Assembly: GCA_048013815.1 (NCBI GenBank) | Contig: CM106585.1 | Span: forward strand, 5,766,001 to 5,830,000 | Origin: Setoptus koraiensis | Taxonomy: Eukaryota; Animalia; Arthropoda | Direction of reading: 5' to 3' | DNA: 64,000 bases | Shown here: positions 1 through 64,000 of the stretch, piece by piece | How the letters are laid out: each line of letters starts with the position of its first letter | Numbering within the stretch: the stretch's first letter is position 1 | Position numbers and translations under genes: made by a program | The notes under the pieces: model-generated | What the model was told of the DNA's origin: nothing | Seen by the model: the letters and a program-made list of their open reading frames with translations, nothing else | The model's database searches: none

Positions 1-3
1 AGC

Positions 4-1680
4 ATGGATAACGAAGTTTACGCGTTGCGTTCCCTCGATATCAGGAGGAATACCATTGTTGATGATTTTGAACCCGAGGCTGGGGATTTAGGCGATACAA
101 CATTTTTTATCGAGGCATGTCGGCAATTGGACAGCCTAGCATTGACGTTGAAAGGCGAGGAATCGGTGCCTGAATTGATACGTACTCTTTCCAATATCCG
201 ATTGAGAACTCTTGTTCTTGATCAATATTACGGCTCGTTGGCAGGTATTAACGTACCAACAATAATAAGCGGCGAACAAGCTGAATCACATTATGAAAAG
301 AGCACTAACCGTGCGAAAAAACCTGCAAAGATTTCCTGTCACAAAGAGATACGTGATTTGGAGGATACCGTATCGTCAATATACAATAACTACTGGCTAC
401 TAGAGTGCCAACAAAAAATATCCATTATACGATGGAAGCGAGAATCTCGAAAAGGTAAACATTTTCTATTTGCGAAGATAGATCGCCAAACTCTAGATGA
501 ATCATTTGCAAGGAAAATTCATCATTCCAACAAGTTGAGAATGGTTGAATACGATAGAGCAGGTGGTAGACTGTTGTGGTCAGCCGAAGCTGTACCTATG
601 CCTCATTTCATCAATTGCAGGCGATTTTTATATTTCAAAATCAATAGGGATAACAAACAAGAATTTAAACGCGGCCGACCGAAATCAGGCAAATATTTGT
701 TGATCAACAAGAGTCTCAAGAAATTCTATCAGGAATCAATTGAGAGACTGAAACGAAATTTAAGACGAATCGAGGACGATGCATTCTTGCGTGAAATTAT
801 CCAGAAAAGTGGTCAAGAGGGACAAGTCCTATGTAACTTGCAATCTAATAACGCGCTGAGATTGGAGGAAGGTAGTTTCGGCAGTCGGTTACCGGATGAC
901 ATCAAATCGTCAATAAGACGAAGAATTTCGCTCATGGTCACTCCACCTGAGGAAGAGTTTGACCGGAGGAAGTCTATCGTGTTTTTAGCAAATTTTTTAT
1001 TTCGGACTATAGCAGATTTCAATTTGATGCTTCCTAGTTCAAAAGTATTAATATGTGCTGGTAGCGCTAAAACACTCGAGGCAATCGCAGAGAAAATCCA
1101 CGAAGTGAGAGCGTCGAATGAGTGTAGAATTAATGTGAAAATATTCAGCTCCAACTCCCGTCCTCAACGACCATCTTCTTCCTATGTTAATGATCTCATT
1201 GATGAACATATTGCTGACGATGATGCTATTGTTGATGATGATGATATTTACGAGGACGTCAATGTCGAAAATTCCAGAATCGATACCAGAGACCTGAAAG
1301 TTGATTCGGGACTGGGCATGCTGGCTGCAAGACAGATCTTGGATAACTTGGATAATTCTGATTGGTGTGATGTGATTTTATGCACTTTTCAAGATGCACT
1401 CAAGTTGTCGGCGTGGACTGGGTTGTTAATTGATACTCTGATACTTTACGAATGTAACGAGTTCAGTATGAAAGAGCTACATCTCTTACTCCATTTCCTA
1501 CCCAGACGAACAGTATTGATGTCCATCAGTCCCTGGATCAAGAGTGACCCCGTATTTCGGAAATTCCAGAAAATGGGCTTCACAAGAGACTTCAACTGGT
1601 TGAGACCCCCAGATTTCTATCGATCCGACAATAGGTGCTTCGCGCGGAAATCAGCATCCGTGTATCCGCCACCAAGATGA
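4..1680 (+). CDS. Degenerate UPF1-like (DNA2/NAM7, SF1B) helicase paralogue, predicted catalytically dead, lacking RecA2; may be 5'-truncated by the window edge
   Basis: 558-aa ORF with UPF1-like motifs in the right order: VLICAGSAKTLEAIAEKIHEV (UPF1 [21 protein letters not shown]), DVILCT (DVICCT), TLILYECNE (SILIDESTQ), FYRS (QYRM). The Walker A position reads SLMVTPPEEEFD instead of SLIQGPPGTGKT. Alignment from memory. Confidence 0.65.
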   Translation: MDNEVYALRSLDIRRNTIVDDFEPEAGDLGDTTFFIEACRQLDSLALTLKGEESVPELIRTLSNIRLRTLVLDQYYGSLAGINVPTIISGEQAESHYEKSTNRAKKPAKISCHKEIRDLEDTVSSIYNNYWLLECQQKISIIRWKRESRKGKHFLFAKIDRQTLDESFARKIHHSNKLRMVEYDRAGGRLLWSAEAVPMPHFINCRRFLYFKINRDNKQEFKRGRPKSGKYLLINKSLKKFYQESIERLKRNLRRIEDDAFLREIIQKSGQEGQVLCNLQSNNALRLEEGSFGSRLPDDIKSSIRRRISLMVTPPEEEFDRRKSIVFLANFLFRTIADFNLMLPSSKVLICAGSAKTLEAIAEKIHEVRASNECRINVKIFSSNSRPQRPSSSYVNDLIDEHIADDDAIVDDDDIYEDVNVENSRIDTRDLKVDSGLGMLAARQILDNLDNSDWCDVILCTFQDALKLSAWTGLLIDTLILYECNEFSMKELHLLLHFLPRRTVLMSISPWIKSDPVFRKFQKMGFTRDFNWLRPPDFYRSDNRCFARKSASVYPPPR

Positions 1681-2539
1681 TGTGAATAGGTGATGTATTG
1701 TTGTCCATCGGTCCGTGGATTTCGAAGATTCCAGAGAATGGGCTTCCAGCTAGTCGGTTGAGAGCCCCAGCTTTCCGTAGAGCCGGCATGCCAGTTGCGC
1801 GGACCCACTGCCTAAGATGGTGTAAATAGCGAAGGGATATGAATATAGGGATATGAATAGCTCGGGATGGATGAATGGCCAGGGGCTTCGTTTGATCCGC
1901 ACTCACCTGAAGCTGGCTGCCACAGGTGAAATTGATTGGCTTTTCCTCTAATCGCTCGCCAATTACTGGTTTGCACAAAGTGCTGTTTTGCGCCACTGTG
2001 CGCACTTATTTATTGTTGTAAAGTATTATAATTTATAAACAACAAGCAGAGAGCGGCACAACTGTGGTGTGACTTTGCGAATGTGCGTATCGTGAATTCC
2101 TAGCATGGCTATGAGTCATAGCTCGAGCGTTGTCATATGTTTTTCATGTGATTTTATTAACTACACAGACAATAAACAAATACGCATCTCATAATCACTT
2201 TTCGTGCCGTAATGATACACTAGCGTCCATATTAACCGTCCGTGTCATATTAGCTCGACTGTTGAGTGTTGGATCACTAATTATGTGCCAAATGTTTTCG
2301 GTTATGTGACCTCAGTACGACTAGCGAGATAGCAACAATATGGACTGCGTTATTTAGAAACAACTTGTTCACGCTCAAAGCAACGCATTTTCATTTAAAC
2401 CTGCATATACATAGACCAACAATTACTGTCAGCAATCACTACTATTAGATAGACAGAACGAGCTCGTAGATGGAACACAGTTTAGATTGGAATTGAATGA
2501 AAATCACTATTGATAATCCACAATACATCCACAGCCATC

Positions 2540-3319
2540 ATGATGAACCCGAGGAATGCAATTATGCAGGCCGTAGGAAACACATTCTCTGCGGCCAACA
2601 AGGTAGCCCCGTTTCTGTCCATGGCCTATGCCGGCTATCAGTTCTACAACGTTGTCCAGCCACTAGTGTCCACTTATTTCAATAGACAAAGCCCACATCA
2701 GGACGGCGACGACGACGACGACGACGAAATACATGAACTGGTTGTTTCGCCAAGGACAAGACCGCGCAGAAACGTACCCAATCGATGCCCTGGTGATCAG
2801 CAACAGCCGACAGCGACATCCAATCGAGATGACGACCGAGAAGTGGAGCTCATCAACGAAATAGGAGCGAGTGAGCGATACACTGTCGCCAATGACACAA
2901 CGGCAAGTGATGTCGAGATTATAGATGAAATACCCGGCACAAGAGAGATCGATGCCATTGTTCAGGAACGCCTAAGAGAAGATTCGGAGCCCCAGCCGGG
3001 TCCGTCGCGACTCGGTTACACAACGCCCGCCAGGCGAATAGTGTTCGTTGATGATATGGACGAGAGCGAACAAACTGAATTGACACACACTAATTTACCT
3101 GATGATAATTCACTGAGCTCGCACACCGGCGAGGGCGGCCTAGATCTGGACTCAGAATTGTTGTGTCAGATATGCGGAAGGTTTTTGCATCATGCCGAGA
3201 AAGAGATCGCAGCACTACCCTTCTGCGATCACTTGTTTCACGAGAAGTGCATCGAGGGCGTGATGGCGTTCAACCAGAGATGCCCCAAATGTGCCTCAAG
3301 CATCTTCTGTCCCATTTGA
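2540..3319 (+). CDS. RING-H2 E3 ubiquitin ligase with N-terminal SIM-like motifs (RNF4/STUbL-like architecture)
   Basis: First ATG at 2540 (the ORF track starts at TTG 2510). C-terminal C-x2-C...C-x-H-x2-H-x2-C...C-x2-C (CQIC...CDHLFHEKC...CPKC). Acid-flanked hydrophobic motifs EVELINEI, DVEIIDEI, RIVFVDD. Intronless. Confidence 0.8.
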   Translation: MMNPRNAIMQAVGNTFSAANKVAPFLSMAYAGYQFYNVVQPLVSTYFNRQSPHQDGDDDDDDEIHELVVSPRTRPRRNVPNRCPGDQQQPTATSNRDDDREVELINEIGASERYTVANDTTASDVEIIDEIPGTREIDAIVQERLREDSEPQPGPSRLGYTTPARRIVFVDDMDESEQTELTHTNLPDDNSLSSHTGEGGLDLDSELLCQICGRFLHHAEKEIAALPFCDHLFHEKCIEGVMAFNQRCPKCASSIFCPI

Positions 3320-5196
3320 TTCGGTTTGATTCCATCGGGTGCTGGCTGGACTAACCCTCTCAAGCAATAAACACATCAGTCTCTGAATAGTATAAAAGCG
3401 AAAGATTTTTCTATCTTCATCCATGTATGTATATAAGTATCTATGTACAAATTCGTGGCACTTGAGGCCTTCTACCGAGTTATTCCACACAAATAAACAC
3501 TGCAACCGGTACCAATCAATTGTAATTGATCATCATCCATGTGCCGCGGTCTCAACCTGTTAGCTGTGTCTGGTTCTGACTGTTTGGGTTGGCTCGCATG
3601 ATACAAATAGTATAATGTTATATGAATGATGAATGAGCTCTTGTTTGGTCAGACAGCTTTCATCTTAAAGGTAAGTTACAGGTATGCAAACCGCAATCCA
3701 GTTGTGCAATCAATCACGCCATAACTGACCTCTGTAGATAACAACAATTCAATTGTCACGACGATGTCGGTAACTGTAGGACGCTAAAAAGATTTGTCTC
3801 AACAGCTAGTTACAAGTATAAAATGATATAACATGACAATTTTTATATAATTCTGCATATATAGTTTTATAATTTTATGAACTCTCATATAGACAAAGTA
3901 GATAACAATGATTAATACATGTATATTTTTTTTCTGCAAAATAAGCATAAGGTGTGCTTGAGTAAAACGTTTACTTCGCATTAACATAGGTCTAGAAGCT
4001 GGTAGATATGTGTGCATCGTGTTCTGAGAATCAGAGAACCAGTTTAAGCGTCAACTCTATAAAGAGAGGGCTAGAATATTTTCATCTTTGTTGGTGAACG
4101 AGATGATAAAAAAAGTGATATGCTGCTCTGGCTACATTTGATGATATCACACGGTTTACTTCCGAATTAGCATATACCAGTATATCCTGTGTGTTGTAGT
4201 TGAACCAACTCTTTTTCGCTCCGTTCTTAAATCCGTGTGGTGCTGATTTTTCACGAGTTGGGCAAAGGAAGATTTTTTAAGCAGGGACAGAACTTGATAT
4301 TTTACAGTCTTGTATAATCTCGAAAGAATTTGGAAAATATTTTCTTAGGATACCATGGAGGACCGTTGTAGTTCGAATGCGTTTATATGCCTGACTGGAC
4401 CATTGATGGCTCAAATCGTAATCCGCAATTTGTTCTTGACCTTACTGGTGTGACTAGAAACCACTTGATTGAGCCTATGAATTTGATTGAACTTGACATG
4501 TGACAAAATCATCTCAAACGGTCATAGGTAATTTTACTAAGTTCAACTATTGATCACATGATTAGTTTTTTTTTGATTGGTCTTCGAGATGTCATAGTGC
4601 TTAAACAACGAAATTGATGATGTATAGATAGACTTCTTATTTTAAGGTTATTGTAGATATCACTCCACAAGACAGTGAATCATTGACGAGTTATTTCTTC
4701 GAGTTCAAGATTCCTGCTAACGCCACTGATTGACCAATCATATAGGCCTGGTCAAATGGTAGAATCTCTACTGATTCGAAGACATTATTGCTTTATGAGG
4801 TGCATGGAAAATTGAATCACAGCAATATTGTAAGTTGTAGCTTATGTAAACTTGCATGTAGACAACCCATAAATATCAGAACCATGCCAAAACAGTAAGT
4901 CCTCCAATCAATACACTTTCGTCTTTCGATCAACTCAAGGATAATCTTGGTCTGATACATCGAATGATTACATTTGGCTTCAGATCGATGACTGATCTAC
5001 AGCTACTGATGTTGATGGCACGTAGGATTTTCACGGGTGAACTGTCATTTGGTTGGAGGTTACACGCAGCTTCATGCTCTGTTCGCTCAGCAGCCGTAGT
5101 TTCGAAAAATACTCATGCCTGTTACTCATGTGTTCGTTATTTATATTATTAACATATCTCAAAATTGATTGGTTCTTTAATTGTAACCATATAATA

Positions 5197-7157
5197 TCAG
5201 CTTTCGTTATTGTTGGCAGCATTGACAACGCTCGTTGTTGCTTTATCTTTATCTTGACGCCTATTGTTAGGTGTTGAGCATGTATTTGATGACGGAGGCA
5301 TCTGATGCGTAGTTGCTGTAGTGGTTGTTGTGGTTGTATTTGATGATGATGATGATGGTTTGGTTGTAGATGTCGTATCACCTCGTCTGGGCGGCATACG
5401 CTCGTTGATTTTATCAAGACCCTTCGCCTCTTCGAAGCTAGAAATCTTATGATGAGGAGAGAAACCTGCTAATGCGTTTCGCAATGTTGCCTTACCACCA
5501 GAAAGGGCACCTAAGGGTAATGTACCGGTGGGGGTTAGACCTTTCAATTGTAACACTGATTCACTTTCCTCTCTTAAAACGGCAAATACGCGAGCCATCT
5601 TACCGATAGCCCTTATCTTATTCTTGATGACTTCTTTGCGAGCAGCAGCAGCATCTTCATCCTCGGGATTCTCTTCACCATCGCCTAATTCATCGTCGGA
5701 GCAGATATTCAATACGTTCACTAACATCTCGGTAACCTTTTCACCAACAAATGGTAAACTCCAGGTGAATACATCCATAAAATTAGGCAACCAATAGGGA
5801 TGAGTGGAGTAGTTAAATTGTCTAATATTCATAACATTGTTTTCATATTTTAAGACGGCGGCCTTGTTATTGTAAACATCTAGATAATTTGGTGCACTGA
5901 ATATTGTTATCAATGATGGGAATCCAGTTGCCCGTGACTTTCTATACATCCTGTAACCAGCATCTTGCGCTTCATGAGCTCTTATGATTGATAGTAGATT
6001 ATTTTGCTGCAAAAATTCACAACAAGCGGCATAGGAGTAAAAATAAGAACATCCACGCACTGAATTGTGTGTAAAATGATCAGTATTCGATTTTTCATTG
6101 TCAAAATCCTCTAGTGGATCCGACCAAAGCAGATCGCACATTGGACCATAAGCAGGTGGCTCTTTAAAGCGGTCTAATTTTTTAATATCATCTAAGGTGT
6201 GGATCTCTGGTGATAATCCTCCATGTACGCATAAGAATTGGCCATTCATTAAAGCTGCCAAAGGTAAACAATCAAAAGCTTCCATGCAGGCATCGTAGAT
6301 TCGCTCGGAGTACTTTATTTTGCCTGTGTCGAATAGTTGATGATGTAAGTGGAGAATGAAATTAAATGGTAATGAGGTTAAAATCAACTAACGAACAGAA
6401 ATTCAAATCATGTTGGCTTGAGCTGTGTGGTCAACTTACATTCAGTTTTAAATGTGAAGTACTCTGTTAGATGCCGGCATTCGTGATTGCCTCTTAGTAG
6501 AAATAGAGTGGTTGGGTAGCAGATCTTGAGAGACCATAAATATAATACACATTCAATACTGAAATAACCCCTATCAACATAATCGCCGAGGAACAGATAC
6601 TTGGTGGTAGCAGGTGGCCCTCCGACCTCGAACAATTTGATTAAATCATAAAATTGACCGTGGATATCTCCGCAAACTTGATTTGGTTTGTTTGATGGTG
6701 AATTGAGAGATAATTGAAAGCGAGAGAACAATAGAAAATATGTGAGTATGTGAGTATATATGTATAGTATTAAAACATTGAATAGTATATTAAAGCGGTC
6801 ATGAATGACTTGTGGCCTACCTGTCACTGGAGCTTCGATATCAATCATGGTTTTTTCTTGCCTAAGTAGCGCAGCGCCTTCATTTATAATACGCAAGGCT
6901 ACAGTTTCATCTAGACGCCCTTCGAGGCTGAAGTGTTCCTTTAGAACACTTGCTTTTGGTTTTTTTCCATCGAAGACATCGCTCATATTAAGTCGCCGAG
7001 ATGGAGGGAACGGTACAGCTTTGACAACTCTTTCAGTGGTAGAAGGAGTTGGGGTACCGGTGGTGGTAGTAGAAGTTGTTGTTGCCGTTGAAGTTGTATT
7101 AGGTGCATTGGCGGTGGTGGCTGCTGTTGTGGCCATTGTTGATGTATCAGCAGACAT
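5197..7157 (-). CDS. CanA: Calcineurin A (Ser/Thr protein phosphatase 2B catalytic subunit), 3 exons
   Basis: Exons 7157-6821, 6676-6440, 6323-5197 (1701 nt, 567 codons) with GT-AG introns of 144 and 116 bp. PPP motifs GDIHG, GDYVDRG, RGNHE, SAPNY; CnB-binding [19 protein letters not shown]; CaM-binding [18 protein letters not shown]; autoinhibitory [16 protein letters not shown]. Confidence 0.97.
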
Positions 7158-7994
7158 ATATTAAGGGGTCTGTTATTATTAATTGATAATTTGTATTTGT
7201 GTGTTTGGGTTATTTGGATATTATTATTATATAATTCCTATTTGTAGGCGGGGGATGGGATCCGCTTTGTTAATAATATAAGCAGCGATATATTTGATGA
7301 TGATGGTGATAATAACAAATAAACAACAACACAAATGACGCTGATCGACCAACTCGACACACATATAGACAAACAACAATGTGTAATGGTTTAAGTGTTT
7401 TGTTTTTTTGAGGGAATAAAATATGTGTGACAAAAATAAATGTTATTGCTGTTGCCGTGTGTGTGTGTGTCTGTTTTTGTGTGTTGGCTTTGTTCTGTTG
7501 TAATGGTAAATAGTTTGCTACTGTTGTTGCTATTTCCGACTAATCAATGGTTACCTCCACCACTGTGTATTTGTGTGTGTGTGTGTGTGTGTGTATAATT
7601 AATAATTAAAGGCTTCTTGTTGTTGTTTGACAAATTTATTATTAAGATATCTCAATAATTGACTCGAATTTAGCTTCGTTTTACTATTACTGTATAGTAA
7701 TAATAATAATATTACTATTATTGCTATCTAGATCATTGAGCTGATGATATAATAATTATTGATATATGTTATTGTCAGAGTTGCTGTGGGCTGATTGATT
7801 TTGTTATTATTGTTAACTGTCTATATATATTACTATATATGTTATAGTTATGCTACATATATTTTGATTGTGTATATGTCTGATGATGGTGATGATTTAA
7901 ATTTAAATCAAGAAGCAGCGTTTCATTCTATTCTATTTTGATATATCTAGGTTTCATTTTGTTCTTTAGCTCGTTTTCCTCATTTGTTCATTTG

Positions 7995-8090
7995 TTCGTT
8001 CGTTAATTCGTTCGTTCGTTCGTTCGTTCATTCGTTCGTTCGTTCGTTCGTTCGCTCATTCGTTCGTTCGTTCGTTCGTTCGCTCATTCG
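7995..8090. repeat. (TTCG)n tetranucleotide microsatellite, imperfect
   Basis: Run of ttcg units with a few ttca/ctca interruptions. Confidence 0.95.
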
Positions 8091-8949
8091 TCCATTCGCT
8101 CATCATTGGTTCGTGGTGCTTGTGATGTTTGTGTGTGTGTGTGTGTGTGTGTGTGCTTATGTAAACTGCATCGGCCCTCACCGAGTGCATGTGTGAATCT
8201 ATAATTAACACACACACACATTGGTGCAGCCAGCCAGCTAGTGTGTGTGTGTGTGTGTGTGTGTAAGCGTTACACAGCAGTTGATTCGATCCTCAAACAG
8301 CCAGCCAGGCTAACAAGCGAAAGTTCGATGCTAGACAACAACGACGTCGTCAGCGAGCTTCTATAGCTTTGAACAGTGACTTTGTGAACAACGACGATGT
8401 TGTGTGTGCTGGCGATGTTGAATTGGGCTATAACACAGCCAGAAGTAGTCGTATCATCCATATCGTCGGTTCATCATCGCTACTTTCACTGGCTGCCTAT
8501 CCGTCCGTCCGTCCGTTTGCCTGTTTCGTTCCATACAAAAATGAACGAGTGTGTATTTGTGTGCGTGTGCTTGTGTGCCTGCTAGGCAAGCCATTTCTGT
8601 CTAGCCAAGTGTGTGCATGTGTGCGTGCGTGTGTGTAGCCAGCTAAAACGGCTAGCTAGCTGTGGGAGGCTGTGGGTACAGTTGCAGCATTCAAACTTGC
8701 ACATACTAATTTGCAAAGGGCAGGCGAACTAGCGCAGCAGCCATACAAACTTTGGATGCTATGCCATGGCAGCTATAGCACACACACACACTCACACACA
8801 TTGTGTGCGCGCCCGTTCGCTCATTCACTTTTATTGCCTAGCTCGACGACGTCGCCGTACAGTTTTTGGTGCGAGCTTTCAATTTCGTCCCCCTCGCTCG
8901 ACGCAGTGTGTGTGCGTGTATGAATTCGCTAACACATGCAGCATAGGTA

Positions 8950-8993
<44 letters not shown>

Positions 8994-9084
8994 CTAGTTT
9001 CCTCTTCGCGTCTCGTTGTCATTGTCATGGCAGTAAATTGGTGCTGTTCACATACGCACACAAACACCCCCTCACACGCACACA

Positions 9085-9178
9085 AGCACACTCACACACA
9101 CACGCACACACACACGCACACACACACACGCACACACACACGCACACACACACGCACACACACACACACACGCACACA
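9085..9178. repeat. Compound (CA)n/(CACG) microsatellite; one of dozens of CA/GT tracts between 7.4 and 18 kb
   Basis: cacacacgcacacacacacg... seen directly. Confidence 0.95.
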
Positions 9179-12100
9179 AGCGCCCCATAGCGCTAGAGAT
9201 AGCGAGAGATAGACTTTGGCTGGCTGGCTGGCTGGCATAGATGCCATTTGGCCGGGGAAAGTGCATGGAAGAGCGCTATGGGTGCTCGATGCCACAGAGT
9301 CTACGGTGCACCTTGCAAAATGGAGTACGTATGCTGCCACTAAACAACTGCTAGCGGTGCAACGCGATCATGCACGCTCAGCTACCTGCACATGGCCAGT
9401 TGGCTTGCTGTCTGCGCATCTTGTGTGCATGCGCCACTCGGTCTGGCCGCCGCCGCCGCGATCTACATTGCACAATCTGCAGACTGGAGCGCGTCTGGAG
9501 TACGTAGCAGCGGCGCTGCAACAACAACAACGACGCCAACAACGACAGCAACAACGACAGCACCAGCGACAGCAGCGGCAACTTTGACAATGGTACATGC
9601 TCACCGTGAGCAGTTGTAAACTGTAAACGTTGCCCGGCTGGCTAGCTCATTGCTTTAAATTGCCCCCATTTTGTGTGATTAGTTGCGGACTGGTGTTAGC
9701 CGGAGCACCCGTTTATTCATTTTGTGTGAGTGAGTGTGTGTGTGTGCGTGTGTGTGTGTTTGGGCGGCACAGCGGTTGTACGGGGCGAATGGGCCTCTTG
9801 AGCCAATGAGTGTTTGAGTGTGTGTGTGTGTGTGTGTGTGTGTGTAACAAGCCATAACCGCCAAGCTGCACAGTGTGCGCGCCCCTGCAGAAGCGGCACA
9901 GAAATGTATACTATGCGTTGGTGAGTGTACATTAACATGTAACATTTGCGTGTCGCACACTTACGTCGCATCGTCGAGACCCCGCTCACTCGCTTTTATT
10001 GATGCTCGCTGCAGTACCGATTATCTGTTTACACTCACACACACACACACACACTCTGTGTGTGTGTTGCAGCGCTGGTGTCGCAAGTATACGCACACGG
10101 ATAATGTACGGCGGTGCGTATGGCGTTGGAACGTTGCGCAAGATAGCAGCAGATATGCAAGAATTTCTCTGGCTTTTTCTGTCTCGCTTTTCCTCGTCGG
10201 CGCCGCCGACGCCACCAATTGACTGGCTCATTGTTGTGGCTGCCCTTGCATAAATGGTGCGCCTGTCGGGGCGGCGCGGGCGCGCTCGCCAGCGCACCAT
10301 TGGGCGCAATCGCACTCAAATGGCCAGTGCACTCTAAAAAATGATACTGAACAACAATCGCGCCGATGGCATTGTCCGACCCGCACACGACGCACGACGA
10401 GCGCGTGTTTATCGGCCGCTTGCCGAGCGCTCGCCGGGCCGGCGCTCGCCGACGGCCCGCAGGAGGCTGGCTGCAGGCTGGCGAGACGGGCCAGCGGGAA
10501 AAGGCGAGCGGCACTAAATTCACACGCGCCGTGTCCAGATTATAGTTAGTGAGATGTCACGGTGTGATGTCGCCCTGGCCGCTCGGCCTTCGGGCCGTGA
10601 GTCGTGGGCCGTGAGTCGTGGGCCGTGGGCTGCTGGCTGTTGGGCGCTGGGCTGTTGGGCGCTGGGCTGTGGGCCGTGCGGCCGGTCGATAATGCGCGAC
10701 AGCACGTAACGCCGAGTATCGCCCATCGGCGGGCTGTTTGTGTATGTGGGCACGTCTTGGCGGGCCGCGCCACGGCTGGCGACCATTAAAATCCGGGCCG
10801 GGCCATAAAACGGCTGCTCAGCGAGACGCTGGCCGATTGTTTGTCAAAACAGCGCCTACCCGGGGTGACAGGGCGCACACGTTTGTGAGCAGTCGAGGGG
10901 CGCCAGACAATGCGAGGACCGATTGCGAGCCGCCTCATGAGGCTTGCGATGCGCTCATTGTGACACGGGCAATTGTCAGATTGACAATTGCCGCACACAC
11001 ACACACACACTCATTTTCGGCCCTGTCACCATCGCCATGCCCCATTGACAATTGCGAGCTTATCGGCGCTCGCTACAGCGGCTGCACAACAACACCGCGG
11101 CCGCATACGCGGGCGCATGCTCGCCGGCGCCAATGCGACAAATGATGAGCATTATCATAATATTATGTAAGCTATTATGCGACCCTGGCGGCGGCGGCGG
11201 CGGCGGAGGGGCCAGTTAGGCGATATTAGCGAGCGAGCGAACATCATTAATTGAAGAAGCAAAACACACGGCCCCTCTCACATCGGCGCGCCAGACAGCT
11301 ATCCGGTGACTTACTTTGTTAATGCGCCGTGCATGCGCCCACGCCGCATTATGCCCACCCCGGGCGCATAATGCACACACACACACACACACACCGTACA
11401 TTGTCGGCGCGCTGCATATTGTACACTGTACAGTGTTGCGGGCACGCTATTTTGGCGCCAGTATGTTATTACGGGGCACGGGGCCCCGCGCCGTTTTATC
11501 GGGCCAGCGGTGATCGACGTGCAGCGATGCCAATCATCAGCGCCGACAAAGTGAGTCGCGCCCGCCCGCCAGTCTTGGGACAAGTGCGCACCGCGGCGCC
11601 CGTACCTGTGCGCGTGCCGCGCGCCAGTTTATTTAGCCCGCTATGCCATGCCACGGCACCGAACTATGGCACTGATACTATGGCGACTGGGGCCGCCATA
11701 GTGTGGCGACGATGGCCGCCATAGTATGGCGCAGTGACTATAGCGAGGCGGCCACACTATGCTGCCAGCATACTGGCGACTGTGCACGGTGCGGCGCCCG
11801 CGGTGGGCCGGCGCGGCGCTCGGCCACTTGTCCCGCGCGCGAGCCGGCCGCGTGCACCAGCTCGCCCCGACGCTGCCCTTGCGCCGATGCCAGCGTTGCG
11901 CTTCCGTTGTGCCGATGCCAGCGTTGCGCTGGCGGCCCGCCGGCCAGCCGGCCAGCCAGTGGCGAGATGCGGCCGCCGTCATTAATATAATTGTTGTGTG
12001 TAAATTCGGTCATTATTTTGCGGCCAGCCAAGTGGGCCGGGCGCCCCTTTGCGAGCGCACCGTCGCCGGGCGGGCGCGCACAGCGGCACACAATGATTAG

Positions 12101-15100
12101 CGAGCGCGCAATGATTAGCGTGCCGCTAACTAGCTCCACCGAGCCAGCTAGTTAGGCCGGCCGTCTGCGCGCCTGGCCCGCGCAACGGCGCCCCTCGCCA
12201 GCATGCACGCCCGCCCGCCAGCATGTGCGCCCGCCTGCCAGCATGCACGCCCGCCGACGTGCACGCCCTGCGCGCGGGCTCCCCAACGAACGGCGGGCAG
12301 GCCCGTGCTCCGTTGGAGTGTCTGCTCGGCAGTGGGGACCCTCGACTCTGCCGAGTGCGCACTACAGCGCACAACTTGATAAGGGCCCGCCAGTGCTCGT
12401 TGCGTGGCGTTGCATAAAGTGGGCGGCTTGTCGGGCTGGCGAACGTGCGGGGCGTTCGTTTCGGCGCTTTTATTGCGCTCGTCGGGGCGCTCTCGTTGTG
12501 ATAACAACAACGCCGGCCGCGGCATCTCGAGCAAAGCGCGCCCGGCGTCGGTCGGGGCTCCACGGCCCAGTCAGCGCGGCCCGAGCCAGCGAGCGCCCGC
12601 CGACAACGCCGACGACGCGAGCGGCAGCTGGATAAAATAATGCTGCTGCGCTACCGTCGGCGTATCTCGCCGCGGCGGCCGCCGCGACGACAACGACGAC
12701 AACGACGACAACGACAACACTTAATTTCAATATAAAACTCGCTCGCGCGCTGTCTCTTCAACTGCAGCCATATTGAATTGAGGGCGCTTGAGTGTGTCTC
12801 GTCCGTTTGGCGAGGCCTTTTTGCAGGCGCAACACGAAACGGCATAATTGGCGCGCGTCATCGGCGGCATCTTGCCAGCGCGCCGCTGGGCCGCCGTTAG
12901 CCGGGCTGGCTCGCCGTTGGCTCGTCTCGTCAAGTTGGCCAGCCAGCGTGACTTATTAGGCTCATCCGAGGCGCTGTCGTCGCAAATTGTTTGCCTGCCA
13001 GCGCCTCTCGCTGTGACTTTGCGGCCCGCCAGCCAGCGCCGGCACAGTCGGCCGCCTGGCAGCACTGGCACAGTCGGCGGCACGACAACCGCCGCGGAAC
13101 CGTATAAACGGGCAAAAGTCGGCTAATCGTCGCCAATTCCGGCCGGGCCGCCGCCTGATTAAATGGGCTGAGCGCCAGCGCCGGGGCGCCGCCTGACGCG
13201 CGCGCTGTGAGAGCAATAGTAAAATGACGCTCTCGCCGGCCCGCGCCGGATTACCCGGCGAGTTTATTTAAATTGCCGGCCCGGTGGCACGGGGCCGCTG
13301 GCGAGCCTGCTGGCCAGCGCTCGGGCTCGCCAGCTTTCGCATGGGGCTTTGCACGGAATCTCGCTCCCGCGCGGGCTCTCGCTCTCGCGCGGCCATAGCG
13401 GGATGCGCGCGTGCCGAGCCCCACGCGATGATCGCCCATTTGCAGCCATTCCGGCGCTCGTGTGACTCACGCTGCGAGCGGCCGCAAATCATGCCCGGCC
13501 CGGCCGACCGCTCGGCACAATCAACTGGCGCGCGCGCGACGTGCTGAATATATTAGCTCGCGATAATGACACTGCACAGATGACCACAACATGCGCTCGC
13601 TCGCAACGCGCAGCGGGCCCCAACGCTCGGCAACAAATCGGCGGCGGCGGCCAGCAAAAGGCGCCCTCACATCCGCCGCCTGCCGCACAGGCCGCCGGGC
13701 CCGCTGTGGCCCGGCTGGCCGGCAACAAATCACTGCGCTGTGCGTTGTTTTTTGTCGCCGTTGTTGCGGCCGCTGCCCGGTAATTTGCCTGCCAACTGGC
13801 GATAACTGTCCCGTGCTCCGTGCACGTCGGCGGTCGTTACGCGCACTGTGCCAGCCGGCCCTGTCGTCGAGCCCGCGACCGATGTTGTTGGCCGCTCCGG
13901 AGCGGCTGCCCGCGCCAACAGCCAGCGCCAACAGCCAGCGCCTCCTTATTACCATAAGAGCGCGCGTCTTGGGCGCCCCGCAATGGTCGCATCGCGCTCT
14001 CATTATGTTGCCGACGACGCTCGCGTACAGGTGCGTCGTCGGCGGTGCGGCCAGCGCCGAGCACGTCGGGCATAACAAGCTGTTCTTGCGACGGTGCACT
14101 CGCGCCGCCCGAGCGGCTCGCTGCAACGCACAACTGCGCCCTAATTGCCATGGCCGTCCCCGCCGCCCCGTCCTCGCAGCGTGTTCCGCGCGCCGTCGCG
14201 GCCCGGCGGACGGTGCGCGGAGAGCGGCCGGCCAAGGGGGCGAGCTCGCCGTGCGCGCCTCGCAGCGATGTCCCGCGCGAAAGCGAGATTGCGAGAGCCC
14301 GCAGTAACAGTTGGCTCGGCGAGCCGCGTGGCTCGGGCGACAATCCGAGCGGCGAGCCGGAGCGGCGCACTGTCTCGTCAGCCTAGCGTCAGGCCGCGAC
14401 ACAAGCAATGGAGCCAACGGATGTGTGCACGGCGGTGTGTTTGCCAGCGTCGCGACCCATCACACCCGCTCGTGCGCTCGGACCGGCGGGCCCCAATCGC
14501 GGCCGCCTGTTGGCCTGGGCACACACACACACACACACACACATTAGGCGGCTATCACGGCAGCGCAGTTTTAGTGGCCGTTTCAGGGCACGTTCGGCTT
14601 GTTATTTATTATTTGTCTGTCCGTCATTGTTCAGTTGGCCGGGCCCCGCGACAAGTGTTTACCTCTTGTCCATTGTGTGGGGCTGGCATGATGAGGCTCG
14701 CCAAGTCGCTAATATGTGTGTTTTCGTCTCGTAGTGCTAACAGAAGTGCCAGCACCAACAACAAAAACAAACACATCCACCAATGACAGAGACACGAGGT
14801 CACGCTCGCAGCGATCGCCTCACCCGTTGAGAGGCCCGCCAGACAGCCAGACGGGCAATGTGTTTGGTAACAACACCAACAACGACAACAGCAGCAACAA
14901 CAACAACAACAACAGCGCACCTATGCGCTGGCCCCAGTCTCTTTCTGTTTCCCCCCTTCCCCCGTCTGTGTCTGGCAATGAGCGACGAGATGTCATAATC
15001 AGACTGCCCCTGCAGCACCCATAATGTGATGCGCGCCCCCCCCCCCTTCGCCCCGCCAAAAAAACAGCGCGCAACTATCACACACACCCAACTGCAGCCA

Positions 15101-16046
15101 AGTACCAGTGCACAATGCAATGAATGACGCAACGCACACACACACACACACACACACACATAAATACGGGAACGCAAGTGACAGGTGCACGAGTGGCGCC
15201 ATTTTCAAACGCGGGTCAGCCGACTCAGCTCACGACTGTCAGTCGGCCGTTGGGGCCCGCGCACAACTCGGCCGGCTGTTTGCCCGGGGCCCACAGGCGA
15301 CAAGCGACAGTTAGACACGGGAGGCCAGCCACTGCCAGACGCGGCCGACCAGCCACTGCCCGAGCCACGCAGCGGCCAAAAGTGGGCCCCGGGTAGCGGG
15401 CCCATTATTCTTTTAGCACTTGTGCAACACGCTTGCTCGCTTCAATATAAACGCAATAAACGGGGCGAGCCATTTTAGCCACTCTCACTGTCTCGTTAGC
15501 TCGCCACTAGGCTACTTGTTAGTGCCCACTGACTCGGTGAAACTCTCATCACGAAGGGGCCCCAAACGGCGGCGCCGACAAACAGTCCAGCGTTGTGTTT
15601 GTGACAACTTTTTCGGGTTGCTCAGCCCGGCCCGCACTGGCCTACCCTGGCTCACACTGGCTCGCAAGTCGCTTGGCTGAGCCGTATTTTAAAAACGACG
15701 ACCACTCTATTAATTTATGCCGCTCCTCGCCAAACACACACACACACGCACACGTATCAATCGTTGGCTGGTTATCTGGTTGGCCGATTGAGGCCAGAGT
15801 TGCGGGCCCGTTCGGCCCAGAGACACACGCGCACGCCGGACAGGTGCGCGGACAAATGGGGCCAGTTGGGGCGCCCAATGATAATGGGCCAGATATTGAC
15901 CAATTGTTGTTCGTTTGCGCACACTGTGCGCGCTGGTCACTTTGAACGGGGGGCCCCCATGGGCCCGGCTGGCTGAGTCTGTGCTCGCCAGTCTCCCGTG
16001 AGCAGCCCAGAAACAGGGCACAAATGGCCGCCATTGTGTATACACA

Positions 16047-16048
<2 letters not shown>

Positions 16049-16093
<45 letters not shown>

Positions 16094-16107
16094 CGTGTGC
16101 GTGTGTG
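16049..16107. repeat. (GT)n microsatellite
   Basis: About 20 GT units followed by gcgt variants. Confidence 0.95.
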
Positions 16108-18591
16108 CAGGTGAATGCGGCCAGGTGGAGCTCGCGAGCCAGTGTGAGCCAGAATGAGCGAGCCTGGCACGGGCTCAAGGCTGCCAGGCTGCCGTTATTC
16201 CGGGAACTGGCAACGTGCAGCCAGCGAGCTGCCACAGAAAAGCCAAGCGGGCTCGGCGGGCAGAGGTCGAGATTATTCATTTATTCGCGCTCGTTTTTTG
16301 GGGCCACCACGTTCCACTCGGGCCCCATGGCTGCATGCGTGTGCCGCTGTGTGTGTGTGTGTGTTTGTTTGGCGGCGGCGGCCAGGTGAGGCGAGCGGGC
16401 TCCGCCGCCGCCGCGTTCACCTATTGAACCGACCGACTATTGAGCTGGCTGACTCTCTCAATTTGATTGATTGAAGCCCGCTTTTTGGCGAGCATCGGCC
16501 CACCGCTCGACTCGAGCGGCTCGTGCGGCTCGAGCGGCTCGAGAGCAGGGGAGTGACTCGCCGGGCTGCCAAGGCCGCCCTCCGCGCTCTATGCACACCA
16601 CGGCAATGTTTGTGTTGCATCGGGTTCTTGTTGGGCTCTTGTTGGGCTCGCGCTGGGTTCGCTCTGCCCTCGCGCTGGGTTCGCTCTGCCCTCGCACTGG
16701 GCTCGCGCTGGGCTGGCATTAGGTGCTCATTGTGTGCAATTCTCTCTCGTGAAGCGTCTCGTCGGTGGAGCCCCTTGCCAGTCGGGCCCTCGCAAGTCGG
16801 CCGCGGTGGGCGAGCGGCGAGATAGGGCGCCCCGAAAGAGGAGAACAGCGATTAGGTGGCCATAACAACTTGCAAATGGGTTGCGCGACGGGCCAGCAGT
16901 GCGCCAGTCGGTTGTCGATGGTTGCAAGTTGCGCACTGCAACGGCGCCCCATTTGCAACAGGAATCATCTTTCTTTTATATCACCAGCCAGCCAGCCAGC
17001 CAGCATCATGGCCCGCAAACACACAGTGATCGTCATATAATATCATCGCCAACACAGCCAGAGGCTAATAACATCGTGTAGGTGGCCGTCGTAATTTCAA
17101 GCCAGCCAGCCCGACCGACCGACAGTCAGTTAGTCGGTGTTGCCATTGTCCCTGTAGCTGTGTGTGTGTCGCCCCGGCTCCATCTTGCTCTTCTCGATTT
17201 CTAACTGTTATCACATGAGACCACATTGTGTGTTGGCCGTTCGCCGGCAACAACAACAACAGCAACAACGCCAACAACCAGCCAGCGACAACCACGACAT
17301 CGACTGACAACAACAACAACAACAACAACAACAGCGCACCGGCGATAGCGCTGGCAATAATAACAATAATAATATAAAAAAGAAATTACTCTCTCACTTT
17401 CACCACTTTTTATTGCATCTCGAGACATCATTGTTATCTCGCCAGAGTTACCTCGCCAGCTCGCCAGCTCGCCCGCTTGCCAGCTCACCGGCCCACAATC
17501 GCGCCCCAGCGCCGACGACTTGCCATCTCGCAATCGCGCCATCTCAACATTTCGCCGACTCGCCAACTTATCCGCGCCAGCACATAAATTGCTGGCAAGC
17601 CTCATACTGGGGCGCATTCAAACCAACAATCAAACTATGAGCCAATGTGTTACTTAATAATGGGGACCCTCGTGATAGCACTTGGCGCGCTCGCGCCCCT
17701 CGATAGTGTGCGTGCTGTTGGCTCTAGCGGGACGCTTCCAACTTCGAACACAACTGCCAAGTGGCCCCATACTCAGATAGAAATCGGCACACACACACAC
17801 ACAGCATAGTGCCCAGGGCGAAATTTTCTGTTCTAGCCAGCTATCCTTGCCATCAGCCAGCCAGCCAGCTATCCGACCAGCGGGCCCTTGGCGAGCCCAA
17901 TGAAACGGCCAGATATTTGCCAGCCACAGTGCGGGTTGCGGCGGCCCCACAACACAGGCCAGGGTTACGGCCCCACAGTGCAGTCCAAAGTTGCCTGCCA
18001 GATCGGCATGACACCGACGCTGTCTAATTCAATTCCTAATTCAAATCTCAAATTCAAATTCGCCACCGAGCGACAACTCGGAGTTTAGTTAACTTTAGTT
18101 AACAGCTGAATGTGTGATCCGATTCTAATTCTGGCCCCCTCGCTCGCTCCCTTTGCTCCCGTCGCATTATGTCGCCTTGTTTTGGCGCGTTGTCACTGTT
18201 ATTTCGGCGCGTTATTCGCACGTTATTTCGGCGCGTTATTCGCACGTTATTTCGGGGGCGCCATTATCCGCTCTTGCTTTTGCAGGCTGCCATTTGCTGG
18301 CTGGCTGGCCGGCTGGCCGGTCATCACGCCACGCGCGGCGCGACAAACGCGCTCTCCAGCGAGCCAGCTCGCCAATCTGGCAAAGTTCATTGGGCAAAGT
18401 GGGCGCCGGAGTGTGCAATTTTCGAGCTGGGGCCCGCTCGCAACTACACTGATTTGGGCTACCCACTGAACGTGCGCGAGCCGAGCCAGCGAGCGAAACG
18501 AAGCGACTCAAAACGAAACAACGCCGAGATGAAGCGAAACGAAACGACGAAATGAACTCAATTCGGCCCACTTGGCTCGCCCGCCCGCCCT

Positions 18592-18722
18592 AAACTGTCG
18601 GCCCAAACTATCGGCCCAAACTATCGGCCCAAACTATCGGCCCAAACTATCGGTCCAGACTATCGGCCCGAACTGTCGGCCCGAATTGTCGGCCCAGACT
18701 GTCGGCCCAGACTAGTCGGCTC
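18592..18722. repeat. 13-bp minisatellite, 10 copies, consensus A(A/G)ACT(A/G)TCGGCCC
   Basis: Units counted directly: aaactgtcggccc, aaactatcggccc x3, aaactatcggtcc, agactatcggccc, gaactgtcggccc, gaattgtcggccc, agactgtcggccc, agactagtcggctc. Confidence 0.95.
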
Positions 18723-20654
18723 AGACTAAACTAGGTGCAATATGCATGAGCAGTGACATGAGATGAGATGCTTCATCAGCGTTATTCGATGATGAATCGA
18801 CACAGGAAGCCGTAGCACGAGTGCCGCCGGCAGGCCCGCCACTGGCCCCCGGATGATGATTACATCATGAATATAAGCCGGCCTAATATATAAATTGTCT
18901 CGCAACTGGCTGGCTGTGGGCCGGCCAAAGTCACCAGTGCGCCAGTGCGCCGGGCTGGCGGGCCGTCGGCTGTGGCACCTTGTTGACCGCAACGAGGCGC
19001 GGTTGTGACGTAAGCGTTCGAACGTAAGGTGCTCAAAACGGCGGCAGTTGCCGCGCCGCCGAATAAAGCGGATAAAGCGGATGAAGCGAATAAGTGAGCG
19101 AATGGGGCGAATAAGGCGAATGGGGCGAATATGCGCGACATAAATTTGACAATTGTCACAGCCGTCTGTTTGTGTGCCGTCTATCAGTTGGCGCTGGTGA
19201 CACTGGTTTGCCGTGCAACCGTTACACTATAACGGCCCGTTATTAACGGGCCGCTGGTGGGGCGAGCTTGCTTGCCTAAGCGATGACGCAACGTGACGGG
19301 CTGTTTGCTGGCGCAGCGGCCCGTTTCTAATTAGTTAAATGCAGCTCTTACAATGAGGGGCTCGCGCACAGATATACTCTGACACAAATATGGCGGGCCC
19401 GTTGGTATTCGCGTGCCAATTTGCTGGCGAATTAGCGCGTTTGTTGTTTGCGTTTGGCCCTCGTCGCCCTTTTATGGGTGCCCGCGACTGGGGGCCATTC
19501 ATCGCGCGGCCAAGGTGTCATCGTGATTCGACGGACACTGTCGCGAGTCGCGACACCGCGGGATCGCGCGACACCGCGCCATTGGTGCGAGAAAAAAGCC
19601 AAATATGACCGACTGACGCGGGGGACCGGAGCGCGAAAAATGGCCCACGCTCAGCGCTGATTGGTGGCCGGCCGATAACACACAGCGCTACATGACATGT
19701 CGCGTATTCATCAATTGACAGTGATTCATGAGCTAATGGTCATCAAGCGCTAATGGCTCGCGCTTATCGGCCATCGACTGCGGCGGCCCGGCCAACACGG
19801 ACAACACGTAGCACGTGCCATTTGTCGCGTATGCGCCCCGTGTTAGGGACTGGGTGCGTTAAGCTGCGTTTAAGCTGCGCGTTTGGGCCCTTCTAATTGC
19901 ACGCGAATCGCCATCTGTTTTTTGGTGGCTTTTCAGCTTTTGACAAGACAATGAGCGTTGCAAATCTCGGCAATGGCGCTGCAAATGATGTGTGCATTTA
20001 TTTATTTTTATCCAAGTGCGTTGGCGGGCTCTCATAATACGCGATTCACCAGAGAGTCTCCTCAGGTCTCTGTCTCGAGGAGCGCGCTCGCTGTCAGCGG
20101 GCTCGTATCTGTTGGCCTGTGTCGCTGTCAGTGTCAGCCGAATGATTGGTCGTGACCAGAAAGAGAATCGAATATAATATAATCAGGCAGGGGCGCCGCA
20201 CAACAACAACTTGCACAAATACCCAAACAGCTGCGCAGTCACTTAGTCAGCGCTAGCCGAGGGGCCCCGCGACACTCGGTCTTGCCAGCGATGGCTGGCT
20301 AGACCGATATAGTGTAAGTGGGTTAGTCGAGCCGCCAGCGCCAGTCATTAAACACACGTTAGCAGAATGCCAGATGAATGAGCCTCATCAGCATGGTGTG
20401 TCCCACCCTAATCGATTTGTCGCTATATGGCGCCCCCTCTCGCGCGCTCGCTGCTATGCGGTCCCATGTATCCGATGCAGCGGGCGGCGGCGGGCGCATT
20501 GTCAGTGTCAGCGGCGTTGTTGTTGTTGGCGGCGGCGGTGATAGTTTTGTTGACAATGTACTCTAGGAAATGCTCTGGCGCTCTTGTTCGCCGGGCCCCG
20601 CCGTCATCAGCAGCGCCAACAACCTATGGCAGCGACCACGGCGCCCGCCAACAG

Positions 20655-20788
20655 CAGACAACGGCGACACCAACAACAACAACAACAACGGCAACAACAA
20701 CGGCAACGGCAACGACGACAACGACAACAGCAACGACGACAACGACAACAGCAACGACGACAACGACGACGACAACAACAACAACAAA
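20655..20788. repeat. (CAA/CGA/CGG)n trinucleotide repeat
   Basis: Long imperfect triplet run seen directly. Confidence 0.9.
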
Positions 20789-23700
20789 TAAACGACTAGA
20801 CGCGCGACAATATATATAGACTGTCACGATTAATTTAATAGGATATACTGGCCTGCTTCAGGCGCCAAGTGCCAAGACGGGCCCCAAGACAGCCAACACA
20901 ACTGCATCTATCCAGTTGTGATAGTGGGGCCAGTGGGGCACCTAGCTGGCGCCTACTGGCGTTCACTCTAACAAACAACTGGCTGGTTGTCGGTTGGAGC
21001 TGGCCAGTGTGAGGCTGCTCGTGGTCAGTCAATTATTTATCGTGCAAAACAACTAACATTATTAGTTTATACACTGGGTATTATCAGGTATTAGTTGCTC
21101 AAGATTAGCTACGGCCACTCGAGCGCCCCTCCGCGGCCCGTTCTTGATATGTTTGCACCATTGGTCTATTGCGTCTCGGGCTTACTCTTTAATCTCTTTC
21201 GCGCTCTCTCACAATTGTTAATCCGGCGTGTCGTCATGATTGTTGTTCGCGCCAACTTTCTTATCATGACTTACTCCATTGATTGAAAGATCTCTCCGTA
21301 TCGATCGGCTCGCCAGACACCGGCGATGATAAAGATTATCATCTGTCATTGACACACACACATAGACGGCGTAGCTGGGGGCCAACGTGACCGAAACACC
21401 ACCGATCGCCAATTGAGCCAGTACTGATTGCAGGCACTTGTTATATGTGAGCGTGTAGTTTGGATGCACTTTTTTCTGAGGCAATTTTTCAGCCTGTCGA
21501 CCATTAAAAAATCGACTGAAAAAGTTCACTTGAGAAAACATCGCCAAGGCTGATTGGTGTTGTTCGCTGGGGGGAACGCGCCAGCATGGCGCAGAAAGAC
21601 TTCGGACACATACACGTCCGTTTCGGGACATTCTCGGAAAAGTTTCACCTTCAAAAGGCGAGCTTTTCAATTTTTCGGTTCGGCCGAAAAAGCGAAAAGC
21701 CGCCCGTCGGGTTTTGCCATTTTCATTTGAGCGCTCGCCACTTCGGTCGGCGGCGAGATCGGCCGCATCCCGCACAGTGCACGAGTGGTTGCAATTTCGG
21801 ACCACTGGGGCCGCGTGATCATGGTGGAAAAACTTTTTCGCAAGATTTTTCGGCGCGCTTGTTTGGCCGAAAAATTGAACGAGCGTCGCCGAAAAATTGA
21901 ACGAGCGTCGCCGAGAAAAAAAACGTTTCTATTGCCGGTCGCCCTGAACGAACGCGCCGCTCTGATCTCATTTTTGCCGCTTTTCGTTTGCCAGTTTGCC
22001 CATTCAGGCCTCTGTGGGGCCCCGCTAATTGCCTAACCAGTCCATTAGTCAGCGGACTGTCACTTGTTATTATTGCAATTATAAAAACAATGGTGATGAC
22101 GCTCATAAACGGGGGCTGCTGTTTTGGCTGCTGTTTTGGCTGTTGTTTTTGCTGCTGGCGGCGCTTTTGAGGATTTTACAAATGTGCGCTTTGCGCGCTG
22201 ACAAAACTTGAGCCATTTATAAAATTCTCGAAAATAGTTTCAGGAAGTGACTCTTCAATTTTGTTTCATGCCCGCCCGCCCGCTCTCACATGCGTGCATA
22301 ACTTGACTGTATCGACTGCGGCTGTGCGCGTTATCTCTGCCGGGCCCGTGTCATACTTGCGACTGAGAGTGGTTAGTTAAAGTTGAACACGGGGGCCCCC
22401 GCTAGTTACTATTTAGTGAAAAGTGGACTATCTCTCGAGATGATCTGTGTTTGTGTTTGTGTGTGAGCGTTGTTATCTCGCCCAGTTATCTAGATGTATT
22501 TTCGGCAACTAATGTTACAATACGACGATTTATAGAAGCTTATCTATCTCGCTGGCTGAGCTGAGCGTCGATATCGCTCTCGTCTCGCAGACGACTCATA
22601 GACGACTCATATACGACTGTCCTAGAGGCGCGCACATTCAAGTGATTACATGTTTTGTTGGATCATCGTCGCTCGGCTTGATCACCGCACACAATGTACA
22701 TACGAATCGCATGATACGACTGGCATGATACAAGTTGCTGCGGTGATACAACTGCCAGTTCTTGGCAGTTGCATCACCGCGGCTGATATGGCACTGAGCG
22801 AAGTGGCGAGAATTTCTGTCCAATTGAACGAACAAACAAACGCGCGCACACAAACAAACAAGCCACACACAAACTGCTGAGATTTGTTGCCGATACGAGC
22901 ACAAACGATAGTTTCGGGGTCCCAAAATGATTGATTGGGACTCTATGGACACATATCGCACACTGGGCCCGCTCCCGGCGCGACGACCGGCCGCTCTCAG
23001 TTACAGATGAGTGGATCGGTGCGCGGCCGGCGGGCCCCGATAATGATTGGCCAGGCGATTTCTGTGGCGATTTCTGTGGCGATTTCTGTGGCGAGCCAGC
23101 CGCGCCATTGGCCAGGTTGGCCGGCCGACGGCGAGCGATTCGAGCGAGTGTCCGGTCGAGACGGCGCTCGGGAGCTGCAACGACAGTGCCGTCCGCGCCA
23201 ACACGTTGCTGCAAGTGGCCCAGCGTGTAAAATATGATGGCATGTGATGGTACAAAAATTTGTATATCACATGCATCATGCAACCGGCTAACGGCAATTG
23301 TGCAACAATGCAATTAGAGATTCATTGCTGGCTGCACCGCCGCAGTGCTAATCTGGTCGCAGTGCTAATCTGGTCGGAGTGCCGGCGCCCATTCTAAATT
23401 CAATTTCGCCATATGTGCCAACTGGCTCGGCAACGCGCCCACCGGGGCGTTTGCGAGCCGGTTGTGCGGGTGTGTTCAACTTGGATCGTTTGAGTGGGAC
23501 AGGGCAGTGAAAAACTGAATTATTGTGCGCAGGGATTTGTTTCATTAGCAACGGGGCCCCCGCTCGTATGATATACGCCATTGGGCGCCTATTAAATCTG
23601 CCATATCTATTGTATCCGCTACGTGTGCCACATCTGCTGCGTTTGCCGTATCTGCCGCCTCGGCCGTATCTGCCGCGTTTGCCGTACCCGCTGTAGCCGG

Positions 23701-25116
23701 CCCTACGGCCGACACAGCAGACTGTGCCGCCCGAGCGAGCCGCGCAACCCGACGGACAAAGCGGTTTGCGTGAGCCGGCAGCCCGACAGTTGGCCAGCCG
23801 TGAACGGCGCCACTAGCTGCTCATTATGCTAACTAGCTAACCCCATTGTGCCGGCGCCGCCGCGGCCCGAAACGGCCAGCGCCCGCCAGCGTCTAACCAT
23901 AGGTGTCTTGGCCAATTTACAGCGCCGCACACTCAAACACGCACAGCCAGTTGGGCGAGAAGATTATGTTCATTAGGGGCTTATTGTGTAAGTGGCGTCA
24001 CTTTATTTATCACTGCTCACTGGCGCCCGGCGCTATCTCGAGACCCGCTATTGTGGCCCGACGGGAGCCGCTGCCCCTGCCAATAAAGACAATTACAATT
24101 CACTGTATGTTACAGGTATTAACCGGTGGGCGCCCGAGCGGCTCACAAGCTCGTGCCCGTGCCCGTGCCCAGACGAGATATCGCGCTCGTCTAGCCGCTG
24201 TCTTATCTTGTGCGCGCTGGCGTGCGCAAGCTTGCATTTGCACTCATCCGTAAATTCGAATCACCAATTTCCTTATTCTTATGCCCTATTACCGAGCTAT
24301 AATTACTATTTGCTGGCTGCGTTGCTGTGATGCAAGCTCGCCAATCTTGCCATCGATTGTGTGCTCTATGGCAACGCCCAGCCAGCGCCCGATAGCTGGG
24401 CCGTGGCGAAGCGAGCAAGTTTGCCGTCACTTGCAACGTAGTCGTCCCCTGTTGGCGTCTAGCGACACCATCTTGCAACCGACTAGCAACTTGGAACAGG
24501 TAAGCGCCACTTCCGCCCGCGCGCCGCGCCTCAAAACTGGGGCGCGGCGCAAACAATTTCCAGTCAGCGCCAGACCGGAGAGGCCGCACGACGGCGCCCG
24601 AAAGCGGCACGACGGCGCCCGAAAGCGGCACAACAACGGCAACAGCAACAACAATTGCGCGTATTCGGTCGCCGAAGCGATCGTCGCGGTGATGCCAACT
24701 GTGTACTGCTGGCAATATCATCAATAATGAATGTGCTCTTTGCCGAGCTTGCCAGCCAACAAACTGCTCACCTGGCAAGCTGTTTGTGTTGTGTTTCAAT
24801 CAATTTGGCCATAGGATAGCAGGCAGGCAGCATTCATTCAATTACTTACTGCCGTAAATCGTTGTCGCGAGCTAACCGAACGACGACACGCAGCCAAACA
24901 CTCGGTGGTTGAGTCAATGCAAATAGCAAGTTAGCTGGCATTTGATTTATTGCCGATGCTAATGACCTTCAGCAGGATCCATTAGATATCCATACAATCT
25001 ATATTAAGCAGTGGTTGTGTGGTGGTGGTGCACAGTAGACAGTTTAGACAGTCGGTTACATGCAGTGATTGAATAAACGCCGGCTACTTGCCGGGTGTTT
25101 ATTAACTCAGCTCGCG

Positions 25117-27627
25117 CTAGCGAAGCTTCTTTTCTTTCATCTGATCTGTTGCGACGCTGTTTGTGTCGGCTTGGCGGCTTGTTGTTGTTGTTGTTTGTCC
25201 AATATTATCCGAAATGTTAATTGGCGCGCCACCATTTTTGCTGCTAGCAATCACTCGCGATTTTCGGCCCACGCCAAGCAGGCGCAACAGTAACGCAATG
25301 AGGGGCATCTCTAGCCAGGCCGATATCACAAATGATAGCAATTGTGTCAATATTACGATCGTGACACACTCCTTCGCAAATGTCACAAACTCCATCTTGT
25401 ACGGGTCGCTCCTGGTGTTCAATAGGTAAACTATAAGCGGACAATGAATGAGCAGGCTGGTGAGGCTCGTTTTTGAGGCCGCCTGCCAGATTGGCCACGA
25501 CAGAAAATTGGCTACTATTTGTAAGCGCCCGGTGGCCATCAGCGACAGTAAAACGGTCATCATGAGACTAAATGTGTAAGCTGAAGTGCCATAGAGCAAG
25601 GCCGGAAATAGTCGCTCGGTGAACACATTGACGGGCGTCATGGGCAGCACAGTATTTGCAAACAAGGCCACCAAAAATAGACAAAAAACATATGGATAGC
25701 GATTTGTATTGATGAGCCAATGATCGTCAAATTCCGCTTGTTTGTATCTGTAAAGAACGTGGCCGGCCATGAGGCCCATCAGATAGGGCACAACTCTAAA
25801 TTGGGGCAACGTGTACACGGTGGACAATTGATCCATGCCCAGTCTGAATGCCTCATAGTTGAAATGTATCAATGGCAACACATTGTACTGGCACCAATAC
25901 ACATATGTCACATGTGCTGCGGCCACCAACAATATGTAAACAATGATAAAATTGTAGGTTGCTTTTTGATAACGGTGCATACACCAAATGATAAACGGCG
26001 TAATAAATGCAAATTGAATGTCATTGGCCAAATACCAGCCGGGCGGCAGACAATGCTGAATGGGCGATTTGTTGTTGGCCATGACAAAAAACACCGACAT
26101 CCAGCTCTCTTGTTCGCATTCACGAACGAGGCTCCCGTTAGAGGTGCCATAGTCCCACAGAGGCCCCGAGCCGGTGTATTTAAATACCGATTTGCAGAAC
26201 CATACCACCAGGGCCCACATGGGCACTATTCTGATGTAGCGTGTTGCAATGATCATTATCCACGAGCTGGGCCGCTGGCAAAGTTTTGTCACGCCGAACT
26301 TGAATAGATTGTACGAGGTCAATATGCCGGTTATGACGAAGAAAGTGTTCACCCACAAAATAGGCGTTATGTTCCAAATAAACAATAAACTGTGCCTGAG
26401 TTCGTCTAATTCAAACATATTGCTCGATCTGGCCGTGTAATACATAAAAGCGTGACCACCAACTATGTAAAACATAATGAACGTTTTAACGCCATTCACA
26501 AACGCAAAATCTACCACTCTTGAGCTATTTCCGGTTTCCAGTGTCTCTTTTTCGTCATGGCTTTTGTCATTCGAGTTGTTCGGGTGATAATGAAACATTT
26601 TGTGACAGTTGTGCTGAATGGACAATTGTCTAATTATGTCGTCATCGATATCATCGCGCAATCCTAGCAAGGTGACAACACTGGCCAACATAACCAACGA
26701 AAGCCACAGGCTGATAAAAGTCACGAAAATACTTGCTGAAATGTTGGTCAGCCACCAGTGGCGATTCTCCGAATTGTTATCTGGCAGACAATAAATTGAA
26801 TTTAGTTCAAGGTCTTGAGTGGCATTATTCAAATTTGTTTTTGCTAACTTGGATAATAGTTGCATATTTCTGCTACTGGCGCCGCTAATGCTATCGCATG
26901 CTTCCGGTACGCACAATCCCATTTCTATGTTTGACATGTGTCTCACATCGCGATCCTTAGGAAGACAATTGGCCACTAGCAATCTGTTCCAATTGGGCGC
27001 TTTCATTTTAGCCACACAATATCTCGTCTTGACAATTTCCTCTTGTTCGTTGTCGCCAATACCATTTAATTTATTATTTGCTGCTCTCTCATTGATCACA
27101 ACAAGTCTAGAATTCAAACATTGCTCATAGTTACCTTGCCAGAAAACGTTGCCGGTGAGAAGGCCCGCTGCGGGCTTGCCATGCGAGTCCATTATGTTCA
27201 TAATTGAAAAATCTGCGCTTGTGAAAATTTTAGATTGGCCATCATTAGTTGCCCGTTGCAGCATATAGTCTAATAGCTTTGCACACCTTTCTTCATTTGA
27301 CACAGTTCTATTTATGTATAGACCAATGTTGTTTTCATCCGCATCATAATGGTGCACTGAATGCACCGGCGATACTGTTATCTTGAGCAATGCCTCAAAG
27401 TTGGCCACAAAAAATTCGTCCGATCTGAATATTGAGTTATTTTCATTTTTTTCTCTATTATTGTTGTATGTGCTTCTACTGGAATTTCGCACACTTTCGA
27501 ATGGTGGGGCGCCACATTTTTCGCGACCTCTTTGCTTCGGTAACTGGGGCAGTAGAAGTGACAAGATTGATACTATTGCGATGCAATAAATCACTATGAA
27601 AATATCTATTCTGTTAGATGGATGCAT
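25117..27627 (-). CDS. nrf-6: Nose resistant to fluoxetine-6 (NRF-6)-like protein: NRF domain plus acyltransferase-3 multipass domain
   Basis: 836-aa intronless ORF. N-terminal hydrophobic leader; NRF-domain motifs (IMDSHGKPAAGLLTGNVFWQGNYEQC, RYC, GLCVPEAC); acyltransferase-3 motifs (VNGVKTFIMFYIVGGH, VNTFFVITGIL, RYIRIVP, WYLANDIQ, YTLPQFRVVPYLMGL) with about 10 TM segments. Confidence 0.9.
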   Translation of the reverse strand: MHPSNRIDIFIVIYCIAIVSILSLLLPQLPKQRGREKCGAPPFESVRNSSRSTYNNNREKNENNSIFRSDEFFVANFEALLKITVSPVHSVHHYDADENNIGLYINRTVSNEERCAKLLDYMLQRATNDGQSKIFTSADFSIMNIMDSHGKPAAGLLTGNVFWQGNYEQCLNSRLVVINERAANNKLNGIGDNEQEEIVKTRYCVAKMKAPNWNRLLVANCLPKDRDVRHMSNIEMGLCVPEACDSISGASSRNMQLLSKLAKTNLNNATQDLELNSIYCLPDNNSENRHWWLTNISASIFVTFISLWLSLVMLASVVTLLGLRDDIDDDIIRQLSIQHNCHKMFHYHPNNSNDKSHDEKETLETGNSSRVVDFAFVNGVKTFIMFYIVGGHAFMYYTARSSNMFELDELRHSLLFIWNITPILWVNTFFVITGILTSYNLFKFGVTKLCQRPSSWIMIIATRYIRIVPMWALVVWFCKSVFKYTGSGPLWDYGTSNGSLVRECEQESWMSVFFVMANNKSPIQHCLPPGWYLANDIQFAFITPFIIWCMHRYQKATYNFIIVYILLVAAAHVTYVYWCQYNVLPLIHFNYEAFRLGMDQLSTVYTLPQFRVVPYLMGLMAGHVLYRYKQAEFDDHWLINTNRYPYVFCLFLVALFANTVLPMTPVNVFTERLFPALLYGTSAYTFSLMMTVLLSLMATGRLQIVANFLSWPIWQAASKTSLTSLLIHCPLIVYLLNTRSDPYKMEFVTFAKECVTIVILTQLLSFVISAWLEMPLIALLLRLLGVGRKSRVIASSKNGGAPINISDNIGQTTTTTSRQADTNSVATDQMKEKKLR

Positions 27628-29188
27628 TGCGGCTGGAATGTATTACGATGGTGTTATTTACTATCGATGGAAAACGGGCCTGCAGGCGTCATTGAGGATC
27701 GATAGCCGATTGTGGTCATTTTCAGCATTTGAAGAATATTGTAACAGATACAGAAACGTCTCGAATCTGGCGTCATACTTATCAAAGTTGTCAACACAGC
27801 ACATTGACAATTGTTATCTGGACAAAATTGAATAAAAACAGATATCATAGCTGCGTCACAGATCCGCTAAAAAGAGACTAACAACACAATAACATGCAAT
27901 ATCTCGATTAATATAAGATAAGATGAGATCGAACAATTCAGAAATTTACCTTGTCATTGAATAAACTAAAGTTTGTAGTTAGACGATCAGTAACTATGAC
28001 GAAAGTCGGCTTGACACTAGCTGAATCACATTTGTCCGAGTGTTTCTAGGTTGTATATTCATATTGACTTGGGGTTAGACCACTTGAATACAGAGGAAAA
28101 CTCTCACTCTCTATTTATACACCTACAGTACCGCTTGGTAGTCTAAACGAAGATAAGATCGCGGTGCAACGCGTAGCTCATATTATTTCCACGATCTTAA
28201 TCTGAAACATAATAACAAATTCTGCATTTTCTGGCAATCGGAAATTGCCCGAACACTGTTCTCTGTTTCTTTGCTCACTCTAATACAAACACTCTCACTG
28301 ATCGCACGAGGAAATTGACATTGTCATGCATTTTCTTGCTGCTTTTCCTCGCTATATCCAGACATAATTAGATTTGCACTTCCTATTGTCTGGGCATGGG
28401 AGCCGCAACATATTCAGCACAAGTCACATCTATTAGTTCATCTGCTGTGCATTATCGCTGCTTCATTATTCCGACTACCCAGGTATCATACTTTGACAAT
28501 GTCAAAGAATTGAGGCCTCTAATCGAGTGAATGTACTGAAAATTGATTAAACTTAAGTCATTCTATTGATTGGAAGTGATTGGGGGGGGGGAGGGGCTTT
28601 TCTGTTTCCACGGCTCTCCGTGAGTTCTGCGGAACAGCCCAATCCACCGTCTGTCGCTCTGGCAGATTTTTCAATTCCGATCCTTATTTGTGTGTTCACG
28701 CCAGGCGACGGATTTTCGGTAGTTATGGGAAAAAAATTCGGCGATTTCGGTGGAAACAAGTGCCCCTCAAACGACTTATCTCTACTTGTTTCGCTCGAAT
28801 ACGAAGTTTCAGAGCTTTCCCTCGGCTAGAACCGAATCGGTTGATAACCGATTCTGTTGGCCCTAATCATCATCTTCAGGTGAATTCTTAGAAAAATCAA
28901 CTGGGTTCAGATTGGCTTGTTTTGCAGCACGAATAACTGAGAAACAAGAAATAACTCTAGCACACTCTAGTTTGTAACGGACAAATTGCGGGTCCCCTGA
29001 AAGCAGAGCAGACCCTGTAGCAAAGCTTAAGACATTGCTGACTTCCTGCAAATGATAATATTGTCAAGATTTTCTATGATTCAGTCCACACAACATAAAT
29101 TTTTTGTCAGGGGGCTTCTTTTATTCGAGATTCTTTTGGATCATCAGAATTCTTGCCTGAACTAAGATTTAATATTATTCCAGTCTGA

Positions 29189-29824
29189 TTATCTACTACG
29201 GATCGCTAGCATGAATCGATTGCGACCATGCATCTCCAACTTAGGATAAACAGCATAGATAACTTCCTGGAAATTCGGATAACAATTGCCCTCAATAACC
29301 CATAGATCCGAACCAGGCGGCTTCTGCAACACATAGCGACCGTGACTCGAAGGTTCAAGCTCACTATCGATATCGTCCATGCGATCAGCATTTTCGGATA
29401 TCTTCTTATCACCCTTATGGATGTAATCATCTAAACGTGATATTTCGGGCCAATCTGGGTCATCTTCCCCCTTCAGTTCTTTCATTTCCATATATGCGTC
29501 CCTTTGGCCCATTCTTATTACTCTGATTTCATTTGCCAGAGCAGAATATTGGGACCTGAGAGACTCATTAGAAAACTTTTTAACCTTTTCCTCGATTAAA
29601 ATTTCATGTTGACTAGGTAGAAGACTAAAATCATAGTCGTATTCCAGCCCACTATCTGTTGCATATTCTTTTGATATTCTGATCTGCGATGGTACGGGGT
29701 TATTAGAGGGAACATTGACCAAATCTTTTTCTACCAAATCTTTGAATTTGTAGGTCAAAGCATCGACCAATCCTTGAAAAACTATCATGCACATGGCCAG
29801 TGAAAATATCCATTGAGTAGCCAT
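29189..29824 (-). CDS. Hypothetical secreted protein (signal peptide plus acidic/charged body), no recognised domain
   Basis: 211-aa ATG-initiated intronless ORF in AT-rich DNA. N-terminus MATQWIFSLAMCMIVFQGLVDA fits a signal peptide with an A-x-A-like cleavage site. Confidence 0.7.
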   Translation of the reverse strand: MATQWIFSLAMCMIVFQGLVDALTYKFKDLVEKDLVNVPSNNPVPSQIRISKEYATDSGLEYDYDFSLLPSQHEILIEEKVKKFSNESLRSQYSALANEIRVIRMGQRDAYMEMKELKGEDDPDWPEISRLDDYIHKGDKKISENADRMDDIDSELEPSSHGRYVLQKPPGSDLWVIEGNCYPNFQEVIYAVYPKLEMHGRNRFMLAIRSR

Positions 29825-31329
29825 TATTGAGTAGCCACCGATTGATCACTTTGAAATTCACTTACATGTTAGTAATCTTGCAGAGAGCTCTTGAATTAAT
29901 CTAAATTATCGAGTTGGTATCTCTGTGACATATACTAATGACGATTCAGTAAACTGACTAGATTCAGCCATTATTTCTACTCATCTCTTCCACCATTGGA
30001 ACTATTTTTAGATGAATAGTGTTTCGCGTTACTTGCGTTGCTAGTGCATTGTTTAACACGCACTAGGCACTACAGTAAGCTATTTTTTTCCCTCGCATTT
30101 CTGTCATCACCATGTGGTCAGAAAACTTTTCCATGGTGTTTATGTGACAACATCATCATTAGGGCCAACAGAATTGGTAGTTATTTTTGCCCTGAATCCG
30201 TAGAAAAAGAAACCGAATTGGCGAAGCAAAGACCAGGTTGGTCCGGTGCATTTGGTTCGAAATTTGGACATTAGTTCTCGAACAATGTGTGCGTCACACT
30301 GCGATTTTCATTTTCTGTTCTGCAAGCATTGTAGAGTCTTAAATTGAAAAGTCAAAGACATGATCTGCTCTAAAATTGACGGGGTTCCGATAGTTTTGCA
30401 TTGCATGGTATTTTTCCTAGAGAGTCAATTGAGAAGATTGCACTGCGAAAAAGATTTGTCAAACCGAAAAAATTCAAGCGATTTAGAGTTCACTCTAAGA
30501 TGTTTGCGGCATCTGCATTCGAGGTTTTATTCGAGACATTGACAGGATCGCAAGAAAGACCTCATCTTCGAGCCTTGGTCTGATTTAGCAGTTGTCTTGA
30601 TAGATAGAAAAATGACAAAAAAAAACGATACAGAAAACCTTATGACACCTAAACCATGATTTGATATTTTTGCAGTCGTTTTTGTCGAGCTTTAACATGT
30701 TTCTCTCAGTTATTAAAGCCATTTCAATCACAAATTCACTCTCAAGATGCGAGATAGGGTAGTGTGCGGTCAACACTGGAACAACGATGTAACAAATAAA
30801 GATCGCATTGAACAACGAACTGGCAGTCTGTTCTAACGTCACATTTCCACAGGCGAAATGATGCAAACAAATCACACACAAAAAAATTGATACAACTGTC
30901 AGAACTGTTAATTTCCTTCAAAATATGGGGGGTGTTAGCTGTTTGGTGGCTAAACACATATATGATTTTCCTAATTTCTTTATACTCAGACGAACAAGGA
31001 AGTGCCAACTGACAATTTGTCTTTCATCATCCTTAGATAGGAGAAAAAGTGCACTGAATATTCTGGCCTACTCAACTCGTGCCTCGATTTTCATCGTCAA
31101 TCAACACTTTGAATTACTGTTACGCTTTTGATTCATTTTTAGGGATTTACTGTGGTGGCAACTTCGTAAGATACAAAGAGCCATATACAATGAGAAAAAG
31201 TGTTTGAAGTCAAGTAAAAATGACACAAAATGTTTAAATTCAACCGTTGGAGTATATCAAAACAAATACCATAAAGTTCATCGAGTGATTGCAAGACCTA
31301 TTTAAACAACGGACAGAATTCAGTTTATA

Positions 31330-32211
31330 ATGTCAAATTTGACTGATATCCCTAGCCCTTCGGGGCCGCAATCAAAAATTGGGTTTGCTTATTGGGCCGA
31401 TGAATATTGGTACAGTGTTGGCAATATTCAAATCAACAGGCACTATCCCTTGATGGCTGGTGGCCCAATGCCAGTTATTGTATTAGTTGGCCTTTATCTT
31501 TTAGCAATTCGCAAGATTGGACCGAAACTAATGGAAAATCGCCCGCCTTTTGATGTAGATGGGCCCATGAGAATTTATAATCTCCTAATGATCGTAGCAA
31601 ATGGTTATATATTTATGAGGGGACTCGTAATCACTCGATGGGGATTTGATTATTTTGGTTGCAGTGACTTGGACGTTTCGACACCGCACTCAGAAATGAT
31701 CCAATTAGGTTATTTTTACTTCACAACGAAAATTGTAGAACTATTAGATACGATTTTCTTCATCTTAAGGAAAAAATACAACCAGGCCTCATTTTTGCAC
31801 GTATTCCATCATAGTTTTATCATATTATGTTCATGGTTCTATTTCAAAATGGCCCCCGGTGGTAGCACTGTCTTGTTTCCGTTATTAAATGTTGGCATTC
31901 ATACCTTCATGTATAGCTATTATCTTTTAGCTAATTATCCAACATTAAGAAAGTTCCTCTGGTGGAAGAGATATCTAACTATGGCTCAGATAATCCAATT
32001 CGTCTTGTGCATCATACACTTTGGGTTTCATATTCTAATCTCTGAATGCAACTATCCAGCAGAATTAGCTGGCGGAGGATTTATATTCAGTATATTTTTT
32101 CTACTGATGTTTATCAATTTCTACAGAGAAGCTTATAAACATGATAAAAATCAATCAACCAAAAAAACCATGTATACTGCCGACAGTGATTGGCAAAAGA
32201 AACACTTGTAG
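31330..32211 (+). CDS. ELOVL: Elongation of very long chain fatty acids protein (ELOVL family)
   Basis: 293-aa intronless ORF with KIVELLDTIFFILRKK, the catalytic HxxHH box (FLHVFHH), HTFMYSYY, TMAQIIQF and a C-terminal KKxx ER-retrieval motif (KKHL). Confidence 0.97.
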   Translation: MSNLTDIPSPSGPQSKIGFAYWADEYWYSVGNIQINRHYPLMAGGPMPVIVLVGLYLLAIRKIGPKLMENRPPFDVDGPMRIYNLLMIVANGYIFMRGLVITRWGFDYFGCSDLDVSTPHSEMIQLGYFYFTTKIVELLDTIFFILRKKYNQASFLHVFHHSFIILCSWFYFKMAPGGSTVLFPLLNVGIHTFMYSYYLLANYPTLRKFLWWKRYLTMAQIIQFVLCIIHFGFHILISECNYPAELAGGGFIFSIFFLLMFINFYREAYKHDKNQSTKKTMYTADSDWQKKHL

Positions 32212-33312
32212 CTGAAGCATTTCATTCGAGTCTAGTAATTAAGAAGATATAGTGAATGAAGAATCTGTACATGATTCTTTCGGGTCTCAAAATAAACAAT
32301 CAGCTCGGCGCTGATGATTAGCAATGGATCCGTTGTATCATACTTCAATTTGTGCATTCTATCCCCATCTTCCGTCTTACGTCATAGATCTTGGAACTAT
32401 GAAAGGAGGGAACTTAGACCGGAAGGAAGAAAATCCTTGCTCCCGATTGCGGCCTCTCTTTTTGTCTCTACGAGTTTTTTTTTCGCTCGTCAACTTTTGA
32501 CTAGGATTTGGAGATTCGAGGAAATTTGAGCAGTTCGGGCGGGATTTGAAACGTTGGGAGACACTTTCAATCTGGAAACTATTAAGTTATCAATATTTCC
32601 AAGTGCGCCTGCATTTTGAAGTATCGATAACTCCCGTATGAAAAGTGTTCCACCAGATCACACGATACACTTATTACGCTTCAAGGCAGCCGCACGAGTG
32701 CATACATGACATTTGGATTATATCAAGTGTCCCACTAATAAATCTCTACTCGCTGCTATCAAAATAGGATTATACGGTGAGTTTTTGAGCCTCCAAGAGA
32801 TAACATCAAGTAGTATGTTCCGAAGTGACATGTGTCAAAGAGTGTCAAAAATCATCTATTCCATGGAGAGTGCATCTATGCTAACAAGTTGTTTCCACAC
32901 GTAGTCAATAACTCAACCTATCTGATAGAGTATAAAGTAGTTTTTAGGACTCGATTGCTGCTGAAATGATTGATAGATGTGATAGGCGAAATAACGTTTA
33001 TTTCTATGCTTTTTGTGTTTGATGTTCGGTACATTCTAGTCATAAAAATTATGATTGGTTCAAAGAGGAATAAAAACTAGCGAGAGATGAATTTCCTCCG
33101 TCCATCCATTCTTGATGTGATGCATACGAATATCATTTCGAGTGTCATTATTGGAATTAGTCTTGTGGTAGTTTAGTTCATAAGGTGAACATTGGAAAGC
33201 AATTCCGAAACAAGTAAACAATAGAGAAGAAACACAAATTTTATCCGACTATAAATCTTAACTGCTGACTAGATCCAGCAATTGCATAAAATTTGCCCCC
33301 ATTCGTAACAAA

Positions 33313-34631
33313 ATGCACAATCGTGGTGAACTCAAGAGAGATGATATCTTCACTGTTATTTCGTCTATGTTGAAAACTTTTTTGACATACCTGATTCCTA
33401 GATCAATGTATTGCAAAGATGTCTCACATGATACAGTACTTATAACTGGCGCAGGTAAAAATCTTGGTAAGGCGCTATCAGTGGAATTCGCCAAGCTGGG
33501 CTCGTCATTGGTTTTATGGGATGAGAACGAAGAAGCTCTAGAAGAGACAAAAAAACTTGTTAGTGCCGCTAGGAAGAATTCAAACAATGGCAAATTATCG
33601 GAGGATGTCTGTTTGACATATTGTGTAGATGTATCCAATTATGCAGAAGTGGTGACAGCTGCCAAACAAACAAAAATTGATTTAATGAGACAATCATGCC
33701 AACATCATTGTCAGCATGTCTCTATATTAGTGAACAATGCTAGCGTCTTATCCACCAAGACGTTCCTCGATATACATCCTAGTGCAGTAGAGAGAATTTT
33801 CCAACTGAATGTATTGGCCCATTTCTGGACGATCAAATCGTTTTTACCCGATATGATTGAACAAAAAAGGGGTCACGTCGTGGAAATAGCATCAGTGAGT
33901 GGACTTGTTAACGCAGCTAATCAGGTTTGTTATAGCGCCAGCAAGCACGCCAACGGTATGCATACATGAAAACAAACAACTTGGACAAGTTAATTTCTTT
34001 TCTTTTCCTGCTAGATCGAGCACATCTGAAAATCTCATGGATTCGTAATAACATCTCCGTTATCCCTATCTCATCGCCTTTCTCACAATTCTCATAAAGT
34101 TGGTCTAGAGTCTAGCTTGAGCTCCGAACTTTACTACCAGGGTCTGAATGAATTTATCAAGACCACATGCGTTTGCATGTCATACTTTGAGTCAGGATTG
34201 TTCACAGAATATAAACCAGTGTTAGTATCGTTTTTATTTATTAGCCAACTGATTAAATATCATTAGGTTAACTTTGCTTTTTGCTCCATCCTATATCAGC
34301 CCGTTATTGCCCCTACTCAGCCTGGAATATGTGACGCAACAAGTCATGCTGGCCATACGATGCAATGAGACACTAGCTGTTGTTCCAAAATTCTATAGCA
34401 TCTATGTTTTTTTTCTGCGGTATGTAAAATTGATGCAAAAAATTGCACATTGGTGCTCCGGCACCTACTGCTTGATATACGAAGTCCGAATTCGAACTAT
34501 AGTCGTCTAAGATATGGTTGCTTTACCTCAACTTATTCAACAGGTATCTGAATCGCGACTTCATGAATTATTTCTTGCATCAATTGATGGGCTTCGGAGA
34601 TATGACTCGTGGTATGAAGACAAATATATGA
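33313..34631 (+). CDS. Short-chain dehydrogenase/reductase, SDR16C-like (epidermal retinol dehydrogenase 2 / 17beta-HSD11/13 type), 4 exons
   Basis: Inferred exons 33313-33955, 34100-34220, about 34300-34419 and 34544-34631 (GT-AG). Motifs LITGAGKNLG, LVNNAS, NVLAHFWTIKSFLPDM, GHVVEIAS, catalytic YSASK, KTTCVC. The exon 3 acceptor is uncertain (34267 is an alternative). Confidence 0.88.
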
Positions 34632-35213
34632 AAATTAGTAGATATTAGTTGACGGCGACAAGCTTATTTTGAATTTGTTCCCACAACTATCTCATCAGAC
34701 TGCTGGCCTGTCCGTCGATTGAGAAGCTGCAATAAACATCCCTGACTCTTGGTGTGGTTTAAATCAAAATAAGAATAAGAAAAATGAATCAATCATTTCG
34801 CATTAATAAAAGCCAATAGTTTAAACTTTTTAGAATAAACCATGATAAAATGCACGATGGACGAAAAATAAAAATCCCCACACTACTGACTCTTAACCCG
34901 TTCATTTCCGCTTCAAAACTAATTTTTCCGGTCGTTCTCGGTTCGAACATGATGGCTCATGGAGATGAATTTGCGAGATTAATCAACACAGTTTTGTCAC
35001 TAGGCTCAGTAATTATCTGGTCATTGTAGAAACAATGTTTATTGAAATCATCATGAAAAATTGACGACCTGGTTATGTTTTCGAAGATCTAGATGTAGTA
35101 TTCTGCCTAAAATTCATGTAACTCGAATAAATTCACATCCAGCTTTTCGATTCTGTTGATAATAGCGTGAAAGAGAGAAGAAGCGATTTATCTAAAGCAG
35201 TCAGAACCGTACA

Positions 35214-36555
35214 TCACCTGGTTAATATAGACTGTTTAAAGCGGCAATGTTTATATAGCAAACAAATACCAATCACGCACTCTATAAGCAAGACAACAAC
35301 AACTACGGCTATGGTATAAAGCGCGTATTGCCACCATCTTATCACTGAAATTGAAGAGATTTCGAGAATTGGTGCCGTACCGTCTGTGGCAAAACCGCAG
35401 ATATTTTCCCCAAAAAACACTCTGGTAAATCCTATCTGGCCCCATTCAGCGCCCCAACTATTTGCTATAGTCCAATATGGCATTCCATATTCAGTGCCAT
35501 AGCCAACAACTATTACAGGGTGATTGGCATCTTCATATCCTCTAGGGCACTCTGACACATTCCAGCGGCCAACTCCGGAAAAAAACTTGCTCAACATATT
35601 GATGGCCGGATTAATGTTGACGATAAACGGCCCTCGCTTAACTAGCCAGATTTTCATTTTATTCTCATCTTGAGCTGGAAATTTCGTATAGCCATCGATT
35701 GCGTACTTTCTTGCTTCTTTTTTCATTTCACACCTCTTCGGACCATCTTTTTCTCCAACATATGGATAGCTTTCTTCGGATTGTAGACCGCCTGTATCGG
35801 TGAGAACGATTGCGAATGAATTCGAAACTTTCAGAACGGATGGAAATTTCGAAAAAAAGTTGAAAACAGTTATATATCGCTTACCTAGTCGAATCAGCTC
35901 ACTATAAGCTTGCCCAAGCAGCCTTTCCCGCTTGCATCCGTTATCCTTTGTGTCACAATCAATCAATTCTGTCATCCAATTAACGAGTTTTCATATTAGG
36001 AAAATGAGTCTCGATTATTTCAAGCTGAAACGAACGATCGTGGTAAGTGGAATTGAGGAACGCTCAAGACTTACGTTGAACTGACAAAGCAACCCTCTCG
36101 TGCCGATAAAATTTATACAAACTCTCGATGCTGCCTGTGATAGCGAATGACCAGCTTGCCCTGCATGATGATTCATCTCTGATCTTACTTATTCCATTAT
36201 ACTCATAGGACGTTGGCAACCTTTCTAGCAGTTCTTCCTCGGTGCAGTCTTCCTCTCTCAATATTTGTTTCCACAAAACATCGAAATCTATCCTACCCTT
36301 ACTACCAGCATCTTCTAATTTGTATGATCTATCGATGTAACCTCCAGTATCATTTTCGTTCAATAATTTGATGCTGACAGGACTTTTCTCGAAAACACTT
36401 CTGCGTCGCTCCCCATTGGAGCTATTGTAATTCCTTTGATAATGTTCCACAAAACTATTGGATCTGGCTGTTGCATCGGCCTGGGTGTTTGTACTCATCA
36501 CAAGATCAACCAAGTGATAAAACACAAACAAAAAGAGTTTCTGGTGTTGCATCAT
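35214..36555 (-). CDS. Papain-family (C1A, cathepsin F/L-like) protein, copy A: catalytic Cys replaced by Ser, C-terminal TM anchor
   Basis: Exons 36555-36075, 35968-35885, 35791-35214 (1143 nt, 381 codons). RDESSCRASW aligns to KNQGSCGSCW; QQLIDCD, GGLQSEESYPY, ANHPVIVVGYG and YWTIANSWG present; hydrophobic tail YALYTIAVVVVVLLIECVIGICLLY. Confidence 0.9.
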
Positions 36556-36963
36556 TGGTGATTGGTTCCACAAGGGGGCTATACACAGAAGAAAAATAGA
36601 ATAAATTACTACCAAAAATGATTACGCTATTCGTAAAAACTAAAATGAGTTATCAGTATTAAACTCTATTTGTGCGACATTCGTGGAAAGAAATTCATGA
36701 TGTCATGAAAAGAGAGACGAGATGTGAACTTTAGATTGAACAGCCTATCAGAAATATCTGTACCAATGCAATCATATATCAGATAAAGTATGAAAGGATC
36801 GTTACACATCGTCACATTATTTCTGTGATATTTTTTTCAGTCGATAATGAGTTGCTTCGTAGCCTGGAGATTTCATTCTAATTATCGACCGAAGTGTATC
36901 AAATGAATTTCCGCGAAGAGCCTTCGGTGATTCACACAAGAGAGACAACAACACGATTCACCA

Positions 36964-38195
36964 ATGATGCGACACCAGAAACTCTTTTTGTTCGCGTTTT
37001 ATCACTTAGTTGATCTTGTGGTGTGTACAAACACCCAGGCCGATGTAACAACCAGATCCAATAGTTATGTGGAACATTACCGAAGGAATTACAACAGCCT
37101 CGACAAATTAGAGGATGAGGGTAGTATAGATTTCAATGTTTTGTGGAAACAAATATTGAGAGAGGAAGACTGCACCGAGGAAGAACTGCTAGAAAGGTTG
37201 CCAACGTCCTATGAGTATAATGGAATAAGTAAGATCAGAGATGAATCAGCATGCAGGGCAAGCTGGTCATTCGCTATCACAGGCTGCATCGAGAGTTTGT
37301 ATAAATTTTATCGGCATGAAAAGGTTTCTTTGTCAGTTCAACGTAAGTCCTCAGCGTTCCTCAATTCCACTTACCACGATCATTCGTTTCAGCTTGAAAT
37401 AATCGAGACTCATTTTCCTAATATGAAAACTCGTTAATTGGGATGACAGAATTGATTGATTGTGACACAAAGGATAACGGATGCAAGCGGGAAAGGCTGC
37501 TTGGGCAAGCTTATAGTGAGCTGATTCGACTAGGTAAGCGAAATATAACTGTTTTCAAGTTTTTTTCGAAATTTCCATCCGTTCTGAAAGTTTCGAATTC
37601 ATTCGCAATCGTTCTCACCGATACAGGCGGTCTACAATCCGAAGAAAGCTATCCATATGTTGGAGAAAAAGATGGTCCGAAGAGGTGTGAAATGAAAAAA
37701 GAAGCAAGAAAGTACGCAATCGATGGCTATACGAAATTTCCAGCTCAAGATGAGAATAAAATGAAAATCTGGCTAGTTAAGCGAGGGCCGTTTATCGTCA
37801 ACATTAATCCGGCCATCAATATGTTGAGCAAGTTTTTTTCCGGAGTTGGCCGCTGGAGTGAGTCAGAGTGCTCAAGAAGATATGAGGATGCCAGTCATCC
37901 TGTAATTGTTGTCGGCTACGGAATTGAACATGCAACGCCATATTGGACTGTGGCAAATAGCTGGGGCACAGACTGGGGCGATTCAGGATTGGCCAGGGTG
38001 TTTTTCGGTGAAAATGTTTGCGGTTTTGGAACCGATGGTACGGCACCAATTCTCAAAATCTCTTCATCATCAGCGTTTAGATGGTGGCAATATGCGCTTT
38101 ATGCCACATCCGTAGTTGTTGTTGCCTTGCTTTTGGTTTGCGCGATTGGCGTCTGTGTGTTATATAAAGTTTCACAAATGAGATTACCGATTTAG
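36964..38195 (+). CDS. Papain-family (C1A) protein, copy B (inverted paralogue of copy A): Cys replaced by Ser, C-terminal TM anchor, shortened prodomain
   Basis: Exons 36964-37342, 37450-37533, 37627-38195 (1032 nt, 344 codons). Same intron positions and motifs as copy A (RDESACRASW, ASHPVIVVGYG, YWTVANSWG). Confidence 0.9.
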
Positions 38196-38868
38196 CCAGT
38201 CGGTGCTTGAATTTGGAATCCCATTTTGTTGTCGCGCTTCCGAACGGCCGTCATAAGTAACAGCGCACAGACCTGTTCGGATGTATTTATACTTGAGCCA
38301 CTCCACTGATGATTGCCTGTCTTCAGATGCCACCGAGGTTCATTATCCCGCCGAATCGATCTGTGCCGCTCCAGACGAAGCTTGGTCAACAGATGCCTGC
38401 GTTCCCTTCGAAGGGCCCCATTCTTAAAAATAAAAATAGAATTGTGCGCCGTAGAGACGAGAACAATCGAGAGAAAACAGATGCCGGTTCCTTTTTCTCT
38501 GACTCGCGAGCGACACACCACGAACTGCCATAATTAGATGTGGCTGTCGAAGAGAGTTGTCGTCGAGGAAAGGTGCCGTTGAAGAGAGTGGCAGCGAGTC
38601 GCTAAAGTGGGCAACACATAGATGGATACTGCCGAGCCTCAATGAGGCACAACTCAGAGCGCGAGCCCAGGTAGGCTCACGACGGCGAGTGCATAATATT
38701 TTGAGCCCGCCATCGTTTGTATCAAGGCTGGCGCCCAGATTTCTACGATTGCTGGCTCGTTGATCGCGCAGGAAACGATCGCTTGACAAGGGCAACAAAT
38801 TAGCGCTTCGCAAGTGACAAGACTCAGTGTTTGAGCCGGCTTTTCGGCAGGCCAACACAGTCGCAATT

Positions 38869-38986
38869 GCTGCTGTCGTTGTCGTTGCTGTCGTTGCTGT
38901 CGTTGCTGTCGTTGCTGTCGTTGCTGTCGTTGCTGTCGTTGTTGTTGTTGTTGTTATTGTTGCTGTTGTCGTTGTCGTTGTCGTCG
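38869..38986. repeat. (GTTGCTGTC)n / (GTT)n triplet-derived repeat; a related tract lies at about 39620-39698
   Basis: Seen directly. Confidence 0.9.
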
Positions 38987-40047
38987 CTAATGAACTCAAT
39001 TTGAAGCCAAAATAACCATTTGCGGGCACGCGCGCACTGATGGGCGCGTTATGAATTGTCTTTCATCAGATCGGACACATTGAGCCGTGAGAGGCACTGC
39101 CGACAGCAACAAGTGGAGCGAGCACAACGTGACGCAGCCATGGCGAACGTTGGCCAAGAATGGTGCTGGATAGACCGTTATACGTGACAAAATTGCAACA
39201 CATACAAACTGTTGCAATATACAGCCTGCATAATACAGGTGCCTGTCGCTCACCCGTGTCTGTTGGAACGGCGCTGGCGATTGTAATCGGAACGGCGAGG
39301 CCAAACGCGAGCCAAATGAGAGCCTAATGAGGGGGAGGGCGAAACATGATCAGCGTAGGTGGCCCCTGCTGTGGCCGTTAGATGCGCAGTGGCGCCGATA
39401 AGACACTGTCTGGGCACGCACAAGCTAAGCTCGACAGGGCATGACAATGCTCGAATGGACTTAATAAGACAAAATTGAAAAAACAAAAAACGTGAGCCAG
39501 TCAGAGATAACCGCTGGCTGGCTCGCTCGCTTGATGCCGATTTGCGTGGGCGATTGTCAATTTGGCAAGCCATGGCAAGTGCGAAAGTAACACACTTATC
39601 GGTCGGCGCTGCTGCTGCCGCCGTCGTTGTTGTCGTTGTTGTTGTCGTTGTTGTTGCTGTTGTTGTTGTCGTCGTTGTCGTTGCTGTCGTTGTTGTTTTG
39701 TGTGATCGTCAACCAGCCAGCAAATTACTGCTCAAATAGACTGAACGGTCGGAAGACGACAGACAGCGGCAACAAGTGTGTGTTGCCATTCTCGTACAAG
39801 GATAAAGTTATTATAAATTTATTGTTGTTGCTGGGCCTGTTCGGCGTTCGGGCGGCTGGCACACGCAACACACAATCAGCCTGCCGACAGCGACCATGAT
39901 ACGCCGCTGCCGCTGCTGCCAGTTGAGTCAGTCACCTGTCGGCGAGCAGCGCACAGGTGAGCAGTCGTTTCAAGGTGCTCGACCGATTATCATTCGAACA
40001 TTGCCGATGTGAGGTGAGAGCCCGACGAAAAACAATATTGCGCCAGC

Positions 40048-41721
40048 ATGACGATAACCAGCCAGCCGCTGGGCGAGCACGCACTAGACCGGCCCCAAAG
40101 CGACACTACCGACACCAGCGACATTATCGGCACCTCCGACAGCGCCGACAGAACCGACGGAAACGACAGAACCGACAATATCGACAATAGCGGCACCAGC
40201 CGGGCCAGAATCAACAAGTCACCGTTGCGCAGCACGACAGCAGCGGCAGCGGCGGCGGCAGCAGCCAGAATGGCCTCGTCGAAACTGGACCGCACGGCCA
40301 CCGTCAAGGCCAAATTCGAGCGAGAGGTGGCCTCGCTGAAGGAACAGATCGTGTCGCGAGATGAGCAATTGTTGCAGTTGCGCAGCTCGCTCGAGATGCG
40401 AAAGAACGAGGTGAAGAATCTGCAGACGCGTCTGGCAGACGTCGAAAAGAGCTGCAGGGCCGAGACGGAACGAAACGGGCGCCACCTGAAGAAAATCGAC
40501 GACATCAATCTGGAGCTGAAGGCCAGCGAGACGAAACTGGCCGCCAAAATCGAGGAGAATCGCGCCTGCGAGAAGCGCGCCCAAAAGCTCCGAAATGATC
40601 TGATGAACGCCGAGGAAAAACTGGAACAATTGTCCATCATTAACAGGCGAGACATGGAGGTACTGCACAACAAACTGAGCCAGGCGAGGCGCCGCTCGTC
40701 CAACAGCAACACGCCCACGTCGCCCGTCGGGCCCACAACGCCGACTGGCCACGACGAGCTGATGCGACTGCAAATGGACATTAGGGACCTCAAGGATGCG
40801 CTCATTGATCGCGAGGCCGAGGTCGATTATCACAAGCGCGAAATGGATTTGCTCAAGTTCAAATTGGAGACGCGCACGCTTGAGGTGGACAGCAACAACC
40901 AGGAATTGGCGCGCCGTTGCCAAGATCTTCTGGAACAGAACAGAAAATCCGAGGACGTGCTCAAGGAACTGATGCGATCCTCTAGCGAACATTCGCAACA
41001 ATTGATACACGCCACAGAGGAGCTCAAAGAGGCCAATGGCAAGTGTGTCAAGTTGCGCGAACAAATTAGGAAATTAGAGTCAGATCTGAAGGAGCAGCAT
41101 CGCCACAATGATCAACTGTCGACAGAGAACGGCAAACAACAACAACAATTAGACGCGCTACACAAAGACATTGGCTGTCTCAAAGATCAACTTGCCGAGC
41201 GCGAAACCGAGGCCGACCGATACAAGCGCCAAATTCACGAGCTCCAGGAAACACTGGACAGGCGATCCGCCGATCTAGACAAGGACAGCCAACAGTACGA
41301 GAGTCGCTGTCAGACTCTCACGGAACAAAACAACCGATGCGAGCAGATCATTGAGCAATTGAAAAGGACCTCAAACGAGCATTCGCAACAGCTCGAGCGC
41401 GTCATCGACGATCTGAAAGAAACCAATTGCAAGCTCAGGGACAAAAACAACGAATTGGAGAACAATCTGAGCAGGCAATTGGACCATCATGCCCAACTGA
41501 AGAAGGACAATATGCAATTGAGACAAACAAACGATCAGTGGACACAACAATTAGAGGCGATACATCGAGAGATGAACACTATGCAAACGATGTCACCCGA
41601 TGAACGGCGAGACTACGAGTCACAGGTGGAATTCTTGAATTCGGTTATTGTTGACATGCAAAAGAAAAACGACGATCTGCAAGTGCAAGTGACCACAATG
41701 CAAGTGCTCGGCCCTATGTAA
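40048..41721 (+). CDS. Long coiled-coil protein with a CLIP-170/CLIP-190 (restin)-like C-terminal segment; no CAP-Gly or zinc knuckle in this ORF
   Basis: 557-aa ORF with heptad-rich E/Q/L/K composition. [22 protein letters not shown] resembles CLIP1 [21 protein letters not shown] (from memory). A possible upstream exon donor (cag|gtgagc) lies at about 39957. Confidence 0.7.
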   Translation: [557 protein letters not shown]

Positions 41722-41747
41722 CACTGTTTAATGTATACAAAAATATA

Positions 41748-44700
41748 TCAGGAACAATCTAATACTGAGGCGTTCTGTTTGTAAAATTCTACAAGTTCAT
41801 TGAATCGCTTGGCCACCTGATCACTGCTCTTGCTTCCGTTTAGTTGATTTGCAACTAACTCGTCGAACATCTCTGTGTTGAGCGACACACTGTCATCGTT
41901 TGCTTCGCAACTCAACACCTTGTAGCGACAAAATTCCAACAGAGCCTTGTCCTCTTCGTATGTCCACGCCGAGGTAGGCCCCGCTTTTTTGGTCACTTTG
42001 ACAGGTGAACGGGGTGAGCCAACCAGCCTTGACACCATGTTTGCCAGTTTTTCCTTTTGATCACATTGATTTGATTCACGGTCCGACCTGTTGGACGTAT
42101 CACGCTTTTCCGAACAATTTCCATCAGATGTATTCAACGAGTCGGCGCCATTTCTCACATAGGTATATCCAGCCAAGACGGGTTTCACTTGATTGACCAG
42201 ATATATCTTACGATTAATAAACTTCAAGTTACAATTGTTACAGTGTCTACCGATACTAATCTTTGTTTGATTGCTTGGCACTGTTGTTGCAGCAATAGTG
42301 TTTGCGCATTCGTTTCCATCGAAACCAACAGACTTGTTGTTGGCTGTAGTTGGTTCATCAATCTGTTGGTTAGTCAATCTGTTCGAACAATGACATTTGC
42401 AAGGGCAATTGCAACCGCCATATTTGAGTTCCTCTTCGGTGACAGGCATCTCGATGTGCTCAAAGTCGAACTCATCCTCTGACACAGGTCCTTCTTTCTC
42501 AAGCAATTTTGTGATGTCTTCGAAGTCGTCCTCACATTCGAAATAACTTGGATGGGGTCTCTCACCGAGAAACAAAAAGTTGAATTCTCTCACTAAGAAT
42601 GGATGATTTTTTAGGATTCTAGTCATGGTGGCACGAAGCTTCTGCTTGACGTTGCTATCCAATGCTTTATAGGTGTTCAGGTGGCTCCCAACTGGTTGGG
42701 GACTATTTTGTGTTTTATCGCTCTCGTTGGAAACCCCAGCCGTTGCATTCAGTTTTGAAGCAGCCAGAGCGCATCTGTATATCTTGTTTGCAATTGTTAC
42801 ATCACCATTACTGTGTAATTCAACGTACTTCATAAACTGAAAAAATTTCGTCCAATATAAATAGTTTATGGCGCAGCCGCACTGTGTCGCTTGCTCGAAA
42901 TCCAGAAACATTACAAGGAGATCTTTCAATTCTTCTGGTGCGTTTACTTTATGCAAGAAATTCAGAGACTCGGAATACCATTTCACCACATGGTCAGTCG
43001 AGCTTCTCTGTTCATGGCCAGCAGTATCTTTGAGGTCCTTTAACAGTTGTAAAAAACGAATAAAGTCAGTTTTGGGTAGGCCAAATTCGCATTGCTTGAT
43101 GAAATAAGTAATGAGAAGGTCCTCCATGTGACCCGAATTAAACATTGCAGCCGGGTGTTGAACGCCGTCGCCTACCATGTCGTGCGACATTAGATTAATC
43201 ATAGAAGTTTGTAGTTTCTTGGCTCTTAATTCTCTCTTGTTTAATTGTTGAGAGTCGTTGAGAGTGGACGATTTCACACCTCCTTGGCTAGCTAGAATTG
43301 TAGATTGATTTTTAGCGATAGTTGTACTAGCCGCCATCAAGGCCTCTAAATCGATTGCATTGTCCCCGATATCCATAGGCTCAGAATCCATTGCATCCTC
43401 ATTCAGACACAACGCAGTTCCAGCGTCTTGTTCTAAGTCACCTGAAACCGGCGAAAAGTAATCCTCGTCTTCTCCGTCGACCTTACAAAAATCGTCTACG
43501 TCGTCGATGATATCCTCTTCATTACCCACCACGACATCCACATCGTCGTCGTCATCAACATCGTCCTCTTCTTCGACATCTTCCTCCTCTTCATCGACCA
43601 CTGCATCTTGGTCCAGGACGATATCTTCGATGTTCTCATTATCGTAACAGTCCAATCCGTCTTCGAACAGCATATCTATATTATTGCTGTTTATGGGATT
43701 GTTGGCATTTGTTCCAAGGAAAGACATAAAATCAGTAGCATTATCACCAAAGTCGAGATCTAGACCATTAATTCTGGAAGGATTGTCCGATATTAGAGCG
43801 TTTGACATATCATGATCGTTGGACTCATTCAACGCCACAATGGCCTGCCTACTTTCATCCTCGTAGTAGGCTGCGGTTGACAAGAAAGCATCATTGCCAG
43901 TGCATTGATGATGCTGGTGGTGGTGATGCTGGTTGACATCAATCGGTTTCGTTCGGAGTCTTATTTCTTCATTCATCCAATCAGGGTAAGATTCATGTGG
44001 TTCATTGTATTGAGTGACGGTGTGCTCAATTTTGTGCTCAATCGTTGGCAAATGCTCCTTAATTTTATCTTTTTTATCTCTTCGATTTTTAAAATGATCA
44101 CGCAATTGATCAGATGATTTTGCTTCCATTAAAAATTTTGATATTTTTACGTGACGATTTTTGTCCCCTTTAAATTCGTATTCTTGCAAATAGGCAAATA
44201 GGTTTTTTTCTTTATTAGTAAATATGCAATGTGGTGCTTTTTTGTAGCCATCGGGTGGCCTCGTAGAGAAGGCCACCGTGGGCAACAAACTTGGATATAA
44301 GAATATGTTTGGATTAGAATGAATGAGTTTCCGAATATCCTGTGGTAATTTTATTCCCCTCCAATTGGACCTAATATATGATCTGCCATCTGGGTAAGGT
44401 GGATAATCTTCGGTTAGTTTTAACGCTGCCATTAAATTCACTGGTTTTGTTTCATTATGAAACACTGTGTCGATTTTGTGCAAATGATCCCTCATAGTAT
44501 CGGATATATAGTGATATATGGATGCGCCACGTGTCATGAGATACGTTTGCGTGAGTAATTGTATATGCTGTCTGAGTTGCTGATCGAGTATGGCGTTAAA
44601 TTCTTGATTGTTGAAGGCATCATGCAATTGCGATCTCTCAGACTTTGGCACCTTCGATTGCTTGTGGAACCACGTGTCCGACCAGAGATGCGACCTGAAA

Positions 44701-44825
44701 TCGGAATTAAAATTATAATCTGGGTCGTTGTCATCATCTTGTGTACTGGATCGAGAGGGTTCCTCATTGATGTTGACAAGAAAATTCTTGTATATGTGTT
44801 CTGCTTTGTCCTTTTTGTAGGCCAT
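41748..44825 (-). CDS. GON4L: GON-4-like protein (GON4L/YY1AP1/Mute)
   Basis: Single long ORF; first ATG at 44825 (the track starts at TTG 44864). LRQHIQLLTQTYL, FTNKEKNLF, an acidic central tract, PAH-like segments (ELKDLLVMFLDFEQATQCG; LKNHPFLVREFNFLF) and a C-terminal SANT/Myb-like domain (WTYEEDKALL...QVAKRFNEL). Confidence 0.85.
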   Translation of the reverse strand: MAYKKDKAEHIYKNFLVNINEEPSRSSTQDDDNDPDYNFNSDFRSHLWSDTWFHKQSKVPKSERSQLHDAFNNQEFNAILDQQLRQHIQLLTQTYLMTRGASIYHYISDTMRDHLHKIDTVFHNETKPVNLMAALKLTEDYPPYPDGRSYIRSNWRGIKLPQDIRKLIHSNPNIFLYPSLLPTVAFSTRPPDGYKKAPHCIFTNKEKNLFAYLQEYEFKGDKNRHVKISKFLMEAKSSDQLRDHFKNRRDKKDKIKEHLPTIEHKIEHTVTQYNEPHESYPDWMNEEIRLRTKPIDVNQHHHHQHHQCTGNDAFLSTAAYYEDESRQAIVALNESNDHDMSNALISDNPSRINGLDLDFGDNATDFMSFLGTNANNPINSNNIDMLFEDGLDCYDNENIEDIVLDQDAVVDEEEEDVEEEDDVDDDDDVDVVVGNEEDIIDDVDDFCKVDGEDEDYFSPVSGDLEQDAGTALCLNEDAMDSEPMDIGDNAIDLEALMAASTTIAKNQSTILASQGGVKSSTLNDSQQLNKRELRAKKLQTSMINLMSHDMVGDGVQHPAAMFNSGHMEDLLITYFIKQCEFGLPKTDFIRFLQLLKDLKDTAGHEQRSSTDHVVKWYSESLNFLHKVNAPEELKDLLVMFLDFEQATQCGCAINYLYWTKFFQFMKYVELHSNGDVTIANKIYRCALAASKLNATAGVSNESDKTQNSPQPVGSHLNTYKALDSNVKQKLRATMTRILKNHPFLVREFNFLFLGERPHPSYFECEDDFEDITKLLEKEGPVSEDEFDFEHIEMPVTEEELKYGGCNCPCKCHCSNRLTNQQIDEPTTANNKSVGFDGNECANTIAATTVPSNQTKISIGRHCNNCNLKFINRKIYLVNQVKPVLAGYTYVRNGADSLNTSDGNCSEKRDTSNRSDRESNQCDQKEKLANMVSRLVGSPRSPVKVTKKAGPTSAWTYEEDKALLEFCRYKVLSCEANDDSVSLNTEMFDELVANQLNGSKSSDQVAKRFNELVEFYKQNASVLDCS

Positions 44826-45273
44826 TGTTGTTGTTGATGTTATTGAGTGTATAATTGGCAACAATCCTGGGCGTTTGCATACATCAATAAATAGTAGATA
44901 TAATTTAATTTGTAAATAGTGTGAGATGTCAGTGACAAGAATGGACCAAAGTTTTCATGACGAGCATGATGTTTTTTATTTCACTTATACACTGTAAACG
45001 AGATTGACGAAATCGAACTGACCGAAGGAATTTCAGCCAGAGAGCAGTACAGCAATATATTACAATCGCGTGAATAAATATTTGGACGGACGAAAATCTG
45101 CGCAGAACTGAGCGGCAAATTTGATTTACACTTCTGCGCACAGGTGGTCAGCATCAGTTTTTTCCCACCGTCCAAATAACTGATGATGATGGAATGATAA
45201 CTGATTGATGTGCCGTTGATGATTTGAAACTGCGAATGATGACCAAATTGTGATTTTTTTATTTATACATCAC

Positions 45274-45579
45274 AAAAAACTAGTTTCGCTGTTTGCGACT
45301 AGGACACCGAATGACGCGCGCGTGCCAACCGCAGTCAAAGGATGACGCACCTCCTTTGTTGTGAGTGCAACACTGAGTGGTCAAGCAACGATCAAACAAT
45401 GGTCATCCGGGAGCGGGAGCACGATTCGGGGAGCCCCGAGGAAGAGATCGGGAGTAGAGTTCGGGGAGCACTAGCGGGAGCTACGTTTTTGAGCCTGCAC
45501 AGAACTTGCTACCCCGATCACTATTTCACTCGTTTTACAGTAACTGAGGCAGGTCGCCCCAGGGCGGCGGAAGTGTCCC
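45274..45579 (-). ncRNA. Candidate Pol III structured RNA with 7SK-like architecture (about 306 nt)
   Basis: Hand folding of the - strand: 5' GGACAC pairs with GUGUCC just before a terminal hairpin (CUAGU-CGC-AAACA-GCG-AA-ACUAG) and U6; a long stem contains GAUC:GAUC with a U bulge; a perfect GGAUGAC/GUCAUCC helix; an AT-rich TATA-like element about 27 nt upstream. Confidence 0.6.
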
Positions 45580-45882
45580 GGAGAGCTATTCAAATTTGAT
45601 TGTTGGATTTATTTGTTGCTGAAATCTTACAATTCAAATCTATTATGTGTGACAATATCCAAGAAACAACTGTCGAGCGTGCGAAATTCGCTCGACAAAT
45701 TGTCGACGACAATCGAGGAAAGTTGTCAGTGAGAAGGGTCGCAAGAGAACAGCGTGAGCTCATTGTTTGCCTCACCCGCATCGGTGATAACAATTGTTGA
45801 GGCAGTTTTTGTTTAGATTGTTTAGAAGCGAACAGTTGTCGATTAGTGTATCTGCTGCGCTTATTTATTGTATTTTATTGTT

Positions 45883-47870
45883 CTATACATGACCGAAAAG
45901 GTTCATCACGGGCGAGCCTAGGAAGTACCAGATCGTGAGCATCATCAGGAAGGTGACTCCTAAATCCAGATAGTACGCTCTACAGATTGATTGAGAAGTG
46001 ATAAATAGTGATTAGGATTAGCGAGACTTGTCACTGTGGCACCGGGCCGTAGGTATCAAGTATGTCTGAGAATAAGAGCTTACCTGTTGAGAGACTTGCG
46101 CGCTTGTTTCAGTGTCTTGGGGTCCTCTTTAAGAACGTAAGTTCGCGAGCCCAAAATGTAATCGTGCCAATAGCTTTCCCAGTGCATCTTTCTTATGTCC
46201 ATGTGCAGGGTTGCCTGATCCCTGGGATCGAGTTCCTTATACAATGTCATCATGTTGTTCGAATTGAAGCTCCATTCTGTGGTGCAAAAAACGTGCAATT
46301 GTTGAACGGCCGCGTGTATTTTCTCATATATGTTCATGAGAATACGCTTGTTGCCCGAGCACAAGCACAACATATCCACCAATAGGGCCGGCAAGTAATG
46401 CACAAACAATCTGGTGATAGAATCCAGGAACTTGCTGTTCTTGAACGATCCACCCGGATATCTGAGCACCTGACAGCTCGGATACTGGCGTATGATGGGC
46501 AAAAATAGGGGCTCCATGAGGCCCCACGTGATGGGGTTCAGCTTGCCGGAAGTGCAATGATAGACGGGCAGCGCTCTTGGCTTGTTGTCGCTGTTGTTGT
46601 GATGTGCGGTTGCCATGTTGTCAGTGTCGTCTGTTGTTTTGTGGTCGGCTAATTGTTCATACGAGCCGGTTGGGGTCTGTGATGTCTCTGTTGTTGTTGT
46701 GGTGGTGGTTGTTGTTGTCGCTGTGCCGCTTGGTTGTGTGGGCGCTCTTAAATTAACCGCGCCAGCCTGAGCCACCTTCCACGCGGCCGCTATCATCAGA
46801 TTGATGCAAATGTCAGCGGGTATTATGTCGGCAACGGCGTTCCGTTTCACATGCAGCGTCCTCAGCAGGCCCTTGCCGATGGCCAGCACGAGGCCCGTGG
46901 GGCCGTTCAAATTGTCCACCCAGCCGCGAATGGGGTCACGCCAAGTGGCCACAACAATGGAGGGCCGCACAATGCACACGGGCAAGTCTTGGGCCTCTTG
47001 CAGCAGCAGCAGCTCGGCCAAGGCCTTCGTGTAGGTGTAGGTGTTTGGCTTGTTGCGCAACAGCTTGGGCTTGAGCGTTTGCATGGTGTCCTCGTCCATC
47101 CATTCGGCCATCTCGATGATGCGCTTGGGCTCGTCTATCATGGGATAGACGCGTTCCTCGATGTCGCAGCCCTTGATGTCGCTGTTGGCGTAGGCGGTGG
47201 ACACGTGACACAAACTGACTAAATTGGGCAATTTGCGCGCCAGTTCTATCACGCTGCGCGCCGCTATCAAATTCAGCGCAACGGATCGTTTCAGTGGCTC
47301 GTCAAATTTGACTGTGGCAGCCGAGTGAAATATAACGCTCACATTGGCCTCTATCAACAGTTGTTCGTCCTCGGGCGAAATGCCCAAATGGGGCAACGAT
47401 ATGTCGCCCGATATAACGGACACCTTGTCAAACAGGGTGGCGTCTGTGCGCCTAATGGTGTCGAACAGTGGCGCGTTGAATATGCCATTGTTGAGGCGCT
47501 CCTGGGGCGAACAGTTGCGCTTGGTGCGCAACAACAAATAAATGTGCTCTATGCCCGTGTAACAGCGCAACAATTTCTCAAGTAGAACCTTGCCCATGAA
47601 GCCCGAGCTACCTGTTATGAATATGGATCGACCCTGGAAGAATTTCGCTATCGGCGACAACATGTCTGCACAATCGTGGAAGGCGTCGTGCTCGTCGATT
47701 GAGCTCAAATTGGCGCCCAGCGTCACCAGCGACGCCGGACTGGTTTGCGTAGCGTCCTGCTTGGCGTGTTCGGCTTGCCGGTTTGAGGTCAGATGGGGTT
47801 GCTGCTGGTACAGCTGCTGCTGCTGCTGCTGTTTTGGTTGGTACAAATGGCTGGAGGAGAGTAACTTCAT
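45883..47870 (-). CDS. FAR: Fatty acyl-CoA reductase (alcohol-forming FAR), 2 exons
   Basis: Exon 1 47870-46084, 104-bp GT-AG intron, exon 2 45979-45883 encoding the C-terminal TM (RAYYLDLGVTFLMMLTIWYFLGSPVMNLFGHV*), followed by AATAAA; 628 codons. Motifs ITGSSGFMGKVLLEKLLR, FHSAATVKFDE, HVSTAY, YTYTK, RPSIV. Confidence 0.96.
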
Positions 47871-50800
47871 GGTTTCGATGGGCGTCTCTACCGGAGTTGA
47901 TTAAAACAACCAGTTGTCGTGATTGGGTTGTTGGCCAGTGAGCGAGTGGTGCTTGTCGATGCCGTTTGTCTGCTGCTTGTCTGCTGTTGAAATACTTTTA
48001 AAATGCTGTCGAGATGCTGATGAGAGACGGCTAAAATGATTAAGATACGGGGTGGCTCGCCAGTCAGTTGGCTGGTGAGTGAGTCGTTGGCTGGTGAGTG
48101 TCACATTAACTAATGATCGTCGACAATTAACAACTGGCGTCTAGCTTGAGTATATATACAAAACTGGCTGTTTGACAACTTTCCACAACCATCGCCGCAA
48201 CAGCGCACAGCGGTGCCGACTCGAGACGGATTGACAAATAAATCGATAGTGCTAATAACACAAAATTTGTGTCACAAATCCCTCCCATTTCCTGAAAATT
48301 TTCGCTCGCGAGCTGCTGCGGCTGCCAACAAAATTAGTAGCGCGCACAATAATTGATGCTGTCCATGCTAAACGTCACACAACAATTTGCTGTCTCGCTG
48401 CTGCGGCTGCCGTGGGACGTAAATAGAAATAGAAATGTGTCTCACCTTGGCTGGCTGGTGCACTATGGCGACATTGAGTAACTCGCACGCCTATACCAAC
48501 CGTGGTGCGCCAGGTAAAGTGTGTGTGTGCTGTTGTTGTTGTGCTGTTGTTGTTGTGCTGTTGTTGTTGTGTTGTTGTGGTAGCAGCGGCAAGACAACAC
48601 GACAATAACAACGCGCATAAATAACAACAATTCAGGCTTATCACAGCTCCAAGAAATCAGTCTAATTGGGGAAAAATGTTCGCCATTCATTTTCGCTAGT
48701 TACGGTTAAATTTACCATATAAACGCTAATACATTATCATTGTGCCACTTGTGCGCCATTGGCCACTTGTTACAGTTGTAGGCTTGTTGAGACGCAGCTA
48801 CAACAATATCGGCGCCACTTCGAAATTTCGCCGAACGCAAATCTGTCTCAGATCTGTCTCAGATCCGTCGGTCCAATTCGTGGCATTTGCGCAGTTTGCA
48901 TAGTTAATTTGGCGATGCAAAGCGACCAATAAATACAGAGATAAACTCACTCGCGACCGATTGGCAAGCGGCTCGCAGAGGCTCAAAGGGTACCAAAAGG
49001 TGTCCTTGTATCCCGAGCTGACACCCGATCCCCGGCACTAGTTGGCAATCCGGCTAATTACCGAGTGCGATGCGCCGGCAAATCGTTCATTGGTGAATTT
49101 TCAAGTGAGCTCACCAATGAACGACTTGCCGGCTCACTTGAAAATCGTTCATCGTGGAAGCATCTCGGTGAAAAAAAAAAGTGTCAGTCATTGGCTCGAT
49201 CACTGGATCTCGCCAATGGCCAATGCGGCAAATGCTGTCAAAGGCAAACAGTTATCGGGGCCGAAAAAAAAGTGTTCGCACAAGTTCACCAACACGCCCA
49301 GCGGAAACCAGCAGGGGTTCATCGAACGTTTGCGATGGCAAGACCGCACCTGTCGTTTTCTTTTTCCTGTGGATCACGTGATCTGCAACAAGAAGAAAAA
49401 CCACTCTACGGTGGGCATGAGTGGATATTCGCAGCGCACAAGTGTCTTCCGTTGCTGATTGATTCAATTTGATTAATTGACTAAATGTTTCCATTAGGCA
49501 ACAGGGCGACTCTTCTAGTCACTTTTATTGTATCCATTATGCAGACATTAGAAATGCTAGTTGACAGAGTCAGTTTTTCATTCTGCTAACGAGCTGCTAA
49601 CAAACGAGTCTGACAGGTCGGAAGCCGAAACATGTGAATTTGCAGCAAGCAGCCAGGTTTACGTAAGCGAACGAGGAAAAAACACCAACGAGTTGCAGAG
49701 TCAGGTGCAAAACTGTCATTTTTCTGGCGACATAATACGCCGAAACGCTCTAGAAGAAAAAGGCTGCTCTCTATCTCCCAGTGCTGGCTTGGCCGTGCAA
49801 AATTCAGATTGATTTGCCATCGGGCAGAAGGAAGGGGCGACCCTGACTCGCTGTGGCGGCGCCACTTGGGGTCACTGAGCTCGCCCAATCTCTACTTTGT
49901 CTCTGCCAGCCATATCGCACCGGCTACCTGTGCGATATGGCTAGCGTGATGATTGCTATGCCAAATGTCAAGTGACGCCGATTTGACAGCAGCAGCGGCA
50001 GCGCCGCGACAACTGTGAATATTTCCAGCGAGATCTTACCATCGTTCCATTAAGCGCCAACGTCTACGCCGATTCGGACCCTATCTGCGCCATCGATCGT
50101 TCAAAGTTTTCTGTGACGTATGGATGTGAGTGGTGTGCGTGGGTGTGAGTGTCACCGCAGAAGTAATCTAATCGAGTGCTTCGATTAGACAACAATCGTA
50201 TCGAAAGAAAGTATTTCCACACGAATTTCGAGCTGACAAACAACAAACATGCAGTTGACAGCGCAGCGCAACTGCCGAACAGATAATGCCTACAAATAAA
50301 TATCGCAAGCAAACAATGGCAACATATATGGCCAACCGTACGACACACCATACACGCATTTGGTAGATGGTCGCGCTCCAGTGGTTGCGCTGTTTGTGTG
50401 TTGGAAACTTTTCTCGCCAATCAGCAATTAGCTAAAAGGCAAACATAGTAATGATAAAATGCCAAATTGAATGGTTCCACAAATCGAAGCTCTAATCTAC
50501 GCGCAAAGACACCACAAATGACCGTGAATAGGCCCGGTGGTATGATGGCAAAGACAATACGTTTTCACAATTGTTGTTTATATTTGATTCTGACGCTCTC
50601 CAGTTGTGTGTGTGCAAAATGGTATGAATCATTGGTCAAGATAATTGCTTTTCCGACAATCTGCCAAACTATCCCCGCTGCAAGTTTTGTGTGCCACCGC
50701 TATCTATTCATCACCTGTTGTAATTGATCTAAACAACAACGGTTCTGGTTTAGATCTGATTTGTTGCTGAATCATGACATCACCAATTGAATTAATTCTG

Positions 50801-51795
50801 TTTGCGCGCCGATGTGTTTGTACTTTCACTCATCGAAATATACCATATATACAGATCACTGATAGGAGATAACCAGCCAACCAACCATTCAGAGAATGAC
50901 AACAGCACGGTGCTCAACAAGAGCAATGCAGAGATAAAATCAAATGAGAGTTGTTTGCATTGGATTGCATTGTTGCTTTGATTGATGCAGAAATGTCACA
51001 GAATTCCATTGTTGGCACAAAAACAAATTATATAAGCACCGGGGACACACATTGTTGAGGGCTAAACTATTTGACTGTGAAATCGGCCAGTTGATGAGGA
51101 ATGTTTTCAGGCAGAACTAGTTCTTGTTTTGTGCCCTCTGTTTTTGCCGTTCAAACTCTTGACAGAACCACGGATTGAATGAGTGATTAATTTGGTGCAT
51201 TACATACGTTAATGATCGATTATAATCGTTCAGCGAAACTTTTTCCTTGAGATGGCAAAAATTAGATGGGGACGCAGATAAACGGCCATTAGGTTGAGTT
51301 GTCAGTGTGGTGGAGATAAGTCTGTGCAAAAATAGTATTTGTGAGAGATTCATCAACGACGTCACTCGTGGAGGGTGCTATACCCGTGCTCTCGTCATGA
51401 CCAGTAGCCATTCAGTAGCCCCGAGTGAAAGTCAACACCTTTTGTCGCCTATGTTCGTGTCCATCGAATCAAAGATAGCCCAAAAGAATAGAGCTTGGAC
51501 AAAACTCGCCACCGAAAGAATTGGATTGATCTGTAACAGGTGTGTTTGATCATGATACATCTTCTTAGGCGACTCTGACTTGGTTTTTCGTTATGACATG
51601 ATTGATTCACATTGTCAGTTGGGTGACCCTCTAGATGAATGGTGTTTGACAAAACAAGAGCTCATTCATCCTTCATATAACATTATACAATTTGTATCAT
51701 GCGACTGGTAATACTTATTGTTGCTGCATAAACTGTGTGCGTAGCTGATTAAGGATTCACTTTATATATTTATGAATAGCTGTTGAGCAAATCAT

Positions 51796-53964
51796 CTATT
51801 TTCGCCGTCTAGCAGCTTTCGGTTTAGTCGTGACAGATGTACTAATATTATCTACAGGGGTCTTATTTAAATTTACAAAATTATTTACACCTTGATTAAT
51901 TATCGTATCCAGCGTTGTTTGTAGTGAACGAACGGGAACGCTGTCTGGAAACATATCAGGAAAACGACAGCCCAGCCACAGATAAAGGTCAAACACGTCA
52001 AATACTTGCTCTAAATGAGCCAAATCCGTGACGTTCTTCGGCGCCTCTACAGGCCATTGAAGTTGCTGACATAACCACTCTATAGTAACTGGCTCATTCG
52101 AACTGAATTGTCTTACAAATCTGACGAACATAGCAACAGCAAAAGTGCTTTTGTTGTTGATTGGGGCACAGCAAAACAGGTAACGTGCCTTAAGGGGAAT
52201 TTGAATATGTTGAATATGTTCGGCCAGTAATTTGAATTGTTCCATATCGCAGATGAAGTAGTTTGATGTATCTAACTGACATATATCAATAAACAGATCT
52301 ATTAGATCACTAAGACTCAGATGGGGTAGATAGTAGGAGAACAATTCTATCTGATCTGAAGTTGGATGAAGACCAGCTCTATCAATTAGATCCGGGGTAT
52401 TTTTGAGAAGATCAGTCAAAGTCGATAAATCTTCCGGTCTGAAGGTAGTGACGAAACCTTGCTCATACTGTGTTTTGAATCTTCCTGCCCTGCCCGCTAT
52501 CTGTAGAGCTTGGGATACAGATATAAGCTCTTTCTTGATAACTTTATCCTTGATGTCCATGCCCAATTTAATTAGGGAGTGAAAAATCACCCTTTTTATA
52601 CTGAGATTTAATCCCATTCCGATGGCATCGGTAGCGACTAAAATTTTACATTTGTTCGAGGGATCGTTGAATCTTTCGCATTGTCGCAATTTGGTTTGCG
52701 GTGGCAAACTACCGTATATAACAGCAAACTTCAAATCTCTCTTTTCTAATCCTTTACATACACTGTAGAGATCATCTTTGTTGAAACACACAATACAATC
52801 GCCAGCTTGTACGTTATCAAGACTTCGCAATGCTTGTTTCTCAACGACCAACGGCGTCAACCTTTCGTATCGCTGTAGTTGTAAATCCTCCCCCATTCCT
52901 TCAATGATTTCTTTGATACAATGTAAAGCTGCCTCTTCACCACATAAATGTAATTCTTTAGCTGGTATGCCGAGTAGAGCCCTCGTCCATGCCCATCCTC
53001 TCTGAGGATCTCTCATCATCTGAATCTCGTCTATCACTGCCACCTCAACTGGTTCGTGAGTTTGGACCATCTCCACAGTACATGAAGTGTGCTTCGATCG
53101 AGTGTAACCATCTGGATTGGCAAACTTTCTTTCTTCACCAGTGACTAGATCGCAAGGGGTACCAAAGTTGTTGGATTTTTGATACACTTCGTGGGCTAAT
53201 AATTTCAGTGGACCGCAGTAGACTCCACTATCAGATTCGTAGAACCTTTGCAGTGCATTATATGTCTTACCGCTATTTGTTGGGCCACTATGAAAGTAGA
53301 TTTTCCTTATCATTCCCCTCGCCTCTGGATACCAATTAGGTGGATCTTTCAGGTCACTTATTTTCTTCAGCTCCTTCTGACATTCTAAGTGAGGAAATGC
53401 TTGGCGAGCATGAGTCAAAAAGAAAGGAAGCAAATCGCTGGCGTCACAGTGTTCATCGAGTATATCTATAAATCTAATATGTAGCTCAGGGGGCAGACTA
53501 GCTGATTTTAGACAGTATTGCTTGAAGCTCATCCATGCCTTGTAGAATAATTGTGGGTCAATATCGTGGATTTCTTTGAGAACCTTGCGTATCGAGGGTA
53601 GCTGATAGAACTTCAACAGGATTTTGTTCATACCAATTTTGTCGAGTTTTTTTCCAGCAATTTCTTCGCCGATCTGACCGAATCTATCCTCCGGTTCCGG
53701 CAACACTTCTTTGGCGTATAAGCTTCCGAAAGCTTTTTCTTTCACATCATTTCCATAAGGCTTGGCAGTTCTATTAATGACGTTCTCATATACTTTCACT
53801 GGCCTAATCGTACGATCACTGGACTTTTTAGGGCTCCTAAAATACTCAGATTTGATTGTGGACGATAGCAACCGAAGACAATGACGCGTATTCTGGGCGT
53901 CTAGACGACCCAGCTGATGAGCTCGATAAATTCTCAGAAATGAGGGCCTAGCAAAGGTTGCCAT
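51796..53964 (-). CDS. SUPV3L1: Mitochondrial ATP-dependent RNA helicase SUV3
   Basis: 722-aa intronless ORF with an Arg-rich presequence, PPNWYPEAR, HSGPTNSGKT, YCGPLKLLA, IDEIQMMRDPQRGWAWTRALLG, ATDAIGMGLNL and QIAGRAGR. Confidence 0.97.
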   Translation of the reverse strand: MATFARPSFLRIYRAHQLGRLDAQNTRHCLRLLSSTIKSEYFRSPKKSSDRTIRPVKVYENVINRTAKPYGNDVKEKAFGSLYAKEVLPEPEDRFGQIGEEIAGKKLDKIGMNKILLKFYQLPSIRKVLKEIHDIDPQLFYKAWMSFKQYCLKSASLPPELHIRFIDILDEHCDASDLLPFFLTHARQAFPHLECQKELKKISDLKDPPNWYPEARGMIRKIYFHSGPTNSGKTYNALQRFYESDSGVYCGPLKLLAHEVYQKSNNFGTPCDLVTGEERKFANPDGYTRSKHTSCTVEMVQTHEPVEVAVIDEIQMMRDPQRGWAWTRALLGIPAKELHLCGEEAALHCIKEIIEGMGEDLQLQRYERLTPLVVEKQALRSLDNVQAGDCIVCFNKDDLYSVCKGLEKRDLKFAVIYGSLPPQTKLRQCERFNDPSNKCKILVATDAIGMGLNLSIKRVIFHSLIKLGMDIKDKVIKKELISVSQALQIAGRAGRFKTQYEQGFVTTFRPEDLSTLTDLLKNTPDLIDRAGLHPTSDQIELFSYYLPHLSLSDLIDLFIDICQLDTSNYFICDMEQFKLLAEHIQHIQIPLKARYLFCCAPINNKSTFAVAMFVRFVRQFSSNEPVTIEWLCQQLQWPVEAPKNVTDLAHLEQVFDVFDLYLWLGCRFPDMFPDSVPVRSLQTTLDTIINQGVNNFVNLNKTPVDNISTSVTTKPKAARRRK

Positions 53965-54458
53965 GGTTGAAGGTGTCAGGTTGATAATCGATGATATATG
54001 TCAGTCTAAATGAATAAATGATTACATAATGATGAAGTTTTACTTTTGCGGCACGTGTTTCGTAAACGGCCAGACAAGTCAGAGGAGATTATTAATGCAA
54101 TGAAGAAAAATAATTGTATTCACTTTTGTCCAATAACTGAAGCGCTATATTTGAATCTTTTTCTAACCACGTGAGTCCTGCAAAATCACATACTGCACTA
54201 TGCGTGTGTTCGAAATGGAGAATCGAAAAGCTGCAACATGAGAAAAATAAATAAACTCACGTGGCTAAAGAAATTTTTAAATATGGCGCTTCGGATAATG
54301 GGCCTTAGGTGGACATTCTTCTCATGGTGTAAAAAGAATCCACTTCTGGTCATAAATTGACTTAAACTGCGTCTAATTAATTGCACTTGTTCAACTGTAT
54401 TGTTATTATTGTTGTTGTTATTATTAATTTGTTCTTTCTATTGTATGTAGTTAATATT

Positions 54459-56783
54459 ATGACGGATAACAACAATGAATCATCTTCACCGACTAAATCT
54501 CTGGCTCGATCTGTAACAGATAAATTTAATCATCATCATAATGGTAATAATGATTCAACAGGAAAGCCAAACTCCAAGAAATGGTTCGATTTACACAGGA
54601 AACGTTCTCTCCTGCCCGTTTGGGAACACAAGGAAAAGTTTATGAAGGCCTTAAGAGAAAACCAAACACTGTTGTTGGTGGGCGAAACTGGTAGTGGCAA
54701 AACAACACAAATTCCACAATGGTGCGTGGAGTATTGTCGCAAAAACAAATCAGGTCGCGTTGCCTGCACTCAACCAAGGAGAGTTGCCGCCATGTCTGTT
54801 GCCAAAAGAGTTGCCGATGAAATGAACGTGGAGCTGGGCCAACAGGTTGGTTATTCGGTGAGATTTGAATCTCTGGAATCTGATAAAACTGTGCTCAAGT
54901 ACATGACAGATGGAATGCTTCTCAGAGAGGCCATGATTGATCCCTATCTTGATTCATATGCAATCATAATCCTGGACGAAGCTCACGAGAGAACTCTTCA
55001 AACCGAGATATTATTTGGTGTAGTTAAACGTGCCCAAAATAACAGAAATAATAATTTGTTGCGAAATCAGCATGAAATCAACAGTGATAGTTCTACAGCA
55101 AGAGGAAACGCCTTCAAGTCACCCTTAAAGGTGATTGTTATGTCGGCCACTGTCGATATTGATCCCTTCAAGAAATATTTCAAAGCCCCTTGCTTACAAA
55201 TACACGGAAGACAATTCCCTGTGTTCGAAATGGTATCAGAGACACCTCAGACGGATTATGTTAACTCAGCTATAGTGACAGTCTTCCAGATACATCGTAC
55301 TTGCGCTAGCGGGGACATTCTCGTATTTTGCACAGGTCAAGACGAGATAGAGTCCATGATTAGAACATGCAAGAAAGTCTTATCACAAGCGCCTGAAAGC
55401 CTTAAACAATTGACCGTTCTACCTCTATATGCCTCACTACCTGCCTCTCATCAAATGAAGATATTCACAATTAATCAGCTCCACAATGATCGGGACGATG
55501 ATCAAAAACACAGGAGGGTTATATTTGCTACTAACGTTGCTGAAACGTCCATAACGATACCTAATATAAAATACGTGGTAGATACCGGTAAAGTTAAATG
55601 TCGACATTACTGCCCTAAGACTGGGCTCGATGTTCTCAAAGTAATACCAATATCCAAATCTCAAGCCAAACAAAGATCTGGAAGAGCCGGGAGAGTAGCC
55701 GCTGGCCATTGTTATAAATTATATACCCAAGAAGAATACGATGATATGAGAGATTTCATGGTGCCTGAAATTAAACGATGCAACTTAGATGGCGTAATAC
55801 TTCAAATGATCTCAATGGGTATTCGAAATATTAACGGCTTTGATTTCATGGATAAACCTGAAGAAGATCGTTTGCGATCTGCTATCATTGATCTAAAAGA
55901 ATTGGGTGCGATCAAATCTGAACAATCGGACAAAACCTCATCAATTAATCACACAATTTCTAAGCTACCTTCTCAACTCAATGGTGATACAACCAACTCG
56001 GCAAAGAAGCACGAATCAATTGAAAAATTAGATAGACCTGATTTTACTAACGGGCTCAAGAAAGTCAAATTAACCAACAATAATTCTAACTCCATGGTAA
56101 AAGCTCAAATATCAGAACTTAATAACTCATACATCTTAACTAAACTTGGTCAAAGATTATCAGTGTTTCCGGTTAAACCCTGTTTGGCTAGAGTAATAGT
56201 GTCTGCTAATGATTCCGGTTGCCTCGATGAAGCACTAACTATCATTTCAATGTTGTATATTGAAAATCTATTTTACATCCCAGCAAACAAGAAGAACCAA
56301 GCTAATATGATATTGAAGAAGTTCCAAAGTAATGAGGGTGATCTCATAATGTTTCTCAATGTATTCAAAGCATTCAAGAGAGCATCAAAATCTAATCAAA
56401 TGAATAGTAAATCATGGTGTAACGAACATTTTATTCACACCAAAAACCTCAGGCTGGCTATAGAGGTGAGAAAACAGTTAACTCTTGTATGTCGTAGATT
56501 TGGCATGCCCGCATCATCATGCGGTCAGAACACTGAGATTATAAGACGTTGCCTGTGCCATGGCTTGTTTACCAATTTTGCCAAACTTATTAACGGTAAA
56601 TATCAGACAAGCAAGATTGCTGATCGTGATATATACATACACCCCGCGTCATGTCTATTTCGATCCAAACCTGAGGCAATAATTTATACCGAAATTGTTG
56701 AAACTAGTAAATGCTATATGCGGAACATAACATTGGTAGATTCCAATTGGATAAAGGAGTCACGTACGAAATCTACAGACTAG
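54459..56783 (+). CDS. DHX33: DEAH-box RNA helicase, DHX33-like over most of its length with a DHX15-like N-terminal RecA1 segment
   Basis: First ATG at 54459. GETGSGKTT, TQPRRVAA, DEAH, MSAT, TNVAETSITI and QRSGRAGR motifs, plus HA2 and OB-fold tail (IHPASCLF...KCYMRN). Confidence 0.85.
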   Translation: MTDNNNESSSPTKSLARSVTDKFNHHHNGNNDSTGKPNSKKWFDLHRKRSLLPVWEHKEKFMKALRENQTLLLVGETGSGKTTQIPQWCVEYCRKNKSGRVACTQPRRVAAMSVAKRVADEMNVELGQQVGYSVRFESLESDKTVLKYMTDGMLLREAMIDPYLDSYAIIILDEAHERTLQTEILFGVVKRAQNNRNNNLLRNQHEINSDSSTARGNAFKSPLKVIVMSATVDIDPFKKYFKAPCLQIHGRQFPVFEMVSETPQTDYVNSAIVTVFQIHRTCASGDILVFCTGQDEIESMIRTCKKVLSQAPESLKQLTVLPLYASLPASHQMKIFTINQLHNDRDDDQKHRRVIFATNVAETSITIPNIKYVVDTGKVKCRHYCPKTGLDVLKVIPISKSQAKQRSGRAGRVAAGHCYKLYTQEEYDDMRDFMVPEIKRCNLDGVILQMISMGIRNINGFDFMDKPEEDRLRSAIIDLKELGAIKSEQSDKTSSINHTISKLPSQLNGDTTNSAKKHESIEKLDRPDFTNGLKKVKLTNNNSNSMVKAQISELNNSYILTKLGQRLSVFPVKPCLARVIVSANDSGCLDEALTIISMLYIENLFYIPANKKNQANMILKKFQSNEGDLIMFLNVFKAFKRASKSNQMNSKSWCNEHFIHTKNLRLAIEVRKQLTLVCRRFGMPASSCGQNTEIIRRCLCHGLFTNFAKLINGKYQTSKIADRDIYIHPASCLFRSKPEAIIYTEIVETSKCYMRNITLVDSNWIKESRTKSTD

Positions 56784-57425
56784 ACGCAACTGTGAGGATT
56801 TGAACGATAGACCCCTGACAGCCTTTGTGATGTACAGTTAGTTAGTTTTCATGTAAAGTAAAATAGCCTCTACTATACTAGCACTCTTTATAGTTAGTTC
56901 ACCCAATCTTTTATTCTATAGCTAAGGATCAACAAGAACTTGACTCTGGATGTTTGTTCCTGAGTACAATTTCAGACGAATTAAGTGATCCGATCTATAA
57001 CTGATTAGATACATACTGTATCTTCGTAGAACATACATATAAGGCTCTTCAAATCGAAGCTGATCTTCTGGTGTGGATGACAAACTAACTCGGTACATGA
57101 ATAATGCATAGCCTTCACGCGAACGCAATGATTTGATCGTCAGACTCATGACAGGATGAATTTGCCACAATCAATCAAGGTATTATATAATGATCGTCTG
57201 CGTTCTTATCAGAAAGCAATCTCTATATAGACATAATGGAGAGCTTTCGTACATATTCGTTATGATGGAGATTATCGTAAGGATTACGAATCTTGTAGCC
57301 ATCTCAAGAACCTAAAAATGTTGAAATTTTCGAGCCGTTCAGGATAATACACGTATAGGTCAGATAGATGCTATTGACTACAGTGTGCGCCATCATTAGG
57401 CCGGGCGAATGGAGCTTCATGTGAA

Positions 57426-57785
57426 TTATCTATCTACCGTAGAGGCATCGTACTTCAAATTCAATTTATTCATGGCAACTCTCAACTTTCCGATGAATGT
57501 ATGAGGTCAAGGTCTACTGTTTCTTTTTTTTGTTTAGTTTTGGTCTACTCGCTTATGTAGGCACGCAATATAAGGGCCGATGACAAGGTCCAATACGCGG
57601 GGTTCCGAAGTAAGATCATTGACTCGGTTTTATGATCCAAGTTGCACGGTTGTGAAAATATCGTTCATAGGGAATTATATCCCAATGAAATATCCACACT
57701 TGAATAATGCAATTATGCAATCTTCAATGATGTAAGCCTCGTCTTTGTGCGCCAGCGCCACATGTATCAACTGTTTTCCGGACAC
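57426..57785 (-). pseudogene. Possible decayed TIR-domain (Toll-like) exon fragment
   Basis: After an AG acceptor-like site, translation with stops and at least one frameshift gives AHKDEAYIIE (TIR box1-like SHKDEEFV), HWDIIP (HYRDFIP-like), PRVLDLVIG and FIGKLRVAM (FWEKLRYAM-like), in the expected order but too short overall. Confidence 0.3.
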
Positions 57786-57868
57786 CTGTTAGCATAAATC
57801 GATAATTCGCATTCAAATCAAACCAAGCCAGATGAAGAAATATTAAAGATAGTTCATAAATTTCAGTC

Positions 57869-59261
57869 ATGATGCTGGGTCAAATAAATCGAGTGATATC
57901 AGTTAGTCTGATGAATATTTCTAAACATCAGCGTAAAATTGGAAGTAAATTGGGGACAACTGTTGTGGGACTCTCATTTTTTGCCCCATTATCCACTAAA
58001 AAAGACAATGATTGCTTGACATATATTTGGACTGATGAGAATATATCCACCTTTATGGCCGAGCCCATAACAAAGAGGGATGTTCTTAAGAAAGAGAACC
58101 AACAGATGAGACACCTTATGGAGCTATTCATACTTGGTATTCAGCGTGATGTATTCATGTCACTTAAAAAATTCGAACAGGATGCCCAAGATCAACATGA
58201 ACAACACAGCGATATCATAGCCGCAACTGAGGTCAGACGAGGTGACAACACTTTGCAAAAAACCAATAAACTAGAGGATATGATAATAATCGATAGATGG
58301 CAGAGAGAAGAGGGTGGCGGCGGAATCAGTTGTCTCATACAAAATGGTAGAGTCTTTGAAAAGGTAAACTATCGAAATCACAACGATATCTCATCTAACT
58401 CACCCATTGATTTCTAAAACTTCAACTACGTGTCATGTTTGAATTATCTCAACACTTTATCAGGCGGGAGTTAATATTAGTGTTGTCCACGGAATGTTAC
58501 CTCCAGCGGCTGTTCAACAGATGAGAGCGAGAGGGAAACAGTTTTCTCAAAATAAACAAGGCGATTCCACTCAGATTCCATTCTTTGCCGCCGGAGTTAG
58601 CTGTGTTATTCATCCGAGAAACCCCAATATACCAACAATACACTTCAATTATCGTTATTTTGAGATCCCATCTCATCAATCAGACAACCAAAATGACTCA
58701 CAGGAGCCCAGCATGTGGTGGTTTGGTGGAGGCACAGATCTCACTCCGTATCTGTTAGACGAGCAGGATGTCCGACATTTTCATCGAGAGCTCAAGAAAG
58801 CATGCGATAAGAGTGATAAAACTTTCTATCCAAAATTTAAAGAGTGGTGTGATAAGTATTTCTACATCACTCACAGAGGAGAATGTAGAGGTGTTGGCGG
58901 TATATTTTTCGATGACGTAGACTATCCAAATCAGTCGAAAGCCTTCAAATTTGTCAGGGATTGTGCGAATGCGGTGCTGCCTTCCTATCTGCCTTTGATT
59001 GAGAAAAATATACTCAAAAGTTTCACAGATGAAGACCGAGATTGGCAACTCTTGAGACGGGGTCGCTACACTGAATTTAATTTAGTCTACGACAGAGGCA
59101 CTAAATTTGGTCTGGCCACACCCGGAGCCCGAATCGAGAGCATACTGATGTCCCTTCCCTTGTATGCGAAATTTTATTATCCACGAGGCCAAACAAGCAA
59201 TCCAAATCACGAAAAACTGACACAAGTTCTCAAAAAACCCAAAGAGTGGTTATCTGTCTGA
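57869..59261 (+). CDS. CPOX: Oxygen-dependent coproporphyrinogen-III oxidase, 2 exons
   Basis: Exons 57869-58363 and 58464-59261 (100-bp GT-AG intron; 431 codons). DRWQREEGGGGISC, VFEK|AGVNISVVHG, HPRNPNIPTIHFNYRYF, WWFGGGTDLTP, RGVGGIFFDD, RRGRYTEFNLVYDRGTKFGL. Confidence 0.97.
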
Positions 59262-59450
59262 AGCATTGTGAGCCAAACTACTGGCATCCCCAACCTTTTT
59301 CCATGCGAAACTCAAGCCATATTACATCTTGAATTCATTAAAATACTTTTTTGTTTTATGTTTTTGCTGATACACTGTTTATATACAATCTTGTGAGTTA
59401 TCAATTAAGAAGATTGTGAGCTATCACTGATAGGAATCTTCCTTGTCAGC

Positions 59451-60827
59451 CTAAATATGAACTTGTTCCCATGCTAAAGTCTCAGCGAAAGGTCCCATAA
59501 CTGTGTAGCTTAAAAAGAAAAAGCTTAGTCCAAAAGCGATTGAGATCGGCAAAGCAGGAAGGGCTTTCCTATTGATAGCTAGGAGGGCTAGTGTGCAACA
59601 TAAACCCACCAAGATAGCGATGAAACAAGCGATGGTAATGTTCCAATCTCCAAACGAAGAGGCCTTCCCCACAAGAACACTAAAAAATATAAAATCTCCC
59701 AATCCGAGTTTGACTCCTCGCTCCTCCTCAAGCTCTTGAGGATTCTGATTAATATGCACGATAACGTTGGCCTCTTCGTGGGACTCCGCGCCTGTTGAAG
59801 TGACTTGTAAAGATGGTCTTGAGTGTCGTGCTCTTCTAGTTTCGTCTCGGGAAGATCGTATAACCGCGACTACAGGTGGATGCTCTAGTTCGGCAGGTAT
59901 GTCTGTCACGTTGCCTTGATATTCAGAGGTTGCAGCACCATGTTGTGATGAGGCACCTCTTGTATCATGAGTACGGTTCTTATCTAATTTGGCCATTGGA
60001 ATGACTGTGGTGGTTGAGGATGCCACTGCTCCACTATCAACGCCTACTATCCAAGCCATCGCGGATGAATAAATGAGAGCGGGAAATAGCGGTTCATTTC
60101 TTTCTTGGGCTGTCTCAACGAGCACCCTTAGGGGTCCTCTGGGACTCAAAACTGCGACAAGATCCCAGAAAGATACAACAGCTAACACCGTCCAAACTGT
60201 CCAATCAGGCAGATATTTAATAAATATTAGGGCCATCAGGGCTGACACAACTATTAAGTAACCTTGTTGGAGGATGAGTGGACCTTTCCAGTGTATACAG
60301 ATCATACCGACCACTCCAATGTTCCATATCAGTATAGTCATGGTATAATCATCCATTGGTATGTTGTAGACTCGAAGAAATTCTCCAATGTACATAATGG
60401 TGAATATGAATAATAATAGTAATGATGATAAAATGAGCCATCCGTGAATTATTTTGTAGCAACTAAATTTGTACAACATAATTAGTACACAGGTCATGAA
60501 TATTATGAAGATCAGAAGTATGAAAGCATTGGCGAAAGACTGCCAGATCCTGGTGCCGGTATCGACAGTTTGATCGGTGAAAGGTGCATACCAGATGACA
60601 TATTCATTGGTATAATGGTAAGCGTCAGTGGCCTTGACAGTGGCGACAACAATCAGCATGCATAAGGAGACTGGAATAAATAATTTGATAACATGTTCGG
60701 CTCCATACTTCAATTCACCCATATCGTTGGACTCATTGTGACCATTGTCGGATTGGTTGTTACTGGATTGAGACGACGGCGAAGATGGGTCTCCCTCATT
60801 CAACCTCAGTGGGCTACAATCGCTCAT
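59451..60827 (-). CDS. PSEN: Presenilin (gamma-secretase catalytic subunit)
   Basis: 458-aa intronless ORF with [19 protein letters not shown], both catalytic Asp (SFWDLVAVL; GLGDFIF) and the PALP motif. Confidence 0.98.
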
Positions 60828-61280
60828 CTCTAATGAGAGTGCTCACCTATTGAAAAATTGAGGAATACGGTAGATAATATTTAATTGAGGCAGCTTCTTT
60901 GTGGTTGCCACAATATGGTGCAATGGTTTTCGAAATGTTTGTGTCTGGGTGCGATTCGGAAGAATTCGAACAAAACACATTAACGGGGCGGCAAATTCAA
61001 ACTGCTCACCTCCCAGGCGGGAGTTTGCCTCCCAGCCTCCCTCGATCACCTGACTGGCCCTTTTAATTGATAGCAAGTTCTTGCAGACGTTTGTGCTTAT
61101 GTAAATAAATACCGTACATATGTTAGGCCATTCGGATTCAAGACTTGATTCATTCTGAATCAAATCTTTTTATAAATTGGACGACTCACTCTTATCAAAC
61201 TAGCTTATTATTAAAAATATTTTCTCGGGACTCGTCATAATAATAACATCAATCATCGACTACAATAGAACAAAAGAACA

Positions 61281-62297
61281 ATGGAGAAAAGAAAACAGCA
61301 AGGCAACAAAAAGGGAGCGAAAAAAGCGCCACCAGAATGGTCTTACAGTCGCGTGCCGGCAGAACTCTGGCTTCGCATCATGAAACATCTGAACCATATT
61401 GTCGATCTGGGCCGTCTAGCTATGGTGTCCAAGGCACTCAATTCCATAGTGGCCGAGCGTTTGTTTGGATTCAAAGAGTTGCATCTCAACGAACACCTTT
61501 GGTGGGAGATGGACATAGAGGTGTTAGAGCACCTATTGAGGAGATTGCCAGAACTGAGACAGACTAATTTAACCACTGTCATATCACGGATTAAACCTGG
61601 CACCCATCGAGCCATCACCGACAATTGTCTCATGTTGACCACTTTGAACTTGAGTGAAATCTCCATTGCGCCAGGAGAACTAACTACAATCGTGACAAAA
61701 TGTGATAAGATTACATCGTTGACGATTGACGCTGTCAATTTTGAAGGAAATAGATGGGAATTGAGCATGATGTTGAACGTTGTTAAAGACCGGTTGTTGC
61801 ACCTTAGTGCGCGCGATATCGTGGGCCAGGAACTTGCCCCTAGCCTTAAGGCTAAGAGTTTTGTTCTTGAGTATCTCGACATACGATCCACCTTTAAGAA
61901 TGACAACTCGATACCTATGGCTTGTGCTTGTAAAAAATTGAAACGATTGCTGCTTACTATTGAGGCAAGTTACGAGGATGACGGAGAGAAACTATCCCGC
62001 ATATTAGTGGCCTGTAAGGACCTCGAAGAGCTAGTCTTAAGAGGCTACCACAGCAACCGAGGCTTTGGGCCGTTGCCGGCCAACTTACCGAAGCCAAAAA
62101 TCAAATTGGATGTGCCTTGGAGAGAGCACGGCTGGATGTACAACGAAACAGCCGAGTATCATTTCGATAACGAATCGGATGAATGGTGTGAGGAAAGGAT
62201 TGGTCTACTGGTTCAATTGAGAAAAAACGGACAAAGGCTCAACGAGTACGACTACAATCTTGTGCGATACATAATAGAGGACCCAGCGGATTGGTGA
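61281..62297 (+). CDS. F-box protein with LRR-like C-terminal region
   Basis: 338-aa intronless ORF. F-box pattern VPAELWLRIMKHL..IVDLGRLAMVSKALNSIV, then LxxLxL repeats (LRQTNL, LTTLNL, ITSLTI, LEYLDI, LKRLLL, LEELVL); basic N-terminus. Confidence 0.75.
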   Translation: MEKRKQQGNKKGAKKAPPEWSYSRVPAELWLRIMKHLNHIVDLGRLAMVSKALNSIVAERLFGFKELHLNEHLWWEMDIEVLEHLLRRLPELRQTNLTTVISRIKPGTHRAITDNCLMLTTLNLSEISIAPGELTTIVTKCDKITSLTIDAVNFEGNRWELSMMLNVVKDRLLHLSARDIVGQELAPSLKAKSFVLEYLDIRSTFKNDNSIPMACACKKLKRLLLTIEASYEDDGEKLSRILVACKDLEELVLRGYHSNRGFGPLPANLPKPKIKLDVPWREHGWMYNETAEYHFDNESDEWCEERIGLLVQLRKNGQRLNEYDYNLVRYIIEDPADW

Positions 62298-63082
62298 GAA
62301 TCAGCCAACCTAACCAAACAACTGGATACCGTCTTTGTATTAACCGATCATGAGTAGATAATGAGTCAAGTTTTCCAGTGAAAGAGTTTGCCTATGAAAA
62401 AAACAGCAATTCCACTAATCGTCCATTACCATTAGGTTATCATTGCACAAAAGCCATTGCATGCTATGCCGTAGGGCTCTCTCTCTCTCTCTCTCTCCCT
62501 AATCAAATGTTTTCAGGATTAATTAAAAACAAATCACCACAACAGAGCTGTCGCGATGATCTTTATTTTTGAAGTTTTTTTGCGGGCCCTTGTTTTCTCG
62601 TTTTCTTTCCGTGCATGTTACTTCCGGGAACTGTAGCTCAACCTTTACAGTATCGCAATATAGGCAGATGCAGTATATGCTGGGTCAGTACTTCTGCTAC
62701 ATACCCGTAATGACGACAGCTAAACTCATGTTGCGTTGACGTCGCGTCTGTCAAACAGTCGTAAATTTTCTTAATCAGTGCGTGCCGATTGCTGTCATAA
62801 CAAGGGCATGGGTGCATTATTTTGTGCACCAGAAACGCGACGAGAGGCACGTTCTCACTTGCATGGCTGTCAAATAGTGTTGAAAAAATTTGGCAACACA
62901 AGTGCTCGAGATGATGATTCGCATGTATTACGTCCACATTTTAATGGCAATGGGAAAGCAAGATGCACGCTTATCAAAACGCTACTATTAATAAAAATAT
63001 TCTACAATAAGCAATTGTTACTATCAATATTTATTCTTTTGATTGATAGATTCTACGATAAGCATTATTGGACTTTGGCAAG

Positions 63083-63343
63083 ATGCGCTGGTTCTCAAAC
63101 ATTCAAACCCACATGGACTACAGGGGTCAATATAACGCTGAACAATGGTCTCAAGGGATAATTATAGTATTTGTCTTGATTGGAACATTATGGGCCTACT
63201 TATCTCAGCTGTTCTCACTGGCAATAATGTGTCACGCAATCGGGGTAACTCTGGCTTGTTTACTTTGTCTACCGCCTTGGCCAATTTACAGAAGGCATCC
63301 ACTGAAGTGGCAACCGGCAGTTGAGAGACCACAGTCGCACTGA
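63083..63343 (+). CDS. SPCS1: Signal peptidase complex subunit 1 (SPC12)
   Basis: ATG at 63083. THMDYRGQ..AE, two TM segments and LPPWPIYRRHPLKWQ are characteristic of SPCS1. Confidence 0.93.
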   Translation: MRWFSNIQTHMDYRGQYNAEQWSQGIIIVFVLIGTLWAYLSQLFSLAIMCHAIGVTLACLLCLPPWPIYRRHPLKWQPAVERPQSH

Positions 63344-63806
63344 ATTAATTTGTTTTAGTTTACAAGTTCAGCAGCGGTAAATCTCTTGATGGAGTTCGAA
63401 AGCAACAACGCAGATTGATTTACCAATACAGGCAAGATTATGTTACAACATCAACGGAAAGCGCCTAACGAAGGGCCACCTGAATGATGCTTGCTGTAGG
63501 AATGCGAGAGATGCGAGGTCAGCATAGAGTTATTGTCTGTTATTGTTACCAGATTTTCGCTAGTTTTTATTAAAAAAGAAATTGTTGCTATCTATCAGCT
63601 ATTCCGAAGAAACTGCTGTCTTATAAGTGACTTGTGTGCATTGAGTGTGCGAGTGACTTTACTGGCTAGATACTTGTTGCTCCTTGTATATTGAACTGAT
63701 TTGAGGACTGTAGGGTGGGACTTGTGATTGAGGCCCGGAGAGCGCGAGAGTGAGCGATCAAGAAGTTAGTGTTCACTCAATGTCCCCCATTTATTAGCCT
63801 TCTCCG

Positions 63807-63998
63807 TTATGTTTCCGAGGGTCTACTAATACTTCCTTGCACTGCTCTCCCAATACTTCCTAATTCTTTGAACAAACCTTGTAACCCAATAACCTTTCTC
63901 TTGAGATCCCTATTTTCGGCCATGAGTTGGTCTAATTCTTGCGCCATTAAAACTGTTTCGACCATCTTCTCCGAACAACGTTCACATTCAGTTCGGCG
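63807..63998 (-). CDS. 3' end of a gene cut by the window edge; short coiled-coil / leucine-zipper-like C-terminus
   Basis: Open frame from the window edge: RRTECERCSEKMVETVLMAQELDQLMAENRDLKRKVIGLQGLFKELGSIGRAVQGSISRPSET*. Not in the ORF track; weak resemblance to C/EBP zippers. Confidence 0.4.
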   Translation of the reverse strand, partial: RRTECERCSEKMVETVLMAQELDQLMAENRDLKRKVIGLQGLFKELGSIGRAVQGSISRPSET

Positions 63999-64000
63999 CG

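Follow-up and report, generated by a model that had tools for sequence, protein, structure and literature searches.

Architecture of the locus

The analysed window, a 64,000-nucleotide stretch of the Setoptus koraiensis assembly (contig CM106585.1), contains two divergent genes that lie head to head and encode Peptidase_C1 proteins, each from three exons. Gene A (36964-38195, plus strand) encodes a protein of 343 residues, and gene B (36555-35214, minus strand) encodes one of 380 residues. Exon 1 of gene A (36964-37342) comprises a signal peptide (residues ~1-26), a short remnant propeptide of 52 residues and the start of the C1 domain with the motif E-S-A-C-R-A-S-W. Exon 2 (37450-37533) carries the stretch L-I-D-C-D and a G-C-K-R-E-R loop in place of G-C-N-G-G, and exon 3 (37627-38195) encodes the remaining C1 domain, a Ser-rich linker, a transmembrane (TM) helix and a nine-residue tail before the stop codon. 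On the opposite strand, exon 1 of gene B (36555-36075) encodes a signal peptide, a degenerate I29-like propeptide of ~86 residues and the C1 start with E-S-S-C-R-A-S-W; exon 2 (35968-35885) yields a protein segment identical to that of gene A; and exon 3 (35791-35214) encodes the remaining C1 domain with His279 and Asn299, the linker, the TM helix and a 12-residue tail followed by the stop codon. The signal peptides of both proteins were judged by eye. Each gene has GT..AG introns at two positions, both of which match those of L001, a Logan contig with a canonical gene. Neither reading frame is broken, and the splice sites of all four introns are intact. The start codons are separated by a spacer of 408 bp (36556-36963). 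As the inverted repeat formed by A and B stops ~11 bp upstream of each ATG, this spacer may be read as a putative shared bidirectional promoter.

The head-to-head junction was bridged by contigs of three sequencing runs: one contig of run X3 spans 36252-37165, and overlapping contigs of X1 and X2 cover the same stretch, so an assembly artefact at the junction was rejected. The contigs of X1 and X3 over 37136-37316, which includes the Ser100 codon of gene A, show no differences, and no variant letter was found at either Ser codon in four runs. The first-pass annotation had called a Ser in place of the catalytic Cys in both genes; the runs agree with this, listing no TGC or other letter at the two codons. 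At 37382, 37542, 37559 and 37440 the runs list other letters or a one-nucleotide deletion; in each case the second gene has this very sequence, which indicates cross-mapping between the paralogues. No splice joints of A or B occur in the runs found, the contigs of which cover the introns and the spacer and are thus of genomic type. Run X7 gave two low-depth contigs, one inside exon 3 of each gene; these were rejected as evidence of transcription, because exon and UTR sequence makes up some three quarters of the stretch anyway.

A remodelled active site on a retained papain fold

Pfam Peptidase_C1 matches the exon 2-3 open reading frames of the two genes with 107.9 and 107.7 bits, and exon 1 of gene A with 21.5 bits (cutoff 20.7). 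Both proteins share the motif E-S-[A/S]-C-R-A-S-W, in which the position of papain Cys25 is occupied by Ser100 in A (codon AGC, 37261-37263, plus strand) and Ser134 in B (codon AGC, 36156-36154, minus strand), as read from the sequence. The catalytic Cys25 is missing in both genes, which are therefore C1A homologues and not cysteine peptidases. Compared to papain, both proteins possess the changes Gln19 to Glu, Gly23 to Arg, Ser24 to Ala and Cys25 to Ser. In addition, the loop G-C-K-R-E-R, compared to G-C-[N/A]-G-G in two Cys-type relatives, has one residue inserted and charged residues at the positions of Gly65 and Gly66. Among 152 aligned nearest domains, the Gln19 column is Q in 139, the Gly23 column is G in 135, and the Gly65 and Gly66 columns are G in 141 and 142, respectively; the combination of Glu19, Arg23, Ser25 and K-R-E is unique to the pair. 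The motif, the two AGC codons, Glu19, Arg23 and the GCKRE loop had all been pointed out from the letters alone, and each is confirmed, the loop with its one extra residue.

The papain fold itself appears to be retained. The equivalent of the catalytic His159 (residue 245 of A, codon 37896-37898, plus strand; residue 279 of B) lies in a column that is H in 149 of the 152 domains, whereas the equivalent of Asn175 (residue 265 of A, codon 37956-37958, plus strand; residue 299 of B) lies in one that is N in all 152. The NSWG core is kept in both proteins. Six Cys residues align with those of the papain disulfides (22-63, 56-95 and 153-200) and would form the same bonds, as in L001 and in P0138 (KAG9510824.1) of Fragariocoptes setiger. 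At sites on which the two Cys-type relatives agree, A and B have 41 derived changes in common; six of these changes fall within the nine-residue segment N-Q-G-S-C-G-S-C-W. Catalysis in the papain family needs a thiolate-imidazolium pair, the oxyanion hole of Gln19 and backbone binding at Gly66. A and B are Ser-type, cleft-remodelled C1A proteins with a predicted membrane anchor, and are very likely not cysteine proteases. The first-pass annotation had proposed a Ser-His-Asn triad; the three residues are indeed present, but with the loss of Gln19 and of the glycine strip as well, they are unlikely to form a working triad.

Propeptide decay and a putative C-terminal membrane anchor

The propeptides of the two proteins are degenerate to different extents. 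The I29 propeptide of B scores 17.1 bits (E=0.0071), under the cutoff of 24.4, and that of A, from which a further 31+3 residues (34 in total) are deleted, gives no Pfam match. An ERFNAQ-like stretch is readable in L001, persists as a degenerate remnant in B and is deleted in A.

Beyond the end of their Cys-type relatives, A and B both have a 45-residue C-terminal extension. Within it, a 19-residue Kyte-Doolittle window reaches a maximum of 2.94 in the TM segment of A (~W307-Y334; 38082-38165, plus strand) and of 3.23 in that of B (~W341-Y368, with an internal Glu359; 35253-35336, minus strand), compared to no more than 1.04 elsewhere in the mature proteins. The tails that follow have nine residues with two Lys/Arg in A, and 12 residues with four Lys/Arg in B. 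These values agree with the initial description of intact frames that end in a TM helix and a short basic tail. The signal peptide, the C-terminal helix and the basic tail together suggest a type-I single-pass topology.

Gene conversion and selection

The segment 37136-37857 of A (plus strand) and its counterpart in B (~35561-36281) form a gene-conversion tract with 12 mismatches in 722 bp, in which the two copies are 98-100% identical, both introns included. Since the Ser codon lies within this tract, as does the GCKRE loop, the same active-site changes in A and B are not independent evidence. By contrast, both copies retain the His and the Asn, which sit in the diverged, unconverted part. 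In this 3' part dS is ~0.5, and the dN/dS between A and B is 0.30 over residues 232-298 (Fisher p=0.0019) and 0.39 over residues 232-343 (Fisher p=0.0008). A ratio near 1 had been named beforehand as the mark of pseudogenes; values of 0.3-0.4, significantly below 1 (p ~0.001), indicate purifying selection on the unconverted 3' part, which argues against pseudogenes. A dN/dS of 0.3-0.55 is relaxed beside that of typical enzymes.

Ancestry and comparison with known C1A proteins

The best solved-structure match is human cathepsin F (PDB 1m6d, E=6.2e-20), and silicatein α (PDB 6zq3, E=2.4e-14) is also among the solved homologues. In a quick tree, the pair falls within a 42-row clade (SH-aLRT 95) together with Sycon CG12163-like, Trichinella cathepsin F and Mesorhabditis sequences. 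A careful tree groups it with the L001 gene (99/89) and P0138 of F. setiger (96/94), so that canonical Cys-type cathepsin-F-like genes from eriophyoid-type mites are the sister group of the pair. The stem branch of the pair is 2.0 substitutions per site, ~six times longer than the 0.32 of its sister. The Ser-type domains of Trichinella and beetles lie elsewhere in the tree, apart from the pair. The tree thus supports an origin of the Ser-type state of the pair separate from that in other Ser-type C1A lineages. For the SMIPP-Cs of Sarcoptes scabiei, of which the first-pass annotation had supposed the pair to be independent and none of which is in the tree, the separate ancestry is taken from the literature, where they are closest to or derived from group-1 allergens (PMC5956821).

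Searches of 5.8 billion clustered proteins and of 1.84 billion representatives gave no orthologue of A or B, and the lineage-specific family that had been envisaged comes down to a single pair. A word-indexed protein search gave five weak matches with at most 34% identity, except for one of 52% over 17% of the query. In an exhaustive profile search, the best match along the full length of exon 3 was P0129 with 48% identity, and matches limited to short stretches reached 54%. P0129 was rejected as an orthologue, being exon 3 of a canonical Cys-type gene. Look-alikes in the ESM Atlas were generic Peptidase_C1 clusters only.

The cathepsin F-type relatives (1m6d, P0138 and L001) resemble A and B in the three disulfides, the His and the Asn, and the Cys-type relatives share further blocks with the pair, including the surroundings of K-R-G-P and the end of the propeptide. 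They differ in having Q-G-S-C-G-S-C-W, G-C-[N/A]-G-G and a full I29 propeptide, and in lacking a membrane anchor. The SMIPP-Cs, too, are C1A paralogues of a mite in which the catalytic site and the Gln of the oxyanion hole are mutated. These pseudoproteases are expressed and are presumed to have new non-proteolytic roles (PMC5956821; PMC7815109). However, they are soluble gut or secreted proteins, multicopy and from an animal parasite, whereas A and B belong to the cathepsin F lineage, have a predicted membrane anchor and form a single pair.

The nucleophile is also replaced by Ser, with His and Asn kept, in Plasmodium SERA5, silicatein α, Trichinella P0134 (a cathepsin-F-like second domain) and P0132 and P0139 of cerambycid beetles (cathepsin-L-like). 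SERA5 acts non-enzymatically (PMC4671257). Our alignment of Ser-type domains covered those of Trichinella and the beetles. The beetle proteins have C-x-A-S-W in common with A and B; in contrast to the pair, however, the Trichinella and beetle domains keep Gly65-Gly66 intact, do not combine Glu19 and Arg23 with a charged 64-66 loop, and belong to proteins without a C-terminal hydrophobic anchor. Such an anchor is found in EhCP-B of Entamoeba histolytica, as a TM helix or a GPI attachment (PMC1913524), and in P0248 and P0239 of Steinernema hermaphroditum; in both cases it follows a signal peptide and a C1 domain, as in A and B. These proteins retain the catalytic Cys, are presumed active and have unrelated anchor sequences. 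They are nevertheless exceptions to the premise, from which the first-pass annotation had started, that C1A proteases are soluble. We found no general treatment of C-terminally anchored C1A proteins in the literature; EhCP-B came from a targeted query.

A possible working analogy is TrCB1.6 of Trichobilharzia regenti, a dead cathepsin B paralogue that is highly expressed and binds cystatin, suggesting inhibitor sequestration (PMC7054455). TrCB1.6 has a Cys-to-Gly change, pockets described as apparently intact and a soluble form, whereas the groove of A and B is remodelled, which makes canonical cystatin binding doubtful.

A probable pair of membrane-anchored pseudoproteases

We consider it probable that A and B are a functional, divergent pair that derives from a mite cathepsin-F-like protease, and are now non-proteolytic, type-I membrane-anchored pseudoproteases. 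The signal peptide would take the papain-fold domain into the secretory pathway, and the C-terminal helix with its basic residues would tether it to the luminal or extracellular side, with only 9-12 residues reaching into the cytosol. The fold would be maintained by the three disulfides, His159, Asn175 and the NSWG core, whereas the changes at Cys25, Ser24, Gln19, Gly23 and Gly65-Gly66 would have dismantled the catalytic apparatus and the peptide-binding strip. Decay of the inhibitory propeptide is consistent with the absence of an activity to restrain. Given these active-site changes and this decay, the domain, tethered to the membrane and with its groove recharged, most likely serves for binding or scaffolding; the topology, the lack of proteolysis and the binding role are inferred. 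Some natural Cys-to-Ser C1A proteins are claimed to retain some activity (introduction of PMC7054455). Retention of the active-site changes in both copies is not independent, as they fall in the conversion tract, and this counts against the pseudoprotease reading. Since no orthologue was found, long-term conservation of the pair is not demonstrable. Of the original proposal, the Ser-type, cleft-remodelled, putatively anchored protein that is very likely no cysteine protease thus stands; the notion of a family does not, and nothing in the analysis supports the suggested role at the host interface or favours the cell surface over the lysosomal membrane as its location.

Three other explanations have been weighed, each of them unlikely. 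The hydrophobic stretch might be a GPI-attachment signal with its omega site in the S-S-S-S linker, which would still leave the domain on the outer leaflet; a Ser-rich run of small residues lies ~10 residues ahead of it, and annotations of EhCP-B members vary between a TM helix and a GPI anchor. Its core of ~24-28 residues, however, is long for a GPI signal, and a tail of 9-12 residues with two to four basic ones is typical of a stop-transfer anchor. At a similarly low probability, A and B could be non-functional or dying inverted duplicates that drift, and whose frames are still open only because the copies are young and have undergone gene conversion. The genomic-type contigs devoid of splice joints, the failure to find an orthologue in two very large protein libraries, the very long stem branch, the propeptide deletions and a dN/dS that is not very low would all fit with decay. 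Yet the frames and four splice-site pairs are intact at a dS of ~0.5 in the unconverted 3' part, the dN/dS is significantly below 1, and the survival of six disulfide Cys, His, Asn and NSWG over ~2 substitutions per site is unlike neutral decay.

It is about as doubtful that A and B are active hydrolases of altered chemistry, in which a silicatein-like Ser-His-Asn triad at the membrane surface acts on an unusual substrate or one that is not a peptide. The pair keeps all three residues, His and Asn independently in the diverged part; silicatein α is among the solved homologues; and the recurrence of A-S-W (Ser24 to Ala with Cys25 to Ser) in other Ser-type C1A lineages hints at selection. On the other hand, the oxyanion-hole Gln19 is now Glu, Gly23 and Gly65/66 are charged, and the His and Asn are structurally embedded residues retained in many dead homologues. 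Moreover, the propeptide is decaying, although a working enzyme should require one for folding and latency. A further, improbable reading takes A and B as tethered papain-fold proteins with a newly gained activity or specific ligand, for instance as a receptor or decoy, or as a Ser-His-Asn hydrolase of a non-peptide substrate; the anchor would in either case have arisen from the 3' UTR through loss of a stop codon. In its receptor or decoy version, the protein would sit on the gut or salivary surface of a gall or rust mite and bind plant defence proteins such as phytocystatins. Replacement of the residues of the groove led us to downgrade the idea of a cystatin decoy.

There are precedents both for Ser-type C1A pseudoproteases and for C1A proteins with a C-terminal anchor. 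What is new about the proposed membrane-anchored pseudoproteases is that both features are combined, on a cathepsin F background; this is a variant on a known theme and not a new type of system. Parasites have repeatedly put dead paralogues of the papain family to non-proteolytic uses, as with the SMIPP-Cs, SERA5 and TrCB1.6; the pair is a further example, this time of cathepsin F descent and in a minute mite that feeds on plants. For now it is a lineage-specific curiosity. Eriophyoid mites are crop pests, and a role in feeding, if true, would therefore be of applied interest. A single locus displays the loss of the nucleophile, the oxyanion hole and the glycine strip together with propeptide decay and the gain of an anchor, and the pair could illustrate how, in nature, the fold of a lysosomal protease is turned into a membrane receptor-like module.

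Gene structure and genomic surroundings of the pair

Genes A and B, the head-to-head cathepsin-F-like pair at 35214–38195, are divergently transcribed from start codons 408 bp apart. According to models assembled from the ORF list and the sequence, gene A (+ strand; exons 36964–37342, 37450–37533 and 37627–38195) encodes 343 aa and gene B (− strand; exons 36555–36075, 35968–35885 and 35791–35214) encodes 380 aa. All four introns are of the GT..AG type and 93–107 nt long, and the models are supported by a canonical Cys-type gene on the public Logan contig L001, which shares the codon position of both introns. Intron 2 (37534–37626 in A; 35792–35884 in B) has 93 nt, in frame and stop-free, so its retention would add 31 residues rather than truncate the protein. 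The Pfam domain Peptidase_C1 scores 107.9 and 107.7 bits for the exon 2–3 ORFs of the two genes and 21.5 bits for exon 1 of A. The I29 propeptide gives a sub-threshold Pfam match in B only, and the propeptide of A is shorter than that of B by another 31+3 residues.

The neighbours include genes of lipid metabolism, namely an NRF-domain acyltransferase (25117–27627), an ELO fatty-acid elongase (31330–32211), a short-chain dehydrogenase (33313–33969) and a fatty acyl-CoA reductase (46080–47870); the arrangement may reflect a cuticular-lipid gene neighbourhood or mere chance. The best named match of a DHX33-type helicase in the window is from the eriophyoid mite Aceria tosichella (52% identity), followed by other mites and ticks. 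Together with the closest full-length named relative of the pair, this makes a placement among eriophyoid mites probable. The G+C content is 61–67% at 10001–16000, compared to 36–43% around the pair. Just downstream of A, long GTN/ACN-type triplet runs (38827–39015 and 39542–39739) would be read as poly-Val/Ala from one strand and poly-Thr/Ala from the other, and are probably microsatellite-like low-complexity DNA.

A remodelled active site on a conserved fold

Both proteins carry the motif E-S-[A/S]-C-R-A-S-W, with the Ser codon AGC at 37261–37263 (+, A) and 36156–36154 (−, B). Alignment against two Cys-type relatives revealed the substitutions Gln19 to Glu, Gly20 to Ser, Gly23 to Arg, Ser24 to Ala and Cys25 to Ser (papain numbering), in addition to a G-C-K-R-E-R segment, one residue longer, in place of G-C-[N/A]-G-G. 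The His (A245/B279), the Asn (A265/B299), the NSWG core and six cysteines at disulfide positions are retained in the pair. Among 152 aligned nearest C1 domains, Glu19, Arg23, Ser25 and a charged 64–66 loop occur together in A and B only. The motif, AGC positions, loop and His/Asn reported in the first-pass annotation were all confirmed.

Contigs of four public runs were aligned to the pair region, and the Ser codons of A and B showed no other letter in any of them. The stretch 37136–37316 is covered without difference by one contig each of runs X1 and X3, whereas 36252–37165 is covered by one X3 contig and also by overlapping X1 and X2 contigs. An artefactual head-to-head layout was ruled out, as run contigs reach from B exon 1 across the spacer into A exon 1. 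The few differences (37382, 37542, 37559 and a 1-nt deletion at 37440) have the sequence of the other copy and reflect sequence from one paralogue mapping onto the other. Every run has the character of genomic DNA, with introns and spacer covered and no splice joints.

In the C-terminal extension, a Ser-rich linker leads into a hydrophobic stretch, which is followed by a basic tail of 9 or 12 residues. The 19-residue Kyte-Doolittle maximum of the extension is 2.94 in A and 3.23 in B, compared to no more than 1.04 in the rest of the mature protein, bearing out the previously noted C-terminal helix with a short basic tail. A predicted signal peptide, cleaved at a motif of small residues after about residue 26, would direct the domain to the ER lumen, and the C-terminal helix followed by Lys/Arg would stop transfer, leaving the papain-fold domain toward the lumen or outside and a minimal cytosolic tail. 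The predicted membrane helix of B (35253–35336, − strand) has a mid-helix Glu (E359), where A has Val; through this buried acidic side chain, B could pair with a further membrane protein.

Origin from cathepsin F

The best solved structure for the pair is human cathepsin F (PDB 1m6d; E = 6.2e-20), followed by cathepsin K (1.2e-18) and silicatein alpha (2.4e-14). An exhaustive comparison with 1.84 billion representatives yielded 12,323 C1 relatives and no close relative of the pair; the best match across the whole of exon 3 (P0129, 48% identity) is exon 3 of the canonical three-exon gene on L001 (L001:3094–4474, from SRR33593474). This unannotated gene encodes a cathepsin-F-like protein of 378 aa and is the closest relative of the pair; its product has a signal peptide, the full I29 propeptide, Q-G-S-C-G-S-C-W and G-C-A-G-G, and no anchor. 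The closest full-length named relative is from the eriophyoid mite Fragariocoptes setiger.

In a quick tree of 132 domains, the pair falls within a 42-row cathepsin-F-type clade (SH-aLRT 95). A careful mixture-model tree of 61 rows groups A with B (100/100), then with the L001 gene (99/89) and Fragariocoptes (96/94). In this tree, the stem of the pair measures 2.0 substitutions per site, compared to 0.32 for the branch from that node to the sister gene, a roughly six-fold acceleration. The Ser-type domains of Trichinella (a cathepsin-F-like second domain) and longhorn beetles sit elsewhere in the tree, which indicates that the Cys-to-Ser change in the pair was an independent event.

Gene conversion and selection

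The inverted repeat comprises essentially the coding region and introns, extending only ~11 bp upstream of each ATG. Divergence between the copies is sharply mosaic: 37136–37857, both introns included, has 12 mismatches in 722 bp and 298 consecutive identical bp, whereas identity is ~80% at 37858–38170 and ~90% at the 5′ end. Such a pattern is the hallmark of gene conversion acting on an older duplication. The converted tract includes the Ser codon, Glu19, Arg23 and the K-R-E loop, so identity of the copies there is uninformative on selection; the two genes, initially taken as independent witnesses of these changes, do not serve as such. The His and Asn, which fall outside the tract in the diverged part, are retained in both.

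For the unconverted parts (Nei-Gojobori; A residues), dS is 0.51 throughout 232–343, with dN/dS of 0.39 overall, 0.30 for 232–298 and 0.55 for 299–343 (linker, TM and tail); residues 1–58 have a dS of 0.24 and a dN/dS of 0.43. The synonymous excess is significant (Fisher p=0.0019 for 232–298 and p=0.0008 for 232–343). With this much synonymous change, both reading frames and every splice site are still intact.

Proposed role of the pair

Papain catalysis needs the Cys25-His159 ion pair; in the family, the Gln19 side-chain amide contributes to the oxyanion hole, the Gly65-Gly66 strip makes backbone hydrogen bonds to substrate, and latency of an active enzyme needs the inhibitory propeptide. With a Ser nucleophile, a carboxylate at the oxyanion-hole residue, and glycines replaced by long charged side chains plus an insertion, catalysis in A and B appears to be dismantled, and the inhibitory propeptide is decaying. 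The fold-defining residues have outlasted a very long branch, and purifying selection acts on the unconverted parts. The pair is therefore rather likely to have kept a function, as a membrane-tethered module of cathepsin F descent that binds or scaffolds without proteolysis. A GPI anchor in place of the transmembrane helix is improbable and would be a variant of this reading with the same function.

That the retained Ser, His and Asn make up a hydrolase with a new chemistry is quite unlikely, given that Gln19 and the glycine strip are both lost. Duplicates that drift unexpressed are similarly an unlikely explanation, as dN/dS is below 1, the frames are intact and the fold residues are preserved. 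The first-pass interpretation is partly supported: Ser-type, remodelled and anchored proteins agree with sequence and hydropathy, whereas a role at the host interface found no support.

Comparison with known C1A homologues

C1A homologues that are catalytically dead or Ser-type have ample precedent, silicatein among them. The SMIPP-Cs of the scabies mite, which are closest to group-1 allergens, have mutated catalytic sites and oxyanion Gln and are expressed in the gut (PMC5956821), and Plasmodium SERA5 belongs to the same category (PMC4671257). TrCB1.6 is a further case, with binding pockets described as apparently intact (PMC7054455); a simple cystatin-decoy role seems less likely for A and B, in which the groove is recharged. 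Among the nearest 150 domains, Ser occupies position 25 in several further lineages; P0132, P0139, P0190, P0134, P0166 and P0271 show its recurrence in separate C1A lineages. The form C-x-A-S-W, with Ser24 also changed to Ala and Gly23 lost, recurs in A/B, cerambycid beetles and one Logan protein, and may reflect convergent co-substitution; Trichinella and some others have C-G-S-S-W.

C-terminal anchors occur in Entamoeba EhCP-B members, annotated with a C-terminal TM or GPI signal (PMC1913524), and in P0248 and P0239 of Steinernema hermaphroditum, C1A proteins annotated as hypothetical only that end in a TM helix and a cytoplasmic tail; the catalytic Cys is present in every one of them, in contrast to the Ser of A and B. 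The common cytoplasmic tail end of the Steinernema proteins, F-E-N-x-x-N-F-[RK]-[VA], resembles an NPxF-type sorting signal. The Ser-type site and the membrane anchor, assumed at first to be more exceptional, are thus each known. No other dead, groove-remodelled C1A protein that descends from cathepsin F and bears a C-terminal membrane anchor was found in the literature or among the matches. Overall, the pair, known from one species, represents no new category and is a new combination within a known theme.

What the first reader, a model, noticed from the sequence alone, without database searches (positions are those of the whole stretch)
54591..55030. Apparent DHX15 x DHX33 chimeric DEAH helicase
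Seen and recalled: from LPVWEHKEKF through QIPQWCVEY, VACTQPRRVAAMSVAKRVADEM, LGQQVGYSVRFE, LKYMTDGMLLREAMIDP to IILDEAHERTL the protein matches DHX15/Prp43-specific residues; DHX33 has LPIFQ, QIPQYLYE, IAVTQPRRVAAISLA and IKFLTDG there. Immediately afterwards it switches to DHX33 signatures: LFGVVKRAQ, PLKVIVMSATVDIDPF, GRQFP, PQTDY, VFQIH, VLPLYASLP, IKYVVDTGKVK, GLDVLKV, PEIKRCNL and KCYMRN. Inference: ectopic recombination or conversion from the DHX15 paralogue replaced most of RecA1 (motifs I-II) in DHX33, with a breakpoint near the DEAH motif (about 54975-55015). This could alter G-patch cofactor dependence or ATPase coupling in rRNA biogenesis.
Basis: partly seen in the sequence, partly recalled or inferred. 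Interest (0 to 1): 0.75.

Follow-up and report, generated by a model that had tools for sequence, protein, structure and literature searches.

The report
DHX15-fronted DHX33 helicase in mites
This plant-feeding mite's DHX33 RNA helicase gene carries a front end copied from a different helicase gene (DHX15), and about 30 related sequences, the only named one from another plant-feeding mite, share the same splice point, so it is an old, naturally fixed hybrid of two essential enzymes rather than an assembly error.

Summary
The intronless gene at 54459-56783 (+) encodes a 774-aa DEAH-box helicase with all motifs I-VI intact.

- **Front part (residues ~31-180):** the end of the N-terminal extension plus RecA1 up to DEAHERTL. 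It is DHX15/Prp43 by score, tree and signature residues.
- **Rear part (residues 181-774):** the lineage's DHX33 orthologue, nested among acariform-mite DHX33.
- **Switch point:** between codons 180 and 181 (nt 54998|54999), inside the interval 54957-55001.
- **Incongruence:** each half rejects the other half's tree position (AU p = 0.015 and 4e-36).
- **Not an artefact:** contigs from other sequencing runs cross the junction colinearly. All 30 nearest protein clusters, including Aceria tosichella, have the same architecture and form one clade in both halves.

The event is ancient and lineage-wide, not private to this genome. DHX15 homology also runs almost to the start codon, so there is one junction (a 5'-DHX15/3'-DHX33 fusion), not a two-ended conversion patch. 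The G-patch idea is unsupported, because G-patch proteins bind the WH and RecA2 domains, which are DHX33-derived here.

I could not test whether a canonical DHX15 or a second DHX33 exists in this genome. I found no published description. The scan's index held no earlier DHX15/DHX33 note.

The parts
54459..56783 (+). Complete intronless CDS of the chimeric DEAH-box helicase (774 aa plus stop). The open frame starts upstream at a TTG at 54381; the first ATG is at 54459.
   Evidence: ORF list. Pfam: DEAD, Helicase_C, HA2_C, OB_NTP_bind. Motifs I, Ia, Ib, II, III, IV, V and VI are all intact. AF2 model has mean pLDDT 83.7 and pTM 0.80.
54549..54998 (+). DHX15/Prp43-derived segment, residues ~31-180. 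It holds the end of the DHX15 N-terminal extension and RecA1 strands and helices with motifs I, Ia, Ib and II.
   Evidence: PDB scores; region search gives 68-74% identity to metazoan DHX15; trees; HMM log-odds +49 bits; the N-terminal-extension match alone has E 1e-11 to 1e-16 to DHX15; the Y-C pair after QWC(V)E is shared with acariform DHX15.
54957..55001 (+). Junction interval, codons 167-181 (IILDEAHERTL|Q). The best point is between codons 180 and 181 (54998|54999). The sequence between the last and first diagnostic residues is invariant in both families.
   Evidence: Cumulative log-odds maximum at residue 180. The consensus of the 30 relatives switches at the same place. In the model this is the loop between strand 167-172 and helix 180-207, with pLDDT above 90.
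54999..56780 (+). DHX33-derived segment, residues 181-774: the rest of RecA1 (motif III), RecA2, and the WH-like, ratchet-like and OB domains.
   Evidence: The full-length search finds named DHX33 as the nearest family after the chimera clade. Rear-part trees nest it in acariform DHX33. AU rejects grouping with DHX15.
55047..55124 (+). Lineage-specific low-complexity insert 1 (residues ~197-222), after the helix that follows motif II.
   Evidence: Gap in all DHX15 and most DHX33 rows. pLDDT is 57-77.
55911..56123 (+). Lineage-specific disordered insert 2 (residues ~485-555), in the loop of the winged-helix region. Its length varies among relatives.
   Evidence: Identity to relatives is 0.10-0.20 there. 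pLDDT is below 50 for residues 497-541. PDB matches split into two stretches around it.

Best explanation
This is a fixed, ancient inter-paralogue fusion gene. Its first ~540 coding bases come from a mite (acariform-type) DHX15/Prp43 gene. They encode the N-terminal extension and RecA1 through the DEAH box. Everything downstream is the lineage's DHX33 gene.

Shown here:
- The two parts have different phylogenetic origins.
- They meet at one junction, in the codons of motif II.
- The hybrid is shared by a monophyletic set of about 30 related proteins, including Aceria tosichella, so it arose once in an ancestor and was inherited vertically.
- All catalytic motifs are intact, and the mosaic RecA1 is predicted to fold normally.

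Inferred:
- The protein works as an ordinary ATP-driven 3'-5' DEAH RNA helicase doing the DHX33 job (nucleolar/ribosome-biogenesis role). Its ATP-binding P-loop half of RecA1 happens to be of DHX15 origin.
- Partner specificity should stay DHX33-like, because RecA2, WH, ratchet and OB are DHX33-derived.
- The junction arose by a single recombination in the highly conserved DEAHERT coding stretch. This could be illegitimate or non-allelic recombination between the paralogues, or a reverse-transcriptase template jump. It did not arise by exon shuffling.
For: Origin of the two parts:
- Front part scores 201 bits to DHX15 versus 169 bits or less to other DEAH families. The control with a canonical mite DHX33 is flat at 141-146 bits.
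- Front-part trees: the chimera clade (99/97*) lies inside DHX15 (98/91*). With a DHX33 outgroup, DHX15 plus chimeras get 100/100* and the chimeras lie inside bilaterian DHX15 at 95/86*.
- Rear-part trees: the chimeras lie inside acariform DHX33 (99/99*), and DHX33 as a whole gets 100/100*.
- AU tests: front-part data reject the rear-part position (dlnL 58.9, p 0.015). Rear-part data reject a DHX15 position (dlnL 103, p 4e-36).
- HMM log-odds separate all 31 chimeras from the canonical DHX33 scored.

Junction and donor:
- The breakpoint maximum is at residue 180.
- N-terminal-extension homology starts at residue ~31 here and at residue 6 in Aceria.
- The acariform-type Y-C pair after QWC(V)E points to a mite donor.
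- Related mite DHX33 and DHX15 genes have no intron at the junction.

Reality of the gene:
- Contigs from other sequencing runs span 54000-57000 with only 1-2 differences.
- Motifs are intact. The model has pLDDT above 90 across the junction.
Against: - Expression of this gene was not shown; no run is on record as RNA.
- I could not test whether this genome also keeps a canonical DHX33 or DHX15.
- The front-part tree does not resolve the donor within bilaterian DHX15. It places the chimeras next to a nematode, probably by branch-length effects. An acariform donor is merely not rejected (AU p 0.36).
- A first AU design was uninformative (p 0.43).
- The mechanism that made the junction is inferred and left no detectable trace.
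- The functional statement rests on family knowledge, not on an assay.
Confidence: 0.87

Rival explanations
1. The chimera is an extra, possibly neofunctionalised paralogue. A canonical DHX33 still exists elsewhere in this genome and does the normal job.
For: The rest of the genome could not be searched with these tools. The rear part sits on a long stem (0.58-0.65 substitutions per site), as expected after duplication and relaxed or changed selection. Synteny differs between the window and another chimera locus.
Against: In the full-length search every protein scoring above the canonical-DHX33 level is chimeric. Nothing canonical falls between 758 and 665 bits. In the rear-part tree the chimera clade sits among acariform-mite DHX33, where this lineage's orthologue would be expected. 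Its sister is a clade of Halotydeus and two unnamed sequences, with no canonical co-orthologue inside or beside it.
Confidence: 0.13
2. A two-ended gene-conversion tract from DHX15 overwrote an internal patch of an otherwise intact DHX33 gene.
For: The 3' boundary lies in a stretch that is invariant in both paralogues, a natural end point for a conversion tract. The gene sits in an ordinary gene neighbourhood.
Against: DHX15 homology continues upstream through the N-terminal extension, where DHX33 has no similarity that could anchor a 5' boundary. In Aceria it starts at residue 6. No DHX33-like residues are detectable upstream of the DHX15 part. The paralogues are only about 52% identical in protein even in this best-conserved part, which is low for homology-dependent conversion.
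Confidence: 0.12
3. There was no recombination. The front part merely retains ancestral DEAH residues, or converged on DHX15.
For: Many DHX15-like residues in 100-180 may also be common to other DEAH families (my own recollection, not checked here), and strictly diagnostic sites are few there. One AU design could not reject chimeras plus DHX33 (p 0.43).
Against: - The segment is specifically DHX15-like, with a 32-bit excess over every other DEAH family; canonical DHX33 shows no such excess.
- It carries DHX15-only features: the N-terminal-extension motif, PVWE, QWC and the acariform Y-C pair.
- The rear part is nested among mite DHX33 whose front parts are all canonical, so retention would require reversal at dozens of sites. 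AU rejects that position (p 0.015).
Confidence: 0.02
4. The junction is an assembly or gene-model artefact.
For: Short conserved motifs can mis-join paralogues in assemblies. Several database DHX15/DHX16 models do contain artefactual internal duplications.
Against: Contigs from other sequencing runs, filed under other studies (depth 112x and 21.6x), cover 54000-57000 in one piece with 1-2 differences. The same junction occurs in 30 distinct protein clusters from unrelated assemblies and one UniRef entry.
Confidence: 0.01

Closest known systems
DHX33 (DEAH-box helicase 33), animal orthogroup
   Same: Residues 181-774 (motif III, RecA2, ratchet-like HA2 and OB domains) are nested within acariform DHX33 with full support. 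Overall length and domain order match DHX33.
   Different: The N-terminal extension and RecA1 up to the DEAH box are not of DHX33 type. There are two lineage-specific disordered inserts. Pfam does not detect the WHD_HA2 domain, as in several other mite DHX33.
DHX15 / Prp43
   Same: Residues ~31-180 are 68-74% identical to DHX15 across Metazoa. They carry the DHX15 N-terminal-extension motif and the PVWE and QWC signatures, and they lie inside the DHX15 clade.
   Different: Everything after DEAHERTL is not DHX15. That includes the WH and RecA2 surfaces that bind G-patch cofactors (PMC9458436). It should therefore not behave as a Prp43-type, G-patch-activated enzyme.
Chimeric genes formed by paralogue recombination or by reverse-transcriptase template switching (chimeric retrogenes)
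   Same: There is one junction joining the 5' part of one transcript or gene to the 3' part of another, and the product is intronless. The host lineage is one where cDNA-mediated intron loss has been proposed (PMC7738191). Template-switch chimeras are documented in other organisms (PMC2104539 and PMC5470649, listed).
   Different: Known template-switch chimeras are mostly pseudogenes or fusions with small RNAs. Here the two partners are homologous, are joined in register at a conserved motif, and the product apparently replaced an essential gene. No poly(A) tail, target-site duplication or other retroposition scar is visible or expected at this age, so membership is untestable here.

Membership tests
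DEAH/RHA helicases (SF2) | Helicase motifs I, Ia, Ib, II (DEAH), III (SAT), IV, V and VI are present and intact. | tested here: met
   All eight were found at residues 75, 104, 150, 173, 229, 290, 358 and 405.
DEAH/RHA helicases (SF2) | C-terminal HA2 (ratchet-like) and OB-fold domains follow the two RecA domains. | tested here: met
   Pfam PF21010 and PF07717 score above their cut-offs. The model is confident over these domains.
DEAH/RHA helicases (SF2) | Winged-helix domain (PF04408) lies between RecA2 and the ratchet domain. | tested here: inconclusive
   There is no Pfam hit. A helical segment is modelled at 444-494 and is interrupted by the disordered insert. Several canonical mite DHX33 also lack the Pfam hit.
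DHX33 orthogroup | RecA2 to OB region groups with DHX33 to the exclusion of other DEAH paralogues. | tested here: met
   DHX33 including the chimeras gets 100/100*, and the chimeras lie within acariform DHX33 at 99/99*. AU rejects a DHX15 grouping, p 4e-36. Only DHX15 and one DHX16 model served as other paralogues.
DHX33 orthogroup | N-terminal part and RecA1 motifs I-II are of DHX33 type. | tested here: not met
   HMM log-odds is +49 bits towards DHX15, against -39 to -78 for canonical DHX33. Trees and AU p 0.015 agree.
DHX15 / Prp43 orthogroup | N-terminal extension plus RecA1 of DHX15 type. | tested here: met
DHX15 / Prp43 orthogroup | RecA2, WH, ratchet and OB of DHX15 type (the G-patch-binding body). 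| tested here: not met
   The rear part is 37% identical to DHX15 and 46% to DHX33. Trees and AU exclude DHX15.
DHX15 / Prp43 orthogroup | Activation by G-patch cofactors. | not testable with these tools
   This needs biochemistry. The literature places the contacts on WH and RecA2.
Chimeric retrogene (RT template switch) | Retroposition hallmarks: poly(A) remnant, target-site duplications, and an intron-containing parent at another locus. | not testable with these tools
   The gene is intronless, but so are most genes here. The parents were not located, and the age of the event would have erased any scars.

The most novel reading that the evidence does not exclude
The hybrid may be a footprint of how eriophyoid genomes lost their introns. 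In this reading, a reverse transcriptase copying DHX33 mRNA from its 3' end jumped to DHX15 mRNA at the near-identical DEAH-box codons. The resulting in-register chimeric cDNA then replaced the resident DHX33 gene by the same cDNA recombination proposed for the intron purge. That would make it a functional template-switch chimera that took over an essential gene. It would also be a natural proof that the ATP-binding half of RecA1 is interchangeable between DEAH helicases with different cofactor logic.
Probability: 0.22. Interest if true: 0.62.

Novelty: new variant of a known kind. Interest (0 to 1): 0.5.

Why it matters
DEAH-box helicases are usually treated as orthologue lineages that stay distinct across eukaryotes. 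Here two essential paralogues with different biology were spliced inside a single RecA domain: DHX15/Prp43, a multi-purpose G-patch-activated enzyme, and DHX33.

The product was kept through the diversification of a whole mite clade. That amounts to a long-running natural domain-swap experiment. It suggests that the motif I-II half of RecA1 is functionally interchangeable, and that specificity resides in RecA2 and the C-terminal domains.

It also has a practical consequence. Orthology pipelines and BLAST-based annotation can mis-assign such genes: the front end hits DHX15 and the body hits DHX33. If the cDNA route is right, the gene also bears on how eriophyoid genomes were streamlined.

Tried and rejected
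1. **Uninformative AU design.** Holding chimeras plus all DHX33 against DHX15 plus one DHX16 gave p 0.43. With three clades and one poor outgroup the design cannot discriminate, so I replaced it with the rear-part-derived constraint.
2. **Exon shuffling at a shared intron: rejected.** Halotydeus DHX33, Halotydeus DHX15 and Oppia DHX33 have no intron near the DEAH codons.
3. **DHX15-DHX33 tandem neighbours: rejected as evidence.** Long database models (P0001, P0002, P0123) hinted at this, but they are DHX15 models with internal duplications.
4. **Synteny to identify the recipient locus: uninformative.** The neighbours here are SUV3 and CPOX. They differ from those of another chimera (L001) and of Halotydeus DHX33 (L004).
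5. **Finding a canonical DHX15 from a chimera-bearing organism: failed.** Sample look-ups, a word search with a mite DHX15 and a metagenome scan gave no pairing. No Aceria DHX15 was listed among the top 120 hits. This is a listing limit, not evidence of absence.
6. **Earlier scan notes.** There was nothing on this gene by words, sequence or place.
7. **A second, independent conversion in spider-mite-group DHX33 (P0060, P0063).** Only a neutral stretch around motif I and QWC was seen, and the rest is DHX33-like. I treat it as unresolved, probably convergence or divergence.
8. **Not run.** A fold search was skipped because it would only return DEAH helicases.
Full report
**What is there.** Window 54381-56783 (+) is one uninterrupted open frame. 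The first ATG, at 54459, gives a 774-aa protein.
- Pfam finds DEAD, Helicase_C, HA2_C (ratchet-like) and OB_NTP_bind.
- All helicase motifs are intact: GETGSGKT, TQPRRVAA, TDGML, DEAH, SAT, FCTG, TNVAETS and QRSGRAGR.
- The neighbours are an intronless SUV3 helicase gene (51796-53964, minus strand) and a coproporphyrinogen oxidase gene (57869-59261).
- Earlier notes of this scan call the genome an eriophyoid mite. My only check of that is that the closest named relative of this protein is from Aceria tosichella. The gene is also intronless, as reported for most genes of a published eriophyoid genome (PMC7738191).

**Checking the observation.**
- Against all PDB chains, residues 45-184 score 201 bits to human DHX15. 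They score only 165-169 bits to Prp2/DHX16, DHX8 and yeast Prp43, and less to DHX38 and DHX35.
- As a control, the same segment of a canonical mite DHX33 (Halotydeus) scores a flat 141-146 bits to Prp43, DHX16, DHX15 and Prp2. The 32-bit excess is therefore specific.
- The remaining 590 residues rank DHX15 well below DHX8, DHX35 and Prp16. DHX33 itself has no solved structure.
- A word search restricted to residues 45-184 returns DHX15 of all Metazoa at 68-74% identity.
- The full-length search returns about 30 unnamed proteins plus Aceria tosichella at 47-56% identity, then named DHX33 at 39-50%.
- Residues 41-180 are 69% identical to DHX15 and 54% to DHX33. Residues 181-774 are 37% identical to DHX15 and 46% to DHX33.

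**Breakpoint.** I ran a per-residue log-odds walk (DHX15 column profile versus canonical DHX33 column profile).
- It climbs from about residue 40 to a maximum of +123 bits at residue 180, the final L of DEAHERTL. It then falls monotonically to -918 bits.
- The last clearly DHX15-type residues are M159, D165, S166 and L180. The first DHX33-type residues are Q181, E183, F186, V189 and A192.
- The crossover therefore lies in nt 54957-55001, with the best point at 54998|54999.
- The consensus of the relatives switches at the same place: REAM...ERTL, then QTEILFGV.KRA as in mite DHX33.

**Phylogeny.**
- On the front part (141 columns), the window protein plus its 30 relatives form one clade (99/97*) nested in the DHX15 clade (98/91*). 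Canonical DHX33 forms its own clade (96/95*).
- With DHX33 as outgroup and more DHX15 rows, DHX15 plus chimeras gets 100/100*. The chimeras sit inside bilaterian DHX15 (95/86*).
- On the rear part (503 columns), the same proteins form a clade (100/100*) nested in DHX33 (100/100*), and specifically among acariform mites (99/99*).
- With more rows, their sister is Halotydeus plus two unnamed canonical DHX33 (SH-aLRT 90).
- AU tests reject congruence in both directions. Front-part data reject the rear-part position (dlnL 58.9, p 0.015). Rear-part data reject a DHX15 position (dlnL 103, p 4e-36).
- An earlier AU design (p 0.43) was uninformative. With three clades and one poor DHX16 model, the constrained and free trees hardly differ.
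- Profile-HMM log-odds for the front part are +13 to +59 bits for all 31 chimeras. They are -39 to -78 bits for the canonical DHX33 scored.
- Long-branch attraction would pull these fast-evolving sequences away from the short-branched DHX15 clade, not into it.

**Not an artefact, and not private to this genome.**
- Logan contigs from runs filed under three other studies cover 54000-57000 in one colinear piece. Depths are 112x and 21.6x (two of the three look like one data set filed twice), with one or two base differences.
- The relatives come from unrelated assemblies (JGI, ENA and Logan samples) and are single-ORF genes there too.
- The branching order of the chimeras is broadly the same in both halves: the window sequence first, then P0023, with the pairs P0012+P0014 and P0029+P0030.
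- This fits one ancestral event followed by vertical descent, predating the split between this mite and Aceria tosichella.

**Extent of the DHX15 part and the donor.**
- The DHX15-like part does not begin at motif I. The segment before motif I alone matches the DHX15 N-terminal extension at E 1e-11 to 1e-16 for the window protein and 1e-14 to 1e-18 for Aceria. Its best DHX33 match is 6e-7 (one unnamed sequence), the rest 1e-3 or weaker.
- The match starts at about residue 31 in the window protein and at residue 6 in the Aceria protein. The whole 5' end of the coding sequence is thus DHX15-derived, and there is a single junction.
- The chimeras share a Y-C pair after QWC(V)E with most acariform DHX15 examined. 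Ticks, spiders, horseshoe crab, insects, molluscs and vertebrates have other residues at the C. This points to a mite donor, that is, the lineage's own DHX15.
- The tree cannot resolve the donor. An acariform donor is not rejected (AU p 0.36).

**Mechanism of origin (inferred).**
- Related mite DHX33 and DHX15 genes have no intron near the DEAH codons. Exon shuffling is therefore unlikely, and the join lies inside an exon, in a stretch that is invariant in both families.
- Upstream of motif I there is no DHX33/DHX15 similarity that could anchor a 5' end, so a two-ended conversion tract is less likely than a one-crossover fusion.
- Two routes fit and cannot be separated here. One is illegitimate or non-allelic recombination between DHX33 and a DHX15 copy.
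- The other is a reverse-transcriptase template jump from DHX33 mRNA to DHX15 mRNA at the conserved codons, followed by cDNA recombination. Recombination with cDNAs has been proposed for intron loss in an eriophyoid genome (PMC7738191). Template-switch chimeras are documented elsewhere.

**How it most likely works (inferred from family knowledge).**
- The AF2 model (pLDDT 83.7, pTM 0.80) puts the junction in the loop between the motif II strand (167-172) and the following helix (180-207). pLDDT is above 90 on both sides.
- RecA1 is thus a mosaic. The strands carrying motifs I, Ia, Ib and II are of DHX15 origin, and those from motif III on are of DHX33 origin.
- All ATP- and RNA-contacting motifs are conserved in both parents, so ordinary DEAH helicase activity is expected.
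- G-patch cofactors bind the WH domain (brace helix) and RecA2 (brace loop) (PMC9458436). Both are DHX33-derived here, so a gain of Prp43-like G-patch control is not expected.
- The protein most likely serves as the lineage's DHX33. No canonical DHX33 lies inside or immediately beside the chimera clade, and nothing canonical scores between the chimeras and ordinary DHX33 in the search.

**Limits.**
- Expression was not shown; no RNA run was on record.
- I could not search the rest of this genome for DHX15 or a second DHX33. Attempts to pair a canonical DHX15 with a chimera-bearing sample failed.
- Apart from DHX15 and DHX33, the trees held only one imperfect DHX16 model. The PDB scores stand in for the wider paralogue comparison.

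**Novelty.** Full-text searches for DHX33, DHX15 and chimeric returned nothing relevant. The eriophyoid genome paper does not mention helicases. The scan's own notes held nothing under DHX15, DHX33, Prp43 or DEAH. The kind of event, an inter-paralogue chimeric gene, is known. This instance, in an essential DEAH helicase and fixed across a mite clade, appears undescribed.

Noticed in passing
P0060 (Brevipalpus) and P0063 (Panonychus) DHX33, front part: Spider-mite-group DHX33 carry QIPQWC and score nearly neutral between the DHX15 and DHX33 profiles (-6 and -13 bits, against -39 to -78 for other DHX33). They sit on a very long branch next to DHX15 in the front-part tree (93/81). Binned log-odds show only residues ~61-100 are neutral and the rest is DHX33-like. 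This could be a short independent conversion, convergence or plain divergence.
   Followed up: partly
window 10000-25000: A GC-rich block (0.50-0.67) lies in a ~0.40 GC context. It has only one ORF of 250 aa or more, no Rfam match and no strong tandem repeat. It is unexplained.
   Followed up: partly
window 55047-55124 and 55911-56123: Two low-complexity, disordered inserts in the helicase: one after the helix that follows motif II, one in the winged-helix loop. Both vary in length among relatives (673-868 aa proteins).
   Followed up: partly
window 55628: All four laid runs read A where the window has C. This is the third base of codon 390, and I did not check whether it changes the residue. 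It may be an assembly base or a strain difference. Runs X3 and X4 also read G for A at 56387.
   Followed up: no
window 57869-58417 and 58494-59261 (+): Coproporphyrinogen oxidase is split over two ORFs. Pfam profile positions 21-54 fall in the first and 64-295 in the second. This is probably a short intron near 58400-58490, one of the few introns in this gene-dense stretch.
   Followed up: partly
window 51796-53964 (-) and 25117-27627 (-): An intronless SUV3 mitochondrial RNA helicase gene lies head-to-head with the chimera. Further upstream is an NRF-domain/acyltransferase_3 gene.
   Followed up: partly
P0001, P0002, P0123, P0033 (database proteins): Public gene models of DHX15 (Helicoverpa, Paragonimus, Globodera) and a DHX16 model of Ixodes contain internal duplications of helicase segments. 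They are probably annotation or assembly artefacts, and they inflate search scores.
   Followed up: partly
L005, L006 (ENA ERZ25073694), L013: A small clade of intronless canonical DHX15 genes from unnamed mite-like organisms (P0125, P0126, P0180, P0205, P0229) is sister to Halotydeus DHX15. Whether these are eriophyoid DHX15 is unknown.
   Followed up: partly
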